Below, in pieces: positions 1 to 64,000 of a stretch of DNA of 64,000 nt (positions are counted from its first letter, which is position 1; the number at the start of each line of letters is the position of its first letter). Both the position numbers and the translations under genes were made by a program. The DNA is from Phycisphaeraceae bacterium (lineage in GTDB: Bacteria; Planctomycetota; Phycisphaerae; Phycisphaerales; Phycisphaeraceae): assembly GCA_963674705.1 (NCBI GenBank), contig OY771506.1:2560001-2624000 (forward strand), given 5' to 3'. The notes beneath the pieces are model-generated. The model ran no database searches. It was not told where the DNA came from and saw only the letters and a program-made list of their open reading frames with translations.

Positions 1-198
1 CGGCGATTGGGGATCAAGACCGTCGCGCTTAGCGGGGGCGTATTCTGCAACGAACGATTATCACGCAGCCTTACCGAAAGGTTGCGAGCACTTGGAGTGA
101 GAGTTTTGGCCCACCGTGAAGTCCCGGCGAACGACGGTGGTCTGGCGTTAGGCCAGGCCGCGGTAGCGTGTGCACGCCTGGACAAAGGGCTTGTTTGA
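1..198 (+). CDS. hypF: Carbamoyltransferase HypF, C-terminal end (5' partial)
   Basis: [10 protein letters not shown] and [12 protein letters not shown] motifs of the HypF Kae1-like C-terminus; directly upstream of hypC. Confidence 0.93.
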
Positions 199-216
199 AG
201 AAAGGGCGGACGGATT

Positions 217-450
217 ATGTGTTTAGCAGTACCAGCAAAACTTGTTGAATGTGAAGGCGGTCAAGGCGTGGCCGACCTGCATGGTAACCGCGTCCCGGTG
301 CAGACAGTGTTTGAACCTGAAGCGAAGGTTGGCGACTGGGTGTTGGTCCATGCGGGATTCGTGATCAAGCGACTTGAAGCCGACGAAGCGGAAGCGACCT
401 GGGCGGTGTTGGGCGATCTGGCGCGCAGCGCAGAGGAGGTCGACCAATGA
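217..450 (+). CDS. hypC: Hydrogenase maturation chaperone HypC
   Basis: N-terminal MCLAVP and GDWVLVHAGF motifs; 77 aa. Confidence 0.97.
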   Translation: MCLAVPAKLVECEGGQGVADLHGNRVPVQTVFEPEAKVGDWVLVHAGFVIKRLEADEAEATWAVLGDLARSAEEVDQ

Positions 451-1586
451 ACCAGGCGCAGCAGATGACAGCCAAAGCGCTGAAAGAACTGCACGAAACA
501 GCGGCACAGGTCGACAAGAAGATGGCGTTCATGGAAGTGTGCGGCACGCACACGATGGCGATCTTCCGCAGCGGCTTGCGCAGTCTGCTTCCTGAGAACG
601 TGAACCTGCTCAGCGGGCCGGGTTGCCCGGTGTGTGTCACGGCTCAGAGCGACATCGACATGCTGATCGCGCTGGCGTGCGACCATGATGTGACGATCTG
701 CACGTACGGCGACATGATCCGTGTACCGGGTGCACGCGGCAGCCTGGAACAGGCACGCGGCGATGGGGCGGATGTGCGCGTGGTGTATTCCAGCATGGAT
801 GCGGTTGATATTGCTCAGAAAGAGCCGCATCGACAGGTCGTGTTCGCGGCGGTCGGTTTCGAGACCACAGCGCCCGCGACGGCGGCGGCGGTGGGCCGGG
901 CGCATCAGCTTGGTCTGGAAAACTTCAGCATCCTCGCCAGTCATAAGTTAGTGATGCCGGCAGTGACGGCGTTACTGGATGGCGGGGGCGTGAAGCTGGA
1001 TGGGTTTATGCTGCCCGGGCACGTGTCGGTGATTACGGGTTGGCGTGAGTTTTTGCCGTTATCTGAACATTACAAGCTGCCTTGCGTGGTTGGCGGATTT
1101 GAAGACGAGCAGATGGTCGTCGCGATCGCGGACTTAGTGCGCATGGTGCGCGACGGCAAGCCGGGCTTGATCAATCAATACCCGCAGGCGGTGAGTCCTG
1201 ATGGGAATACGCTGGCGCTTGAGATTCTGAAGCGCGTGTTCGAGCCGCAGGATGTGCCTTGGCGTGGCCTGGGTGTGATCCCGAAGAGCGGGATGGTGCT
1301 TCGGGCGGAATACAAGCAGTTTGATGCTCAGCAGAAGTTTGGCTTGGAACGTCCGCCGGACCGTGAGCCTAAGGGCTGTCGGTGTGGCGAAGTGATCAGC
1401 GGCGCGGTGACGCCGGCCGAGTGTGTATTGTTTGATAATGGCTGCACGCCGACACATCCGATCGGGCCTTGCATGGTCAGTTCGGAAGGGACGTGCCAGG
1501 CGTGGTTCAAGTACCACCGGGTTAAGACCAGTGCGCGGAAACCGGGGCGGGCGGATCAACCTGCGGAATGCGAGGTCGTGTCATGA
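447..1586 (+). CDS. hypD: Hydrogenase formation protein HypD
   Basis: CGTH, GPGCPVC, GFETT, PGHVS and CMVSSEGTC motifs; ATGA overlap with hypC. Confidence 0.97.
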   Translation: MNQAQQMTAKALKELHETAAQVDKKMAFMEVCGTHTMAIFRSGLRSLLPENVNLLSGPGCPVCVTAQSDIDMLIALACDHDVTICTYGDMIRVPGARGSLEQARGDGADVRVVYSSMDAVDIAQKEPHRQVVFAAVGFETTAPATAAAVGRAHQLGLENFSILASHKLVMPAVTALLDGGGVKLDGFMLPGHVSVITGWREFLPLSEHYKLPCVVGGFEDEQMVVAIADLVRMVRDGKPGLINQYPQAVSPDGNTLALEILKRVFEPQDVPWRGLGVIPKSGMVLRAEYKQFDAQQKFGLERPPDREPKGCRCGEVISGAVTPAECVLFDNGCTPTHPIGPCMVSSEGTCQAWFKYHRVKTSARKPGRADQPAECEVVS

Positions 1587-2650
1587 CGCAGGCTGCCTCG
1601 CAATCCGGTTCCACATCCAAGAACGGCAGAACATCGGGGCCACGCGGTCGGATAACGCTTGCACATGGCGGCGGCGGCCAACTTACTGATGAACTGATCC
1701 AGAACGCGATACTGCCCAGGCTGGGCAACGACATGCTCAATGGGCTGCTGGATTCAGCGACATTACCGGCTAGCGGTGAAGAACGACTGGCGATGACAAT
1801 TGACAGCTACGTCGTGCAGCCGTGGCGGTTCCCGGGCGGCGATATCGGTCGGCTCGCGGTCTGCGGGACGGTGAATGACCTTGCGGTCTGCGGCGGCATC
1901 CCGATGGGCATTGCGCTGAGTCTGATACTGGCAGAAGGCTTTGAGATGTCTTCGCTGAACCAGGTGCTTGATTCGATCGCACAGGCCGGTGAAGAGGCTG
2001 GTGTTAATATTGTCACCGGTGACACGAAAGTGGTCGGCCGGGGACAGAGCGATGGGATCTACATTACAACCGCCGGGGTGGCGCGCGTACCTAAGGAAAG
2101 ATCACTTGGACCTTCGCGTGTCCAGCCCGGCGATGTTGTGATCGTGAATGGTCCGGTGGGCGAGCACGGTTTAGCGGTCATGCTTGAGCGTGAGTTGCCG
2201 CAGGTTAAGAGCGTACTTAAGAGCGATGCGGCGCCGTTAAATGGTTTGATCGCGAAGCTGTATGAGGCGGTGCCGGACGTTTTGTTCATGCGTGACGCGA
2301 CGCGATCCGGGCTGGCGGGGGTGGTATGTGATTTGGCACGTGATTGCGGATATCGCGTGACGTTGGATGAATCGTTAGTCCCGGTAAGGCCCGAGGCGCA
2401 GCACGCCGCGGACATGCTGGGATTGGACCCGTTAGAAGTTGCTAATGAAGGGAAGGTCGTAGCGTTGGTTCGGCCGGAGATGGCGGACGCCGCGATAAAT
2501 GCATTGAAAGAACATCCGCTGGGCGGGGCTGCCTGTATCGTCGGGCAAGTTGGCGAAGTTGATGACGGATTATGTGAGTTGCGTACGCTCATCGGGGGCA
2601 GAAGGATCATCCAGAAGCCTTACGGGGAGCAATTGCCGAGGATCTGTTAG
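1583..2650 (+). CDS. hypE: Hydrogenase maturation protein HypE
   Basis: LAHGGGG, GTVNDLA, GDTKVV motifs and C-terminal PRIC; ATG at 1583 overlaps the hypD stop. Confidence 0.97.
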   Translation: MTQAASQSGSTSKNGRTSGPRGRITLAHGGGGQLTDELIQNAILPRLGNDMLNGLLDSATLPASGEERLAMTIDSYVVQPWRFPGGDIGRLAVCGTVNDLAVCGGIPMGIALSLILAEGFEMSSLNQVLDSIAQAGEEAGVNIVTGDTKVVGRGQSDGIYITTAGVARVPKERSLGPSRVQPGDVVIVNGPVGEHGLAVMLERELPQVKSVLKSDAAPLNGLIAKLYEAVPDVLFMRDATRSGLAGVVCDLARDCGYRVTLDESLVPVRPEAQHAADMLGLDPLEVANEGKVVALVRPEMADAAINALKEHPLGGAACIVGQVGEVDDGLCELRTLIGGRRIIQKPYGEQLPRIC

Positions 2651-2671
2651 ACCCAGTGGAAAGGAGTCGGA

Positions 2672-3862
2672 ATGTCGATCGACGATCAGACGATTCGTGA
2701 CGTCTGGTTCCTGACAACACAGGGACTGGACGCCTTAATCCGTGCACTTCAGGAAAGGGGGTATACCGTCATTGCGCCGAGGGTGCGTGACGGCGTGATC
2801 GCGTTTGGCGAGGTCACGTCCGTCGATCAGATCGCCCACGGTGTCCGGGATGAATTAGCGCCCGGGCGTTATCGCCTCGTGAAAGATCAACTAAGTCGCC
2901 ATTTTCATTACGTGGTCGGGCAGGACAGCCCGAAGCGGTTCTTCTTCCCGCCGAAGCTTGAGCTTGTTTCGCTTCACGTGGAGGGTAAGAAGTTCGTGTT
3001 GGACCGCACTGCGCCCAAGCCGCCGAAGCTGGCGATCCTGGGTATAAGGCCTTGCGATCTGGCAGCGATCAAGATCCAGGACCGCGTGTTCGGGTATATG
3101 GATGGCGAGGCTGCTGAGCGTTGCGAAACCGACACGTACTACCACCAGGCGCGTAAGAATTCCTTGCTGATCGCTGCAAACTGCACGCAGCCTGGCGGGA
3201 CGTGTTTCTGTGCCTCGATGGGCACGGGCCCGCAGGCCAAGGAAGGATTCGACCTGTCACTCACGGAACTGGGCGGCGGTTTCATCCTGCGCGTCGGTTC
3301 GGATGCGGGTGCAGAGTTAGTCAAAGGTCTACCCGTGCGTGAACCTTCGCCTTCCGAGATTGAGCTTAGTCAGCTTAAGATCGACCAGGCCAGTGAGCGG
3401 ATGGGGCGTAAGCTCAATGACACGGGTTTGAAGCAGTTATTGTTCGAGCGGATCGAGCATCCATCGTGGGACGAGGTCGCCAAGCGTTGTCTGGCGTGCT
3501 CGAACTGCACGATGGTGTGCCCGACGTGTTTCTGCTCGACCGTGACGGATTCCAACGACCTTGCGACCGGCACGCTCAGCCGGACGAGAAGGTGGGAATC
3601 CTGCTTTACGCATCAGTTCAGCTACACGACAGCCGGTCCTGTGCGCAGCACCGTTCGCGCGCGGTATCGGCACTGGATGCGGCACAAACTCGGCACGTGG
3701 TGGGATCAGTTCCACTCATCGGGCTGTGTCGGTTGCGGCCGATGCATCACGTGGTGTCCGGTCGGGATCGATATCACCGCGCAGGTTGAACGCCTGCGCA
3801 GCAACGAAGCGGGTGAGCAGCCACAACGCTCCAGCCGTGTATCGAGGGGGGTGCTGGTATGA
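2672..3862 (+). CDS. hydB: Group 3b [NiFe] hydrogenase (sulfhydrogenase) beta subunit, 4Fe-4S dicluster protein
   Basis: [16 protein letters not shown] and [16 protein letters not shown] ferredoxin motifs, RPCD and CFCASMG; RBS AAGGAG. Confidence 0.9.
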
Positions 3863-4734
3863 TTACACTAGCGACTTCCAATCGACCCGCACCGGTCTGC
3901 GGCCTGGATACGTGGGTGCCCGTGCCGGCTGAGATCGTGGATATCCAACGCGAAAACTTCAACACGCTGACTTACAAGTTGCGTTTCGTTGAACAGGTGC
4001 ATCGCGACAACTACCGGTTCCTGCCCGGGCAGTTCAATATGCTGTACATCCCCGGCGTCGGTGAGGCGGCGATCTCTATCAGCAGCGATCCGGAAGAGAC
4101 CGAAACCATCGGGCACACGGTGCGCGTGGTCGGTTCGGTGACACGCGCGATCGAGCGTATGGGTGTCGGCGGCGTGATCGGCCTGCGTGGCCCGTTCGGG
4201 CGCGGCTGGCCGCTGGGCGCGCTGCGTGGTCAGGATGTGGTGATTGTGGCCGGCGGTATCGGGCTTGCGCCGATGCGGCCAGCGATCTACTCCTTGCTCA
4301 AGCATCGCGAAGAGTTTGGGCGTGTCATGTTGCTTTATGGTTGCCGATCTCCAGACGACCGCGTGTTCGCACCGGAACTGGAGAAGTGGACGGCCGATGA
4401 ATCGATCCAGGTGCTGGTCACGGTGGATAACGCGACCGGCGGATGGGTCGGGCCCGTGGGTGTTGTGACGAACCTGTTGCAACGCATCCGGGTGAATGCG
4501 GAGAAGACGGTGGTCATGGTGTGCGGCCCGCCGATCCTCAACCGTGTGGCGGCGTGGCAGTTCCTGCAACTGCACGTCCCGCCGGACCGCGTGTACGTCA
4601 GCCTTGAACGCAACATGAATTGCGGCTTCGGACGGTGTGGCCACTGTCAGTACGGCCGGAAGTTTGTCTGCACCGACGGGCCGGTCTTCGCTTTCAGCGA
4701 AGTCGCCGACATCTTCGGAAAGGAGGAGATCTGA
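3859..4734 (+). CDS. hydG: Group 3b hydrogenase gamma subunit, FAD/NAD(P)-binding with 2Fe-2S
   Basis: [25 protein letters not shown] and [14 protein letters not shown] motifs. Confidence 0.92.
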
Positions 4735-4736
4735 TC

Positions 4737-5549
4737 ATGTCAGCTATCAGTATCCCCGCTAAGACAGACAAACCCAAGCTGGCGGTCTATAAGTTCTCGA
4801 GTTGTGACGGCTGCCAGTTAACACTTCTGAACCTTGAAGATCAGTTGTTGGATATCGTTGGTGCGGTCGAGATCGCTTTCTTCCTGGAGGCGAGGCGACG
4901 TGTGTTACCGCCGCCGTATGACATCGGGCTGATCGAGGGCAGTGTCTCGACGCCCGAGGAAGAGGAGCGTGTGCACCAGGTCCGCCGGGACTGTAAGTAC
5001 CTGATCGCGATCGGTGCGTGCGCGACGTCCGGCGGTATCCAGTCGTTACGGAACTGGTCAAACGTCAAGGAATTCGCGGACCGTGTGTATGCCAGCCCCG
5101 AATACCTGAGCACGCTGGAGACGTCGACGCCCGTCGCGGCCCACGTGTTCGTCGACTTTGAATTGCGTGGCTGTCCGATCAGCCCGAATCAATTGCTGGA
5201 AGTGATTTCAGCGTTGCTCGTGGGTCGTAAGCCGCGCATCCCGTCGTACAGTGTTTGCATGGAATGCAAGCGTGCCGGCTATCCGTGCACGCTGGTATCC
5301 AAGGGTGAACCCTGTCTGGGTCCGATCACGCAGGCCGGCTGCGGCGCGTTGTGCCCGAGTTGTTCGCGCGCGTGCTACGGCTGCTTCGGCCCGATGGACC
5401 AGCCCAATATCACTTCGTTAGGCAACAAGATCACAGGAGAACTCAATAAGACCAACCGCGATATGAAGCGCATGCTGCGCACGTTCAATGGATATCTCGA
5501 ACCCTTCAAACAAGCGAGCGATCACTATGAAAGACTCGAAAAGCGATAA
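4737..5549 (+). CDS. hydD: Group 3b hydrogenase delta (small) subunit
   Basis: SSCDGCQ, EGS, GACA, GCP, and distal CMEC..CLGP..GCGALCP..CYGC; ATG at 4737 after AAGGAGG. Confidence 0.92.
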   Translation: MSAISIPAKTDKPKLAVYKFSSCDGCQLTLLNLEDQLLDIVGAVEIAFFLEARRRVLPPPYDIGLIEGSVSTPEEEERVHQVRRDCKYLIAIGACATSGGIQSLRNWSNVKEFADRVYASPEYLSTLETSTPVAAHVFVDFELRGCPISPNQLLEVISALLVGRKPRIPSYSVCMECKRAGYPCTLVSKGEPCLGPITQAGCGALCPSCSRACYGCFGPMDQPNITSLGNKITGELNKTNRDMKRMLRTFNGYLEPFKQASDHYERLEKR

Positions 5550-6864
5550 GGCGGGAACACGCACGATCCGTGTCGGTGCCCTCGCCCGAGTCGAGGGTGA
5601 AGGCGCGCTGCACCTGGTCATGGATGGCGACCAGGTGGAGAAGGTCAACCTGGAAATTTACGAACCGCCGCGGTTTTATGAAGCGTTTCTGCGCGGCCGG
5701 GACTTCATGGAAGTGCCGGACATCACCGCGCGTATCTGCGGTATCTGTCCCGTTGCCTACCAGATGGGCTCCGCCCATGCACTGGAAAAGGCGATGGGTG
5801 TCTACGACGAGGTGACACCCGAAATCCGCGAGCTGCGTGACTTGCTGTACTGCGGCGAATGGATCGAGAGTCACGTCCTGCACATGTTCATGCTTCACCT
5901 GCCCGACTTCCTCGGCTATGAAAGCGCGATCAGTATGGCCGCCGATCATGGCGAGACGGTCAAGCAGGCGTTGCGTATCAAGAAGCTGGGCAACGTGATC
6001 ATGGATGTGACCGCCGGGCGGAGTGTGCACCCGGTGAATGTCTGTGTCGGCGGGTTCTATAAAGCCCCCGATCCGGACAAGCTCAAGGCGCTACTGCCCG
6101 AGATCGAAGCATGCCTGGACCTGATGTGTCAGTTGACTTTGTTCCTGGCAGAGAAGATCGACTACCCGGACCTCGAGCGCGATTATGAGTTTGTCGCGTT
6201 GTGCCCGGATGAGGGGTACTCGATGAACCTCGGCCGGATCAAGAGCAACAAGGGCCTGGATGTCGATCAGCAGGAATTCGGTGCTGCGATCGAAGAACAG
6301 CACAAGGCACACTCGACGGCGCTGCACTCGATCATCAAGGGTCGGGGTGAATACCTGGTCGGTCCTTTGGCTCGGTTGAACCTCATGCATGAAGGTTTGC
6401 ATCCCAAGGCGAAGGAGTTGGTGCCGAAGGTCTGCAAGCTGATTGGTAAGAACCTGCCCTGGCAGAACAACTTCCTGAGTCTGCCGGCCCGCGGGATCGA
6501 GACGGTGCATGCACTGGCGTTAGCGGCGGATATCATCCGCAACTACACGCTGCCGCAGATCAGCCGGGTGCGCATCACACCACGCGCGGGCTATGGGGGC
6601 CACGGCACAGAAGCGCCGCGTGGCGTGTGCTGGCATGAGTATGAAACCGAGGATGATGGCAGCATCAGGACCGCTCACATCGTGCCGCCGACGGCCCAGA
6701 ACCAGACGACGATCGAGTCGGACCTGCGTGAACTGGCCCGGCAGGTGGTGGCACTTTCCGATGAGGATGCGGCCCTGAGATGTGAGCATCTGATTCGGAA
6801 TTACGACCCGTGTATCAGTTGTTCGGTACACTTTCTAAAATTCAAAAGGACCTTAAAATCTTGA
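5527..6864 (+). CDS. hydA: Group 3b [NiFe] hydrogenase alpha (large) subunit
   Basis: ARVEGEG, L1 RICGICP, EAPRG, L2 DPCISCSVH followed by a cleavable C-terminal extension. Confidence 0.95.
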   Translation: MKDSKSDKAGTRTIRVGALARVEGEGALHLVMDGDQVEKVNLEIYEPPRFYEAFLRGRDFMEVPDITARICGICPVAYQMGSAHALEKAMGVYDEVTPEIRELRDLLYCGEWIESHVLHMFMLHLPDFLGYESAISMAADHGETVKQALRIKKLGNVIMDVTAGRSVHPVNVCVGGFYKAPDPDKLKALLPEIEACLDLMCQLTLFLAEKIDYPDLERDYEFVALCPDEGYSMNLGRIKSNKGLDVDQQEFGAAIEEQHKAHSTALHSIIKGRGEYLVGPLARLNLMHEGLHPKAKELVPKVCKLIGKNLPWQNNFLSLPARGIETVHALALAADIIRNYTLPQISRVRITPRAGYGGHGTEAPRGVCWHEYETEDDGSIRTAHIVPPTAQNQTTIESDLRELARQVVALSDEDAALRCEHLIRNYDPCISCSVHFLKFKRTLKS

Positions 6865-6909
6865 TCTTGGCCCCCGGCATCCCGGGAATATGAAAGTGAT
6901 TGATTTATA

Positions 6910-7419
6910 ATGAGTTACAGCCAAAACAACCTGCTAATCGCCACGTGCGGCAATCTGATGGCTTCGGATGACGCCTTCGGGCCGATGGTGGCTCGGGATT
7001 TAAGGCAGCTAAATCCGTCGGGAATCGAGGTCGTGGACCTGGATATCCGGCCGGCGGCGCTGCTGGACTACCTGCCCGGCAGGACAGGGCTGATTCTTGT
7101 GGATGCGGTTCACGCCCCCGGCTTAACGCCGGGGCGCGTGCTTGACTGGGACTGGTTCTCGCCGGATCGGCCTGAACTGGTCAATGATGACACGATGAGC
7201 ACGCACGGGCTGAGCCTGGCGATGCAGATCGATATGGCGGATCAGCTAGGCATGCTGCCGTCCTACGTTCGACTGATCGGCCTGACGATCGATCCCACGC
7301 TGGCGGTCGGTCAAAAGGCTAGCCCGGACCTGGTCCGCAACGTACTGACCGCGGCGGACCTGATTCGCATGCATGCGGAGCACCGAAGCGACACACCTCG
7401 GGAGCCGCAGTATGCATGA
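6910..7419 (+). CDS. Hydrogenase maturation endopeptidase (HycI/HybD family)
   Basis: GNLMASDDAFGP, LVDAV and STHGL motifs; follows the large subunit. Confidence 0.88.
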   Translation: MSYSQNNLLIATCGNLMASDDAFGPMVARDLRQLNPSGIEVVDLDIRPAALLDYLPGRTGLILVDAVHAPGLTPGRVLDWDWFSPDRPELVNDDTMSTHGLSLAMQIDMADQLGMLPSYVRLIGLTIDPTLAVGQKASPDLVRNVLTAADLIRMHAEHRSDTPREPQYA

Positions 7420-7810
7420 GATGTCCATCGCAACAGCGCTGGTGGGGCTGACCCGTGAACACGTCCCGAAGCAGGCGCAGGTGCGGTGCGTGCGGGTAAG
7501 AGTCGGGCCGATGCAGGCGATCGAACCGGAGGCGATGACATTTGCCTGGGAGGCGGCGACGGGCGGGACCGAACTGGAAGGTGCGGAACTGTCACTGACG
7601 TATGTGCCCTGGTCGTTACACTGCCGCGGGTGTGATCGGCGGTGGGAGCACAGCGACTGGCCCGTGATCTGTGATTGCGGAAGTGCCGATGTTGACCCTG
7701 CGGGCAGCGATGAATTGACCTTGTTATCGATTGAGATCGATGACGAGCAAGACGACGATCAAGAGCCGGTTAACCGTGAGACCGGATCTGTGATAAGGAA
7801 AGGAGTTTGA
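7412..7810 (+). CDS. hypA: Nickel metallochaperone HypA
   Basis: N-terminal MHE, CRGC...CDC zinc site, G.EL.L.SIE motif. Confidence 0.92.
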   Translation: MHEMSIATALVGLTREHVPKQAQVRCVRVRVGPMQAIEPEAMTFAWEAATGGTELEGAELSLTYVPWSLHCRGCDRRWEHSDWPVICDCGSADVDPAGSDELTLLSIEIDDEQDDDQEPVNRETGSVIRKGV

Positions 7811-7812
7811 CT

Positions 7813-8496
7813 ATGGCGGAAGTCAAAGTTGTTCAGAACGTTCTAAAACACAACGACGAGATCGCGGCGATGAACCGCGAGACTCTGAAGCAGGCGGGCG
7901 TCTACTGCATCGATCTGATCGGCGCGCCCGGCTGCGGCAAGACGTCGTTGCTGGAGGCGACGCTCGAACAATTACATGACAAGATGAACATCGGGATCAT
8001 CGCCGGGGACCTGGCGACGGATCGCGATGCTCAACGCCTGCACGCCAAGGGCGCCCGGGTCGTGCAGGTCAACACAGGCAAGGGCTGCCATCTTGATGCC
8101 AACCAGGTCCGACACGCGATCGATGGGATCGATCTGAATGGTCTGGACCTGTTGGTGATCGAGAATGTCGGTAACCTGATCTGCCCAGTGGGTTTCGACT
8201 TGGGGCAGGCGGCGAAGGTCGGGATGTTCAGCGTATGCGAGGGCGATGACAAGGCGGCTAAGCACCCGCACCTGGTTTACGCCGCCAATGTGCTTTTGCT
8301 GAACAAGACCGATCTGATGGAACATGTTAAATTTGATCCCAATATTTTCCGCCAAGACGTCCAGCGGCTTAATCCGGACGTGCCGGTGATCGATATCTCG
8401 GTCGCCCGGGCACAACTGGACCGTTGGCTGGACTGGCTCACTTCCAATACACGTGCGGCCCAGGCCGTTTCACCCGTGCCGACAGGCAATAGTTAA
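7813..8496 (+). CDS. hypB: Nickel-insertion GTPase HypB
   Basis: GAPGCGKT, GCHLDA, ENVGNLICP, EGDDK and NKTD motifs; RBS AAGGAG. Confidence 0.95.
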   Translation: MAEVKVVQNVLKHNDEIAAMNRETLKQAGVYCIDLIGAPGCGKTSLLEATLEQLHDKMNIGIIAGDLATDRDAQRLHAKGARVVQVNTGKGCHLDANQVRHAIDGIDLNGLDLLVIENVGNLICPVGFDLGQAAKVGMFSVCEGDDKAAKHPHLVYAANVLLLNKTDLMEHVKFDPNIFRQDVQRLNPDVPVIDISVARAQLDRWLDWLTSNTRAAQAVSPVPTGNS

Positions 8497-8509
8497 GGAG
8501 TAACAGTAG

Positions 8510-12082
<3,573 letters not shown>

Positions 12083-12145
12083 TTCTTGAACATTCATACC
12101 CCCCCCCACGTTAAGTGGGGGGGACATTTATACGGAGTAAAAAAG

Positions 12146-13135
12146 ATGGACCTTTCCACAAAGTATATGGGCATCGAAATGTCCCACCCCCTGATGGTCG
12201 GTGCGAGCCCGCTTGCCTATGACCTGAGCACAGTGAAACGGCTGGAAGATGCCGGCGCCAGTGCGATCGTGATGCCTTCGTTATTCGAAGAGCAGATCCT
12301 GCGTGAACAGTTAGCGACGAACGCCAGCCTGATGGCACATAATGAATCGTACGCGGAAGCACTGAGTTACTTTCCCGATCCGGAAGAATTCAAGCTTGGA
12401 CCACATGAGTATCTCGATAAAGTGAGTGCGGTGAAGAGCCACACAAGCATGCCCGTGATCGCGTCGCTGAACGGCATGCGTGACGGGCACTGGCTTGAAT
12501 ATGCCAAGCAGATCGAACAGGCTGGTGCGGATGCGCTTGAGTTGAACGTGTATTACATCGCGATGGACCCGAAGGAAACCAGTGATGACCTGGAAAACCG
12601 AGCGGTCGATATGGTCAAGCAGGTGAAGGCCGCGACGAAGTTGCCGCTGGCGGTGAAGCTCTCGCCGTTCTATACATCGCTTGCCAATGTCGCGCAGCGG
12701 CTGGTTGATGCCGGCGCTGATGCGCTGGTGGTTTTTAACCGCTTCTATCAGCCTGACATCGATGTGGAAGAGCTTGATGTGATGCGTGTGAATCTGTCGA
12801 GCACGTCGGAACTGCTGCTGCGTCTACGTTGGCTGGCAATTTTGTCGAGCCAGGTTAAGGTTTCGCTGGCGGTGACTGGCGGCGTTCATACCGAGGTGGA
12901 CGCGGTGAAGTCGGTGATGGCCGGTGCAGACGCGGTGCAGATGGTTTCGGCGCTATTGCAGAACGGGCCGGAATATATCACGACGGTGCGTGAGGATCTT
13001 GAACGCTGGCTGGTCGAGCATGAATATGAATCGCTGGCCCAGATGCGTGGCAGCATGAACCTGCAGAACAGCCCGAACCCGGCCGCGTATGAGCGGGCCA
13101 ACTACGTCCAGGTGCTGCAAAGCTGGACGACATAA
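12146..13135 (+). CDS. Dihydroorotate dehydrogenase-like FMN protein (PFOR-associated type)
   Basis: DLST.YMG, SLFEEQI, VKLSP, FNRFYQPDID, TGGVH and YERANY motifs; lacks the DHOD catalytic Cys loop. Confidence 0.85.
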   Translation: MDLSTKYMGIEMSHPLMVGASPLAYDLSTVKRLEDAGASAIVMPSLFEEQILREQLATNASLMAHNESYAEALSYFPDPEEFKLGPHEYLDKVSAVKSHTSMPVIASLNGMRDGHWLEYAKQIEQAGADALELNVYYIAMDPKETSDDLENRAVDMVKQVKAATKLPLAVKLSPFYTSLANVAQRLVDAGADALVVFNRFYQPDIDVEELDVMRVNLSSTSELLLRLRWLAILSSQVKVSLAVTGGVHTEVDAVKSVMAGADAVQMVSALLQNGPEYITTVREDLERWLVEHEYESLAQMRGSMNLQNSPNPAAYERANYVQVLQSWTT

Positions 13136-13187
13136 AGTGGTGTCGGTTAAAAATACGTGTTTTCCCTTGTGTTGACGCGTATTTGGG

Positions 13188-13216
13188 TTGAAAAAAAGAC
13201 CCAACATTGGTATAAA
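13188..13216 (+). promoter_or_regulatory. sigma70-like promoter TTGAAA-N17-TATAAA with extended -10 TG
   Basis: Direct motif match in an AT-rich intergenic region. Confidence 0.5.
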
Positions 13217-13235
13217 ACAAATACATATTTTGTAC

Positions 13236-13269
13236 AGGGAGTTGTCTCTTTCGGGGCATCTCCCTTTTT
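13236..13269 (+). terminator. Rho-independent terminator
   Basis: AGGGAG-TTGTCTC-TTTC-GGGGCA-TCTCCCT hairpin followed by a T run. Confidence 0.7.
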
Positions 13270-13497
13270 GCTGCATACACGGGGCTAAGGCTTTGGGCGG
13301 GCCGTGGGGGTGAAAGTGGGGGTGTGCTATGCACGTCGAAAGTTATCCGTCTGTTGACAACAAACCCCAATCCCTTCTTGTGTTAGTTGACACAGTGACA
13401 CAGTCTTTTCATGCGCAGTAGTGAATACACGTACCACGTTCACTACTGTGCCTGTCGTTCGGTTCACATCTGTAAACAACAAAAGGAGTGATTCAAG

Positions 13498-14901
13498 ATG
13501 AAATGGAGCTTCGTGGCTACCGGTTGTTTAGCCGTTATTGTCGCAGCCCCCGCCTTTGGTAATGAACCCCCGCCCGGCCAGGCCGATCCGATTTCGCTGA
13601 CGCGCAACTCGCCCAGCGTTATCCTCTTCGGCAACACGCCGGCTGATATCTACGGCGAAGTGATTGGCGCCGCAGTGGGTGGATGGGATGTTGGGGGGCC
13701 CGGACCTGTGATTCATGTGCCTGATATGAACTATGGTCTACAGCCGATGGCTGACAACAATGATGCTCATTCCAATGGTGAGCAGCAGTTCTCTGATCCG
13801 GGTATGGAATTGGTCATCTACTTTTCGGGTGATGTCAGTTCGGTCGGCATGCCGTTGACCGACTATGACCATCAAGCCCAACGTAACCAGGCTGCGGGAG
13901 ATCGATTTGTTTCAAACGGCGCGGCTCAGCCTCCCTCGTTTGTGATGTTCAGTGGGGCTCCGTCGCCGCTGATCAATGGGCCCGTTTTCCCGGGCGCATT
14001 CGGGACCATGTCGCCCAACATACTCAGTGCCAACCAGGACCGTTACAACGAGATCCCGACCCGACCGGCGATGATCTACAACAGCTATGTGCCCCCGGCC
14101 GGATCGGGTGCGCTGAACATGGATGACATGGACGCGCTGGAACTGATGCCGTTTGATATCAACGGTGACTTGATGCACGACACGCCGGTCTACTTCAGCC
14201 TCGACCCATTAAGCCCAAGTCTGGGTCTGGGCGCCGGCAGCCCCGCTGACATACTTGTCTCGCTGCCAATGAGCCCGGCCGTGCAGCTTTTTGCCCCAGC
14301 GCCCCTGATGGGCTTAACGATGATAGATGATGTGGATGCGTTGGCCGTGTGGGATTATGCGAACCCACTGGTAGCTGACGGGCAATTAGACTACGCCCTG
14401 TTCTCACTGGCGCCCGGATCACCCTCACTGGCGGGGCCCGACGGCGCGTGGGGGACGCTGGATGATTACTCCGCGGCAGATATCTTCGTTACCGACTTCA
14501 GCGGCGTGCACGCGCTGTACATGACCGCTCAGTCGCTGGGTATGCAGTTTAGCGACAATATCGACGCACTCGATGTCGAAGCATGGGAAGGCCCACAAAG
14601 TGTTGAGGTCTTCGAAGAGATCTGGGCATTGCCCGCGATTGAAGGGGACTTGGATGGTGACGGATTTGTTGGCCTGTCCGACCTGGATATCATCCTCAGC
14701 AACTGGAACCAGACGGTGCCGCCTGCCAATCCACTGGCTGACCCGAATGGCGACGGTTATGTCGGGCTGGATGACTTGGACATCGTGTTGAGAAACTGGA
14801 ATAAGGGTGTCCCACCACCGGTAGCGAACGTCCCGGAACCGGCGACACTCGCCCTGATCTCGCTTGCCGGTTATGCATTGCTTACCCGTCGGGCCCGTTA
14901 A
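13498..14901 (+). CDS. Secreted PEP-CTERM protein with a dockerin-like duplicated Ca-binding module and internal D-x-x-D-A-L repeats
   Basis: Signal peptide; GDLDGDGFVGLSDLD...DPNGDGYVGLDDLD; VPEPA + TM + RRAR tail; RBS AAGGAG. Confidence 0.88.
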   Translation: MKWSFVATGCLAVIVAAPAFGNEPPPGQADPISLTRNSPSVILFGNTPADIYGEVIGAAVGGWDVGGPGPVIHVPDMNYGLQPMADNNDAHSNGEQQFSDPGMELVIYFSGDVSSVGMPLTDYDHQAQRNQAAGDRFVSNGAAQPPSFVMFSGAPSPLINGPVFPGAFGTMSPNILSANQDRYNEIPTRPAMIYNSYVPPAGSGALNMDDMDALELMPFDINGDLMHDTPVYFSLDPLSPSLGLGAGSPADILVSLPMSPAVQLFAPAPLMGLTMIDDVDALAVWDYANPLVADGQLDYALFSLAPGSPSLAGPDGAWGTLDDYSAADIFVTDFSGVHALYMTAQSLGMQFSDNIDALDVEAWEGPQSVEVFEEIWALPAIEGDLDGDGFVGLSDLDIILSNWNQTVPPANPLADPNGDGYVGLDDLDIVLRNWNKGVPPPVANVPEPATLALISLAGYALLTRRAR

Positions 14902-14960
14902 GAGGTCGCGCCAGATCGTCCGGGAGAAGGGGGGGAAATCAGGAGGGGAGCGTGCCTCGG

Positions 14961-15022
14961 ACTGGTGGGGTGGGTGGCAAGGTGATCACAACGACACCAA
15001 GCCACCTGCCACACCAGTTTTT
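14961..15022 (+). terminator. Long imperfect hairpin plus T tract after the PEP-CTERM gene
   Basis: ACTGGTGGGGTGGGTGGC...GCCACCTGCCACACCAGT followed by TTTT. Confidence 0.6.
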
Positions 15023-15079
15023 GCTTTGGTTTTGAATAGCCGGAATCAATCTTGAGCATGACGTACTCACCAGGATGCT

Positions 15080-15994
15080 TCAACTGCCTGAACCATAAAC
15101 TTCAACAGGTACAGCAACCATATGATCGATTGCTGAGATTGTTCGACGCAGTCGATCGGCGAACACAGTTAATGCTTCATTACTCAGTGCGGTGACATAC
15201 GTTTCCAGTGGTTTGCGGGCCACGGTGTAGAGTTGGATCAACTTGATCTGGCAGCCATGCTCAATCAGGTCTTTGATCCGCATCATATAGGCATCAAATT
15301 CGATATCGGGGATCGGTTCACCATGCAGTTGCATCAGCATGGTCTGGATTATGATCGGTCGCTTGCGTCCGCATGCCTGGATGTTGTCGAGCACCTTCGA
15401 TAACGGCACAGCGGAACGGTCAACGAGTTCGTAATAGGCTTGTGTGCCCGCGTCGAGTTTGGCCCAGACCTCGCCTTGATTGGCATCGAGTGTTTGTATC
15501 GCCTGCTCGACGTTTGGCCGATTCAGCAGGGTCGCGTTGGTGATCAGGACAATCTTGGTTTCGTCCAGCTTGTGTGCATTTTTTATACTTACAACCATGT
15601 CGACCACGTTGTTGAAGCATTTTGCCGAAGTCGGTTCGCCGTCGCCGGAGAATGCGATGTCATTGAGTCGGCGTAATGCCGGGTCGACATGTGCGAATCG
15701 CGGGTGTGACCATATTCTGCCACTGACGACGGCATGGATCAGTGTACTGAGTTCCTGATGCAGTTTTTGCGTGTCCACTGCGATGGGTTTTGCAGGCAGG
15801 ATCTTGTCAACCTGACAGTAAACGCAATCGAAGTTGCAGATGGTATCGGGGTTCAGGTTGACGCCGATCGATAGCCCCTTGCTGCGTCGACTTACGACGG
15901 GGTAAACATAACTGAAGCTTTCCCAGTGCCTGCTGTGTTCTGCAAAGGGCGAGGGGGTGTGTTTCGCGTTAAGGTAATCAGTATCGTCGGTCAT
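15080..15994 (-). CDS. Radical SAM protein (COG0731-like Fe-S oxidoreductase)
   Basis: CNFDCVYC motif preceded by SRRSKGLSIGVNLNP; FSGDGEPT; start placed at MTDD (the ORF track extends to 16069). Confidence 0.85.
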   Translation of the reverse strand: MTDDTDYLNAKHTPSPFAEHSRHWESFSYVYPVVSRRSKGLSIGVNLNPDTICNFDCVYCQVDKILPAKPIAVDTQKLHQELSTLIHAVVSGRIWSHPRFAHVDPALRRLNDIAFSGDGEPTSAKCFNNVVDMVVSIKNAHKLDETKIVLITNATLLNRPNVEQAIQTLDANQGEVWAKLDAGTQAYYELVDRSAVPLSKVLDNIQACGRKRPIIIQTMLMQLHGEPIPDIEFDAYMMRIKDLIEHGCQIKLIQLYTVARKPLETYVTALSNEALTVFADRLRRTISAIDHMVAVPVEVYGSGS

Positions 15995-16070
15995 GGTTTT
16001 GCCGTGAAGTTTCCGCAAGGCATCATAGCGATGAATCGTCGTTTGGTGGAATGGTATTGGATTGCGCAAT

Positions 16071-16105
16071 AAAAACCCGGACGCCGTGGGAGCGACGTCC
16101 GGTTT
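16071..16105 (-). terminator. Rho-independent terminator of the minus-strand PEP-CTERM gene
   Basis: Minus strand CCGGACGTCG-loop-CGGCGTCCGG then GTTTTT. Confidence 0.7.
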
Positions 16106-16183
16106 CAGTGTTTGACAACAAGAAAGGTTGTCAAGGTGTGATTCAGCCGTTACTCCGCATCACACCCCACATTATCAATTTGA

Positions 16184-17230
16184 TTAGCGACGACGGAGCA
16201 TCGCGAGGCCACCCATACCGAGCAGGGCGAGGGTAGCGGGTTCAGGCACGACGGAAGCGGCCGGCGGGGTGCCAGCGTTCCAGTTGTTCAGGACGGTGTC
16301 AAGGTCTTCCAGACCGACATAGCCATCACCAGAGGGATCCGGCTCGCTGCCGGGAGTGACGCTCTGATTCCAACTGCCGAGGACCAGGTCCAGGTCGTCC
16401 AGGCCGACGAAGCCATCGCCATTCAGGTCGCCTTCGAGGGCGGTTTCAGCCGCGATGATCTCGAGCAGGATGTTATCGAAGGTCAGGCCGCCGCCGGCGG
16501 AGCTGATGCCCGAGGGGCTGCCGAAGCGGATGGCGTTGAAACCGTCTACGGTGGAGGGCATATCGAAGTGTTCGATTTCGTAATCGAAGACACCGTCATA
16601 ATCGAAGTCGACTTCGTAGAGTACCGACTCGGACTTGATGGTGGCCTGGAGGGTGTACCAGGCGCCGCCACGGAAGCGGTTCACGGCCAGTTCGGTTTCG
16701 CCGACCAACTCGGTACCCATATCCCACGCCTGCCAGTTGGGGTTGGCAGTCCCGTTGATCGAGTCAAACAGGATGCCTCGGTAGGACAGGTGCATGCCGG
16801 TGGAGTTGTAGACACCCAGTTCAACGATGTTGGCCGGGGCGTTGGAACGCAGGCCGAGGCTCATACGCTTATTGCTGGGATTCAGCGGGAAGAACGGGTC
16901 CAGAGAGGTATCGTTGTCATAGATATCGACCTTGACGCGGATCCATTCTTCTGTGGTGGCATAAATGGGAGAGGCCAGAAGCAGTTCATTGACACTGCCA
17001 CCGGGATGGTAGGCGAAGTTGCCGATACCGGACACTTCCGGGGTGCCGTCAAAATCGTCGTCGATTTCATTCGTCAGCACACCATCGAAGCCAGCCCAAA
17101 CAGCAGCCATTGCAGAGGTGCTGGCGTAGCTTTCAAAGTCTTCATCAACGACCACGCCGATCGTTGCCCAAGCGCTGCTGGCGGCGCCTAGCATAGCTAC
17201 ACAACCTAAACCGAATGCAAACTTACGCAT
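16184..17230 (-). CDS. Secreted PEP-CTERM protein with a dockerin-like module
   Basis: Signal peptide; GDLNGDGFVGLDDLD...DPSGDGYVGLEDLD; VPEPA-TM-RRR; RBS GGGAGG. Confidence 0.9.
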   Translation of the reverse strand: MRKFAFGLGCVAMLGAASSAWATIGVVVDEDFESYASTSAMAAVWAGFDGVLTNEIDDDFDGTPEVSGIGNFAYHPGGSVNELLLASPIYATTEEWIRVKVDIYDNDTSLDPFFPLNPSNKRMSLGLRSNAPANIVELGVYNSTGMHLSYRGILFDSINGTANPNWQAWDMGTELVGETELAVNRFRGGAWYTLQATIKSESVLYEVDFDYDGVFDYEIEHFDMPSTVDGFNAIRFGSPSGISSAGGGLTFDNILLEIIAAETALEGDLNGDGFVGLDDLDLVLGSWNQSVTPGSEPDPSGDGYVGLEDLDTVLNNWNAGTPPAASVVPEPATLALLGMGGLAMLRRR

Positions 17231-17335
17231 GTCTCATTCCTCCCTTTCAGATGGGTATGGTGAAATAACAGTTTTAATGGTCTCTGGTCGAATTACCACG
17301 AGCTATACACATGTGATTATCAAAGTACCAATTTG

Positions 17336-17363
17336 ATTATATAACAAGAGTGTGGGTTGTCAA
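17336..17363 (-). promoter_or_regulatory. Consensus sigma70 promoter TTGACA-N16-TATAAT for the PEP-CTERM gene
   Basis: Exact -35/-10 hexamers on the minus strand about 105 bp upstream of the ATG. Confidence 0.75.
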
Positions 17364-17695
17364 CGAATATCAGGGATTCCTGATTAATTAACGCATATGT
17401 AATCATGCCCCTGATTTCCAACTGGGATTGGTTTATACCCGCCTCCCACGGCTTTCTTACAACTGAATCATAGCTCATATATCAGGAAATGCGATTTTTT
17501 TTATAATTTGTTAAATATCAATATTATATGAGACTATAGGTGAGGGTTGGTGATATTGCATAATTAGGGGTCGGCGGGATGGCGGCTTCATGCTGCCGTG
17601 GCGGGGTGGCCGGACCGGCTTACGCCGCCGTGATTTACTCATCGCTCAAGATTCTGGTGTATAACAACTAGAAAGTAGCCCTTGGAATCATTGGT

Positions 17696-18781
17696 ATGGA
17701 TGCCGACATCAATAAAGGTTCGTTCTCGCCTTGGGGTGATTTGCCTAAAATTGATCTGCGTCATCTGTTGAAGATGACGGATGATACGGGGCTGTTTCAG
17801 CATGCACTTTATTCCGTACCTGATCCGCATCATGGCTACTGCATCGATGACAACGCTCGAGCCCTACTGGTTGCATTGATCCATGCGGAATTGTTTGGCT
17901 ATGACGAGCATATCGTGCCGTTGCATCGTTACCTGATGTTTATGGCTTATGCCTTCAACAATGACACAGGCGTCTTCCGGAACTTCATGTCGTATGACCG
18001 GCGATGGCTGGAAGATGCCGGCAGCCCGGACAGCCAGGGGCGTGCCATCTGGGCCTTGGGCACCGCAGTCGCGCATGCCCCTGATGGCGACACCCATGAC
18101 CTCGCATCTGAGCTCTTTCGTAAAGCTTTACCGGGAATCAGTGCGTTTGAACACCTGCGTTCCAAGGCTTTTGCGCTGATAGGGTTGAGCGAATGGCTGG
18201 CTGTTGAGCCGGGGGATCAATCTACGCAGAGTCTGCGTGACCGTTATGCCAATGATATCTACGAAGCTTTTCAACAGCACGGCAGCGAAGATTGGCCTTG
18301 GTGTGAACCGCTGGTGACATATGACAACGCAAAGCTGTGTCACGCATTACTGGTTTGTGGTGCTGCCATGTACAACAGCGAGATGATCCAGCAAGGGCTT
18401 ACTTCCTTACGCTGGCTCTTGGATGTGCAACGTGCGGACCGCGGTCATCTGAGCATCATCGGCAATGACGGGTGGCTGCCTCGCGGTGGTCAAAGGGCGC
18501 GGTTCGACCAGCAACCACTCGAGGCGCATGCACTGGTGCATGGTTGTCTGGCCGCGGCCAAGATCAGCCAGGACCGGTCCTGGGCGGATGAGGCTTGGCG
18601 CTGTTTCCGCTGGTTTACGGGTGAAAACGACCTCGGCGTATCGCTCTATGCCGAGGAGTCCGGCGGATGCATGGACGGTCTTCAGGCTAACGGTGTTAAC
18701 CGCAACCAAGGCGCGGAGTCTACGTTAGCCTACCTGTTAAGTGTCTTGGAACTACACTGCTACGTTGCCTCTCTAACTTGA
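17696..18781 (+). CDS. Stand-alone (alpha/alpha)6-type domain usually found C-terminal to GT4 glycosyltransferases
   Basis: HL..MTDDTGLFQHA, GYCIDDNARAL, TYDNA, FDQQPLE and NQGAESTL motifs. Confidence 0.7.
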   Translation: MDADINKGSFSPWGDLPKIDLRHLLKMTDDTGLFQHALYSVPDPHHGYCIDDNARALLVALIHAELFGYDEHIVPLHRYLMFMAYAFNNDTGVFRNFMSYDRRWLEDAGSPDSQGRAIWALGTAVAHAPDGDTHDLASELFRKALPGISAFEHLRSKAFALIGLSEWLAVEPGDQSTQSLRDRYANDIYEAFQQHGSEDWPWCEPLVTYDNAKLCHALLVCGAAMYNSEMIQQGLTSLRWLLDVQRADRGHLSIIGNDGWLPRGGQRARFDQQPLEAHALVHGCLAAAKISQDRSWADEAWRCFRWFTGENDLGVSLYAEESGGCMDGLQANGVNRNQGAESTLAYLLSVLELHCYVASLT

Positions 18782-18940
18782 TCATCCGCGATGGATCGTC
18801 TGCCTATCCCGCACATCCGATAACGTTTACCAAGCAATCGTCGTCTTTTTACATCTGTGCGCTGAGTCCGCCATGGGTTATATCCGACGATAGATAGTCG
18901 GGAGCCGTTATGGGACGGGTTCCGCCTCGGTTAGGTGCGC

Positions 18941-18968
18941 TTAAGTCGGATGTGAAAGCCGACGATGA
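18941..18968 (+). promoter_or_regulatory. sigma28 (FliA/WhiG)-like promoter 1: TAAG-N15-GACGATGA
   Basis: Resembles TAAA-N15-GCCGATAA; shares TTAAGTCG with two other sites. Confidence 0.6.
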
Positions 18969-19037
18969 CGATCAAACCGGCTGTAACGTTTGTATCGATC
19001 GGCGAAGCCGCCCGTAAGCCGGACAGGAGCGACCAAG

Positions 19038-20711
19038 ATGTGGTTTCTGCCAAGTAGCAAGCAAAACAGTGCTGTGAACGAAGCGATCAATGCGCCCGAG
19101 CCGGAGGTCGAGGTTGCTGTACGTCCTGACCGCGTGACGCCACTGCCTCAGGCACGGGCCAAGTCTGAGTATGAGGAATCGCAGGCGGTGTATGTCACGC
19201 TGATCTTCTTCGCCGCGATCACACTGCGCATTCTGTTTTTTGTGCTTGGACCCTATGGCGACAGCGAACGTGCGATGTACCCGGATTCCTACCGGTACGT
19301 GGAGTTGGGCGAGACATTGGTCAGCGATGGCGTGTTTGGGATAACCAGTCCGGAAACCGGTGTTGTCCATGAGCCGCTGTATGAGCTGCGTGAAGAACTG
19401 GGGCAGTTGGAGCCTTCGATCGATGGCGGGCTGCGGCCGGAGATCATGCGGACACCCGGTTATCCCGCGCTGCTGGGATTAGTCGCGTGGTCGGGAGTGG
19501 GGATCAACGGTTTACTGATCGCGCAGTGTCTATTCGGAGCGATATCGGTTGTCCTGGTGTATGGCATCGGTAGGGTGCTGTTGAAGCGGCCCGGTCCGGC
19601 GTTGTTCGCGGCAGCCATTGTTGCGATCCACCCTGCGGCGCTTGTTGCGCCGACATCCGTCCTGACCGAGTCGTCTTTTACCTTGTTGATACTGCTTGGC
19701 CTGTGGGCGGTCGCGGATCGTGAGAAACGTGGTATCGGCAGAACAACCTTTGGTGGCATGATGATCGGCCTGAGTGTGCTTGTTCGGCCGGTTTCGATCT
19801 TCCTGGGACCCGCGGTAGCGATCTGGATGTTTGCTACGGATCGGCGGTTTAAGACGGCATTCCTCGCGATCCTGATGCTGGGTTTGTCATTGGCGCCCGC
19901 TGTCGGATGGATGGCACGGAATAACTCGATCGGCTTCGGCTATCGTCTGAGCAGCATCCCGTATATCAATACCTACTTCTACACCGACGCTTACATGCGA
20001 ATTACCGAGCAGGGCGGGGACTGGAAGCAGGATTGGCCCGCCACCGTCGACACGCTTATGGGTGAACTGAAAGCAGAACAGAATCTGAATCCGCATCAAG
20101 ATGTCTACGTCACGATGGAAGACCTGGGCGTTCAGGCGATCAAGGACGATCCCGGGCTCTATGGCAAAGTCATGCAGGAGAGCATGATCAAGTTCTTTAC
20201 GGATCATTCATTGGGTGGGATGTATCAGCAGCTTGGTTTGACGTACACACCGTCAGGCCTGCGGGACAAGTTGATGTCCGGCGGTTTCTCATGGCAGAAT
20301 CTTGTGGATACCTTGAAGAATCCTACGGGCTGGCTGGCGTTGAGCTGGTCGGCATTCAATGGTTTATTGCTCATCGGGATGATCCTCGGCAGTGTGATGC
20401 TATTGGTTCGTCGCCATTGGCCGGCATTCCTGCTGCTGGGGGGAGTGATGTTCTACTTCGCCTTTGCTACACAGGCGACGGGGCTTGAGCGTTTCCGCCT
20501 GCCGGTGTTGGGCATTCAGGCCCTGCTGGTTGCGTCATTGTTTGCTCCACGTCGGCAGAAGCCGCAGAAGAGCAAGGACAAGACTCCTAAGCGCCGTTGG
20601 TACGAGCGGGCCGTAGATGGTGATGAGCCGGACGATGAAGCAAAGTCGGATAAAACCACACCGACGCTAGAAGCTGAACCGGAACCGGAATCACTGGCTC
20701 GGCCGATTTGA
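19038..20711 (+). CDS. GT-C fold membrane glycosyltransferase (ArnT/PMT, GT39/GT83-like)
   Basis: PDSYRY, RTPGYP, LTES, LVRP and ERFRLP motifs; many TM segments; RBS CAGGAG before ATG 19038. Confidence 0.8.
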   Translation: MWFLPSSKQNSAVNEAINAPEPEVEVAVRPDRVTPLPQARAKSEYEESQAVYVTLIFFAAITLRILFFVLGPYGDSERAMYPDSYRYVELGETLVSDGVFGITSPETGVVHEPLYELREELGQLEPSIDGGLRPEIMRTPGYPALLGLVAWSGVGINGLLIAQCLFGAISVVLVYGIGRVLLKRPGPALFAAAIVAIHPAALVAPTSVLTESSFTLLILLGLWAVADREKRGIGRTTFGGMMIGLSVLVRPVSIFLGPAVAIWMFATDRRFKTAFLAILMLGLSLAPAVGWMARNNSIGFGYRLSSIPYINTYFYTDAYMRITEQGGDWKQDWPATVDTLMGELKAEQNLNPHQDVYVTMEDLGVQAIKDDPGLYGKVMQESMIKFFTDHSLGGMYQQLGLTYTPSGLRDKLMSGGFSWQNLVDTLKNPTGWLALSWSAFNGLLLIGMILGSVMLLVRRHWPAFLLLGGVMFYFAFATQATGLERFRLPVLGIQALLVASLFAPRRQKPQKSKDKTPKRRWYERAVDGDEPDDEAKSDKTTPTLEAEPEPESLARPI

Positions 20712-20938
20712 TGCGTCAACGCTCATCAATTTCAGGTAGATCTCAGCGTATACGGCCTCACTGCTAGCACAATATCGCTATCACGCTCCGGTTCTATGAA
20801 TGGCTGTTAGCAGGCACATAAATTATGGGACCTATACGACAAATCGACCGGGCTGATGGTTAACTCACTCACGCCAGACGTAGCTTTCTCACGCTTTACA
20901 GCAAGTGATTTTATCGCACCTGTCTCTCTTATAGGGGC

Positions 20939-20966
20939 TTAAGTCGTCCCCCTTTAGAGTCGATAC
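20939..20966 (+). promoter_or_regulatory. sigma28-like promoter 2: TAAG-N15-GTCGATAC
   Basis: Same spacing and TTAAGTCG start as sites 1 and 3; upstream of wzm. Confidence 0.65.
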
Positions 20967-21043
20967 AACTTGTGCCGATCGTAACGGTTGTAACGTCTGG
21001 GCGCACCGCGCCTTGGATGTGGTGGTCCGTCAGGAGTTAAGGT

Positions 21044-21922
21044 TTGTCCAGCACACCGATCCCAACGCAGCTATTTGCCGGCCCGGATAAGGCCGAGGCG
21101 TCACTCGTGACGGTGATCAAGCCGCAGCGAGGTCTGTGGGCATTGGACCCGGTCGGACTGTGGCGTCGTCGTGAGCTGGCGTGGGTGCTTGCATTGCGAG
21201 ACCTGCGCGTGCGGTATAAGCAGACACTGCTCGGGATCGCCTGGGCGGTGATTCAGCCTTTGGCGACAATGGTGGTGTTACACATCTTCTTCGGGCGCGT
21301 GATGGGCATGGCAGAGAAGGTCGGCGATGTGCCTTACCCCGTGTTTTTGTATGCGGGACTCTTGCCTTGGACATTGTTCTCTAATGCGGTGACTGCATCG
21401 AGCAATAGCCTGGTCGGCAACGCGCATATCCTCAGCAAGGTTTATTTTCCCCGACTGTTGTTGCCTTTATCCGCCACGATCGTGCCGGTGATCGATTACT
21501 GCATCGCTTTTATTGTGCTGGCAGGATTGATGCTCTGGTTCCAAGTGCCTTTGTCTTGGGACATGGTCCTGTTGGCGCCGCTGGTGGTCTCGACCATTAT
21601 CGCGGTGCTTGGGGTTGGGATTCTGCTTGCGAGTCTGACCGTCAGCTACCGGGACTTTCGTTATGTGGTCCCGTTCATGTTGCAGTTGTGGTTTTTCATG
21701 ACGCCGGTGATTTATGGTCTGGACTTCGTGCCGGAGCGTTACCAGTGGCTGATGAACCTGAATCCGATGGCGGGCACGATCGATGCCTTCCGCGCGGTTG
21801 TGTTAGGCCAACCAGTGAACTACGCGGCGTGGCTGGTTTCGACGACCTCTGCTGCGTTGACGCTGGTGATCGGTCTGATGTGGTTTGCCAAGCTCGAACG
21901 GAAGTTCGCGGACGTGGTGTGA
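21044..21922 (+). CDS. wzm: Polysaccharide ABC exporter permease (Wzm/RfbA family)
   Basis: RDLRVRYKQTLLG.AW..IQP, KVYFPR, YRD, TPVIY and LNPM motifs; TTG start after CAGGAG. Confidence 0.93.
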   Translation: MSSTPIPTQLFAGPDKAEASLVTVIKPQRGLWALDPVGLWRRRELAWVLALRDLRVRYKQTLLGIAWAVIQPLATMVVLHIFFGRVMGMAEKVGDVPYPVFLYAGLLPWTLFSNAVTASSNSLVGNAHILSKVYFPRLLLPLSATIVPVIDYCIAFIVLAGLMLWFQVPLSWDMVLLAPLVVSTIIAVLGVGILLASLTVSYRDFRYVVPFMLQLWFFMTPVIYGLDFVPERYQWLMNLNPMAGTIDAFRAVVLGQPVNYAAWLVSTTSAALTLVIGLMWFAKLERKFADVV

Positions 21923-21935
21923 TTAGGTATTACGT

Positions 21936-23216
21936 ATGAGCCAACCGGCGATCCAGGTTGAAGGTTTGAGTAAAAAGTACCGTCTAGGTCAGACGCGTAC
22001 GCTGCGCCAGCGTTTGGCTTCGATGTTGCGTGCAACGAATACAGAACAAGCGGATTCATTGCAATCCGGGACATTCTGGGCGCTGCGTGATGTATCATTC
22101 AGTCTGCAGCCGGGGCGCGTGCTGGGAGTGGTTGGGCACAACGGAGCGGGCAAGAGCACGCTGTTGAAGTTGCTTTCGCGGATCACAGACCCGACTTCAG
22201 GATCAGCCGCGATCCGTGGACGGGTTGCTAGCCTGCTGGAAGTTGGCACGGGATTTCATCCCGAACTGACGGGTCGTGAAAACATCTTCCTTAATGGTGC
22301 GATCCTCGGCCTGAAGCAGAACGAGATCAAGCGGCACTTTGAGCGTATCGTGGACTTCGCTGAGGTGGGTCGTTTTCTGGATACGCCGGTGAAGCGTTAT
22401 TCAAGCGGTATGTATGTACGGCTTGCTTTTGCTATCGCGGCACATCTTGAGCCGGAAGTATTGATCGTCGACGAGGTGCTGGCGGTGGGAGACGCATCTT
22501 TCCAACGCAAATGCTTAGGCAAGATGGGAGATGTAGCCAGAGGTGGTCGTACGGTTGTGTTTGTCAGCCACAATATGGCGGCGGTCCGCAATCTGTGCCA
22601 TGAAGCGATTCTGTTAAACAGCGGATGTATCGAACGCCACGGCAACACTGATGAGGTCATTGACGCCTACCTGAACCGGATGTTTGCCGGCTCATCTGAT
22701 GATGGTGAAATTGGTTGGGACCTGCCCGACGCGCCGGGGGGCGAAGAGGTCCGTTTGCTGCGTGTTCGGGCAATCGATGAGGCGGGATCGCCGCGTGGTG
22801 TGTTCGATCTGTCCGAAGATATCCGTGTTGAGATGACTTACCGTGTGCTCAAACCCCTTGAAGATATGCGCTGGGTGATCAAGGTGATTTGTGACGATGG
22901 TTCGATCGCCTTGGCGACAACGGATCACACTCAACGTGAACCTGGCACAAAGCCGGGTGTTTACTGTAGCACGTGCATCATCCCCAGGAAGTTACTCAAT
23001 GCCGGGCGGTACAGCTTGCGGATCAATGCGGGATGTCCCGGCATCAAGGAGTACGTACCGGGGCAATCATTCATCCGGTTCCAGACAACCCGATCGACGG
23101 ATCATGGCTCATACTACGCTGAGAAGTGGCCGGGTGCAGTTGCTCCTTCCCTTGAGTGGGAGCAGCAGACTGTTGAACAGGCAAATGCTGATGAGACGAT
23201 CCGAGAAGCCGCTTAA
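21936..23216 (+). CDS. wzt: Polysaccharide ABC exporter ATPase with C-terminal carbohydrate-binding domain (Wzt)
   Basis: GHNGAGKST, YSSGMYVRLAF and DEVLAVGD motifs; C-terminal Wzt_C-like extension. Confidence 0.93.
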   Translation: MSQPAIQVEGLSKKYRLGQTRTLRQRLASMLRATNTEQADSLQSGTFWALRDVSFSLQPGRVLGVVGHNGAGKSTLLKLLSRITDPTSGSAAIRGRVASLLEVGTGFHPELTGRENIFLNGAILGLKQNEIKRHFERIVDFAEVGRFLDTPVKRYSSGMYVRLAFAIAAHLEPEVLIVDEVLAVGDASFQRKCLGKMGDVARGGRTVVFVSHNMAAVRNLCHEAILLNSGCIERHGNTDEVIDAYLNRMFAGSSDDGEIGWDLPDAPGGEEVRLLRVRAIDEAGSPRGVFDLSEDIRVEMTYRVLKPLEDMRWVIKVICDDGSIALATTDHTQREPGTKPGVYCSTCIIPRKLLNAGRYSLRINAGCPGIKEYVPGQSFIRFQTTRSTDHGSYYAEKWPGAVAPSLEWEQQTVEQANADETIREAA

Positions 23217-23229
23217 GGAAGGGTTCGCG

Positions 23230-24063
23230 ATGCGTTGGATCGATAAGTTATGGCGATCGGAGCGGGAGTTTGAGCAAGACGGTAGCACTGCGCGCCCCAG
23301 GATATATGACGATGACCTGTTTCTCGTGTCTTATCCGAAGTCGGGCAACACGTGGATGCGTTTTTTGCTGGCGAACCTGATGCGCATTGATCTCGAAGGG
23401 TTTGATGCTGAGCCGATTGACTTCAATTCAGCGGTTCAATACGTGCCGGAATATGAATTGCATACTGATGCAGTAGATGCCGCAGCCCGACCTCGGATCC
23501 TCAAAAGTCATACGGAATATGATGCGAGCTTCCCGCGTGTCGTGTATCTGGTACGTGATCCGCGAGATGTTTATGTTTCATATTACCATTACCTTCGCAA
23601 AAGATTGCCGGAGGGTTTTACCCTTAATGACTTCTTGCAGAAGCAAGACCTGCACCCGTGTCATTGGCATGAACATGTGACGGGTTGGATCGATCAGCCC
23701 AACGTGTTGACTATCCGGTACGAAGACATGCTGGCCGATACAGCGATGCAAGTGCATAATCTCGTGGCTTACTGGCGTCAACGCGGTTTTACAGATGAAC
23801 AAATCGATGTGGCCGTGAGTCGCTCTTCATTCAATAACATGAAACAAATCGAACAATCCGGCGGTCGACCATTCCGTAGCGAGCGGCACCGCGAGCTTTC
23901 AACCCCCTTCATGCGAAGTGGAAAAGCCGGGGCCTGGATGCGGCATTTTAGTGAAGGTGACCATCAACTACTGATAGATCGGATGGGCGAGCAGATGGCT
24001 CGCCTTGGCTACGACACCGAATATCCAAGCAGTAACTTGGAAGTAGTTAATAATGCAGTTTGA
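23230..24063 (+). CDS. PAPS-dependent sulfotransferase
   Basis: SYPKSGNTW (5'-PSB), RDPRDVYVSYY (3'-PB), RYED and FMRSGKAGAW motifs. Confidence 0.92.
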   Translation: MRWIDKLWRSEREFEQDGSTARPRIYDDDLFLVSYPKSGNTWMRFLLANLMRIDLEGFDAEPIDFNSAVQYVPEYELHTDAVDAAARPRILKSHTEYDASFPRVVYLVRDPRDVYVSYYHYLRKRLPEGFTLNDFLQKQDLHPCHWHEHVTGWIDQPNVLTIRYEDMLADTAMQVHNLVAYWRQRGFTDEQIDVAVSRSSFNNMKQIEQSGGRPFRSERHRELSTPFMRSGKAGAWMRHFSEGDHQLLIDRMGEQMARLGYDTEYPSSNLEVVNNAV

Positions 24064-24110
24064 TTCTACTGAGCGCAAGAGACAAGAATAAATTGTGGTT
24101 GAAGTGAATA

Positions 24111-26339
24111 ATGCTACAAGAACTTCTACATGACACGTTGACAATGACATCTGTTGTAGGTAGAGACCTGCGACGGCGTTGGCTGTCCTCTGTCATGCCC
24201 AAGAAGCCGACCACGATCAATCTACTGGTCAACGATATCTGCAATTCTCGTTGCGTGATGTGCAATATATGGCAACAGAAGCGAGATAAGGAATTTACCC
24301 CCGATCAGTTGGCATCCATCCTTATGGATGAACTCTATAGCCGGGTTGAGTATGTGGGTGTATCCGGCGGCGAACCGACACTGAGGCGGGACCTGCCCGA
24401 GTTGTTCAGTGTAATCTGCCGAAAATTACCGAGCCTCAAGGGTACGGGCATTATTACCAACGCGATACGTGACCAGGATGTGATCGAACGTGTCGAGGCA
24501 TCCGCCAAGATCTGTGCCACAAGGCATATCGACTTCAATGTGATGGTATCGCTTGATGGTCTCGGTGATGTGCACGACCAAATACGCGGTAAGAGAGGTA
24601 ACTTCGAATCCGCGATCCGTGTGATTGAAGACTTCAAGAGTCGATTGCACCTGCCCTTATCGGTTGGGTGCACTGTTACCAAGACGAATCTCTGGCACGT
24701 CGGTGAGTTACTCGAGTACTGCAAGGCTAACGATATCTACGCCCGCTTCCGCATCGGCGAGTTTGTGCAAAGGCTGTATAACTTCGGACAAATGGCCCAC
24801 ATCCGTGGCTTCAATGATGATGAGTCTTATCATCTGGCGATGTTCTTCACGCAACTCGACCGGGAATACGAGACGCGAAACGCGGTTCGTAGAACGTATC
24901 GTAATATCGCCGGTATGCTGCTAGGGCGGCCGCGTCAGACAGCCTGTCCGTATCAGGATCAGGCGGTTGTACTTGATTGCCGGGGCAACCTTCAATACTG
25001 CGCGCCGAAGTCGAACACAATCGGCAACGCTTTAGAAGATTCATCTTTTAAAGTGTTTGTCCGCAAGCTGGATGAACGAAATCGCATCCGTAAAAAGGAT
25101 TGTGCGACCTGTATCCACGATTATCACGGGCGGCTTACCCGCGGAGAATGGCTAGGCGAAGTGACCGCCAAGTATTGCGGCCGGGCGCTCAGTATACGAA
25201 ACGCTTTACGTCTGGCGAACCGTTTGCCTGCTCGTGAAGGGGAGGCCCCCTCTGACGGACCCGGCAGCATTCTGATCACTGGATGGTACGGCACAGAGAC
25301 GGTCGGAGACAAAGCTATCTTGGGTAGCATCGTCAATGACTACAGGTCGCGTTATCCGGAAGCACGTATCAGTGTGACGAGTCTGTATCCTTTCGTGACT
25401 GAACGCACGTTGCGAGAGCTTGGTGTCGATGCACAGGTCATACCCGTGTACAGCCCGCGATTCTTCAAGGCGTGTGCAACGCACGATGAACTGGTCATGG
25501 GTGGCGGGCCTTTGATGGACCTTGGTGAATTGGGTGTGATTCTGGCTGCATTCGCTATCGCTGCTGCTGCGGGTAAACGGCGTGTGGTATATGGCTGTGG
25601 GCTCGGACCGTTGAAGGATGCTTCCTGTATTGAGGCGGTAAAGCGCATTCTGGGATTAGCGGACGAGGTGATGCTGCGTGATAACGCCAGTGTCGTATGG
25701 GCGATGGAATTGGCCGGCCGTGATGATATTCAGCAAATAGCTGACCCGGCAGCATCCTATGTCACCCATCGCCGTGAAACACTGCCGAGCGTGGTTAAAC
25801 AGCCTGTGCTCGCATGCTTTCTGCGTCAGTGGCCTGCTGGGTACCGCGGTTCACGCTCGGTTGATGAATATGAGCAGATGCGCGAGCAGTTTGAGCAAAG
25901 GCTTGGAGAGCAGGTGCATCAAGCATGTGAATCGCTTGGGTTGAGACCCGCGCTCTACAGCATGCATACTTTCTTTGAGGGGTGTGATGATCGTCGCTTT
26001 AATCGCAGCTTTGCAGACAGGTATCTGACAGAATTAAATCCAATCGTTGATATTCGTCCGTCTAGCGTGGATTCTATTGTCCAGGCAATGCTAGGTGCGC
26101 AGGTGTGTTTATCAATGCGATTCCACTCGGTTTTGTTTGCTTACACTCTCGGCAAGCCATTTGTTGCAATCGACTATACTCAAGGCGGTAAGATCAAAGG
26201 CTTCCTGACAGATCACGACGCATCGGATCGGATGGTGTGTCTGGACGATGTGATCAATAGTGATGCAGCACTACTGACAAACCATTACGCAAAGCAGGGT
26301 GTTGTGCCTCGAGTTGCCCCAGAGGGGGTGGCTGCATGA
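24111..26339 (+). CDS. Radical SAM (SPASM/twitch-like) domain fused to a polysaccharide pyruvyltransferase domain
   Basis: CNSRCVMC and SGGEP, auxiliary Cys; C-terminal half has GWYGTETVGDKAIL, GGGP, LRD and SMRFHS (CsaB/WcaK-like). Confidence 0.82.
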   Translation: MLQELLHDTLTMTSVVGRDLRRRWLSSVMPKKPTTINLLVNDICNSRCVMCNIWQQKRDKEFTPDQLASILMDELYSRVEYVGVSGGEPTLRRDLPELFSVICRKLPSLKGTGIITNAIRDQDVIERVEASAKICATRHIDFNVMVSLDGLGDVHDQIRGKRGNFESAIRVIEDFKSRLHLPLSVGCTVTKTNLWHVGELLEYCKANDIYARFRIGEFVQRLYNFGQMAHIRGFNDDESYHLAMFFTQLDREYETRNAVRRTYRNIAGMLLGRPRQTACPYQDQAVVLDCRGNLQYCAPKSNTIGNALEDSSFKVFVRKLDERNRIRKKDCATCIHDYHGRLTRGEWLGEVTAKYCGRALSIRNALRLANRLPAREGEAPSDGPGSILITGWYGTETVGDKAILGSIVNDYRSRYPEARISVTSLYPFVTERTLRELGVDAQVIPVYSPRFFKACATHDELVMGGGPLMDLGELGVILAAFAIAAAAGKRRVVYGCGLGPLKDASCIEAVKRILGLADEVMLRDNASVVWAMELAGRDDIQQIADPAASYVTHRRETLPSVVKQPVLACFLRQWPAGYRGSRSVDEYEQMREQFEQRLGEQVHQACESLGLRPALYSMHTFFEGCDDRRFNRSFADRYLTELNPIVDIRPSSVDSIVQAMLGAQVCLSMRFHSVLFAYTLGKPFVAIDYTQGGKIKGFLTDHDASDRMVCLDDVINSDAALLTNHYAKQGVVPRVAPEGVAA

Positions 26340-27619
26340 GGGTGCTGATTCTTTGTGATGTACAGCGGAAGGGTGGTGCTGGGATCGCCGCGCACAGGCT
26401 TGCCTCTGCGCTTACTCTGTATGGTCATGAGGTGCACTGGGCGACACCTTATCCCACTTCCTCGTGTGACATCACGACACACAATTGTCGTGAGTATTCC
26501 ACGGGTGCGCGTGTTATACACAAAGCTCTCAACATGTTGCAGCCTGCCAGACGTCAGACTTTCGAGTCACATGCGATTGTTCGTCGCCTGAAGCAGATTG
26601 TCAGCGATATCAAGCCGGATGTTGTGAACGTACATAACCTTCACGGCGCATCGTTGCCTGCCACTCTCCCGGCCGAATTGTCGCAGATCGTGCCTGTTGT
26701 GTGGACGTTACACGATATGTGGGCGTTCACCGGCACATGTGCGTATTCGATGGGTTGCCGAAAGTTTGAGTCATACTGTGATAGTCATTGCCCGATGGCG
26801 GATGAGTATCCAAGCAGCCCGGCCTCTCAGGTGGGGTACCTCTATGAACAGCGCAAGAAAGCTTTGGCGGAAGCGGGTCGGTTAGCATTTGCCACCCCAT
26901 CCCAATGGCTGGCTGATGAAGCAGTCAAGGGGATGCTGAATGGTTTTGATGTTAGGGCGATTCCCAACTGCATCGAGTTGGACCAATTTGTCCCGGTTGA
27001 TAAGGATGCCGCACGTCAAGGATTGAATCTGCCGCTTGGTCGGCCGGTTCTTGTTACGACAGCTACGCCGGGTGATCCACGCAAAGGTGCTTCTGTTTTG
27101 TATGAGGCGATGAAACTGTTGGGGCGCCCGAATACGATCATGCTTCAGCTTGGCGGTGATTATAAAAACGGTGTTGAGCATTGGGACCATCGCGTGCTTG
27201 AGGGTGTAGATGACCCCCGACTCATGCGCATTGTCTACAGCGCCGCCGATGCACACATCCTGCCGACGCTTGCGGATAACCTGCCTAACACCTTGCTGGA
27301 AGCAGCCGCCTGTGGCGTGCCAAGCATCGCGTCGGATGTCGGAGGTGTGGGTGAAGCGATCATCAATAGCGAAACCGGATGGCTGGTCCCTCCATCAGAC
27401 GCAGATGCGCTGGCTCAAAAGATCGGTGTCGCGATCGACCTCAACGTCAAACACAATCAGGCGATCCGTACCAGATGCCGGGCATTTGCTGAAGCCCAAT
27501 TCGCTCCTGCGATTCAAGCAAAACGTTACACCGAACTATTTGAGCAGACGATCAATCAAGATCTGGCTCAAAATGACATTCTTACGCAAATCAGTTCAAT
27601 GAGCGGGGAGGCTGCGTAA
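26336..27619 (+). CDS. Glycosyltransferase family 4 (WcaC-like)
   Basis: GGAGIAAHRL, WTLHDMWAFTG.C, DNLPNTLLEAAACGVP motifs. Confidence 0.9.
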   Translation: MRVLILCDVQRKGGAGIAAHRLASALTLYGHEVHWATPYPTSSCDITTHNCREYSTGARVIHKALNMLQPARRQTFESHAIVRRLKQIVSDIKPDVVNVHNLHGASLPATLPAELSQIVPVVWTLHDMWAFTGTCAYSMGCRKFESYCDSHCPMADEYPSSPASQVGYLYEQRKKALAEAGRLAFATPSQWLADEAVKGMLNGFDVRAIPNCIELDQFVPVDKDAARQGLNLPLGRPVLVTTATPGDPRKGASVLYEAMKLLGRPNTIMLQLGGDYKNGVEHWDHRVLEGVDDPRLMRIVYSAADAHILPTLADNLPNTLLEAAACGVPSIASDVGGVGEAIINSETGWLVPPSDADALAQKIGVAIDLNVKHNQAIRTRCRAFAEAQFAPAIQAKRYTELFEQTINQDLAQNDILTQISSMSGEAA

Positions 27620-28500
27620 TGTCCAATACTGTTCAGCAACCAAAGATCAGTGTTGTCATGGTCGATGGCGCGTTCCGTGAGCGGTACGACTCGATCGACT
27701 TCATGGCAAAGCAGAACCTGCCTGCTGACAGATACGAACTGATCTGGGTTGAGTACTTCGACAAGATTGATCCTGACTTGCAACAGCGGATCGACACTGC
27801 GAGTAAGACGCATAACTTTCGAACAATCACGCTGGGCCGGAAGGGGCACTACCATTCATCGTATTGCTTCAATCGGGGGATAATCGAGGCGAAGGGTGAA
27901 CTGCTCGTCATCCCCGACGCCGATGTCATTGCCGAGCCTAACTTCCTTGAAAAGGTATTACAGGATCACGCCGGGTATGACCGGCTTGTGACATATTATC
28001 ACCGGTACAACGAGCCCGAATCACAGCGGGCAGAACAGGTTGATATCGAACATCTACGAGATGTCTGCGAACTGACGAACCCCTCAAACCATGGGGCATG
28101 CATCGCGACACGCCGCAAGTGGTTTATCGAGATTAATGGCTACGAGCAGAGCCCCATCTTCGCAACAGGTTTTCACGCCAATGATAAAGATGTCTATGCA
28201 CGGCTATGCAGTCTTGGCCTGATGGTTCGTTGGAACCCGGATGTGAAACTCTATCATCCCTGGCACGCAATGACCGGTGAACTCACACCACACTACAAGC
28301 CACAGCTTGATGTCATCAGTTGGCGCGGGCGAACTTTGTCCACACGGCCATTCCAGGGCCTGGTTACATCGCTCAACACGATCCCACCGCAGCGTTACAT
28401 CGATATTGAGAACTGGTTGAAGTCTATTGATGAGCCCAGGTGGAAGAAGGTCGCGGGTAAGTTACGCAAGATCGCGGGTATCGAAAGGCGGGCGGCATGA
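27619..28500 (+). CDS. Glycosyltransferase family 2
   Basis: ISVV, N.GI..AKGELLVIPDAD (DxD), INGYE and HPWH motifs. Confidence 0.82.
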   Translation: MSNTVQQPKISVVMVDGAFRERYDSIDFMAKQNLPADRYELIWVEYFDKIDPDLQQRIDTASKTHNFRTITLGRKGHYHSSYCFNRGIIEAKGELLVIPDADVIAEPNFLEKVLQDHAGYDRLVTYYHRYNEPESQRAEQVDIEHLRDVCELTNPSNHGACIATRRKWFIEINGYEQSPIFATGFHANDKDVYARLCSLGLMVRWNPDVKLYHPWHAMTGELTPHYKPQLDVISWRGRTLSTRPFQGLVTSLNTIPPQRYIDIENWLKSIDEPRWKKVAGKLRKIAGIERRAA

Positions 28501-29432
28501 GTGAAGTTAATCCTGGTGCTGGCGGCAAACCAAGGGTGTCTGTGTTGATGCCCGTCTATAATGCGCAGGCTTATCTTGTGGAAGCAATCGACTGTATCCT
28601 CGCACAGACCTTTAGCGATTGGGAGCTGATCTGTGTCAATGACGGCTCAACCGACGCCTCACAAGCGATCCTCGATAGTTACGCCAACAGGCATTCACGT
28701 ATCCGAGCGATACATCGGCATAATACGGGTATTGTCGGTGCACTCAACGATGCGTTGGATGCGGCTAACGGCGAATACATCGCGCGTATGGATGCTGATG
28801 ACTGGTGCGCGGAAGTCCGCTTTCAGCAACAGGTGAAGTACCTAGATGAGCACGTTGATTGTGTCGCTGTTGGTACGTATGTGCAGCGGACTGATCCTTA
28901 CGGCTCACCGGCCGGTTCGCAGGAGCCGCCAACCGATCACGAGACTATTGATGCGGCATTACTCGCGGGTGATGCCAGTGCATTGGTGCATGCGAGTCTT
29001 ATGATGCGCGCCGATGCACTCCGATCGATAGGCGGCTGGCGAGAGGGTACGGATTGGGTCGAGGATCTGGATCTGTTCTTACGCTTGGCAGAATACGGTA
29101 AACTCTCAAACCTGCCACAGTATCTCTATATCTACCGCCGACATGCACAAAGTGTCTGCTTCAATCGGTATGAGTTGATGTGTCGGCGGTTGAAAGAGGT
29201 ATTGAGAGAAGCCTACGAACGGCGGGGCATTATCAAGCAATACGATGAGCAGATGATCCGCCCGGACCTGGCGCCGAAGCAGTCGGTAGCAGAGCACTAC
29301 CGCAACTGGGCGTGTTATGCGATCCATGCTGGCAACGGCACACTGGCTCGCAAGCATGCGATCGATGCACTGAAGCGTTCCCCGTTATCACCACGAACAT
29401 GGAAAGTCGCTTACTGGGCTTTGGCAGCCTGA
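28497..29432 (+). CDS. Glycosyltransferase family 2
   Basis: VSVLMPVYN, NDGSTD, YIARMDADD and EDLDLFLR motifs. Confidence 0.92.
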   Translation: MSEVNPGAGGKPRVSVLMPVYNAQAYLVEAIDCILAQTFSDWELICVNDGSTDASQAILDSYANRHSRIRAIHRHNTGIVGALNDALDAANGEYIARMDADDWCAEVRFQQQVKYLDEHVDCVAVGTYVQRTDPYGSPAGSQEPPTDHETIDAALLAGDASALVHASLMMRADALRSIGGWREGTDWVEDLDLFLRLAEYGKLSNLPQYLYIYRRHAQSVCFNRYELMCRRLKEVLREAYERRGIIKQYDEQMIRPDLAPKQSVAEHYRNWACYAIHAGNGTLARKHAIDALKRSPLSPRTWKVAYWALAA

Positions 29433-29448
29433 AGCCGTGAGGTATCTG

Positions 29449-30225
29449 ATGAGCCTGAAGACAATCAAACAAGCCTACTGGCGATTGCTGAATGCCTGGA
29501 ACAAGCGCCGGCATCCTGTCAGTGTTGACTATTCGCCGCACCCGTTTCTCGATGGCATCGAGCGCAATCTCCCAACGGATCATGACGGAATCGTGATGGT
29601 CGATGGTGGAGCGCATGACGGACAGATGGCCAAACGTTTTGTCGAGCGATTGCCGGGCTTACAGGTACATTGTTTCGAGCCTAACGCCGACTTGTTCCCG
29701 AAACTGCAGCAAAACCTTGCAGGCATTCCAGGTTCGCGACATCAACTTGCACTATCCAGCAAGACGCAGACGCTGAAGATGTTCATCAATGATTCTCCGA
29801 TGACAAGTTCCGTGTTGCCCCGCAATGAGAACAGCGAACGATACTTTGATGCCGTCACACGGATTAAAGAAGTCCGTGAACTGAAGGCAACAAGTCTCGA
29901 CGACTGGTTCGATCATTCGGGCTTGGACCACGTCGACATCATCAAGCTGGACCTCCAAGGCTATGAGCTTGAGGCACTCAAGGGGGCCAGGCGTCTCTTA
30001 GCACGTGGCGTAGCTTGTATCTATCTCGAAGTGAATTACGTGCCTTTCTATGAAGGCTCCGCAACGTTCGGCGAGATCGATGTCTTCATGCGAAGCTGCG
30101 GTTACAAGCTGTTCAATTTATACAACACATGCACGCACTTGCCTGAAGGGCACATCGGGTCGGGTGATGCGCTATACGTGTCGGATGTTACAGCGAATGT
30201 ACAACAGCTCAGGGAGGCTGCATGA
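29449..30225 (+). CDS. FkbM family methyltransferase
   Basis: DGGAHDG, FEPN and IKLDLQGYELEALKGA motifs; start ATG 29449 after GAGG (GTG 29437 is an alternative). Confidence 0.9.
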   Translation: MSLKTIKQAYWRLLNAWNKRRHPVSVDYSPHPFLDGIERNLPTDHDGIVMVDGGAHDGQMAKRFVERLPGLQVHCFEPNADLFPKLQQNLAGIPGSRHQLALSSKTQTLKMFINDSPMTSSVLPRNENSERYFDAVTRIKEVRELKATSLDDWFDHSGLDHVDIIKLDLQGYELEALKGARRLLARGVACIYLEVNYVPFYEGSATFGEIDVFMRSCGYKLFNLYNTCTHLPEGHIGSGDALYVSDVTANVQQLREAA

Positions 30226-31106
30226 GTCGAAGCGCCTCCATTCCGCCGCATCCACCCGTGACAGCGATCGTGATCTATCGAAACGAGAAGCGTCACCTGG
30301 AAAGATGCCTGCTCGCGTTGCGCTGGTGCAATGAACTCATCGCAGTTGATATGGAATCAAGCGACGGCTCGCGAGAAATCGCACAGGACCTGGCTGACCG
30401 TGTCTTGAGTGTGCCACAGTGTCCGATCGCAGAGCCCACGCGTGTTGCGGCTGCGAGGCTGGCAAAGAATGACTGGGTTCTGCTGGTCGATCCCGACGAA
30501 GTGATACCGCCGACGTTATCTGATGATATCCGTGCTGCTTTGGCGGCGAATCCGAACGCCGGAGCATTCAGTCTTCCGATGTGGTTCTACTTCAAAAGCA
30601 AACGGCTCACAGGAACGGTCTGGGGCACGCTGACGTTCAAGCAGCGTCTGATTCACCGTAAGCGTTGTGACCTGTTGCCGCTTTGCAATCGGATCAGCCA
30701 GATCAAGCCGGGTGAACAGGATGTCCGCATCCAGCACGACGGCGACAACCACATGCGGCACTACTGGTCTGATTCGTATCTCGATCTGCTGCACAAGCAC
30801 TTCGTGCGCTATTCGCATACCGAAGCGGCCGCGATGGTCGCACAGGGTAAGCTGTTTAATCTTAAGCTGGGTTTCATTGCACCATTTGTAGAACTAAGAA
30901 GGACGCTGAAAGACTTTGACGGCTGGCGTATCGGGTTCCGCGGCTGGGCGCTTAGCGGTATTTACTTCGGGTATGTCCTGGCAAGCCATTGGTTGACACT
31001 GTATTACCAATGGAAGGGCGCACCACCTGAAAAACCGGAATTACGCGACCTGCCGGTGTTGACCGACATCACCGACAGGCCGACCACGGAAAGGGCGGCG
31101 GCATGA
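30222..31106 (+). CDS. Glycosyltransferase family 2 (KdtX/beta-1,4-glucosyltransferase-like)
   Basis: NE..HL.RCL, VD..SSDGS and DWVLLVDPDE motifs. Confidence 0.85.
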   Translation: MSRSASIPPHPPVTAIVIYRNEKRHLERCLLALRWCNELIAVDMESSDGSREIAQDLADRVLSVPQCPIAEPTRVAAARLAKNDWVLLVDPDEVIPPTLSDDIRAALAANPNAGAFSLPMWFYFKSKRLTGTVWGTLTFKQRLIHRKRCDLLPLCNRISQIKPGEQDVRIQHDGDNHMRHYWSDSYLDLLHKHFVRYSHTEAAAMVAQGKLFNLKLGFIAPFVELRRTLKDFDGWRIGFRGWALSGIYFGYVLASHWLTLYYQWKGAPPEKPELRDLPVLTDITDRPTTERAAA

Positions 31107-31990
31107 GTAACGCACCACACCTGCCAAGCATCACGATCATCACGCCAAGTTTCAATCAGGCAGCGTTCCTTGAACAGACGATCCAGAGCGTGCTCAGCCA
31201 GGGATACCCGGCTCTGCAGTACGGCATCATTGATGGTGGATCAACCGACGGCTCCATCGATATCATCGAACGCTACCGCAAGCAACTCGACTTTGCGGTG
31301 ATTGAAAAAGACAACGGCCAAACAGAAGCAATCAATAAGGGGCTAAAACAAGCCAAAGGCGAGATCGTTGGATGGCTATGCTCTGATGATACACTGCTGC
31401 CGGGCGCGCTGCAGACGGTTGGGACGCACTTCATGCATCAGCCTAAGGATGATTGGCTTGCCGGTGCATGCGCCATGATCGACATCGATGGTAAACAAGA
31501 GAGCGTCATCCGACCCGGCGGCGTGTTCACACTCGAAGGGATCCTCTTGCGCAGTGATGAACATCCATTTAACCTGCCTCAGCCCGGTGTGTTCTGGCGT
31601 CGAAGCCTGCATGACCAATTGGGACTTCTGGATGAGTCTCTGCATTACTGCATGGACTTCGAGTTCTGGCTGCGCCTGGTATCCGCCGGTTACCGCCCGA
31701 CATTGATCAACGATACCCTCGCCACCTACCGTCTGCATGATTCGAGTAAGAGCTGCGCCGCACCGATGGGCTTCATACGCGAACACATCGAGGTCGAAGG
31801 GGAATATGCCAAGTCGCTGCCGTTAATGCAGCGGATGCAGGTTGCCAGGCGCTTAGGTTACATGCATCGTGCGAGTGTTTTAAATGCGGCCGGCTGCAAC
31901 CCATGGAGCGAAGTCGCCCGACGGCCGTGGTGGCTCCTTTCGCAGCAGGTACGTGAAGCGCTACGCCACGGACCGCGTAAAGCGGCTTAG
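31103..31990 (+). CDS. Glycosyltransferase family 2 (WcaE-like)
   Basis: ITIITPSFNQ, DGGSTDGS, LCSDD, QPGVFWRR and MDFEFWLR motifs. Confidence 0.92.
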   Translation: MSNAPHLPSITIITPSFNQAAFLEQTIQSVLSQGYPALQYGIIDGGSTDGSIDIIERYRKQLDFAVIEKDNGQTEAINKGLKQAKGEIVGWLCSDDTLLPGALQTVGTHFMHQPKDDWLAGACAMIDIDGKQESVIRPGGVFTLEGILLRSDEHPFNLPQPGVFWRRSLHDQLGLLDESLHYCMDFEFWLRLVSAGYRPTLINDTLATYRLHDSSKSCAAPMGFIREHIEVEGEYAKSLPLMQRMQVARRLGYMHRASVLNAAGCNPWSEVARRPWWLLSQQVREALRHGPRKAA

Positions 31991-32135
31991 TCCATCGACT
32001 CGCCGTATTATCGGCCTCAGGATCATCTTGGCCGACTATTCGCCAACCCAAATCAGATACTGCCTGATTGAGGCGTTCAGCCTTCAATCGCTGTTGTTAT
32101 CAGTCGCCCTTGCGCCTGTTCGCTGTTGCATAGGG

Positions 32136-32189
32136 ATATGACGGTTGTAACGATTGTGCGGATTATGACGGTTATGACAATTGTGACAA
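32136..32189 (+). repeat. Six imperfect 9-bp tandem repeats (consensus TTRTRACRR)
   Basis: ATATGACGG TTGTAACGA TTGTGCGGA TTATGACGG TTATGACAA TTGTGACAA. Confidence 0.75.
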
Positions 32190-32206
32190 TTTTCTTGTCT
32201 GGGTAG

Positions 32207-32234
32207 TTAAGTCGCCCCCGCAGTATGACGATCC
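32207..32234 (+). promoter_or_regulatory. sigma28-like promoter 3: TAAG-N15-GACGATCC
   Basis: Same TTAAGTCG start and spacing as sites 1 and 2. Confidence 0.6.
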
Positions 32235-32266
32235 GGTGTGTAACGCATCAGTGTAAGGATGAGCCC

Positions 32267-33217
32267 ATGCTGCAGAACATCGCCAATAGCCTTCCTCGCA
32301 TCACCGTCATCACGCCCAGCCTTAACCAGGCTGAGTACCTTGAACGCACGATCTGCAGCGTGCTGGATCAAGGCTACGAGAACCTTGAATACATCGTCAT
32401 GGATGGCGGCTCATGCGACGGCAGCGTGGAGATCATCAAGCTGTACGAGGACGATCTTACCTACTGGCAGAGTGAGTCTGATTCCGGGCCGGCTCACGCG
32501 GTTAACCAGGCGCTGGACCGTGCGACGGGCGACATCATCGCGATCCTGAATGCTGATGATCTTTACCTGCCGGGCACACTTCACGAAGTTGCAGCACGAT
32601 TCCAGAAACAGGACGCTCCCGCTTGGATCATGGGACACTGTCTTCGCATCGGTGAGATGGATGAGCAACTCGGCCAGATCACAGCGGTGCAGCCGAAGAA
32701 TCTAGCAGGCTTCCTGATGGACGATGTCGGACACATTCCAATGGCGGCGTCGTTCTATCGTAAATCAATCTTTGAAGCCTACGGCCGATTCGATGCCGAT
32801 CTGCAGTTTGCCTGGGGCTATGAAATGAGCTGCCGTCTGATTGCTCAGGATCAGATGCCGGCACTTTTGCCGCAGATCGTTTCAGCTCATCGTGAGTATG
32901 CCTACAGCAAGATCGCTCAGAACACACTCAGTTGTGGTCCGGAATTCAGTGACGCAGCCGCACGTTATGCAGATCGTTTGCCGTTCGAGCGGCGTGCAGC
33001 GTTGTGGGAAGGCATCGAGCAGCGCAGGCAGATCTTCGAGCTTGCGAAGATCGAAGTTGCGTCCCATCCATCGCGTCGGCAGTTATGGAACCAGTTATTA
33101 CGCCGACCCTGGTGGCTGGCGAACGACCGGTACCGACAGACTTTACTTCGGGGCATCACGCATCCCGAGTGTCCGGCTCTTGATAAGAGCAGACAGCCTT
33201 TGCGAAAAGCGGCATAA
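32267..33217 (+). CDS. Glycosyltransferase family 2 (WcaE-like), paralog of 31103-31990
   Basis: ITVITPSLNQ, DGGSCDGS and LNADD motifs; RBS AAGGA before ATG 32267. Confidence 0.88.
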   Translation: MLQNIANSLPRITVITPSLNQAEYLERTICSVLDQGYENLEYIVMDGGSCDGSVEIIKLYEDDLTYWQSESDSGPAHAVNQALDRATGDIIAILNADDLYLPGTLHEVAARFQKQDAPAWIMGHCLRIGEMDEQLGQITAVQPKNLAGFLMDDVGHIPMAASFYRKSIFEAYGRFDADLQFAWGYEMSCRLIAQDQMPALLPQIVSAHREYAYSKIAQNTLSCGPEFSDAAARYADRLPFERRAALWEGIEQRRQIFELAKIEVASHPSRRQLWNQLLRRPWWLANDRYRQTLLRGITHPECPALDKSRQPLRKAA

Positions 33218-33251
33218 ACGGAGCAACAACAGACGTATGTTCCACTTGAAG

Positions 33252-33280
33252 AAGAGCCTCATGGAAGAGGCTCTTTTTAT
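33252..33280 (+). terminator. Rho-independent terminator ending the glycan locus
   Basis: AAGAGCCTC-ATGGAA-GAGGCTCTT followed by TTT. Confidence 0.8.
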
Positions 33281-33364
33281 TGCGCATTGTGCATAAGCTC
33301 GGTGGCTGTTATTCCTTCTGTTTCAGGACTGGCCAGCAGGCATTAATCGACCTATTGTATCGGC

Positions 33365-33952
33365 ATGAAAGCCAAGTTGACTCCCGTTGTCATCTTTGTC
33401 CTTATCGCGGTGATGGCCGTGCCGCTGTTCACGGGCCTGATTTCTTCCAGGAACATTGATCCGATTGAACTTGCCAGTCTGGACGTCGGCCCCGGTCGCG
33501 TGATACGGATCACTGTTGAGCAAAACTCTCAGCAGACGCTATCATTGCATTATTACGTTGAAGCTGATGGGCAAACTGTGATCGATCATGCTTTCTTCGG
33601 CACACTGCCGAGAACCGCTACGCCACCGTCCTTTGTGGTATATACCCCGGCCTCTGGAAGTGGGGGGATTGTCGGCATCGCGCAGGTAACGGTGCCTGAT
33701 CGCATCGTCATACTTCACGACTTTGATTCAGGCGAGAGTTATCCGTATCGCAATGCCACATACAAAGATACCGATCCGGATCATCTTTATCCTTACTACG
33801 AAGAGCAGGAATCGATCGAAGCCAGAGGCGAAACATTGTTTGTGCGTTTGCAGGAAGCACTGCCGGATACGGAGCTAGACCTGCTGCGTACTATGGGACT
33901 GCGGCCGCTTACATTGCCCGATGTCCAGCCAGAAGCCGAAGGTGCCGAGTAA
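33365..33952 (+). CDS. Hypothetical exported or membrane-anchored protein
   Basis: 195-aa ORF with an N-terminal hydrophobic segment; no recognised motif. Confidence 0.6.
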   Translation: MKAKLTPVVIFVLIAVMAVPLFTGLISSRNIDPIELASLDVGPGRVIRITVEQNSQQTLSLHYYVEADGQTVIDHAFFGTLPRTATPPSFVVYTPASGSGGIVGIAQVTVPDRIVILHDFDSGESYPYRNATYKDTDPDHLYPYYEEQESIEARGETLFVRLQEALPDTELDLLRTMGLRPLTLPDVQPEAEGAE

Positions 33953-33975
33953 ATCAAATGCTGTAAGGATCACAC

Positions 33976-35904
33976 TCAACTGATCCCACGCGCTTCCAGT
34001 TCACGCACTTCACGCGACCAGGCATCACGCTGTTCATCCGTAACATCGGGATCGGGCAACAGCGAGCGGCGTGTGCAATTTATCATCGCCTGAAGCGTCT
34101 GATACCGACGGGTCGAGGCAATATCCGGCGGGAGCTGGTCGTGTATCACCGCACTGATGTCATCGAAAGCCAACGGCTTTGATATGGACCGTGCTTTAAG
34201 GTTGGAACGCAGTGAGGCAAACGCCGCGGCTGAGTAACCTTGTGTCAGTTCATCGATGCGCTTGATCTGTCCATCGTTGAGTGTTTCTTTTAATACGCTT
34301 GATAGCACCCAACGGATAAACGCCGCTCGGTCTTCATCTTCAGGATCGAGCACGGGGATAATCAGGTCGCCGACACGCCCGGGGCGACGGATATCGGGGC
34401 TGAGAAGGTGGATGCGTGCGGTCATGAGAAGCCAGATGACGTGGCCGCGCAATGCCGGGTCGGACATCATTTGCTGCACTTTGCCTGTCAAGCGACGTTC
34501 GGTCGCGTGTGCATCCGGACCGACGCCACCGAATTGTGTGTCCGCTTCATCGACGAAGATGACGACCTTGTCGAGAGCCTGAAGCACCCGGCGGAGTTTC
34601 TCGAAGATGACATCGGTTTGCCCGAACCATTGGCTGCGGATGTTTTTCAGTTCGAGGACGGGCAGGTCAAGCGCGGCCGCAACCGCTTCAAAGATAAATG
34701 TCTTGCCGCCACCGATAGGACCAGCCACGGCAGCACCGGGCAAAGCGTCCGCCCCCGTCGATCGGAAGCGGGGCAGCAGTTCATCACGCACGAAGTTTTT
34801 CAGTTGAGTAAATCCGATCACATTATCCAGCGAGTGTTCCGGCTTCTTGAACGCAACGACATCTTCGCCAAGCTGCGTCTGGATGAACGATTCAACCTTG
34901 GCAATCACATCCTGCTGGCGCAACGGCCTGCCTGAATGAGCGGACGCGATCAGCATCTGACGCAACGCATGGATCGAAAGGCCTGCGGAGAATCGTGCAA
35001 GGTCATCGATCGATCCCCAGAGTTCGACCGAATGACCTGAACCGGTCGCGGCCTTGGGCTGGCGCATAAACCAGTCGATGTAATGCTTGCGGTTGTCATA
35101 ATCAGGTGCGCCGACATCGACGCTAAGAACGCTCGGTAGCTTTGATACACGCGGATGCACCAGGCCGACGGATTCACTCAGAAGCAACACGGTGTCGTCA
35201 CCGTTGGTAAAACCGGGATCGGAGAACCAGTCCTGCGCGATACCGATGCGGTGGCGGTCAGGCGAGCCGAGGTTCGCGATGTCGCCGTTGCCGGCAGGCA
35301 GTGCAAGGTCCGCCGCTTCGATCACGATCAACAGGTTGTCACGGATAAACGATTTACCTGATGCGTCTGTCGAACGCGAGCACAACGTCAACTGCCGAAG
35401 AAACTCAAGCGCGAAGGTAGGCCGACCTACGACCTCGCGCAGATTGCGATCGAAGTCCTGCTCCCAGTGTTGCCGTTCACTTGCGCGGTTTTTGTCGGTT
35501 AATGCCTGCAGCACAAGCGTGTCATGGTCAACGCCCGCCTTCCACGAGACCCAGCCCTGGCGCAGCATGTCCCAGCCTTTGTTCGCGCCCATCGTGCTCT
35601 GCAAACGGACCGGGCCGTTCTGTTCGTATACAAGAATCGTCAAGCCATCCATCCGGCAACGGTCGCAGATGTAATCGACCAACGGAACGTACGAGCCGGT
35701 GCTGTCGGCGGTGGGGCTGAAGAACAGGTCATGCACTTCGCCGGCAAGGATGATGCTACGCGATTGTCCAGCATTCACGATACCCGCGAGTTTATTGAAA
35801 AACCTCTTAGCGGAGACATTCGGATCAACCGCGTTAGTCGCTGGCCTGGGTTTCTCCGAACCTTCATCGGGGAGCATCGGCGAATCGTGTTTGGCTGTAC
35901 TCAT
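33976..35904 (-). CDS. Classic-clade AAA+ ATPase with a degenerate N-terminal AAA-like domain
   Basis: Walker A GPIGGGKT, pore loop SQWFGQT, Walker B VIFVDEAD, SRH DIRRPGR. Confidence 0.88.
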   Translation of the reverse strand: MSTAKHDSPMLPDEGSEKPRPATNAVDPNVSAKRFFNKLAGIVNAGQSRSIILAGEVHDLFFSPTADSTGSYVPLVDYICDRCRMDGLTILVYEQNGPVRLQSTMGANKGWDMLRQGWVSWKAGVDHDTLVLQALTDKNRASERQHWEQDFDRNLREVVGRPTFALEFLRQLTLCSRSTDASGKSFIRDNLLIVIEAADLALPAGNGDIANLGSPDRHRIGIAQDWFSDPGFTNGDDTVLLLSESVGLVHPRVSKLPSVLSVDVGAPDYDNRKHYIDWFMRQPKAATGSGHSVELWGSIDDLARFSAGLSIHALRQMLIASAHSGRPLRQQDVIAKVESFIQTQLGEDVVAFKKPEHSLDNVIGFTQLKNFVRDELLPRFRSTGADALPGAAVAGPIGGGKTFIFEAVAAALDLPVLELKNIRSQWFGQTDVIFEKLRRVLQALDKVVIFVDEADTQFGGVGPDAHATERRLTGKVQQMMSDPALRGHVIWLLMTARIHLLSPDIRRPGRVGDLIIPVLDPEDEDRAAFIRWVLSSVLKETLNDGQIKRIDELTQGYSAAAFASLRSNLKARSISKPLAFDDISAVIHDQLPPDIASTRRYQTLQAMINCTRRSLLPDPDVTDEQRDAWSREVRELEARGIS

Positions 35905-36839
35905 ACATTCACACTGCCCGCGGTTTGCCGGCGGGTCCAGAAGTCACGATGTGTTTCAGGATCAGGTGGATTCTCGGGTTCGAACACGATGTTGCGAATT
36001 TCATCACGCTGTGCGACAAACTGCTCAAATTCGCGCGGTGTGTTCGGCTCAAACGTGGGCGCTGCACGGTCGTACACAATCGTCGCTCCGGGGCAGCTAT
36101 CATGGCCCGCGCCTTGATAGTTCCAATACTGGCTTAAACCCAGCACACGGTCACAGATGTACAGCGCTTCGTTCAATTCATGTGTCACCAGCAGGATCGT
36201 ATGCGGCGGAGGCTTGCCTTCGATCTTCGCCCGTGTGTTTTCCTGGTATAGGGTCAGGACCATCCGCTGAAGGTCTTCGCGTGTGGCTTCGTCCAATGCG
36301 CCGAAAGGTTCATCCAATAGCAGAAGCTTCGGCCGCATTACCAATGCCTGTGCGATCGCGACACGCTGGCACATCCCGCCTGACATCTCCGCGGGGTACT
36401 TATCCATCGCATTACCAAGCCCGACTTTTACCAGCAGCTCTTCCGCTTGCCTGATGTGATCCTTCTTCATCATCCGCCACGTTCCCCACTTGAAAACGCG
36501 GAAGGGGATCGTCGTGTGGCGAAGCATCAGGCCGAAGGCGACGTTCTCACGGGCGGTCATGAATTCATACAACGAGTAGCGCTGGTAGACGATCCCGCGG
36601 TCAAAACCCGGGCTCGTTACGACCTTGCCGTCCATCAACACACTGCCGGCTTTCGGCGGGTGTGTTCCCAGGATTGCACGCAACAGAGTTGATTTACCGC
36701 AGCCCGACGGGCCCACGACCGCCACCATCTGACCCCGCTCGATGCTCAAGTTCAGATTGTGCAGCACACGGTTCGTCCCGAACCAATGGCTCAGGCCGTC
36801 CAGGCGGATCACGATGTCGCTGCCGTCGGGTGGATTCAT
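35901..36839 (-). CDS. ABC transporter ATP-binding protein (NitT/TauT family)
   Basis: GPSGCGKST, MSGGMCQRVAIA, LLDEPFGALD and VTH motifs. Confidence 0.93.
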   Translation of the reverse strand: MNPPDGSDIVIRLDGLSHWFGTNRVLHNLNLSIERGQMVAVVGPSGCGKSTLLRAILGTHPPKAGSVLMDGKVVTSPGFDRGIVYQRYSLYEFMTARENVAFGLMLRHTTIPFRVFKWGTWRMMKKDHIRQAEELLVKVGLGNAMDKYPAEMSGGMCQRVAIAQALVMRPKLLLLDEPFGALDEATREDLQRMVLTLYQENTRAKIEGKPPPHTILLVTHELNEALYICDRVLGLSQYWNYQGAGHDSCPGATIVYDRAAPTFEPNTPREFEQFVAQRDEIRNIVFEPENPPDPETHRDFWTRRQTAGSVNV

Positions 36840-36847
36840 TTAGCTTC

Positions 36848-37648
36848 TTACCGCCCAAACCAGGGGCACAGTTTTCGACGGGCCGTCAACAAGGCATAAT
36901 CGATCAGGAACCCGCTCGCGCCGAGCAGGCCCAGGTAAAAGTACACGATATTGAAGTTAACCTTTCGTCCTTCCAATCGCAGGCGATACCCGAAGCCCAC
37001 ATCTGCGACGACATACTCAGCTGCGATCAGGAACACCATCGCCGGGCCGATCTGCAATCGCACCGATTCGATCAACCTTGGTAATACCTGCTTGAAGACG
37101 ACATTCCAGATCTGTTCACCCTGCGAAGCGCCGAGCGTCGCCGCTTTATTAAGTAACTCCTCCGGCACATCCTTCTTCGCGGATTGATAGATCGCCTGAG
37201 CCAGCGTCGGTGTGACGCCGAAGACGATCATCGCGATGAAGAAACCCTGGTTGATCCCGACGAGTACGAAGAACACTGCAAGCATTGCGGTGGGGGGGAT
37301 CTTTGCTGCTATGGATAACGGCGTTTGCAGCACCGCTTCCACCGGCGCGTAACACCCCATCGCGATACCGAATACCAACGCCGCGCCGACCGCAATGAAC
37401 AACCCTTCAAATAGCCGGACATAAGTCGCAACACCATCCTCCCACAGGATGATCTCACCGCTACCGGGCTGCGGCGTCACTGACTTTTTGATCCCCTCGC
37501 CGATCTGGCTCCACGTGGGGATCGTGGTGTCGTTGGGGTTCTTATGGTGCTGCCTTACCGACAGCAACGTATAGATGCCGCACAATACCAGCACCGACAC
37601 GATCGCCAGTGTAATCCGCGTGCCGGGCTTGATCGGCCGACGGATCAT
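36848..37648 (-). CDS. ABC transporter permease (NitT/TauT family)
   Basis: Multiple TM segments, KIPPTA, EAA-like KAATLGAS, LIAAE and GFGYR motifs. Confidence 0.9.
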   Translation of the reverse strand: MIRRPIKPGTRITLAIVSVLVLCGIYTLLSVRQHHKNPNDTTIPTWSQIGEGIKKSVTPQPGSGEIILWEDGVATYVRLFEGLFIAVGAALVFGIAMGCYAPVEAVLQTPLSIAAKIPPTAMLAVFFVLVGINQGFFIAMIVFGVTPTLAQAIYQSAKKDVPEELLNKAATLGASQGEQIWNVVFKQVLPRLIESVRLQIGPAMVFLIAAEYVVADVGFGYRLRLEGRKVNFNIVYFYLGLLGASGFLIDYALLTARRKLCPWFGR

Positions 37649-38766
37649 TCGCCGGCTTCCATGACAGCATCGATATACTGGCTGGTGAAGGTCAGCGGCT
37701 CATCTTTACTACCGCCGTACGCGATCGCGGGTACTTTTTCGATGATCTTGTAGTCCTTGCAGAAGCCGGTGACCTTATCCATCGTTGTGTGAAGTTCCTG
37801 GCTGTCGAACAAAGCTTTAGCCTCGGCCGGCGTCTTGTAGAACTTGGTCTGCTCCACGACGACCTTCATCTTTTCGAGGCCCAGGCTGGAGAACTTCGAG
37901 CCCAGCGCGACGAGCGTCTCATCGCCGGTTTCCGGATCTGCCAGCATTTCGTTGAGTTGATAGAAGGTATCGATCACCGCTTCTGCGAAGCGATCACCAC
38001 CCGGCTTATCCAGTGAATCCTTGGCGGCGACGACCATGTCGATGATTTCACCGGGGATCTTCGTTGAATCGAAGAGCACTTTCGCGTCACTCCGCTGCTT
38101 AAGCGTTTCGAGCACGAACGGGTTCCAGACGACGATAGCGTCATAACCCGCCTGCTGCGTGATCATTGCCTGCGCAGCGGCGGCAGGGTCCATATTCGAG
38201 AAGATATAGTCGGCAGGATTCTCGCCCGCGATTTCAAGGTTGCGCACGAACGTGTACTGCGACACGCTGGCTTCCAGGCCGTAGGCTTTCTTGCCTTTCA
38301 GGTCCTGGATCGTGTCGATCCCCGTGACGATGCAGGCATCGGCGCCGAAGGATGTCGAGGTCGGCAGGATCGCAACCGCGGTTCGGCCCATGGATGGATT
38401 GAGGATGTCCATGTTCGTGATGCAGACCGCATCGACCGCGCCGTTGGCGTACATGTTGATGCACGTGTCGTAATCGGTTTCGTTCAGGACGATGTCGACG
38501 TTCCACTTCTTCTCGACCGGGCCGAGTTCACCTTCCTTGCCGTTGATCAGGCCCTTCATCTCTGCGACGCCGAAGACCGACCATGATGGATATTCGCTCC
38601 AGGCCAGGCTGAAGACCGGCGGAGCTTCATCACCCGCATTCGTTGTGCTGCCGGCTGAACTTTCCGATGGCGAAGATGAGTTGTCGCAACCGCTGGTTAA
38701 AGCAAATGCGCCGACCGTCAGAGCGGCCGCACAAGTTGTAAACAGTTTCGTGGTTCGTGAGTTCAT
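37645..38766 (-). CDS. ABC substrate-binding lipoprotein (NMT1/TauA-like)
   Basis: Lipobox LTSGC; WSEYPSW, TNMD, STSFGADA, WNPF and IPGEIID motifs. Confidence 0.85.
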   Translation of the reverse strand: MNSRTTKLFTTCAAALTVGAFALTSGCDNSSSPSESSAGSTTNAGDEAPPVFSLAWSEYPSWSVFGVAEMKGLINGKEGELGPVEKKWNVDIVLNETDYDTCINMYANGAVDAVCITNMDILNPSMGRTAVAILPTSTSFGADACIVTGIDTIQDLKGKKAYGLEASVSQYTFVRNLEIAGENPADYIFSNMDPAAAAQAMITQQAGYDAIVVWNPFVLETLKQRSDAKVLFDSTKIPGEIIDMVVAAKDSLDKPGGDRFAEAVIDTFYQLNEMLADPETGDETLVALGSKFSSLGLEKMKVVVEQTKFYKTPAEAKALFDSQELHTTMDKVTGFCKDYKIIEKVPAIAYGGSKDEPLTFTSQYIDAVMEAGE

Positions 38767-38822
38767 GGTATGGATTCCCGAAAAGTATTCTTTGGGTATT
38801 CAGTGCACGTCTAATTGGTGGC

Positions 38823-39665
38823 TCAGCCCTCGGGCAGTTTGGTTTCCGGCTTATCGATCATTTCGTTCGGCATCTCGGCCGATTCCTTGCTGTCGGTTTC
38901 ACCGGCCAGACCGATCAACTTGTTGAACTCGTCGGTCGCGACGTTGGTGCGGGCGTATTCGAGGAACTCGGCTTCCTGTTGCAACGTATCTGTGCCCGCC
39001 ATCTCGCGGGAGATCCTCGCTTCGGCCTTCTGTTGCTGACGTAAGTCACGCAGTTCCTGCAACTCCTGCGAGGTGCGGTCCTGGCTGATCCCGCTGATCA
39101 TGTCGGCGACCTCTTCCTCTTCTTTCGCGGTAATCATGTCCGCTACTGCTGAGGAGGATTCTTCCTTCAGCTTGTCCAGATCACGCAGCAGTTGCTGCAA
39201 CTGAACCTTATGCCCGCCGATCGTGTTGGTCAGTTCAGCGACATCGCTTTCCAGTTCGCTGATCCGGTCGCTCTTCTCCGCGATTGTGGAAGTAAAGTCA
39301 TTGAACGCGGTCATGCATTTGAGGTATTCCTCGTTCTGCTTGATCTGCTCAAGCGACATACCCTGACCCTTGAGCTGCTCGACGACCTTCCTGGCTTTCG
39401 CGGCCGCGCCTTCCTTGAGCTTCTCAAGATGCGATACCTCCTGGCTGAGCGATTTGACCTTGGCCGCCTTCTTCTCCTGCTGACCGATCATGCGGGAGAC
39501 CGCTTCCTTATATTGATGGATGCGGTCGCGCTTCTCGCGGATGATCCGGTCGTAGCTGGCCTGCACGACGTAAGGGTTCTTGCTCAGTTCCTGACGTGCG
39601 CGGTCGATCCGCCCGGTGACGAGGTAACCCAGGGCCCGAATGTATCTGCCGATGGCTCTAAACAC
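38823..39665 (-). CDS. PspA/IM30 (ESCRT-III superfamily)-like coiled-coil protein
   Basis: N-terminal amphipathic helix MFRAIGRYIRALGYLV, then the NP hinge (ELSKNPYVVQ) and a long heptad coiled coil, as in PspA; 280 aa. Confidence 0.65.
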   Translation of the reverse strand: MFRAIGRYIRALGYLVTGRIDRARQELSKNPYVVQASYDRIIREKRDRIHQYKEAVSRMIGQQEKKAAKVKSLSQEVSHLEKLKEGAAAKARKVVEQLKGQGMSLEQIKQNEEYLKCMTAFNDFTSTIAEKSDRISELESDVAELTNTIGGHKVQLQQLLRDLDKLKEESSSAVADMITAKEEEEVADMISGISQDRTSQELQELRDLRQQQKAEARISREMAGTDTLQQEAEFLEYARTNVATDEFNKLIGLAGETDSKESAEMPNEMIDKPETKLPEG

Positions 39666-39712
39666 GTTTACGCTCCTATCGGTGGGGGGCGGTCGTCCGC
39701 CCGGTGTTCTAG

Positions 39713-40459
39713 CTACTCGCTATCTCTGATGCTCGGATTCAGTTCCGTTTCCAGTTCGTTCATCCGCCGTTCAACGCGCCGTGCGACGTTGAGGTTTTCT
39801 TCCAGCTCTTGCCGCATGCTCGCCAGGTCCGCGCCGGGTGTGGTTGTATCCAGCCCCAGCGTGTGCAGGCCGTCGATTGTCTTGGCGATCTGCGTGATGC
39901 TCTTGTCTACCTCGACTAATACTTTCTCTCGCTTTTCCAACACCTCGCGTCTTGCCGCTTCTGTCAATACTTTTTGTGACGTCTCCCACAGCTTGTACGA
40001 ACCCTTAAGCGACTGATACGACGAATCCAACAACCTCTGTACTGTACCAGCGATCTCGACCGGTGGGGTGCGCGGCGTCTTGCTCGGGTCCATCAGGTCC
40101 CTGAACCGATCCGCCAACACCCGCAGCGTTTTCAGAGCCTGTCCCGTCCACGGGTCCTCGTCTTTCTCCAGCTGCGCCGCTAGTTCGTCCAGTTCACGTT
40201 CCTTTTGGGCAGCCATCTGTTCGTGTGCCCGAAGAAACACACGCTTGGCGATCTTGTCCCTGCTTATGATCCATCGTGTGACCAATGCTCCGGAGCCGGC
40301 CAGCAGGCTCATCACACCCGCGAAAGCAAGCAATTGTGTCGCTGCGCCTACCGCCCATGAAACCAGTAATAACGTCAAACCCAACGCGGCGGGCAACAGC
40401 ACAAACGGCGACATCGCCAGATCGAGCAAGACCTGTTTTCGGAAGCTCGATCCGTCCAT
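39713..40459 (-). CDS. Hypothetical membrane protein: two N-terminal TM helices plus a helical coiled-coil domain
   Basis: Hydrophobic hairpin at about aa 15-60; charged helical C-terminus; RBS GAGGAG. Confidence 0.75.
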   Translation of the reverse strand: MDGSSFRKQVLLDLAMSPFVLLPAALGLTLLLVSWAVGAATQLLAFAGVMSLLAGSGALVTRWIISRDKIAKRVFLRAHEQMAAQKERELDELAAQLEKDEDPWTGQALKTLRVLADRFRDLMDPSKTPRTPPVEIAGTVQRLLDSSYQSLKGSYKLWETSQKVLTEAARREVLEKREKVLVEVDKSITQIAKTIDGLHTLGLDTTTPGADLASMRQELEENLNVARRVERRMNELETELNPSIRDSE

Positions 40460-40472
40460 AACTCCTCAATGA

Positions 40473-42167
40473 TCAGTAGGGTGTTTGTCCAAGAATAAAA
40501 CGAACGGTCTGGGCTTCACCGCCCTCGGCCTCGGGCTCTGTCCCGATCGCACGCACACGCTCGACGGCGATGCCTTTCTCGATCAGGTACGCCGCTGCCG
40601 CCTCGGCCCGGCTCATCGCCAGCGCCCGGTTGGCTTCCGCATCCCCTTCGACCCGCGCCGATCCACGTATCGACACGTAGTAATGAGGCCAGGTATGCAG
40701 CGATTCGGCCAGCCGATCGAGCTCGAACTTGCTCTGCCGGGTCAGTATAGCGGTGCCCCGCGCGAACACAATCGGTCTGACACGCAGCGTGCCCACCGGA
40801 CGCAGCTGTTCCCATTGCTTGTCATTGAGCGCTTCAACCTTGAACGATCTCGCCTCGCCCGCATCCACATCACCGGGCTGGCGGACCAGCGACGGGTGGA
40901 AGTCGCTATCGCGCATCGTTTTCAGGATGCCGTCGTAGTACAACACGCTCGGATTACTCACCGAAGACGCCGAGTCGATCGCCCCCGTCTTCAGCAGCAC
41001 CGATGCAATGTTCCGGATCACTTCATCCAGGGGCTGAATCTCGCTGGCCTGTCCGCTAGACGTCAGACCCATATGTGCGTAGTTTTCCTGTGTGGTTTTC
41101 CACCACACCCCTTCGACCAGCTTATCAGCTTGTTTGGCGGTCAGCGGTTCACCGCTTTGTTTCGCGTCTTCCCGAACCGCTTGCGCCAATCCGCCACCAG
41201 CTCGACGCTGGTCATACAGCGTCCGCAGGTAGGTCTCGACGACCGCACGGACTGTGTCTTCATGCTCCAGTAAAAACTCACGGCTGACGACCAGCGTATC
41301 CACGATGTATCCGCGGAATCGAGAACTGTCGATCAGGATATGAGCGCCGTCTTTTTCCAGGGCTTTGCTGACGTAAGGCTCCCACAAGACATAGGCGGCC
41401 TTCTGTGATCGATCCGCCTTCTCAAAGCGTCGCAGCACATCGGCTGCGCCATCCGCCCGGACGAACGGATCGCTCGGTAGCTTGTCCAGTTGGAAACTCG
41501 CCATCACGACTTGCGCCAGTGTCGTGCTGGGCGATTCGGGGGTGGCGATGATCTTCGCGGTGGGGGAGTTCAGGGCATCGATATTCGGGACAGCTGATTC
41601 GTAGGCAACCATGGCATCCGCGCCGGTGGTTTCATCAATAATCATGACCGCGGTCACAGGCGCTTCACCCAGTTTAGCGGTCGCTTTTACAAGGCCGTCG
41701 AGTGTGAACACCGCCATCGGCGCTTCGCCGGTGCGCAGGGCTTTCATACGCTGGCTGTAGTCGGCCTGATCGTCTACTAAGTCAAGCTCGATGCCGCGCA
41801 GGGCGAGTTCTTCTTTAAATGCTTCGCTACGGAAAACCCAGTAGCCGGAAAAAGCGTCCAGCGATAAACGCAGCGTCAGTTTCTTGCCGCTATCGCTGAC
41901 CTTGACGCCGGTCAGACGCAGTTCCAGTTCCTGTGCCATCTGTCGGAGTGTCGCGGCGTCTGCGCCTTTGGGCGCTTCGTCGGGTGTGAGGCCGCGCTGC
42001 CGAGCCAGCTCGCATAGCTCTTCATAATCCTGCAATTGCTCTGCGACATCCTCACGCTCGTGCATCCAGGGCGAGACGATGAATTTATACGACACCGCCG
42101 CCAGCGCTACGATCACGATCCAGACGATCACAACTTTCAACAGACGCGCGGAGCCGCCACTACTCAT
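40473..42167 (-). CDS. Membrane-anchored substrate-binding protein fused to an OmpA-like C-terminal domain
   Basis: N-terminal TM; DAFSGY, DETTGADA, WEPY and IVD SBP motifs; IVFARGT...NRALAMSRAEAAAAYL..GI..ER OmpA-like domain. Confidence 0.82.
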   Translation of the reverse strand: MSSGGSARLLKVVIVWIVIVALAAVSYKFIVSPWMHEREDVAEQLQDYEELCELARQRGLTPDEAPKGADAATLRQMAQELELRLTGVKVSDSGKKLTLRLSLDAFSGYWVFRSEAFKEELALRGIELDLVDDQADYSQRMKALRTGEAPMAVFTLDGLVKATAKLGEAPVTAVMIIDETTGADAMVAYESAVPNIDALNSPTAKIIATPESPSTTLAQVVMASFQLDKLPSDPFVRADGAADVLRRFEKADRSQKAAYVLWEPYVSKALEKDGAHILIDSSRFRGYIVDTLVVSREFLLEHEDTVRAVVETYLRTLYDQRRAGGGLAQAVREDAKQSGEPLTAKQADKLVEGVWWKTTQENYAHMGLTSSGQASEIQPLDEVIRNIASVLLKTGAIDSASSVSNPSVLYYDGILKTMRDSDFHPSLVRQPGDVDAGEARSFKVEALNDKQWEQLRPVGTLRVRPIVFARGTAILTRQSKFELDRLAESLHTWPHYYVSIRGSARVEGDAEANRALAMSRAEAAAAYLIEKGIAVERVRAIGTEPEAEGGEAQTVRFILGQTPY

Positions 42168-43150
42168 GATGACGCTTTCCTCACAATGGCCACAAAGATT
42201 TTCAGTGCTACCATCAGCACAACCACCCAGATGATAATGGCAAAAAACCAACTACCTGCACTCGTGCCGCCACCGCTGCTGTGATTGGTGGTTGTGGTAT
42301 GTGTTGCGGCGGCATGGTTCGTATTGTGGGTGTTGGAAGTAGCCGTGGGATTCGTCCAGGCTTTTGAACTTTTGATCGGCTCATTGTTGCTCGTGGTCAA
42401 AGCAGTCAGCAGGCCTTCCGCCATGTTGTCGGGCAAGGCGGCGATCAATTCGAAGCTTTCGTCGTCTGTGGCCGTGTCGTCTACAGCCGATCCGATCTCC
42501 GCGACCGATTCCATGATGGCTTCACGCAACGCCTCGGCGTCATTAGCCCGACGGTAGTTGTGAACGCGGGTCGCCAGGGCATGATCGCCATCCATCGCGA
42601 CACCGATCACATCGATGACGATGCCGCGCGATAGCGCATCGGGCGTGAACTGCTGCACCTTACCCGAATCGCTTGCCTGGCCGTCCGTCACAATCAACAG
42701 GCGGTACGTACCGTAACCGTGCTGTTCGGTCCGTTTTTCCAAGAGCCGATCGGCGCCGATCCGGATGTATTCGCCTAACGGTGTTCCGCCATCGGGCCCA
42801 AGCCGCATCAGGTCTTTGGAAAACGTGCTTTTATCCAAAGGCCCAAGCGGGTAGACCCAGTCGCTTTTCTTGTTATTTCCGCTGAATACAAGCAAGCCGA
42901 CGTGCGTCTTCGGCTCGACCTGTTCCATGACATTCAATAACGCTTCCTTGGCAACTTCCATCTTACGTTTGTTGCTGCCGGGCATCATTTCCGCCATCGA
43001 GCCCGAGGCGTCCAGGATCACCACGATGTTGTCCACAGCATCTTCGTCAGGTGTATCCTGACCAATAGCTGCTGTGTTAAACAACATCACAACCACGCAG
43101 GTAAATATCGCCCACAATCGGTTGTTCTTTTTCAAGAGCGTGCTCATCAT
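42164..43150 (-). CDS. Exported von Willebrand factor A domain protein with C-terminal TM anchor
   Basis: Signal peptide; MIDAS DASGS, GGTP and VTDG; T/N/H-rich linker; C-terminal TM followed by RK. Confidence 0.88.
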   Translation of the reverse strand: MMSTLLKKNNRLWAIFTCVVVMLFNTAAIGQDTPDEDAVDNIVVILDASGSMAEMMPGSNKRKMEVAKEALLNVMEQVEPKTHVGLLVFSGNNKKSDWVYPLGPLDKSTFSKDLMRLGPDGGTPLGEYIRIGADRLLEKRTEQHGYGTYRLLIVTDGQASDSGKVQQFTPDALSRGIVIDVIGVAMDGDHALATRVHNYRRANDAEALREAIMESVAEIGSAVDDTATDDESFELIAALPDNMAEGLLTALTTSNNEPIKSSKAWTNPTATSNTHNTNHAAATHTTTTNHSSGGGTSAGSWFFAIIIWVVVLMVALKIFVAIVRKASS

Positions 43151-43180
43151 CCCGGATCCCTTCTTGTTGATGCACATCAA

Positions 43181-45007
43181 TTAGAAGTCGAAGTCACTCG
43201 GCCGAACCGCCTCGGCGGGCACCTTGATCAAGCGGAACTCGACTCGCATGTTCTGCTTGGCTTCGTTGAGATTCGTCGGCTTGGCGATCAACGGCTCGGA
43301 AACGCCCACACCCACCGGCTGGATCTGGCTGGCGTCCAGCGTCAGGCCCTGCGCCTTGGCGAAAGTCACGATCGCATCACGCACGGCTACCGCACGGGCC
43401 CGGGACAGGTTCAAAGCCGCCTGCATCGTTTCACGCGGATTATTCGAATCGCCATCGAATGCGCCGCTTTCAATCAGGTCGACAATCTTCTGGGTGTCCG
43501 TCAGATCGAGCGGGCGTTGATTGAAGTAATACTGCCAGTTCCCGCTTGAGCCGGACCGTTTGAGGATGCCTTTGCTAAGCCCCGCTTTCACCAGGTCAGA
43601 CAGTGTGCGCGTCGGATCGGAGTGGCCGCGGATCGCAATCACCGCGTTGCCGAACGTCGAGGCACTTTCCACCGCACGGCGGAACTCCGGCCCATAGACA
43701 TCCGCGCTGAACTCGTCCTGATTCGGCTCGAAGCTGATCGTAAACGCAACGATGACGTTCTCATCACCCTTGGCAAGATCGGGAAAATCTTCGACCGTCT
43801 CCGCCAGGATGCGGCCCTGTCCCGAACCGGTGACACGCTCAAGTCCGCCGAGTTTCGCGATCTTGTTGTAATCGAAGCTCGGTCCGAAGAAGCCCGCACG
43901 TTGCTTGGCATAACCCAGACTCACCGCCAGATCGAGTGCGGCACGCTGTTTGGCTTCGAAGCCCGACAGGTTGCCTTCATCTTCATAGAAAGAGATGTTA
44001 CCCGGCAGGCCGACAAACGTGCAGTCCAACAGCAGGCCGTGTGCATCGACTTCCAGCGTCGGCAGCACTTCTTCACCGAGGATCTGCTGTGCAAGTTTCA
44101 GCGTATCCATGTAGCCGTCTGCGCTGCCGGTTTCCTCGAACTTGTTACGCATCGCTACGAGCTGCTCGGCTCCTTTGAAGTAGCCGGCGACAAACTTCTC
44201 AACCAGCTCACGATTCGCATCGAAGTAATCTTTACGCACCGCATAGACATCCGCGATCGATCGACTCATCTGCGCGGTCGAGATCAGCACGTGTGCGCCT
44301 TTGATCGTGCCCTCCGCGCCGCTGCCGGTCTGTTCCAACCCACCGGTCAGGCCGATCATGTCCGGCGTGATCACGCAGCAGGCGTCGATCGACTTATCCT
44401 TACGCATCAACTCCGCCGGTCCGTTGGGTCCCGACAAATCGTCAACCCAGACAACTTCGATGTCGTCCCATGTCAATTGCGCAACACGCAACGCATCGTC
44501 CAGCATGCCAACGTGTGGCCCGCCCTGTTGCAGCGCGACCTTGGAACCTTTGAGTTGTTCGAGCCGTGTCAGGCCTTCACGTGACACGATGTGGTCACCC
44601 GCTGACCACGTCAGTTGCATAAAGACGACCGGCTTGGTCCGTGGATCGGAACCCAGCACTTCCGATGCCTGGCCGATCATGCGCAGCGTCCCCCGGAGGA
44701 ACGGCGTGTCACCTTGCCGGTATCGACGGACCTGCTCGATAAAGTCGTCGCCGTTGACCAGCTTGAGTTTCAGCCCGAGTTTGCCGTAGATGCTGTCGGA
44801 TGATGTGGTCACGCCGCCGTTGGCGTAGAACGTCGCCACGTCGCCGCCCCAGGTGATGAAAGGCACCTCGATGGTGTCGGTATTCTTGACCGAGCCCACC
44901 CGCACATCACCGACCAGATCGGAGAACGGCTGGGCGTTTGCCAGCGAACCGGTAATCAGGAATTGGACAGCGAGGCAGAGGACGACAAGCTGACGCACAA
45001 ATCGCAT
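43181..45007 (-). CDS. Exported substrate-binding protein fused to an OmpA-like domain
   Basis: Signal peptide MRFVRQLV...ANA; ITWGGD, TWSAGDHIV and IADV SBP motifs; RGHSD...LSRARA...NMRVEF OmpA motifs; RBS GGAAAGGA. Confidence 0.85.
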   Translation of the reverse strand: MRFVRQLVVLCLAVQFLITGSLANAQPFSDLVGDVRVGSVKNTDTIEVPFITWGGDVATFYANGGVTTSSDSIYGKLGLKLKLVNGDDFIEQVRRYRQGDTPFLRGTLRMIGQASEVLGSDPRTKPVVFMQLTWSAGDHIVSREGLTRLEQLKGSKVALQQGGPHVGMLDDALRVAQLTWDDIEVVWVDDLSGPNGPAELMRKDKSIDACCVITPDMIGLTGGLEQTGSGAEGTIKGAHVLISTAQMSRSIADVYAVRKDYFDANRELVEKFVAGYFKGAEQLVAMRNKFEETGSADGYMDTLKLAQQILGEEVLPTLEVDAHGLLLDCTFVGLPGNISFYEDEGNLSGFEAKQRAALDLAVSLGYAKQRAGFFGPSFDYNKIAKLGGLERVTGSGQGRILAETVEDFPDLAKGDENVIVAFTISFEPNQDEFSADVYGPEFRRAVESASTFGNAVIAIRGHSDPTRTLSDLVKAGLSKGILKRSGSSGNWQYYFNQRPLDLTDTQKIVDLIESGAFDGDSNNPRETMQAALNLSRARAVAVRDAIVTFAKAQGLTLDASQIQPVGVGVSEPLIAKPTNLNEAKQNMRVEFRLIKVPAEAVRPSDFDF

Positions 45008-45251
45008 CGGTGTTTCCTTTCCCGCCGGGCGTTGGAATCCCCTTGTAAGTCGATATGGGTCCCGACGATCGGGCATCATTGTATCGGAACTGGGCAAGCT
45101 TTGAGGCTGCTTTCGCATGTCTAGAACACGACGGCCCGGTTTTGTCAGGAATGAGACGTCGATGCTGTAGCATTTCACGGAAGTGGCGATGCGACATCCC
45201 AAAATTGGACCAAAGCAGATACATAACCCGGAAACGGTTCTGGAACTGAAA

Positions 45252-45323
45252 AGCGGGTGAAGGGGCTCGAACCCTCAACATTCAGCTTGGGAAGCTGACA
45301 CTCTACCATTGAGTTACACCCGC
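45252..45323 (-). tRNA. tRNA-Gly (anticodon CCC), CCA not encoded
   Basis: Reverse complement GCGGGTGTAACTCAATGGTAGAGTGTCAGCTTCCCAAGCTGAATGTTGAGGGTTCGAGCCCCTTCACCCGCT folds as a cloverleaf. Confidence 0.97.
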
Positions 45324-45337
45324 ATGGCAGGGATGTG

Positions 45338-45367
45338 ATTCTAGCACCTGTCATGGCGGGGACGCAA
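45338..45367 (-). promoter_or_regulatory. Probable sigma70 promoter of the tRNA (TTGCGT-N18-TAGAAT, extended -10)
   Basis: Motif lies 14 bp upstream of the tRNA 5' end. Confidence 0.55.
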
Positions 45368-45588
45368 GGCTTATGTGTGCGGGTTTAATTATCGGGGGAA
45401 CGTGCTTTTGCTGTCACTGCCACGAAATCAGGCAGATTCTCCCCAAGTTATGGATTTTTCTGCCCGCAAGTTCAGCAGTTACTTGTGCTCGATGATGTCG
45501 GTCAGGAAGCTGAGATATCCGCCACTGATGTGAGGCATCAGGCAGTAGTCACAAGATCCTGGCAACGAAATGGCCGGGGATGTCGGCC

Positions 45589-46026
45589 TTACACCCAAAC
45601 GCTTATAAACAGCGCATCCTCGGTCCGCTTGCCGACCAATTGCCCGATCGATTGACTGACGAACTTCACTTCATATTCCGGGTGGTTGTCCAGCCAGTTG
45701 TTGACCTGTTCATCCAGGTGTTCGATCGCGTCCAACCGCAGCTTCGCGACAAAAGTCTTGACGTGAATCGCGCCGGTATTGGTTACATTCGGCGTGCGTT
45801 TCCAATGTTCGACATGCGGCTTGCGCGTGTCGAAGGTGCGGATCTTGTTTGATCCAACGATGCTGGAAGACTCGGTCGGCACTTCGTCCAACTCGATCGG
45901 CTCCATGGCGTCGGCATCGTGGTCCGTCGTGTCGTTCTCTTCCGCTTCGTTGATATCGATCGGGATCGCGTTAGCCAGTAATTGTTCCTCGCTGACGTGT
46001 TCTTGAGAATGGGACTGGTCAGTCAT
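45589..46026 (-). CDS. Hypothetical protein (acidic N-terminus, compact C-terminal domain)
   Basis: RBS GGGAGG; 145-aa ORF with KTFVAKL..LDEQVNNWLDNHPEYEVKF. Confidence 0.75.
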   Translation of the reverse strand: MTDQSHSQEHVSEEQLLANAIPIDINEAEENDTTDHDADAMEPIELDEVPTESSSIVGSNKIRTFDTRKPHVEHWKRTPNVTNTGAIHVKTFVAKLRLDAIEHLDEQVNNWLDNHPEYEVKFVSQSIGQLVGKRTEDALFISVWV

Positions 46027-46154
46027 CGGAACCTCCCTTGAGTTGAATCTATCCGAAAAAGAGGTGCTCTATGGCGACTTGCACCTTTACTCTATCCCCA
46101 ACCAAGGCCGCCTACAAGCATTAATCGTGTTTCCAGACCGTTTTACAACAAAGA

Positions 46155-46538
46155 TCAAAAGACCACACGCCCGCGCCAGTTCATATCCGTCTTCTGCATC
46201 AATTCGGTCTGTCCATCAAAGCCCTGCATGTGCACATCCAGCAGCATCCGGCCATCGCGCCAGAGTCTGATTACCACACTACCTTGATCAACGCGTATCA
46301 CCGATCCACGATTTCCACTGATCGGCCCTTGATATGACAAATACGCACGCCGATGGGTTGGCAACTCCATCAGGTCGAATTTTTCAGCCCTCCGCCATGA
46401 CCTGCTTGGTAGTCCAACCCTCGCGGTCCACAGACCGCTAGCCGGATCACACACATAGCCCGGACTGCCGATCAGCCAGTCGTAATGGCTGCCGGAGCGT
46501 GTCGTGTGCATCAGCAGGGCGGTAGGGACGGTGAGCAT
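46155..46538 (-). CDS. Stand-alone LigD 3'-phosphoesterase-like domain protein
   Basis: H....SHYDW and HRRAYLSYQGPISGNRGSV...D.G resemble the LigD PE His/Asp/Tyr motifs. Confidence 0.6.
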   Translation of the reverse strand: MLTVPTALLMHTTRSGSHYDWLIGSPGYVCDPASGLWTARVGLPSRSWRRAEKFDLMELPTHRRAYLSYQGPISGNRGSVIRVDQGSVVIRLWRDGRMLLDVHMQGFDGQTELMQKTDMNWRGRVVF

Positions 46539-46705
46539 ATCCGTGGATCGTCCGGCAAGCAGGTCCTGCGGTCAATCTCAGGCCCGATAGCTCGCGTGGC
46601 TTGCCTAAAACGTGTAGAACGGCGATCTTATTCAGCATCTGCCGATACTATTAGTCATCGGCTGCTCGAAATACGCTACGAACCTTCCTCTAGAAGGGAT
46701 TATTC

Positions 46706-47413
46706 ATGACGATCAGGGAAAAGAAGACCATTCACGCCACACGCCTCACCGCGATTCTCAGCCTCTGCCTTGGGCTGCTGCTTATTACCGGCTGTCGCAC
46801 CGCCTTGGATATCCGCAATGAGGGCGTCGCCGCCCTGAATCGAGGCCAGAACGAGCTGGCTGTGCAGAAGTTCACCGAGGCTGTGGAACGTGATCCCAGT
46901 AGCGCCCGCAACCACTATCAGCTTGGTCGGGGTTATTTAGCCGTAAACGAGAACGTCAAGGCCCAGTATGAGCTGGAAAAAGCCCTCGCCTTACGCCCGA
47001 ATGAACCCGAGTTGACCCCCGACATCCTCGATAGCCTGGCAGAGGCCATTTATCGCCAGGATATGACCGCCAATCTCTACGCCTTCCTCGAAAAGCAGGT
47101 CAAGGACTTCGGCACCACCCGCGATTACCTGCGTCAGGGTAAGTATCTAGCCAAGGCAGGCGATCCGGACGCCGCACGCCTGGCCTTCCGTAAGGGGGCA
47201 TACTTCGCCGCCCCGAACGACCCCGAGCCCTACATCGCCATCGCTGACTTCTACACCGCCATAGGAGACCAGCCCGAGGCCGTTACCGCCCTGCGATACG
47301 CCAACTACGTCGATCCCGGCAACCGGGATGTCGCCGAGCGACTGCGCCAATTCGGCATCGTCCCCGGCCCCACGGTGACCGAGGCCCCGCCGAAGCCGGA
47401 CCTGCTGAAGTAG
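46706..47413 (+). CDS. TPR-repeat lipoprotein
   Basis: Lipobox LITGC; TPR-like helices (A...F..A...DP, LG..Y). Confidence 0.8.
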   Translation: MTIREKKTIHATRLTAILSLCLGLLLITGCRTALDIRNEGVAALNRGQNELAVQKFTEAVERDPSSARNHYQLGRGYLAVNENVKAQYELEKALALRPNEPELTPDILDSLAEAIYRQDMTANLYAFLEKQVKDFGTTRDYLRQGKYLAKAGDPDAARLAFRKGAYFAAPNDPEPYIAIADFYTAIGDQPEAVTALRYANYVDPGNRDVAERLRQFGIVPGPTVTEAPPKPDLLK

Positions 47414-47418
47414 GTTTT

Positions 47419-47517
47419 GGGCCTCGTCTGCGTTGCGGACGGGCTGTTGTGTTGAAATTGTACATTTTTCGGACAGTGTTCTACTTCAAAGTATTAGCCC
47501 GTCCGCAACGCGGACGA
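47419..47517. repeat. REPIN-like element, copy 1 (inverted REP pair around a spacer)
   Basis: GCCTCGTCTGCGTTGCGGACGGGCT...TAGCCCGTCCGCAACGCGGACGA; nearly identical to 48021-48122. Confidence 0.88.
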
Positions 47518-47537
47518 AGTTATGAATAGGGGGGCAC

Positions 47538-48020
47538 ATGCCGGTATATCTGTTTACTTACCATGCATATGGTTCGTGGTTACCGGACCGTAAACGTGGC
47601 TATACGCGCAAGAAAGAAGGCGTTCTCCCGCCCGATCCGGTTATGGCTAAGCACTACCGTGAAAAGATGTCCCAGTCTCCGGCCAGTTTCTCAACCAGTA
47701 TTCAAAAGATTCAAATCGAGGAATTGATCATTGCCTGTGATTGTCAATGCTACGAATTGAGAGCGGTTGCGACCGACTCAAGCCACCTGCATGTTCTGGC
47801 CAGTTGGCGTACGACCCGTTCCTGGCGACGTGTTCGTTCGGGCTTACAGCATTCACTGAGCCGTCGCTTGAATCAAGATGTCTGTAAACGTACATGGTTC
47901 GTGGCTCATCCAAGCCGTAAGCGTGTCAAGGACAGGCAGCACTACAATTATCTGCTGAGTACGTATTTACCTGACCACCGAGGCTGGAAGTGGGATCGCA
48001 GGCGTGGGGCTTATCGTTAG
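47538..48020 (+). mobile_element. REP-associated tyrosine transposase (RAYT, IS200/IS605 Y1 HUH family)
   Basis: YLFTYHAYGSWLP N-terminus, HLH HUH motif, C-terminal Tyr helix; flanked by REP hairpins. Confidence 0.82.
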
Positions 48021-48122
48021 GGGCCTCGTCCGCGTTGCGGACGGGCTATTGTGTTGAAATGGTACATTTTTCGGACAGTGTTCTACTTCAAAGTATTAGC
48101 CCGTCCGCAACGCGGACGAGGC
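48021..48122. repeat. REPIN-like element, copy 2
   Basis: GCCTCGTCCGCGTTGCGGACGGGCTA...TAGCCCGTCCGCAACGCGGACGAGGC perfect inverted termini. Confidence 0.88.
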
Positions 48123-48303
48123 GATTGTAATAAACTGCAAGATTATATAACCGCATGAACCTGAAAGGTTTAAAGCGAAAACTATTTATATATTGTCCGC
48201 GGCGGTTCGCCGCGCGTTTGACGAAGGGCTACCATACCGGCTTGTGGATCGGCTCACGGATGGGCCGCCGGGAATCCTTTAGACCTGGGCTTGAAGCGGT
48301 TTC

Positions 48304-49647
48304 ATGAATATCGTCATCTGTGGAGCGGGTGAGGTCGGTCGGCACTGTGCCGAGGTCCTCGCCGCACAAGGCCACAACATTACCGTCATCGATCAGCTCA
48401 ACGAGAAACTCGAAGAGCTCGACGAAATCCTCGATGTCCGCAACCTCGAAGGCAACGCGGTCCACGCTGATATCCTTCTGGAGGCCGGCGCCGCCAAGGC
48501 CGACCTCGTCATCGCCGCCATGGACAGCGATGAGTTGAACCTGCTCTCCGCTTCCATCGCCAAGGCCCTCGGCGCCGCCAAGGTCATCGCCCGTATCCAT
48601 CACTCCGCCTACTTTGAACGGCGTGGCATGGACTATGCCCGCCACTTCGGGATCGACCACGTCGTCTGCCCCGAGTTCTCTACCGCCTTGGCCATCGCCT
48701 CCACTCTCCGCAGCCCCGGCTCTCTCGCGATCGAGCAGTTCGCACGTGGGCAGGTCGAGATGCAGCAGTTCCCCGTCTCCGACAGCGCCAAAGCGATCGG
48801 TAACAAACTGGCATCCCTGAAGCTGCCCGCCTCATCCCGCCTCGCCGCGGTTGAACGGCAGGGCCAGGCCTTCCTGCCCAGCGCGGACACCATGATCGAA
48901 AAAGGCGACATCGTCACGCTCATCGGTGAGGCCTCCGGCTTCGACAAGGCCCGGAAGATCTTCGACACCGAAACCAGCAACAACCGACGCGTCATGATCC
49001 TGGGCGGCACCTCCCAGTGTGTCTGGGTCTGCCGAGCCCTCAAGGACCGTGGTTTCTCGATCCGTGTTTTTGAAACCAATGAAGCACGGGCCGAGGTGCT
49101 TGCTGAGAAGCTCGACTGGTGCACCATCCTGCACACCGACGCGATCAACACCGACGCCTTGATGGATGAGCGTGTCGACCTGGCCGACGTCTTCATCGCG
49201 CTGACCGAAGACGAGGAGCGAAATATCCTCGCCGCCGCCCGCGCCAAGAGCATGGGCGTTAAGAGTGCGGTGGCCCTGCTGCAGCGCCCGACTTACCAGC
49301 ACCTGCTGGGACACATCGGCATCGACAAGTCCTTTAGCCCGCGCAGCAGTGCGGTGACCGAAGTCCTGCGTCTGATGGAGACAGGGCCGATCAAGCACCT
49401 GGCGACCATGGCCGAGAAAATCGCGGAAGTGTACGAATTGAAAGTCCCGGCCGGGGAAGGCAAAGCCGTCAACCGCCCGCTCAAAGAGATCAAACTACCC
49501 GCCAACACGATGCTTGCCGCGGTTCAACGTGACGACGAGGTTTTCATCCCCGGAGCCGACAGCCAGATCGAGCCCGGTGACACCGTCATCGCCATCGCCC
49601 CCGCCGCCGCCAAGAAAGAACTACGCAAACTTTTCATCGGCAAGTAG
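48304..49647 (+). CDS. trkA: Trk potassium uptake system regulatory protein TrkA
   Basis: MNIVICGAGEVG Rossmann motif; tandem RCK N/C domains; 447 aa. Confidence 0.95.
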   Translation: MNIVICGAGEVGRHCAEVLAAQGHNITVIDQLNEKLEELDEILDVRNLEGNAVHADILLEAGAAKADLVIAAMDSDELNLLSASIAKALGAAKVIARIHHSAYFERRGMDYARHFGIDHVVCPEFSTALAIASTLRSPGSLAIEQFARGQVEMQQFPVSDSAKAIGNKLASLKLPASSRLAAVERQGQAFLPSADTMIEKGDIVTLIGEASGFDKARKIFDTETSNNRRVMILGGTSQCVWVCRALKDRGFSIRVFETNEARAEVLAEKLDWCTILHTDAINTDALMDERVDLADVFIALTEDEERNILAAARAKSMGVKSAVALLQRPTYQHLLGHIGIDKSFSPRSSAVTEVLRLMETGPIKHLATMAEKIAEVYELKVPAGEGKAVNRPLKEIKLPANTMLAAVQRDDEVFIPGADSQIEPGDTVIAIAPAAAKKELRKLFIGK

Positions 49648-49693
49648 AGACACAAAGCAGTTAGCCATCAGCCCTTAGCTAATGGCTTCTGTC

Positions 49694-49721
49694 TACACCC
49701 TACACCCTAAACCCTACACCC
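49694..49721 (+). repeat. Heptamer tandem repeat (TACACCC)x4, one variant unit
   Basis: TACACCC TACACCC TAAACCC TACACCC directly before the trkH start. Confidence 0.85.
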
Positions 49722-49727
49722 TGCCCC

Positions 49728-51269
49728 ATGAACATCCGTTACGTCATCCGTGAACTCGGCCTGGTCATGATCGTGCTGTGCCTTTGCATGATCGCGGTCA
49801 TGGGCTGGTCTGCATGGGAGTGGGCGGGGGGCAACTCAGAAGAAAAAGTCGCAACACTTTCGATGCTGATGGGCGCAGCGCTGGGTGCGGTGCTGGGTTT
49901 GTTCTGTTGGCTGTTCGGCAGTCGAAGCGGTAAGGATTATCTCGGACAGCGAGAGGCTTTGCTCCTGGTGACGACATCCTGGTTTCTCGCCGCGGCCGTT
50001 GCCTGTCTGCCGTATTACCTGTGGGCATGGCTCGAAGAAGGCGCCGGGGCAAGCCACCCCTTCGCTTCGTTTATCTCCTGTTACTTCGAGTCAGTGAGTG
50101 GCCTGACAACCACCGGAGCAACCATCCTCAGCGATGTCGACATGATTCCCAAGAGCCTGCTGCTCTGGCGTGCAACGACGCACTGGCTGGGCGGGCTTGG
50201 CATCGTCGTGTTATTCGTCGCGATCCTGCCTACGTTGGGTGTCAGTGGTAAACGACTGTTTCAGGCGGAAGTCCCCGGACCGCAGCAGGACGGCGTACGC
50301 CCACGCATCCGTGAAACCGCTCGCATCCTCTGGCTGATCTACCTCGGCCTGACTATCGTGCAGGTCCTGATGTTGAAAGTTGCCGGCATGAACTGGTTCG
50401 ACTCGATCTGCCACACCTTCGCTACACTCGCCACCGGCGGCTTCGGCACACACAACGCCAGTGTCGGCTATTACGACAACTGGAAGATCGAGATGATCAT
50501 CTTTGTCTTTATGGTGATCGCGGGCATCAACTTCGGTTTGTATTACAACCTCGTCCGGGGTCGCTGGCGCATGGCGGTGCGCGACCCGCAGATGATTGTC
50601 TACCTCTGCATGCTGGGCGTATCCATCGCGGTGATCGCCGGGTATCTCTACGGCCATACCATCACACTTACCACCGGCCAGGAACGTGAGGTCGGCGTGC
50701 TCGGTGCACTGCGTTACAGCTCGTTCCAGGTCGGCTCGATCCATAGTGATTGCGGCTTCGCGACCGCGGATTACGATCAATGGTCTTACCTGCCGAAAAC
50801 CATTCTCATGCTGGGTATGTTCTTCGGCGGTTGTGCCGGTTCAACCAGCGGCGGACTGAAAATCAGCAGGCTTATCGTGCTGTTCAAACTCATCGCGGCG
50901 GATATCGAGCGTGCGTTTAGGCCGAGTGTGGTTAGAACCGTCCGGGTCGGCGATGATGTGGTAGACCAGGCTGAACGTCAATCGGTTTTGATGTACACCG
51001 TTCTGACAATCTTGGTGCTCGGTATCGCAACCATTGTGGTTCGAGTGGTCGAAGATAGTGCAGGGCTCAGCCTGACCGAATCCGGCTCAGCGGTATTAGC
51101 CTGCTTCACCAATTGCGGGCCGGGGTTGGGTATCGTTGGACCGACGGGGAACTTCGGTGTACTGCATTTATTCACTCAGGCATTACTCTGTATCGTGATG
51201 GTGTTGGGTCGACTCGAAGTCTATGCGGTACTGGTCCTGCTCAGGCCCGCATTTTGGCTGGCTGACTGA
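49728..51269 (+). CDS. trkH: Trk potassium uptake membrane protein TrkH (copy 1, atypical filter)
   Basis: FESVSGLTTTGAT, WLGGLGIVV, TLATGGF, GGCAGSTSGGLK and GRLE motifs. Confidence 0.92.
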   Translation: MNIRYVIRELGLVMIVLCLCMIAVMGWSAWEWAGGNSEEKVATLSMLMGAALGAVLGLFCWLFGSRSGKDYLGQREALLLVTTSWFLAAAVACLPYYLWAWLEEGAGASHPFASFISCYFESVSGLTTTGATILSDVDMIPKSLLLWRATTHWLGGLGIVVLFVAILPTLGVSGKRLFQAEVPGPQQDGVRPRIRETARILWLIYLGLTIVQVLMLKVAGMNWFDSICHTFATLATGGFGTHNASVGYYDNWKIEMIIFVFMVIAGINFGLYYNLVRGRWRMAVRDPQMIVYLCMLGVSIAVIAGYLYGHTITLTTGQEREVGVLGALRYSSFQVGSIHSDCGFATADYDQWSYLPKTILMLGMFFGGCAGSTSGGLKISRLIVLFKLIAADIERAFRPSVVRTVRVGDDVVDQAERQSVLMYTVLTILVLGIATIVVRVVEDSAGLSLTESGSAVLACFTNCGPGLGIVGPTGNFGVLHLFTQALLCIVMVLGRLEVYAVLVLLRPAFWLAD

Positions 51270-51303
51270 TTACGAACGAATCATAAAGTCTTAGCTTAAA
51301 TAT

Positions 51304-52845
51304 ATGAACATCCGTTACGTTATCCGAGAACTTGGTTTGGTTCTGATCGTGCTGTGCTTGTGCATGGTTGCGGTGATGGGCTGGGCGGCCTGGCAGTGGG
51401 CGGATGGCAACGCGGATGAACGCCTGGCCATGCTCTCGCTTTTGATGAGCACCGCCGCCGGCGCGATCCTCGGTTTATTCTGCTGGCTGTTCGGCAGCCG
51501 AAGCGGCACGGACTTTCTAGGCAAACGTGAAGCCTTACTGCTGGTCGCCCTCTGTTGGCTCATCGGCGCTGCCGTCGCGGGCCTGCCTTATTACCTCTGG
51601 GCATGGATGGAGCAATCCAAGCTCGCCGAGCACGCCTTCGGCTCATTCAGCTCCTGTTACTTCGAATCCATGAGCGGCCTGACCACCACCGGGGCGACCG
51701 TCCTCAGCGATGTCGACTCCATCCCCAAGGGGTTACTGCTCTGGCGCGCGACGACGCACTGGCTGGGTGGTCTGGGTATCGTCGTCTTATTCGTAGCCGT
51801 GTTGCCTACTCTCGGTGTCGGCGGCAAGAAGCTTTTCCATGTCGAAGCCCCAGGCCCGCAGCAGCAGGGCGTGCGTCCGCGCATCAAGGAAACCGCACGA
51901 ATCCTCTGGCTCATCTACCTCATGCTCACCATCATCCAGACCGTGTCACTGCGCTTGGCAGGCATGGACTGGTTTGATGCCGTCTGCCACACGTTCGCAA
52001 CGCTCGCAACGGGCGGATTCAGTACACACAACGCCAGCATCGGCGGTTACAACAGTTGGATGATCGATATTATCACGATCGTCTTCATGATCCTGGCTGG
52101 TGTGAACTTCGGCCTTTATTACCAACTCGCTCGCCGCCGGTTCGACATGATCTGGAAAGACCCGGAGCTGCGCGTCTACCTGGGCATCATCTTCGTAGCG
52201 ACCGTACTGATCTCGGTCAGCATCTACGGCAAAACCACCACGTTCATGGACGGCTCCAAACACGAACTGGGCGTCGCCGAATCTGTCCGCCATAGCGCCT
52301 TCCAGGTCGCTTCCATCCAGACCACGACCGGCTTCTCCACAGCCGACTTCGATCTCTGGGGCTTCGTCCCGCAGGCGGTACTCGTCACGCTCATGTTCAT
52401 CGGCGCTTCGGCGGGTTCGACCGGCGGCGGCATCAAGGTCATCCGTATCATCATCGCCGCCAAGGTCATGTACGCGGAGTTGGAACGCGTCTTCAGACCG
52501 AATGTCGTGCGTACGATCCGCATCGGGAAAAGCGCGATCGATCCCGAATTGAAGCAGGGCGTTCTGGTTTATGTGCTGCTGATCCTGCTGCTGTTCCTGG
52601 GCGGGACGGTCGGGTTGATGCTCATCGAGCCGGCGGGATCGCTGGACTTCGGCTCCGCCGCCACTGCCAGCGCCGCGACGCTCAACAACATCGGCCCCGG
52701 TTTGAGCAAGGTCGGGGCAACGCAGAACTACGGCTTCTTCAGCGCGCCGGCCAAGATACTTTTGAGCATGCTCATGGTCCTGGGCCGGCTTGAAGTCTAT
52801 GCCGTCCTCGTGCTGTTGCGTCTGGCTTTCTGGACGGGTGATTAG
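51304..52845 (+). CDS. trkH: Trk potassium uptake membrane protein TrkH (copy 2)
   Basis: TTTG, ATGG, TTTG and NNIG filter motifs; GSTGGGIK and GRLE. Confidence 0.95.
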   Translation: MNIRYVIRELGLVLIVLCLCMVAVMGWAAWQWADGNADERLAMLSLLMSTAAGAILGLFCWLFGSRSGTDFLGKREALLLVALCWLIGAAVAGLPYYLWAWMEQSKLAEHAFGSFSSCYFESMSGLTTTGATVLSDVDSIPKGLLLWRATTHWLGGLGIVVLFVAVLPTLGVGGKKLFHVEAPGPQQQGVRPRIKETARILWLIYLMLTIIQTVSLRLAGMDWFDAVCHTFATLATGGFSTHNASIGGYNSWMIDIITIVFMILAGVNFGLYYQLARRRFDMIWKDPELRVYLGIIFVATVLISVSIYGKTTTFMDGSKHELGVAESVRHSAFQVASIQTTTGFSTADFDLWGFVPQAVLVTLMFIGASAGSTGGGIKVIRIIIAAKVMYAELERVFRPNVVRTIRIGKSAIDPELKQGVLVYVLLILLLFLGGTVGLMLIEPAGSLDFGSAATASAATLNNIGPGLSKVGATQNYGFFSAPAKILLSMLMVLGRLEVYAVLVLLRLAFWTGD

Positions 52846-52949
52846 TCTGCCACCCTTCGACAAGCCCTCAAATCATTTACAGCAAATAGTTGACGTGCTC
52901 TGCCCGGCGAAGGATACTTCCTGCAATCTTTAGCCGAGGGTTCTACCTT

Positions 52950-53264
52950 ATGATCATCGTCAATACCGAAACCATCCCCGGCCGCGAGGTCTCGCATATC
53001 CTCGGGCTGGTTCAAGGCAACACCATCCGTGCTAAGCACCTGGGCCGCGACATCGCTGCGGGTTTCAAGAACCTGGTCGGTGGTGAACTCAAGGGTTACA
53101 CGGAACTGCTTACCGAAGCCCGTCGAGAAGCGGTCCAGCGCATGATGGCACAGGCCGAACAACTCGGCGCCGACGCCATCGTCAACGTACGTTTCACGAC
53201 CAGCGCCGTCGCGCAAGGTGCAGCAGAACTCTACGCCTACGGCACCGCGGTAAAACTCGTCTAA
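52950..53264 (+). CDS. YbjQ/UPF0145 family protein
   Basis: MIIVNTETIPG, LGLVQG, GGELKGYTELL..AR..A, GADAIVNVRF and AYGTAV motifs. Confidence 0.92.
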   Translation: MIIVNTETIPGREVSHILGLVQGNTIRAKHLGRDIAAGFKNLVGGELKGYTELLTEARREAVQRMMAQAEQLGADAIVNVRFTTSAVAQGAAELYAYGTAVKLV

Positions 53265-53282
53265 ACCTATACGGGAACAATC

Positions 53283-53765
53283 GTGGACACCCTCATCGCA
53301 CTCATCTGGCAACTGATCGCACTACCGACAGCGTTCTTCATCGGACGTTTCACGGAAAGACGCCACCTGCGAGACCTCGATGAACGCGAGAGCCGGTCCG
53401 GCGACATCATCGTGACGAACCTCAAGACCATTGCCGATCCCGCTTCCGTGGAAGGGGGGCGGATGGTGATCGGCCACGTCGTGATTGCGACCGACTACTG
53501 GAAAAGCTTTGCAACACGGATGCGCAACCTCGTCGGCGGGGAAATGAAGTCCGCGCAGTCGCTGATGATCCGTGGCCGGCGCGAAGCCCTGATGCGCCTT
53601 ATTGAAAACGCCCGTGAATACGGCGCGACCGAGGTCTACAACGTCCGCTACCAATTCTCCAACATCAGCATGATGCGCGGCAGCAAGGGTGGGGCGATGC
53701 AGGTTGAAATCTTAGCTTACGGCACAGCCATCGTACGTCGGTCCCAACAGATCGCCTCCCCGTGA
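53283..53765 (+). CDS. YbjQ family protein with N-terminal TM
   Basis: GHVVIATDY, GGEMKS, RGRREA and EILAYGTAI motifs. Confidence 0.88.
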   Translation: MDTLIALIWQLIALPTAFFIGRFTERRHLRDLDERESRSGDIIVTNLKTIADPASVEGGRMVIGHVVIATDYWKSFATRMRNLVGGEMKSAQSLMIRGRREALMRLIENAREYGATEVYNVRYQFSNISMMRGSKGGAMQVEILAYGTAIVRRSQQIASP

Positions 53766-54622
53766 CCAGACCCGAACACGATCCCGGTATCGAGTTTGAG
53801 CCGCACCTGAACGCCGGCCACTCACATACACCCGATCCATCCGAATCCAAGGCTGAACAAACCATCGAGCGTGAAGCACGCCGCGGCGGCTTCGAACGGC
53901 TCGCCGCCATGCACGCCGTGACCGAAGAGCCATTTGTCCTGAAGCCTACGGACGAAGCAAAAAAGTTCAGTGCAGGCTCATTCTGTGCTCAATGTGGTTA
54001 CGACATGCGCGGAAGCGCACACACCGCCTGCCCTGAATGCGGTTTCGACCCGTCAGGCGGGTTCGGCCCCTATCTGAAAAAGCGTATCGAGCAGACTCCC
54101 CCGGGTACGCAGTGGCTGGTCTTCTTGATCGCCCTGGCGACCGGCGGCATCCTTTCAGTGCTCGGTTCACTGTTCGGGCAGTTGATCCTCAATTCCGATG
54201 TCGGCCTCGTTGCCTATGCGGTCACGACACCGATTTACGAAGAATTCATGAAGGTCATCTTCATCCTCATGCTCATCGAGCTTCGGCCGTGGGTCTTCAA
54301 GCATGCCTGGGCGATCTGGGTCGCCGCCATCGGTAGCGCCGCCACCTTCGCCACCCTCGAGAACCTGCTCTACCTGAACGTCTATATCCCCAATCCCACC
54401 CCCGGCATCATCCTCTGGCGGTGGACCGTCTGCTCTGCATTGCACATCGGTTGCACCACCACCGTTACCTTCGGCCTTATCCGTATGTGGCGAAGCAGCA
54501 TCACTCGCCTGCGTCCTCCGGCCGTGTCCGATGCCTACCCCTTCATTGTCGCCGCCATCGTCGTCCACGGCACTTACAACGGCATCGTGCTGCTCTTAGA
54601 GGTCTTCGGCTTCAGCTTCTGA
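53762..54622 (+). CDS. PrsW family intramembrane protease with N-terminal zinc ribbon
   Basis: EEFMK, FATLEN, H and HGTYN PrsW motifs; CAQCGYDMRG....CPECG. Confidence 0.82.
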   Translation: MTRPEHDPGIEFEPHLNAGHSHTPDPSESKAEQTIEREARRGGFERLAAMHAVTEEPFVLKPTDEAKKFSAGSFCAQCGYDMRGSAHTACPECGFDPSGGFGPYLKKRIEQTPPGTQWLVFLIALATGGILSVLGSLFGQLILNSDVGLVAYAVTTPIYEEFMKVIFILMLIELRPWVFKHAWAIWVAAIGSAATFATLENLLYLNVYIPNPTPGIILWRWTVCSALHIGCTTTVTFGLIRMWRSSITRLRPPAVSDAYPFIVAAIVVHGTYNGIVLLLEVFGFSF

Positions 54623-54717
54623 TCAATCCGTACCCCGCCGCTTGACCCCGGCACGTCTTCGCTGAACAATGCTCTAAACCAGAACCAGAACCTCGATATA
54701 AGACCATAGACACCGAT

Positions 54718-55263
54718 ATGCCCATAGCTGACCAGGACATCGTCAACGTCGATATGCCCAAGCTGACCCCGGCTCAGGCCTTCTACCTGCCCGAAGTCTT
54801 CAAGGGATTGGGCACCACCATCAAGCACGTCGCCAAGGCCGTCGCTCGGGGTAAGGGCAACCTGGCCATGGCCTACCCCGAAGAACGCCGCGAGCACCTG
54901 CCCGTCGAGAAGGGCGGTATTAACGTCGGCAACTTCCGTGGCGTTCACCGACTCAACCGTGACGAACAGGGCCGCGTCCGCTGCGTCGCCTGCTTCATGT
55001 GCTCCACCGCCTGCCCCGCCCATTGCATCCATATCGAGGCCAGTGAAGCACCCTGGGACGACCGCGAAAAGTATCCCGCTAAGTTCGACCTCGACGAGCT
55101 ACGCTGCATCTATTGCGGCATGTGTGAAGAAGCCTGCCCCGTCGACGCCATCGAACTCACCCAGACCTACGATATCGTCGGCCTCAGCCGTCAGGAAATG
55201 ATCTTCGATAAGCAGAAGCTGTTGGCCGTCTACGACGCTACGATCGAAGGTAAACCAATGTGA
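54718..55263 (+). CDS. nuoI: NADH-quinone oxidoreductase subunit I
   Basis: YPEE, FRGVHRL, CVACFMCSTACP and CIYCGMCEEACPVDAI motifs. Confidence 0.93.
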   Translation: MPIADQDIVNVDMPKLTPAQAFYLPEVFKGLGTTIKHVAKAVARGKGNLAMAYPEERREHLPVEKGGINVGNFRGVHRLNRDEQGRVRCVACFMCSTACPAHCIHIEASEAPWDDREKYPAKFDLDELRCIYCGMCEEACPVDAIELTQTYDIVGLSRQEMIFDKQKLLAVYDATIEGKPM

Positions 55264-56681
55264 TGTCTTGTATCAGATCCATCAAGCCGGGTTTTAATAT
55301 TTTTAAGCAGCGGGTGTGGGTCACTCATATCCGATTCTGGATCATCATTGTGATGCTGCTCATAGGCTTCATGGTGACAGGTTGTGCATCCCCCAGTTCA
55401 GGCAAAAACGCCGTCGGTACAGCCCGCCTCACCGAGGCTGAACTGGCCGATCAACTCAACGAGTTCTCTGACCGTTTCACGACTCAGATCACTTCCACCG
55501 CCAATAGGATCAGCCGGGATAGCGAAGACCGGGCTATCCAAAAGATATGTTTGCTCTGGAAAATCCGTTCCTCGACCATGATCCAGGACGCAATCTTAGC
55601 TAATCACCCGCAAAAAGCTTTTCTTGACGCGGCAACGCTGACCGTGCAGATGCGCAAGTTCCTGGAGAACCCGAATTCCACCGGCGCTACTCTCCTCGGC
55701 GATCACCAACAGGCAGCGCTCGATACCGCGGTTCGGCTTGAAAACGACATCTTTCAGATCGGCGGCCTGTTCCTGAACGCGGAGCAACTCGAAAATCTCA
55801 AGCAAGATATTGATACTTACACCGACGAAAACCCAATGGCAGGCACGTTCAATTTAGCTGCGGTCAGGTCTGGCAAAGCTCAATCATCTCAGATCCAGAT
55901 GTTCGACTGGGTGACCGCGATCCCCATGGCGCCCTTCCGTGCCCTGGAAGGTATCGATTCCGGCGCTCAGGCCATCAGCGCGTTTAACGTGATCGCCAGC
56001 CAGTTCTCACGGATCGTCGAAGACATGCCCGAGCAGACACGTTGGCACGCTGAGTTGCTTTTGTATGAACTCGAAGAACGCCAATTCACGGTTGATGCGC
56101 TTGACAGCTTCAACAAGGTTGCACTCAGCGCAGAATCTTTATCCAAGACAGCCCAAACCTTGCCCGCCGATCTGCGCAAAGAAGTCACACTCGCCTTACA
56201 GGATTTTGAAAACCAGCAACAACAGTTGCAGCAAACGCTCAACACGCTGGACGGCACGATCGAGCGCGCGACACTCATGCTCGATTCGGTCTACGCCGCC
56301 GGAGACAACGTCGCTCAGGCCGGCGAATCCTGGCGAGAGGTATTCCAGGCGATCGGTGCGATGGGCGGGGATAAGTCTTCTAAAGATCCTTCCGAACCCT
56401 CCCGCCCGTTCGATATCCGCGAATACACCGCAACCGCCGAGCGCCTCACCGAAGCCGCCACCGAGTTACGTTCGCTGGTCAACGAAATCAATCAGACACT
56501 CCAGAACGAAAAAGTCAGCACGCTGCCCGCTCAGGCATTACAGGACGCCGAGGCACGCGGCCGCAGCGTTACCGACCACGCCGCCTGGCGCGTGCTGCAA
56601 CTGATGGCTGCCGCGTTCATGCTGATGATCATCTACCGGCTGATCAGCCACCGCCTGATCGGGCGTAAACCATCGGCCTGA
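55260..56681 (+). CDS. Hypothetical helical lipoprotein with C-terminal TM
   Basis: Lipobox MVTGC; long coiled-coil region; C-terminal hydrophobic helix; start codon uncertain. Confidence 0.7.
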   Translation: MMSCIRSIKPGFNIFKQRVWVTHIRFWIIIVMLLIGFMVTGCASPSSGKNAVGTARLTEAELADQLNEFSDRFTTQITSTANRISRDSEDRAIQKICLLWKIRSSTMIQDAILANHPQKAFLDAATLTVQMRKFLENPNSTGATLLGDHQQAALDTAVRLENDIFQIGGLFLNAEQLENLKQDIDTYTDENPMAGTFNLAAVRSGKAQSSQIQMFDWVTAIPMAPFRALEGIDSGAQAISAFNVIASQFSRIVEDMPEQTRWHAELLLYELEERQFTVDALDSFNKVALSAESLSKTAQTLPADLRKEVTLALQDFENQQQQLQQTLNTLDGTIERATLMLDSVYAAGDNVAQAGESWREVFQAIGAMGGDKSSKDPSEPSRPFDIREYTATAERLTEAATELRSLVNEINQTLQNEKVSTLPAQALQDAEARGRSVTDHAAWRVLQLMAAAFMLMIIYRLISHRLIGRKPSA

Positions 56682-56755
56682 ACCCCGCATTCTCTGACAA
56701 ATACTTTGTCAATCGATGTCTCGTGGTAAGATGTGTCTTCTGCAGGAGAATCCAC

Positions 56756-57559
56756 TTGACTTCACCCATCGACGCCCGTGCACCACGCCCCAACCGCCTT
56801 TCCATCGCGCGCGATTGGCTGCCTCGCTATACCGGCATGCCTATCGACCGCTTCGGCGACTACATCCTCCTGACCAACTTCCGCAGCTACCTGCACAACT
56901 TCGCAGATCGTTTCAACTGCGATATCGTCGGCGAGGAACGACCCATGCAGGCCGCGACCAACAACAACGGCCTGAGCATGATCAACTTCGGCATCGGTTC
57001 GGCTAACGCCGCCACCATCATGGACCTGCTCAGTGCGCGTCAGCCCAAGGCCGTGCTCTTCCTTGGTAAGTGCGGCGGGCTTAAACACTCCACCGAAATC
57101 GGACACTTCGTCCTGCCCATCGCCGCCATCCGTGGCGAAGGCACAAGCGACGACTACTTCCCGCCCGAGGTCCCCGCGCTACCCTCGTTCAAACTGCACA
57201 AGTTCGTCTCTGACAAGATCGTCGCGCGTGGTTATGAATACCGCACTGGTGTCGTCTTCACCACCAACCGCCGGATGTGGGAGCACGACCAGCGCTTCCT
57301 CGATCGACTGCATGCCGCCAGCGCACTGGCCATCGACATGGAGACCGCCACCATCTTCATCGTCGGCCACTACAACCAGATCGCCCGCGGCGCACTGCTG
57401 ATGGTTTCGGATGTCCCCAACACCCCCGAAGGTGTCAAGACCGAAGCCTCCGATATCAAGGTCACTACCGAGTGGGCACGACCGCACCTTGAACTGGGCA
57501 TCGAAGCCATGAGCGAGATCAGCGAAAAGGGCGAACACATCAAGCACTTTACTTACTAG
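56756..57559 (+). CDS. amn: AMP nucleosidase (short PNP/UDP-family type)
   Basis: [35 protein letters not shown] and DMETAT motifs; TTG start after CAGGAG. Confidence 0.88.
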
Positions 57560-57590
57560 GGTGTGGGGTTTGGGGTGTAGGGTGTGGGGT
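57559..57590 (-). repeat. Heptamer repeat (GGGTGTR-type), inverse of the TACACCC array
   Basis: GGGTGTG GGGTTTG GGGTGTA GGGTGTG GGGT. Confidence 0.8.
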
Positions 57591-57701
57591 AAAAGGCAAA
57601 GACCATTGGTACAGGATCTTTACCGCGAAGCCCACGTTCGCCGAACGTGGGCTCTTGCACATGGGGGGAGAAAACAGAAAACGCAGAAAAGCAGAAAATA
57701 A

Positions 57702-57785
57702 AATCCCCAATCCCCAATCCCCAATCCCCAATCCCCAATCCCCAATCCCCAATCCCCAATCCCCAATCCCCAATCCCCAATCCCC
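57702..57785 (+). repeat. Perfect heptamer tandem repeat (AATCCCC)x12
   Basis: Counted directly; same unit as the cyanobacterial STRR CCCCAAT. Confidence 0.97.
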
Positions 57786-57899
57786 AATTCCAAAAATCCA
57801 TCCGGACCTTCGCTTCGCTCAGGACCGGCGTTGTGGGGGGGATCTGGAAATCTGGAAAACTAGATAGCTGGAAATCAGAAAAGCAGGAAATAGAATTCC

Positions 57900-57948
57900 T
57901 ACACCCTACACCCTACACCCTACACCCTACACCCTACACCCCACACCC
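57900..57948 (+). repeat. Heptamer tandem repeat (TACACCC)x6 plus CACACCC
   Basis: Counted directly. Confidence 0.95.
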
Positions 57949-58004
57949 ATATCAAATCCATGCCATAATCTCCCACAGCCAACGACTACCCCAAGGGGCG
58001 TACT

Positions 58005-59213
58005 ATGCACATGTATTCTGCGATCTTTGGTGCCGGGACGGTGGGGCCGTTTTCGTCTCGTGCGTTTGTACCCGCGTTTATCACGGCGCTTTTGCTGCGC
58101 TTCGCCCCGCAGTGGGCGTCGTGGATGCCTCAGGACATAGCCAGCATTGCCGACCAGGCCCCGACATGGTTTACATGCAATACGTCATTGATCATCTTCG
58201 GCCTCCTCGCCGCGCTCGAGATCGCTGCCACCAAGAGCCCTGACATCCGCGCTGCCTACCAGGAAGTCGACAAGTACGCCAAGTCGATCGTCGCCTTCAT
58301 CACCTACATGGGCATCGCCAGCGTGCAGGATGTGGGTTTCGTTGAAAACGCCACGAAGATGGCCGGCTGGGCCGACGGCTTGCCGGCGCTTTTGATCGGC
58401 GTGGGTGTGTTCTGGCTCGGCACGCTCAGGCAAAGCGCGCTATCTGTCATCACCGATGCTGATGAAGACGATGACATCGGCGTGCAGAACCTGTTCAGTT
58501 GGGCGGAGGATGTCTGGAGCAGCTTTGGCATCATCCTGCTTCTGATCGCCCCATTTATCATGCTCATCCTCGTCGGTATCGTCGCGGGCATTCTCGTCCT
58601 GCTTCGCCGACGTGCTGAGAAAAAGGAAGACCGCTCCAGGATCGCCTGTGCAAACTGCGGCCAGATGATCTACGGCTCAGCCGTCCAGTGTTTTGCATGC
58701 AAGACGCCCGTACAGACGCCGAACGCTATCGGCATCTTCGGCACGTCGTTAGATGTGCCTGCCACCGATCCCGCTTCGCATCCGTATAAACTCGTTCAGA
58801 AAAAACGATGCCCCGTCTGTGCGACCCGTCTTGAAAAACGTACGGTATATCAAACCTGCAAGGCCTGTGGCCACGAACTGTTTGCCGATGCCGCGTTCGC
58901 AGATGCCTACATCGCGCGACTCGATGCACGCCTGCCGATCGTGCTGCTGGTTTCCGCCGGCTTCAGCATGATCCCCGTCATCGGCCTGATCCCGGGTGTC
59001 ATCTATTACCGACTCACACTCATCGGCCCACTACGCCGGTATATCCCCCGCACGCGCACGATCCTGCTGCGTTGGCTCGTTCGCATCGCGATCTTCCTGC
59101 TCATCATGCTCCAGTGGATCCCCGTCGCCGGTATTTTTGCCGTTCCAGCCATGGCGTTACTCAATTACAGCGTTTATCGCTCTGCTTTTCGCGGCATGCT
59201 CAAATCCGCTTGA
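58005..59213 (+). CDS. DUF4126-like membrane protein with two zinc-ribbon pairs
   Basis: RAFVPAF..ALL, LEI.A.K.P and S.AED motifs; CANC..CFAC and CPVC..CKAC; C-terminal TM segments. Confidence 0.65.
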   Translation: MHMYSAIFGAGTVGPFSSRAFVPAFITALLLRFAPQWASWMPQDIASIADQAPTWFTCNTSLIIFGLLAALEIAATKSPDIRAAYQEVDKYAKSIVAFITYMGIASVQDVGFVENATKMAGWADGLPALLIGVGVFWLGTLRQSALSVITDADEDDDIGVQNLFSWAEDVWSSFGIILLLIAPFIMLILVGIVAGILVLLRRRAEKKEDRSRIACANCGQMIYGSAVQCFACKTPVQTPNAIGIFGTSLDVPATDPASHPYKLVQKKRCPVCATRLEKRTVYQTCKACGHELFADAAFADAYIARLDARLPIVLLVSAGFSMIPVIGLIPGVIYYRLTLIGPLRRYIPRTRTILLRWLVRIAIFLLIMLQWIPVAGIFAVPAMALLNYSVYRSAFRGMLKSA

Positions 59214-59335
59214 CTGGCGTGCTATGATCTGCAGAAGCGGGCATTGAACGTTTATCCATGGACCGCATGCAATGTGGATGCGGTGTGTTCGTTTTTGTAT
59301 TGAGTGACATTCGTTCTCACTGATCGGGACGCCTG

Positions 59336-60550
59336 ATGCCAAGTAGGCCGATGAGCTTCGCCTCTGCCATGAGCGATGTGGTTTCCACCACGGATGCGCT
59401 CAATGAGGTGCTGTACCTGCTCTGCGATCAACTCGGTGATTCGCGACCGGACCTTTTGGTGATCTTCGCAACCATGCATCATCAATTGGAGTTCCGACGG
59501 ATCTGCCAGGAACTTGACGACTCTTTAAAGCCGCGCGTCATGATCGGCTGCACGTGCAGCGGCGTCATCGGCATCCGCCATGAACAGCAGCAAGGCCCCG
59601 GCTTGTCCGTGCTGGCGGGGGTGATGCCCGGTGTCGCGTTGCAGGGTTTCAGCTACGAGCAGTTCGACTGGCCTGCGATTATCGATGCGCCATCAGCGAT
59701 GCACGACACGATCGATCTCTCAAACGATCCCCGACATCCAACTGATGAGCCTGCAGCGATCATTTTACTGGCCGATCCTTTCAGCACACCGATGATCAAA
59801 CTCCTGCCGACGTTTGCCGCGGCATTCGGGCCGATCCCCGTGATCGGTGGGATGGCCAGCGGCGCACGCGCGGCCGGGCAGAACCAGCTCACGCTCAACG
59901 GTTCTGTGATGAGCGAGGGCGCGGTTGGCGTCGCAATCGGTGGGGCGGTCGACCTGCAAACCACGGTCAGCCAGGGGTGCCGGGCCGTCGGCGAACCCAT
60001 GCTCATCACCAAGAGCCATCGGCATATCGTCCAGGAACTCGGCGGCAAGAATCCGTTGCTGGCGTTGCGCCAAGTCGCCACGAAACTATCCCAAGAAGAT
60101 CGTGCGTTGATCGAACAGAACGGCCTGCATATCGGGCGCGTCATCAACGAGTACAAATCACACTTCGGACGCGGCGACTTCCTGATCCGAAACATGGTCG
60201 GCGTCGATGCCGAGGAAGGTTACATCGCCATCGGCGACCCGCGCGTACGCACCGGCCAAACCATCCAGTTTCATCTACGCGATGCCCAAAGTGCCGAAGA
60301 CGATCTTCGCATGATGCTCGATGCGCAGCAGGTTCACGGCGACGCCAAGGCGGTGCTGCTGTTCAGTTGTAACGGTCGGGGTGTCAACCTCTTCGATCAT
60401 CCGCACGCGGATGCAATGATGGTGCATGATGCACTGGGCAACGTACCACTTGCAGGCTGCTTCTGCGCCGGCGAGATCGGCCCCGTCGGCGACCAAAGCC
60501 ACCTCCACGGCCACACCGCATGTCTGGCAGTGTTTAGGGAAAGGGTGTAG
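59336..60550 (+). CDS. FIST N/C domain sensory protein
   Basis: IGCT..GVIG, LADPFS, IGGMASG, VSQGC, FLIRN, FHLRD, FSCNGRG and GEIGPV motifs; the start may be ATG 59351. Confidence 0.92.
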   Translation: MPSRPMSFASAMSDVVSTTDALNEVLYLLCDQLGDSRPDLLVIFATMHHQLEFRRICQELDDSLKPRVMIGCTCSGVIGIRHEQQQGPGLSVLAGVMPGVALQGFSYEQFDWPAIIDAPSAMHDTIDLSNDPRHPTDEPAAIILLADPFSTPMIKLLPTFAAAFGPIPVIGGMASGARAAGQNQLTLNGSVMSEGAVGVAIGGAVDLQTTVSQGCRAVGEPMLITKSHRHIVQELGGKNPLLALRQVATKLSQEDRALIEQNGLHIGRVINEYKSHFGRGDFLIRNMVGVDAEEGYIAIGDPRVRTGQTIQFHLRDAQSAEDDLRMMLDAQQVHGDAKAVLLFSCNGRGVNLFDHPHADAMMVHDALGNVPLAGCFCAGEIGPVGDQSHLHGHTACLAVFRERV

Positions 60551-60922
60551 GAAAGAATATTTTTGATTTCGGATTGATGATTTATGCTAAAGACTAGACT
60601 TTATTCGCGATTGTTTCATCAACGCCGGTACTGATCGCAGCGAAAGGCCGGGTATCTTCCGCCCGCGTTGACCAGACACACACCGTGATCAAAACATCCA
60701 CGAGTGCCACCCATGTGGCATGCTTGAAACCTCTATCACAAAACGGCAGAAGGTCAAGAAAAAGACGACTCTATACGTAAAAAAAGGCAAAAAAATACGA
60801 TAGTGGATAAGTCTACATTTTATCGGCTTGCAGGATTTTACTTGGAATCCGCGAACCATCTCGGCATAATGGGTGTATTAGCTTGTGTCAACGTTTCCTT
60901 TTTTCAGAATCGGAGTCGACGC

Positions 60923-61276
60923 ATGCAGATCAAAGTAGTTGGCGATCACCTGGACGTCACCCCTTCACTGGCCGAATACGCCAAACACCGAATCGAGCTC
61001 AGCCTGGATCGTTTTGCGGATCACATCCGCGATGTCACCGTTCGTCTCGATGACATCAGCGGACCGCACGGCCCCGGCACGAAGCGATGCCACATGGAAG
61101 TCACCCTCTTCCATCGTGACCCCGTTATCGTCGAGCAGAAGCACGCCGATATCTACACCGCGATAGATAAGGCAGGCTCACGGACCAAGCGGACCGTTCG
61201 TCGGCACATCAATCGTGTTCGTGATGCTCGTCGTTCTTCTACCCAACGGGCGATTCACCGCGCTGCGGTCGCCTGA
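60923..61276 (+). CDS. HPF/RaiA family ribosome-associated protein
   Basis: MQIKVVG.HLDVTPSL.EY, V.VRL.D and DIYTAID.A motifs; RBS GGAG. Confidence 0.85.
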   Translation: MQIKVVGDHLDVTPSLAEYAKHRIELSLDRFADHIRDVTVRLDDISGPHGPGTKRCHMEVTLFHRDPVIVEQKHADIYTAIDKAGSRTKRTVRRHINRVRDARRSSTQRAIHRAAVA

Positions 61277-61391
61277 CTTGGCCGGGTTTGCCCGGCATAT
61301 CTACATAGTTTCAGCTTAAAAACCCGGATCGGTTGCAGGCGCTGTACCCCCCGCGAGGGTGAATCAGACCTGAGACTTAGCACTCTTTGGC

Positions 61392-61865
61392 TTATGCCGA
61401 ATGTGTGGCGCTACGTTTGCGACGGATCGACTTGTTTAACTTGCTTGATCGTAGCAACGATCGGCCCATGATCCGTCTTGGGTGTTGGTGCTTATCTATC
61501 GATCTATCATGAAGCAGTGTCAATCGTGGCACATGCGGTGCATACGGATCGGCAGGGCAGTTGCTGGCAAGATGTGCCAGCAGCCAGGTGGTATGCCGCG
61601 ATTGTGATGGCTCCAGCCGGCATAGACCATCCACAATTTGCTCACTGAGTAAATCGGCCCCGACAACGGTCCCGCCCGCCAGCCTCTCAATCGATTCGCG
61701 GATCAGATGCTGAATCCGATCAAGACCACCCTCTGACCCCAGCACCAATGTGACTCGACGCTGCGGCCCGTCCGGCACTCCATCTGATCGTCCCGCGCGT
61801 ACGCTGTCTCTTTGAAAAGGTCGACACAACAGGACAAGTTGAATGGTCCGAGTCAGTGACTTCAT
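61392..61865 (-). CDS. Possible hypothetical protein
   Basis: Only long ORF in the gap; no SD or recognisable motif. Confidence 0.35.
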   Translation of the reverse strand: MKSLTRTIQLVLLCRPFQRDSVRAGRSDGVPDGPQRRVTLVLGSEGGLDRIQHLIRESIERLAGGTVVGADLLSEQIVDGLCRLEPSQSRHTTWLLAHLASNCPADPYAPHVPRLTLLHDRSIDKHQHPRRIMGRSLLRSSKLNKSIRRKRSATHSA

Positions 61866-62121
61866 AGTTTAAATAAGAGGACACCGGCCCGGCCCTGATC
61901 GAGTGCGGCCAAACGCCCGTGTCCATAGGGATAAGAATAAGGGTCCGATATTAACAGGATTCAAACAAAATCCAAGGGTTAAAATGGGCAAAATGGAAAA
62001 AAGAATAAAATTCTTATGACTTCTGGCAGGTTCGGGCCTGCGCGGGTGGGGCGGTGATTTCATACCCACGACAAATCGTTTACCCTCTTGGGATTAACAA
62101 TCACTTTGAGGGTGACACATC

Positions 62122-63663
62122 ATGTTCAAGCCTGCCTGCTTCGGCCTTCTGATCGCTTCTGCCTTGTCGATATTCGCAATGCCCGCTCAATCGCAGCCGG
62201 TCCAACGCCAGCAGCCGAACATCCTCTTCATCTTTACCGACGACCACGCCAACGCCGCGATCAGCGCCTATGGCTCAGCCGTCAACAAGACCCCCAACAT
62301 CGACCGCATCGCCAACGAAGGCGTACGCTTCGACAACTGCCTGGTCACAAACTCGATCTGCGGCCCGAGCAGGGCGGTTATCCTCACCGGCAAGTACAGC
62401 CACATCAACGGATTCTGCACCAACAGCGACACCTTCGACGGCAGCCAGCCCACCTTCATCAAGATGCTCCACGACGCCGGTTACTCCACCGCCATCGTTG
62501 GCAAGTGGCACCTCGTGTCCGAACCCACCGGCTTCGACTACTGGAACGTCCTGGTCGGCCAAGGCACCTACTACAACCCCCGTTTGATCGACAACGGAAA
62601 GGATGTCCAACTCACCGGCTACACCACCGACCTGCTTACCGACATCTCCATCGACTGGCTCGAACACAAACGCGATAAATCAAAGCCCTTCGTCCTGATG
62701 TATCAGCACAAAGCCCCGCACCGTGCATGGGAACCCGCCCCGAAGTACCTGCATATGTATGACGACGTCACGATCCCCGAACCTGCTACGCTCTTCGACG
62801 ATTATGAAGGCCGTGGCACACCCGCTCGCACGCAGGAAATGACCATCGCCCACCACATGAATTCCAACGACCTGAAACTCACCGACAGCCGAGCAGGCCT
62901 CAACGAAGATCAACTCGCCACTTGGAAAGCCGCGTACGATCCGAAAAACGAAGCCTTCCGCAACGCCAACCTGCAAGGCGAAGACCTGGTCCACTGGAAG
63001 TATCAACGCTACATGAAGGATTATCTCCGCTGCGTAGCTTCAGTGGATGAGAACATCGGCCGTATGCTCGATTACCTTGATGAAGCGGGCCTCGCTGACA
63101 ACACCATCGTCGTCTACTCCTCCGATCAGGGCTGGTATCTGGGCGAGCACGGCTGGTTCGATAAACGCTGGATGTACGAGCAATCCCTCAAGACCCCGTT
63201 CCTCGTCCGCTGGCCCGGCGTCACCAAGCCCGGCACGATCAACAAGGATATTGTCTCCAACCTCGACTTCGCCGAGACATTCCTCGACGCCGCCGGCGTT
63301 CCGATCCCCGATGACATGCAGGGCCGAAGCCTCGTCCCCGTCCTCGAAGGCAACACCCCCGACGACTGGCGCGACAGCTTCTACTACCACTACTACGAAT
63401 ACCCCGGCTGGCACATGGTCCAACGGCACTACGGCGTCCGCACCGAACGCTACAAGCTGATCCACTTCTACCAGATCGACGAATGGGAAATGTACGATCT
63501 GCAAAAAGACCCCGACGAGATGCACAGCGTCTACGACGACCCCGCTTATGCAGACGTTCAGGCCAAACTCAAGAAGGAACTCAAACGCCTGCGCAAACAA
63601 TACAAGGTGACCGAAGACACCATCGAACTCAAAGATAGAGATGTCTACCACCAGCACCAGTAA
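62122..63663 (+). CDS. Type I (formylglycine-dependent) sulfatase, exported
   Basis: Signal peptide; [15 protein letters not shown] (CxPxR), GKWHL, HKAPH, SDQG and DKRWMYE motifs. Confidence 0.95.
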
Positions 63664-64000
63664 ATTCTCGGACTGACGCAAATTCAGCAGGTGATCTGAT
63701 ACACAAATATCCCGTCATATCCTGCGCTATCCGTGTGTACTGTTCGTGAATACCGATCAAACCAATCGTTACGGCTGTAACGATTCTCCGATCCCCTCCC
63801 ACCCCAATTCGCGGCGAACCTATCCCCCGGATTGGCCCCAACCCCTGTTGTGTTGTTTGTTTAGGCAGGCCCACGAACGGGCCACCTTGATAACCAGACT
63901 CCACGCTAGGCGGGCACGGATCGGTCGGGACGGTCTCGATCCTTCACGTTGTCAGCCAACCTTTTTCCCCTCCTAGTCGGCGTTCCTCCAATCGCCGCCG

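Follow-up and report, generated by a model that had tools for sequence, protein, structure and literature searches.

Nine minus-strand open reading frames occupy positions 33976–45007 of the window (the whole 64,000-nucleotide stretch of Phycisphaeraceae DNA that was analysed), and encode, in order, an SBP-OmpA fusion, a vWA-TM protein, a TM-SBP-OmpA protein, a two-TM helical protein, a PspA-like protein, a lipoprotein SBP, a permease, an ABC ATPase and an AAA ATPase (g1 to g9). With starts chosen by the best upstream purine-rich stretches (45007, 43150 and 42167), the gaps from g1 to g9 measure 30, −4, 13, 47, 56, −4, 8 and −4 nt, confirming the tight packing and gene order given in the first-pass annotation. 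Its statement that this is not the canonical Psp system also stands, the pspFABC components being without a match among the 14 proteins scanned in and around the operon (zero Pfam or NCBIfam matches for PspB, PspC and PspF). The neighbouring genes read from the sequence as glycosyltransferase and K+-uptake genes. An Rfam scan of 33000–47000 returned a tRNA as its sole match and no riboswitch. A recent horizontal insertion at tRNA-Gly was considered and rejected: the GC content of the operon is ordinary (57.5% vs 56.6% for the genome), a tRNA occurs in 1/22 related loci within the stretch examined, and the near-identical locus L001 has none.

The product of g5 (38823–39665, minus strand) has a helix 0, a hairpin with a tip insert of ~30 residues and an LPE-type C-terminal tail, and several comparisons bear on its kinship with PspA and Vipp1: firstly, the profile of its family (hereafter PspA') aligned in register with canonical PspA over 188 columns (hhalign 96.7%, E 4e-10; 92 vs 14 sequences), against 0.05–1.7% for four coiled-coil control pairs run against either side; secondly, it matches a PspA_IM30 cluster of the protein atlas (0.92); thirdly, its AF2 model has, at high pLDDT, a hairpin of helices 31–100 and 112–240, for which the top Foldseek match is Vipp1 (6zvr, E 3.7e-3). 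The relation was visible to profile-profile comparison only: the Pfam PspA model (PF04012) has no match in g5 and 0 matches in its genome, and is matched weakly by 9/111 g5 homologs (best E 3.8e-4); the g5 HMM searched directly against canonical PspA loci stayed near noise (best E 1.2e-3); and the g5 profile found no PspA among solved-structure sequences (best E 0.03, to prefoldin). Surveys of PspA that rely on the Pfam model would therefore undercount this family in bacteria and phages. A VIA fold comparison placed PspA at rank 8 (Z 11.7), tied with SMC, p85 and other coiled coils; to fold searches with the predicted model, PspA is indistinguishable from other long hairpins. By the profile comparison g5 is a divergent PspA, in line with the ESCRT-III-like kinship first proposed. 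Residues 1–18 have the highest hydrophobic moment of 263 windows along the protein (0.65, charge +3), helix 0 averages 0.54 across 94 homologs, and the hairpin insert bears the invariant residues G102, Y114 and C117. The protein may polymerise on membranes and remodel them.

At the other end of the operon, g9 (33976–35904, minus strand) encodes a tandem AAA ATPase whose closest solved structures are VAT, Cdc48 and p97 (E 4e-26). Its N-terminal half, which aligns to the C-terminal half at 85.7% (E 5.5e-6), is degenerate and missing the Walker A lysine; the C-terminal domain has Walker A and B motifs, an aromatic pore loop and arginine fingers, with K401, D452 and E453 kept in 63/63 homologs and R507 and R510 in 60/63. 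Pfam gave no MIT match in g9, the CdvC model scored 40 bits against a cut-off of 650, and we found no membrane segment, signal segment or DNA-binding domain match. These motifs mark g9 as a classic-clade, Cdc48/VAT-like tandem AAA with a dead first domain; because of that dead domain, the missing MIT match and the likeness to Cdc48/VAT, Vps4 is an analogy for g9 and not a family to which it belongs. The initial idea of a classic AAA tied to PspA is thus supported by motifs and by co-occurrence, but the kinship with Vps4 that came with it is not.

Among 201 Planctomycetota genomes, the 10 with PspA' are precisely the 10 with the orthologous AAA, and in 17/17 bacterial genomes that have no AAA adjoining PspA' the AAA is encoded elsewhere (partial, split or broken in 5), counts that include kin genomes and operon linkage and are not independent events. 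Occurrence in so few Planctomycetota, and in other phyla and phages too, speaks against a speciality of planctomycete membranes. Of 49 bacterial loci of sufficient length, 12 contain all nine genes (one of the 12 from a 97–99% identical genome), as does one viral locus; all 13 are collinear, so that the neighbourhood search bore out conservation of gene order. By contrast, the notion of a single nine-gene module did not survive, since 21/49 full-length loci have PspA' and the ATPase but neither importer nor receptors. Alternative neighbours of PspA' are flotillin or SBP-vWA genes, and vWA domains recur in two architectures; no third gene besides the PspA'/AAA pair is constant across all of them. 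The importer and binding proteins are an accessory module.

The C terminus of PspA' suggests how the pair may work. The motif [LIV]P[EDQ] ends 86/91 PspA' proteins after a variable linker of 15–27 residues; the paralog in the same genome ends in LRE and two viral copies in LHE. At L076 the AAA is adjacent, yet the PspA' tail is absent, and in a 595-kb phage record there is no AAA match and the tail has been lost. In a sister family of operons a different tail, K-x-[LIM]-G, was read by eye in 4 genomes, all with the sister AAA, and a comparison set of 7 genomes, also read by eye, has tail-less PspA and no AAA match. ATP-dependent disassembly of g5 polymers by g9 via this tail is likely. A recycling ATPase may nevertheless not be needed, because PspA is itself reported to hydrolyse ATP (PMC7619361).

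Strict co-occurrence would also fit if PspA' were a regulator of g9 and not its substrate, the hairpin (perhaps the insert) binding and inhibiting g9 for as long as envelope stress has not drawn PspA' to the membrane and thereby freed g9 for the remodelling of other targets. PspA–PspF is the known interaction between PspA and an AAA+ protein (PMC7619361), and the invariant residues of the insert are compatible with such a role. We consider regulation unlikely, however: g9 is a classic-clade enzyme with an aromatic pore loop and no DNA-binding domain match, no constant third gene offers itself as the target, and the conserved tail would be left unexplained.

Next to g5, g4 (39713–40459, minus strand) encodes a protein with two TM segments (at residues 19 and 43, a basic stretch following the second) and a compact helical bundle in the cytoplasm (AF2 pLDDT 86.9); its homologs form 1061 clusters at 50% identity. 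The nearest Pfam-bearing atlas cluster is that of Rv2743c (0.88, 186 shared features, the family being on 12% of members); the PF25587/Rv2743c HMM had no match in g4, in its 44-row alignment or in 60 further homologs (in one of these searches, among the first 25 of 37 families listed). Profile tests gave no support to g4 as a second ESCRT-III subunit: it has the TM-plus-helices build of the membrane-anchored, divergent 'Snf7' protein of Ravi et al. 2024, and its profile reached 1.2% against PspA and 1.7% against the TM protein of the sister operon (a 5-row profile). Fold searches returned nothing specific; the Snf7 core came 48th (Z 8.0; 75 residues), amid generic bundles. As in the mycobacterial ClgR-PspA-PspM system (Rv2744c/Rv2743c), PspA here has a neighbouring membrane protein whose cytoplasmic part is helical; Rv2743c reportedly forms a complex with PspA (PMC7619361). 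The operon differs in having no ClgR or PspN and in the added AAA and transporter. We keep g4 as a candidate membrane recruiter of PspA'.

The genes g1 to g3 encode envelope proteins. The product of g1 (43181–45007, minus strand; 608 aa from the start at 45007) is a signal-peptide SBP of the NMT1/SsuA class with an OmpA-like C-terminal domain; its Pfam matches are NMT1 (E 4.5e-4) and a weak OmpA (E 0.014), the OmpA motifs RGHxD, NLSxxRA and RVEF are kept in 19–20/20 sequences, and D529 and R603 (ORF numbering) in 20/20. Such a conserved Asp and Arg pair we take to be the OmpA-like peptidoglycan-binding motif. The product of g3 (40473–42167, minus strand) has an N-terminal membrane anchor, a helical linker, an SBP that aligns to g6 at 97.9% probability (TIGR03427 E 4e-9) and a degenerate OmpA-like domain (Pfam OmpA E 4.5e-11), in which Arg548 is kept in 28/28 and the Asp position holds Arg in 18/28, then Ser, Thr and Ala. 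Of the two OmpA domains, to both of which peptidoglycan binding was initially ascribed, only that of g1 keeps the canonical motif; g3 is without the conserved Asp.

The vWA protein g2 (42164–43150, minus strand; Pfam VWA E 4.9e-13) has an N-terminal signal, a C-terminal membrane anchor and an intact MIDAS (DxSxS in 27/28, T133 and D166 in 28/28), and its two hydrophobic segments predict a periplasmic orientation. Pairs of AAA+ and vWA proteins are familiar as chaperones, and vWA domains recur in two architectures as described above; g9 might accordingly help to assemble the vWA protein or the transporter as a MoxR-style chaperone, with PspA' incidental. We regard this as very improbable, as g9 is Cdc48-like and carries no segment that would bring it to the predicted periplasmic side, and it tracks PspA', not the vWA protein or the transporter.

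The importer genes (all minus strand) are g6 (37645–38766), for a lipoprotein SBP with a lipobox-like LTSGC; g7 (36848–37648), for a NitT/TauT-class permease (BPD_transp_1 E 8e-11; TauC E 4e-20, below cut-off); and g8 (35901–36839), for an ATPase of the same class (ABC_tran E 8.6e-33; ntrCD E 1e-52, below cut-off). In g6, a below-cut-off relative of TIGR03427 (162 bits, cut-off 334), the pocket residues Y59, W62, D143, W214 and D243 are conserved in 31–32/32 sequences, keeping the pattern of two aromatic, one aromatic and two Asp residues of riboswitch-linked SBPs (GimA numbering being mapped onto g6 by spacing only); an Asp invariant in stand-alone SBPs is Ser in g6. Guanidine-II riboswitches occur in 3/7 related transporter loci scanned. 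The likeness to GimABC/TIGR03427 (PMC12704784) lies in the NitT/TauT-class importer and in the aromatic, aromatic, Asp, aromatic, Asp pocket of g6 and g3; the differences are that g6 scores half the family cut-off, and that the operon has no riboswitch and no guanidine catabolism gene. The predicted pockets of g6 and g3 resemble those of guanidine importers.

Such a pocket, the loci that lack transport genes, and the patchy distribution of g1 (orthologs in only 6/10 PspA' genomes, and in G079 and G111, where no PspA' was found) are what one would expect if two independent modules, guanidine-like nitrogen uptake and PspA'/AAA membrane protection, shared a promoter and had no mechanistic coupling. 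One viral locus, in which carbamoyltransferase and amidinotransferase-type genes adjoin g4–g6, also fits. We nonetheless think uncoupled modules improbable: PspA' lies amid the transport genes in 13/13 all-nine loci, the sister family again links PspA, SBP-OmpA, ABC and AAA in a different order, and phages keep the interleaved transport/PspA'/AAA set.

The cluster is carried by large phages that fall into two groups of a quick tree with long branches and a weak root. Scanning viral sequences with the AAA alignment recovered 7 loci and with the g5 alignment none, so pattern scans miss divergent members; a divergent viral PspA' clade had no match in genome contigs by two such patterns. Phage PspA beside ABC systems has been reported (10.64898/2026.10.24.761521, section 9), and the viral copies could point to phage-host conflict, either as defence or as takeover of the host membrane by phages. 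That the operon serves conflict seems highly unlikely to us given its base composition and its glycosyltransferase and K+-uptake neighbours, and a defence system was rejected because PADLOC matched only a generic ATPase and a coiled coil.

The explanation we favour, to which we give roughly an even chance, is a core of PspA' and a Cdc48-like AAA that grips the tail and recycles the polymer, with g4 as anchor and the transport module as accessory. With its amphipathic first helix PspA' likely coats the inner membrane; g9 likely holds the conserved C-terminal tail, pulls subunits off and so recycles the polymer, which g4 may anchor or nucleate. The g6–g8 importer and the anchored g1 and g3 would deal with a small, guanidinium-like cation at the envelope, with g1 fixed to the cell wall and g2, the vWA protein, acting as a metal-dependent partner. 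The transport part is probably the ancestral context, swappable for flotillin or SBP-vWA genes, and its physical coupling to the PspA'/AAA pair is a proposal. This account builds on homology, motifs, co-occurrence and tail conservation; we infer its anchor and transport parts.

Related PspA/AAA/ABC neighbourhoods were suspected to be in print, and indeed Ravi et al. 2024 (PMC11237479; section 18, Text S2.2 and the Table S3 example OGG56892.1; in silico only) outline a sister operon, with PspA, a tandem AAA whose first domain is inactive, a helical protein anchored in the membrane, an ABC ATPase, a permease and an SBP-OmpA fusion, and propose that it links solute transport to a remodelling of membranes that depends on ATP. 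In their example there is a single SBP-OmpA, a vWA protein and a free SBP are missing, and the TM protein lies directly before the AAA. The sister family, which has a canonical-like PspA, a distant AAA (about 150–220 bits) and a TM protein without alignment to g4, matches this order at L153 and is rearranged at L139, L145 and L152; from gene order, OGG56892.1 would belong to it. The layout is thus already outlined by comparative genomics, and the operon described here is a variant with a vWA protein, a second SBP-OmpA and a free SBP. Section 19 of the same paper describes YqiJ-flotillin-DUF3686 ATPase operons, and PspA' (including the paralog in this genome) lies behind these genes at 18 loci; these loci have no transporter, and as a rule PspA' is accompanied by a tandem AAA of its own as well. 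A TelA/XpaC-type system was set aside, with no such Pfam match and no match in the literature. Our search, which covered the open-access literature, found no bench study of such an operon.

With ESCRT-III/Vps4 and the archaeal CdvB/CdvC the operon shares a candidate ESCRT-III-fold polymer, a disordered, motif-bearing C-terminal tail and a classic-clade AAA with an aromatic pore loop; here, however, the AAA is tandem, nearer to VAT/Cdc48 and without an MIT match, the tail is LPE-type, and there is no ESCRT-II gene. More tentatively, and with clearly less confidence than in the recycling core, we suggest a bacterial equivalent of Vps4, in which a Cdc48-like tandem AAA would read a PspA tail specific to each family (of LPE type in this operon and K-x-[LIM]-G in its sister) and would recycle the polymer within a trans-envelope complex steered by wall- and membrane-anchored receptors for a guanidinium-like cation, large phages having captured it at least twice. 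According to a 2025 review, bacteria appear to lack a Vps4-like ATPase that regulates ESCRT-III dynamics (PMC7619361). With the g5/g9 pair this statement can be tested directly on two proteins; if our reading is true, bacteria evolved the recycling of ESCRT-III polymers with ATP independently, out of a Cdc48-like enzyme.

Nine ORFs read from the window on the minus strand, from 45007 down to 33976, follow the order given by the first-pass annotation: an SBP-OmpA fusion (g1), a vWA protein (g2), a TM-SBP-OmpA fusion (g3), a two-TM helical protein (g4), a PspA-like protein (g5, or PspA'), a lipoprotein SBP (g6), a permease (g7), an ABC ATPase (g8) and a tandem AAA ATPase (g9). The longest-ORF starts of g1–g3 overshoot, and ATGs at 45007, 43150 and 42167 are preceded by purine-rich stretches; with these starts the gaps from g1 to g9 are 30, −4, 13, 47, 56, −4, 8 and −4 nt. 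Beyond the operon, a convergently oriented gene has its end at 33952. Pfam and NCBIfam back the SBP, OmpA, vWA, permease, ABC and AAA assignments and give no match to PspB, PspC or PspF among the 14 proteins scanned, as had been claimed. The GC content of the operon (57.5%, genome 56.6%) is ordinary for its genome. A tRNA-Gly(CCC) gene (45252–45323, minus strand) lies 245 nt upstream of g1, near a sigma-70-like site at 45417–45388, and could share a promoter with the operon; it was not seen as a neighbor at related loci. Elsewhere in the window, a plus-strand run of glycosyltransferase-like and methyltransferase-like ORFs (27619–33217), several with similar R-[KR]-A-A tails, was read from sequence, and at 48304–52845 (plus strand) stand what by appearance we take to be a TrkA-like gene and a tandem pair of similar TrkH-like membrane genes, each of 513 aa.

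The coiled-coil protein g5 is, from profile comparison, a divergent PspA. PF04012 is unmatched by g5 in a Pfam scan and weakly matched by just 9 of 111 homologs. Comparison of a g5-family profile (92 members) with a canonical PspA profile (14 proteins) gave 96.7% probability (E 4e-10), against 0.05–1.7% for control coiled coils (flotillin, DUF3686 and g4), bearing out the ESCRT-III-like identity first proposed; 188 columns align in register, with a ~30-residue insert at the hairpin tip of the g5 family. In the atlas, g5 falls among PspA/IM30-named clusters, with a PF04012-bearing cluster at 0.92, the recognition value being sub-threshold and so weak. In its AF2 model, short helices at the N-terminus precede a long hairpin, and the tail is disordered. 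The Foldseek check suggested at first pass placed Vipp1 (6zvr, E 3.7e-3) in the top row, but a wide search ranks unrelated coiled coils level with PspA, so the fold search is not decisive by itself. Residues 1–18 are the most amphipathic window of g5, matching the membrane-binding helix 0 expected at a PspA N-terminus (PMC7619361).

The ATPase g9 is, from its domains, a Cdc48-like tandem AAA. Its nearest solved structures are VAT, p97 and Cdc48 (E 4e-26); the C-terminal domain retains Walker A, Walker B, an aromatic pore loop and arginine fingers, while the N-terminal half, which aligns with the C-terminal half (85.7%, E 5.5e-6), lacks the Walker A lysine. The earlier likening to Vps4 holds for the active, pore-loop domain but not for the tandem build, and Pfam gives no MIT match in g9; g9 is therefore not Vps4, and by analogy could have a Vps4-like mode of action.

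Two g5 scans yielded 84 loci in other genomes (the second covering the best 80 of 111) plus the own-genome paralog, and 49 of these 85 have flanks long enough for the whole operon. All nine genes occur at 12 of the 49, g1–g8 at 3, g5 and g9 only at 17, g4, g5 and g9 at 4, g4 and g5 at 4, g5 alone at 5 and other partial sets at 4. The all-nine loci are collinear in 13 of 13 cases (12 bacterial, 1 viral), some with insertions, and one Phycisphaeraceae genome holds a locus 97–99% identical to the operon, in keeping with a planctomycete source. The nine genes thus do co-occur, but g5 and g9 often travel alone: the PspA/ATPase core of the original model is broadly right, and an obligate nine-part trans-envelope machine overstates it. 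So too does a planctomycete-specific role, since g5 loci, predominantly in Planctomycetota, also occur in Bdellovibrionales, Verrucomicrobiota, Hydrogenedentota, Nitrospiraceae and Thermoanaerobaculia records, and in phages. Eighteen loci have the architecture YqiJ–flotillin–DUF3686 ATPase–g5(–g9); a quick tree groups these in a single clade (support 100) lying within the transporter-type rows. This nesting suggests an older transporter context, with a root that depends on long branches. Four others (L009, L013, L055 and L057) run from g4 through an SBP fused to vWA and a further SBP, of a different class, to PspA' and AAA, so that SBP–vWA pairing recurs with unrelated binding proteins.

The PspA'/AAA pair forms the core of the cluster. 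Of 201 Planctomycetota genomes in one sample, 10 hold g5 relatives, own genome included, and exactly those 10 have an AAA match when the cut-off is E 1e-90 (kin among them, hence not independent); in 25 further genomes the only AAA is the distant one of a sister family. Orthologs of g1 were present in 6 of these 10 genomes, and in 2 more that yielded no g5. A further 17 bacterial genomes have no AAA at a g5 locus with 6 kb or more of downstream flank; each of the 17 has an AAA match at another site, full-length in 12, partial in 1, divided between two frames in 3 and interrupted by stops in 1. Moreover, 86 of 91 complete g5 copies end in [LIV]P[EDQ] after a variable linker of 15–27 residues, an ending found in only 91 of 3582 long frames, g5 copies included. 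The exceptions are the own-genome paralog, L076, two near-identical viral copies and a 595-kb phage record that has neither an AAA match nor a trace of the tail. Sister-family PspA ends near K-x-[LIM]-G in 4 genomes, all with the sister AAA (4/4), and none of 7 genomes whose only PspA is tail-less has an AAA match (0/7), tails being judged by eye on small numbers. A motif on a disordered PspA tail that tracks a pore-loop AAA would, we infer, fit the picture of a substrate tag. The paralog, 53% identical to g5 and ending in LRE, sits in a flotillin-type locus (L018, 1776–11181; G000:C1 about 4619800–4629200) behind genes for YqiJ-like, flotillin-like and 1861-aa DUF3686 ATPase proteins, with no AAA beside it; the genome has a single g9-type AAA, and both PspA' copies would have to share it.

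The 595-kb record (L093, LR756511.1, 15072–23634) carries g1–g8 amid phage-type genes, without the AAA. An AAA-based search of IMG/VR gave seven loci, within the available stretch five with seven to nine genes, one with g4–g6 and g9, and one with g9 only; gp32-like genes flank two, and helicase and polynucleotide-kinase genes four. At viral copies L087–L092, CinA-like and polynucleotide kinase genes repeatedly lie between g8 (or g6) and g9, and upstream of its g4 L087 carries genes of carbamoyltransferase and amidinotransferase type. A 2026 preprint reports that ABC systems adjoin 15 of 189 huge-phage pspA genes (10.64898/2026.10.24.761521).

Turning to the accessory parts, g2 has an intact vWA MIDAS in a domain predicted to lie outside the cytoplasm. 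Of the proposed wall-tethered receptors, g1 carries the OmpA Asp/Arg pair, which we take to be canonical, and g3 lacks the Asp; tethering is thus well supported, from these residues, for g1 only. Two TM segments and a compact bundle of helices are predicted for g4, which belongs to a large unnamed family (1061 clusters) that in profile comparisons aligns neither to PspA nor to the sister-operon TM protein; its sole lead, Rv2743c/PspM in the atlas, was not confirmed by HMM scans, PspM being a membrane partner of mycobacterial PspA (PMC7619361). The lipoprotein g6 scores 162 of 334 bits against TIGR03427, and its stand-alone relatives in the phylum have guanidine-II riboswitch matches at 3 of 7 scanned loci (the TIGR03427-like importers of L143, L147 and L149); none was found at the operon. 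Its Y59, W62, D143, W214 and D243, kept in 31–32 of 32 members when set against nine stand-alone SBPs, parallel by spacing only the docked guanidine pocket of GimA (W59, W62, D135, F205, D233; PMC12704784). The pattern is retained by g3 in 28 of 28, and g1 departs from it in a poor alignment (49%). On these residues a cationic ligand resembling guanidinium is plausible. At L140 (8599–19549), transport genes, g1–g3 and a distant g4 stand in an order differing from that of the operon, with an SBP much nearer TIGR03427 (286 bits), and a search of that genome at E 1e-10 gave no PspA'.

The sister operon (L139, L145, L152 and L153) combines a canonical-like PspA, one SBP-OmpA, a permease and an ABC ATPase with a distant tandem AAA and a membrane protein different from g4. 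Related neighborhoods had been flagged as possible in comparative genomics, and Ravi et al. (2024) indeed describe PspA with inactive-AAA+AAA, TM-'Snf7', ABC ATPase, permease and PBPB-OmpA, proposing ATP-dependent membrane remodelling coupled to transport (PMC11237479). The gene order of their example agrees with L153 and not with g1–g9, and the accessible main text and supplement hold no mention of vWA, whereas our operon includes g2. Makarova et al. place Vps4+ESCRT-III systems in archaea and eukaryotes only (PMC10936438), and a 2025 review still describes a Vps4-like ATPase as apparently absent in bacteria (PMC7619361). As anticipated, we found no bench study of such an operon in the open literature. 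The cluster is real and conserved, its kind known from genome comparison only. Its outline is published, yet the strict PspA'/AAA pairing and the tail bring that stated absence within reach of a direct two-protein test.
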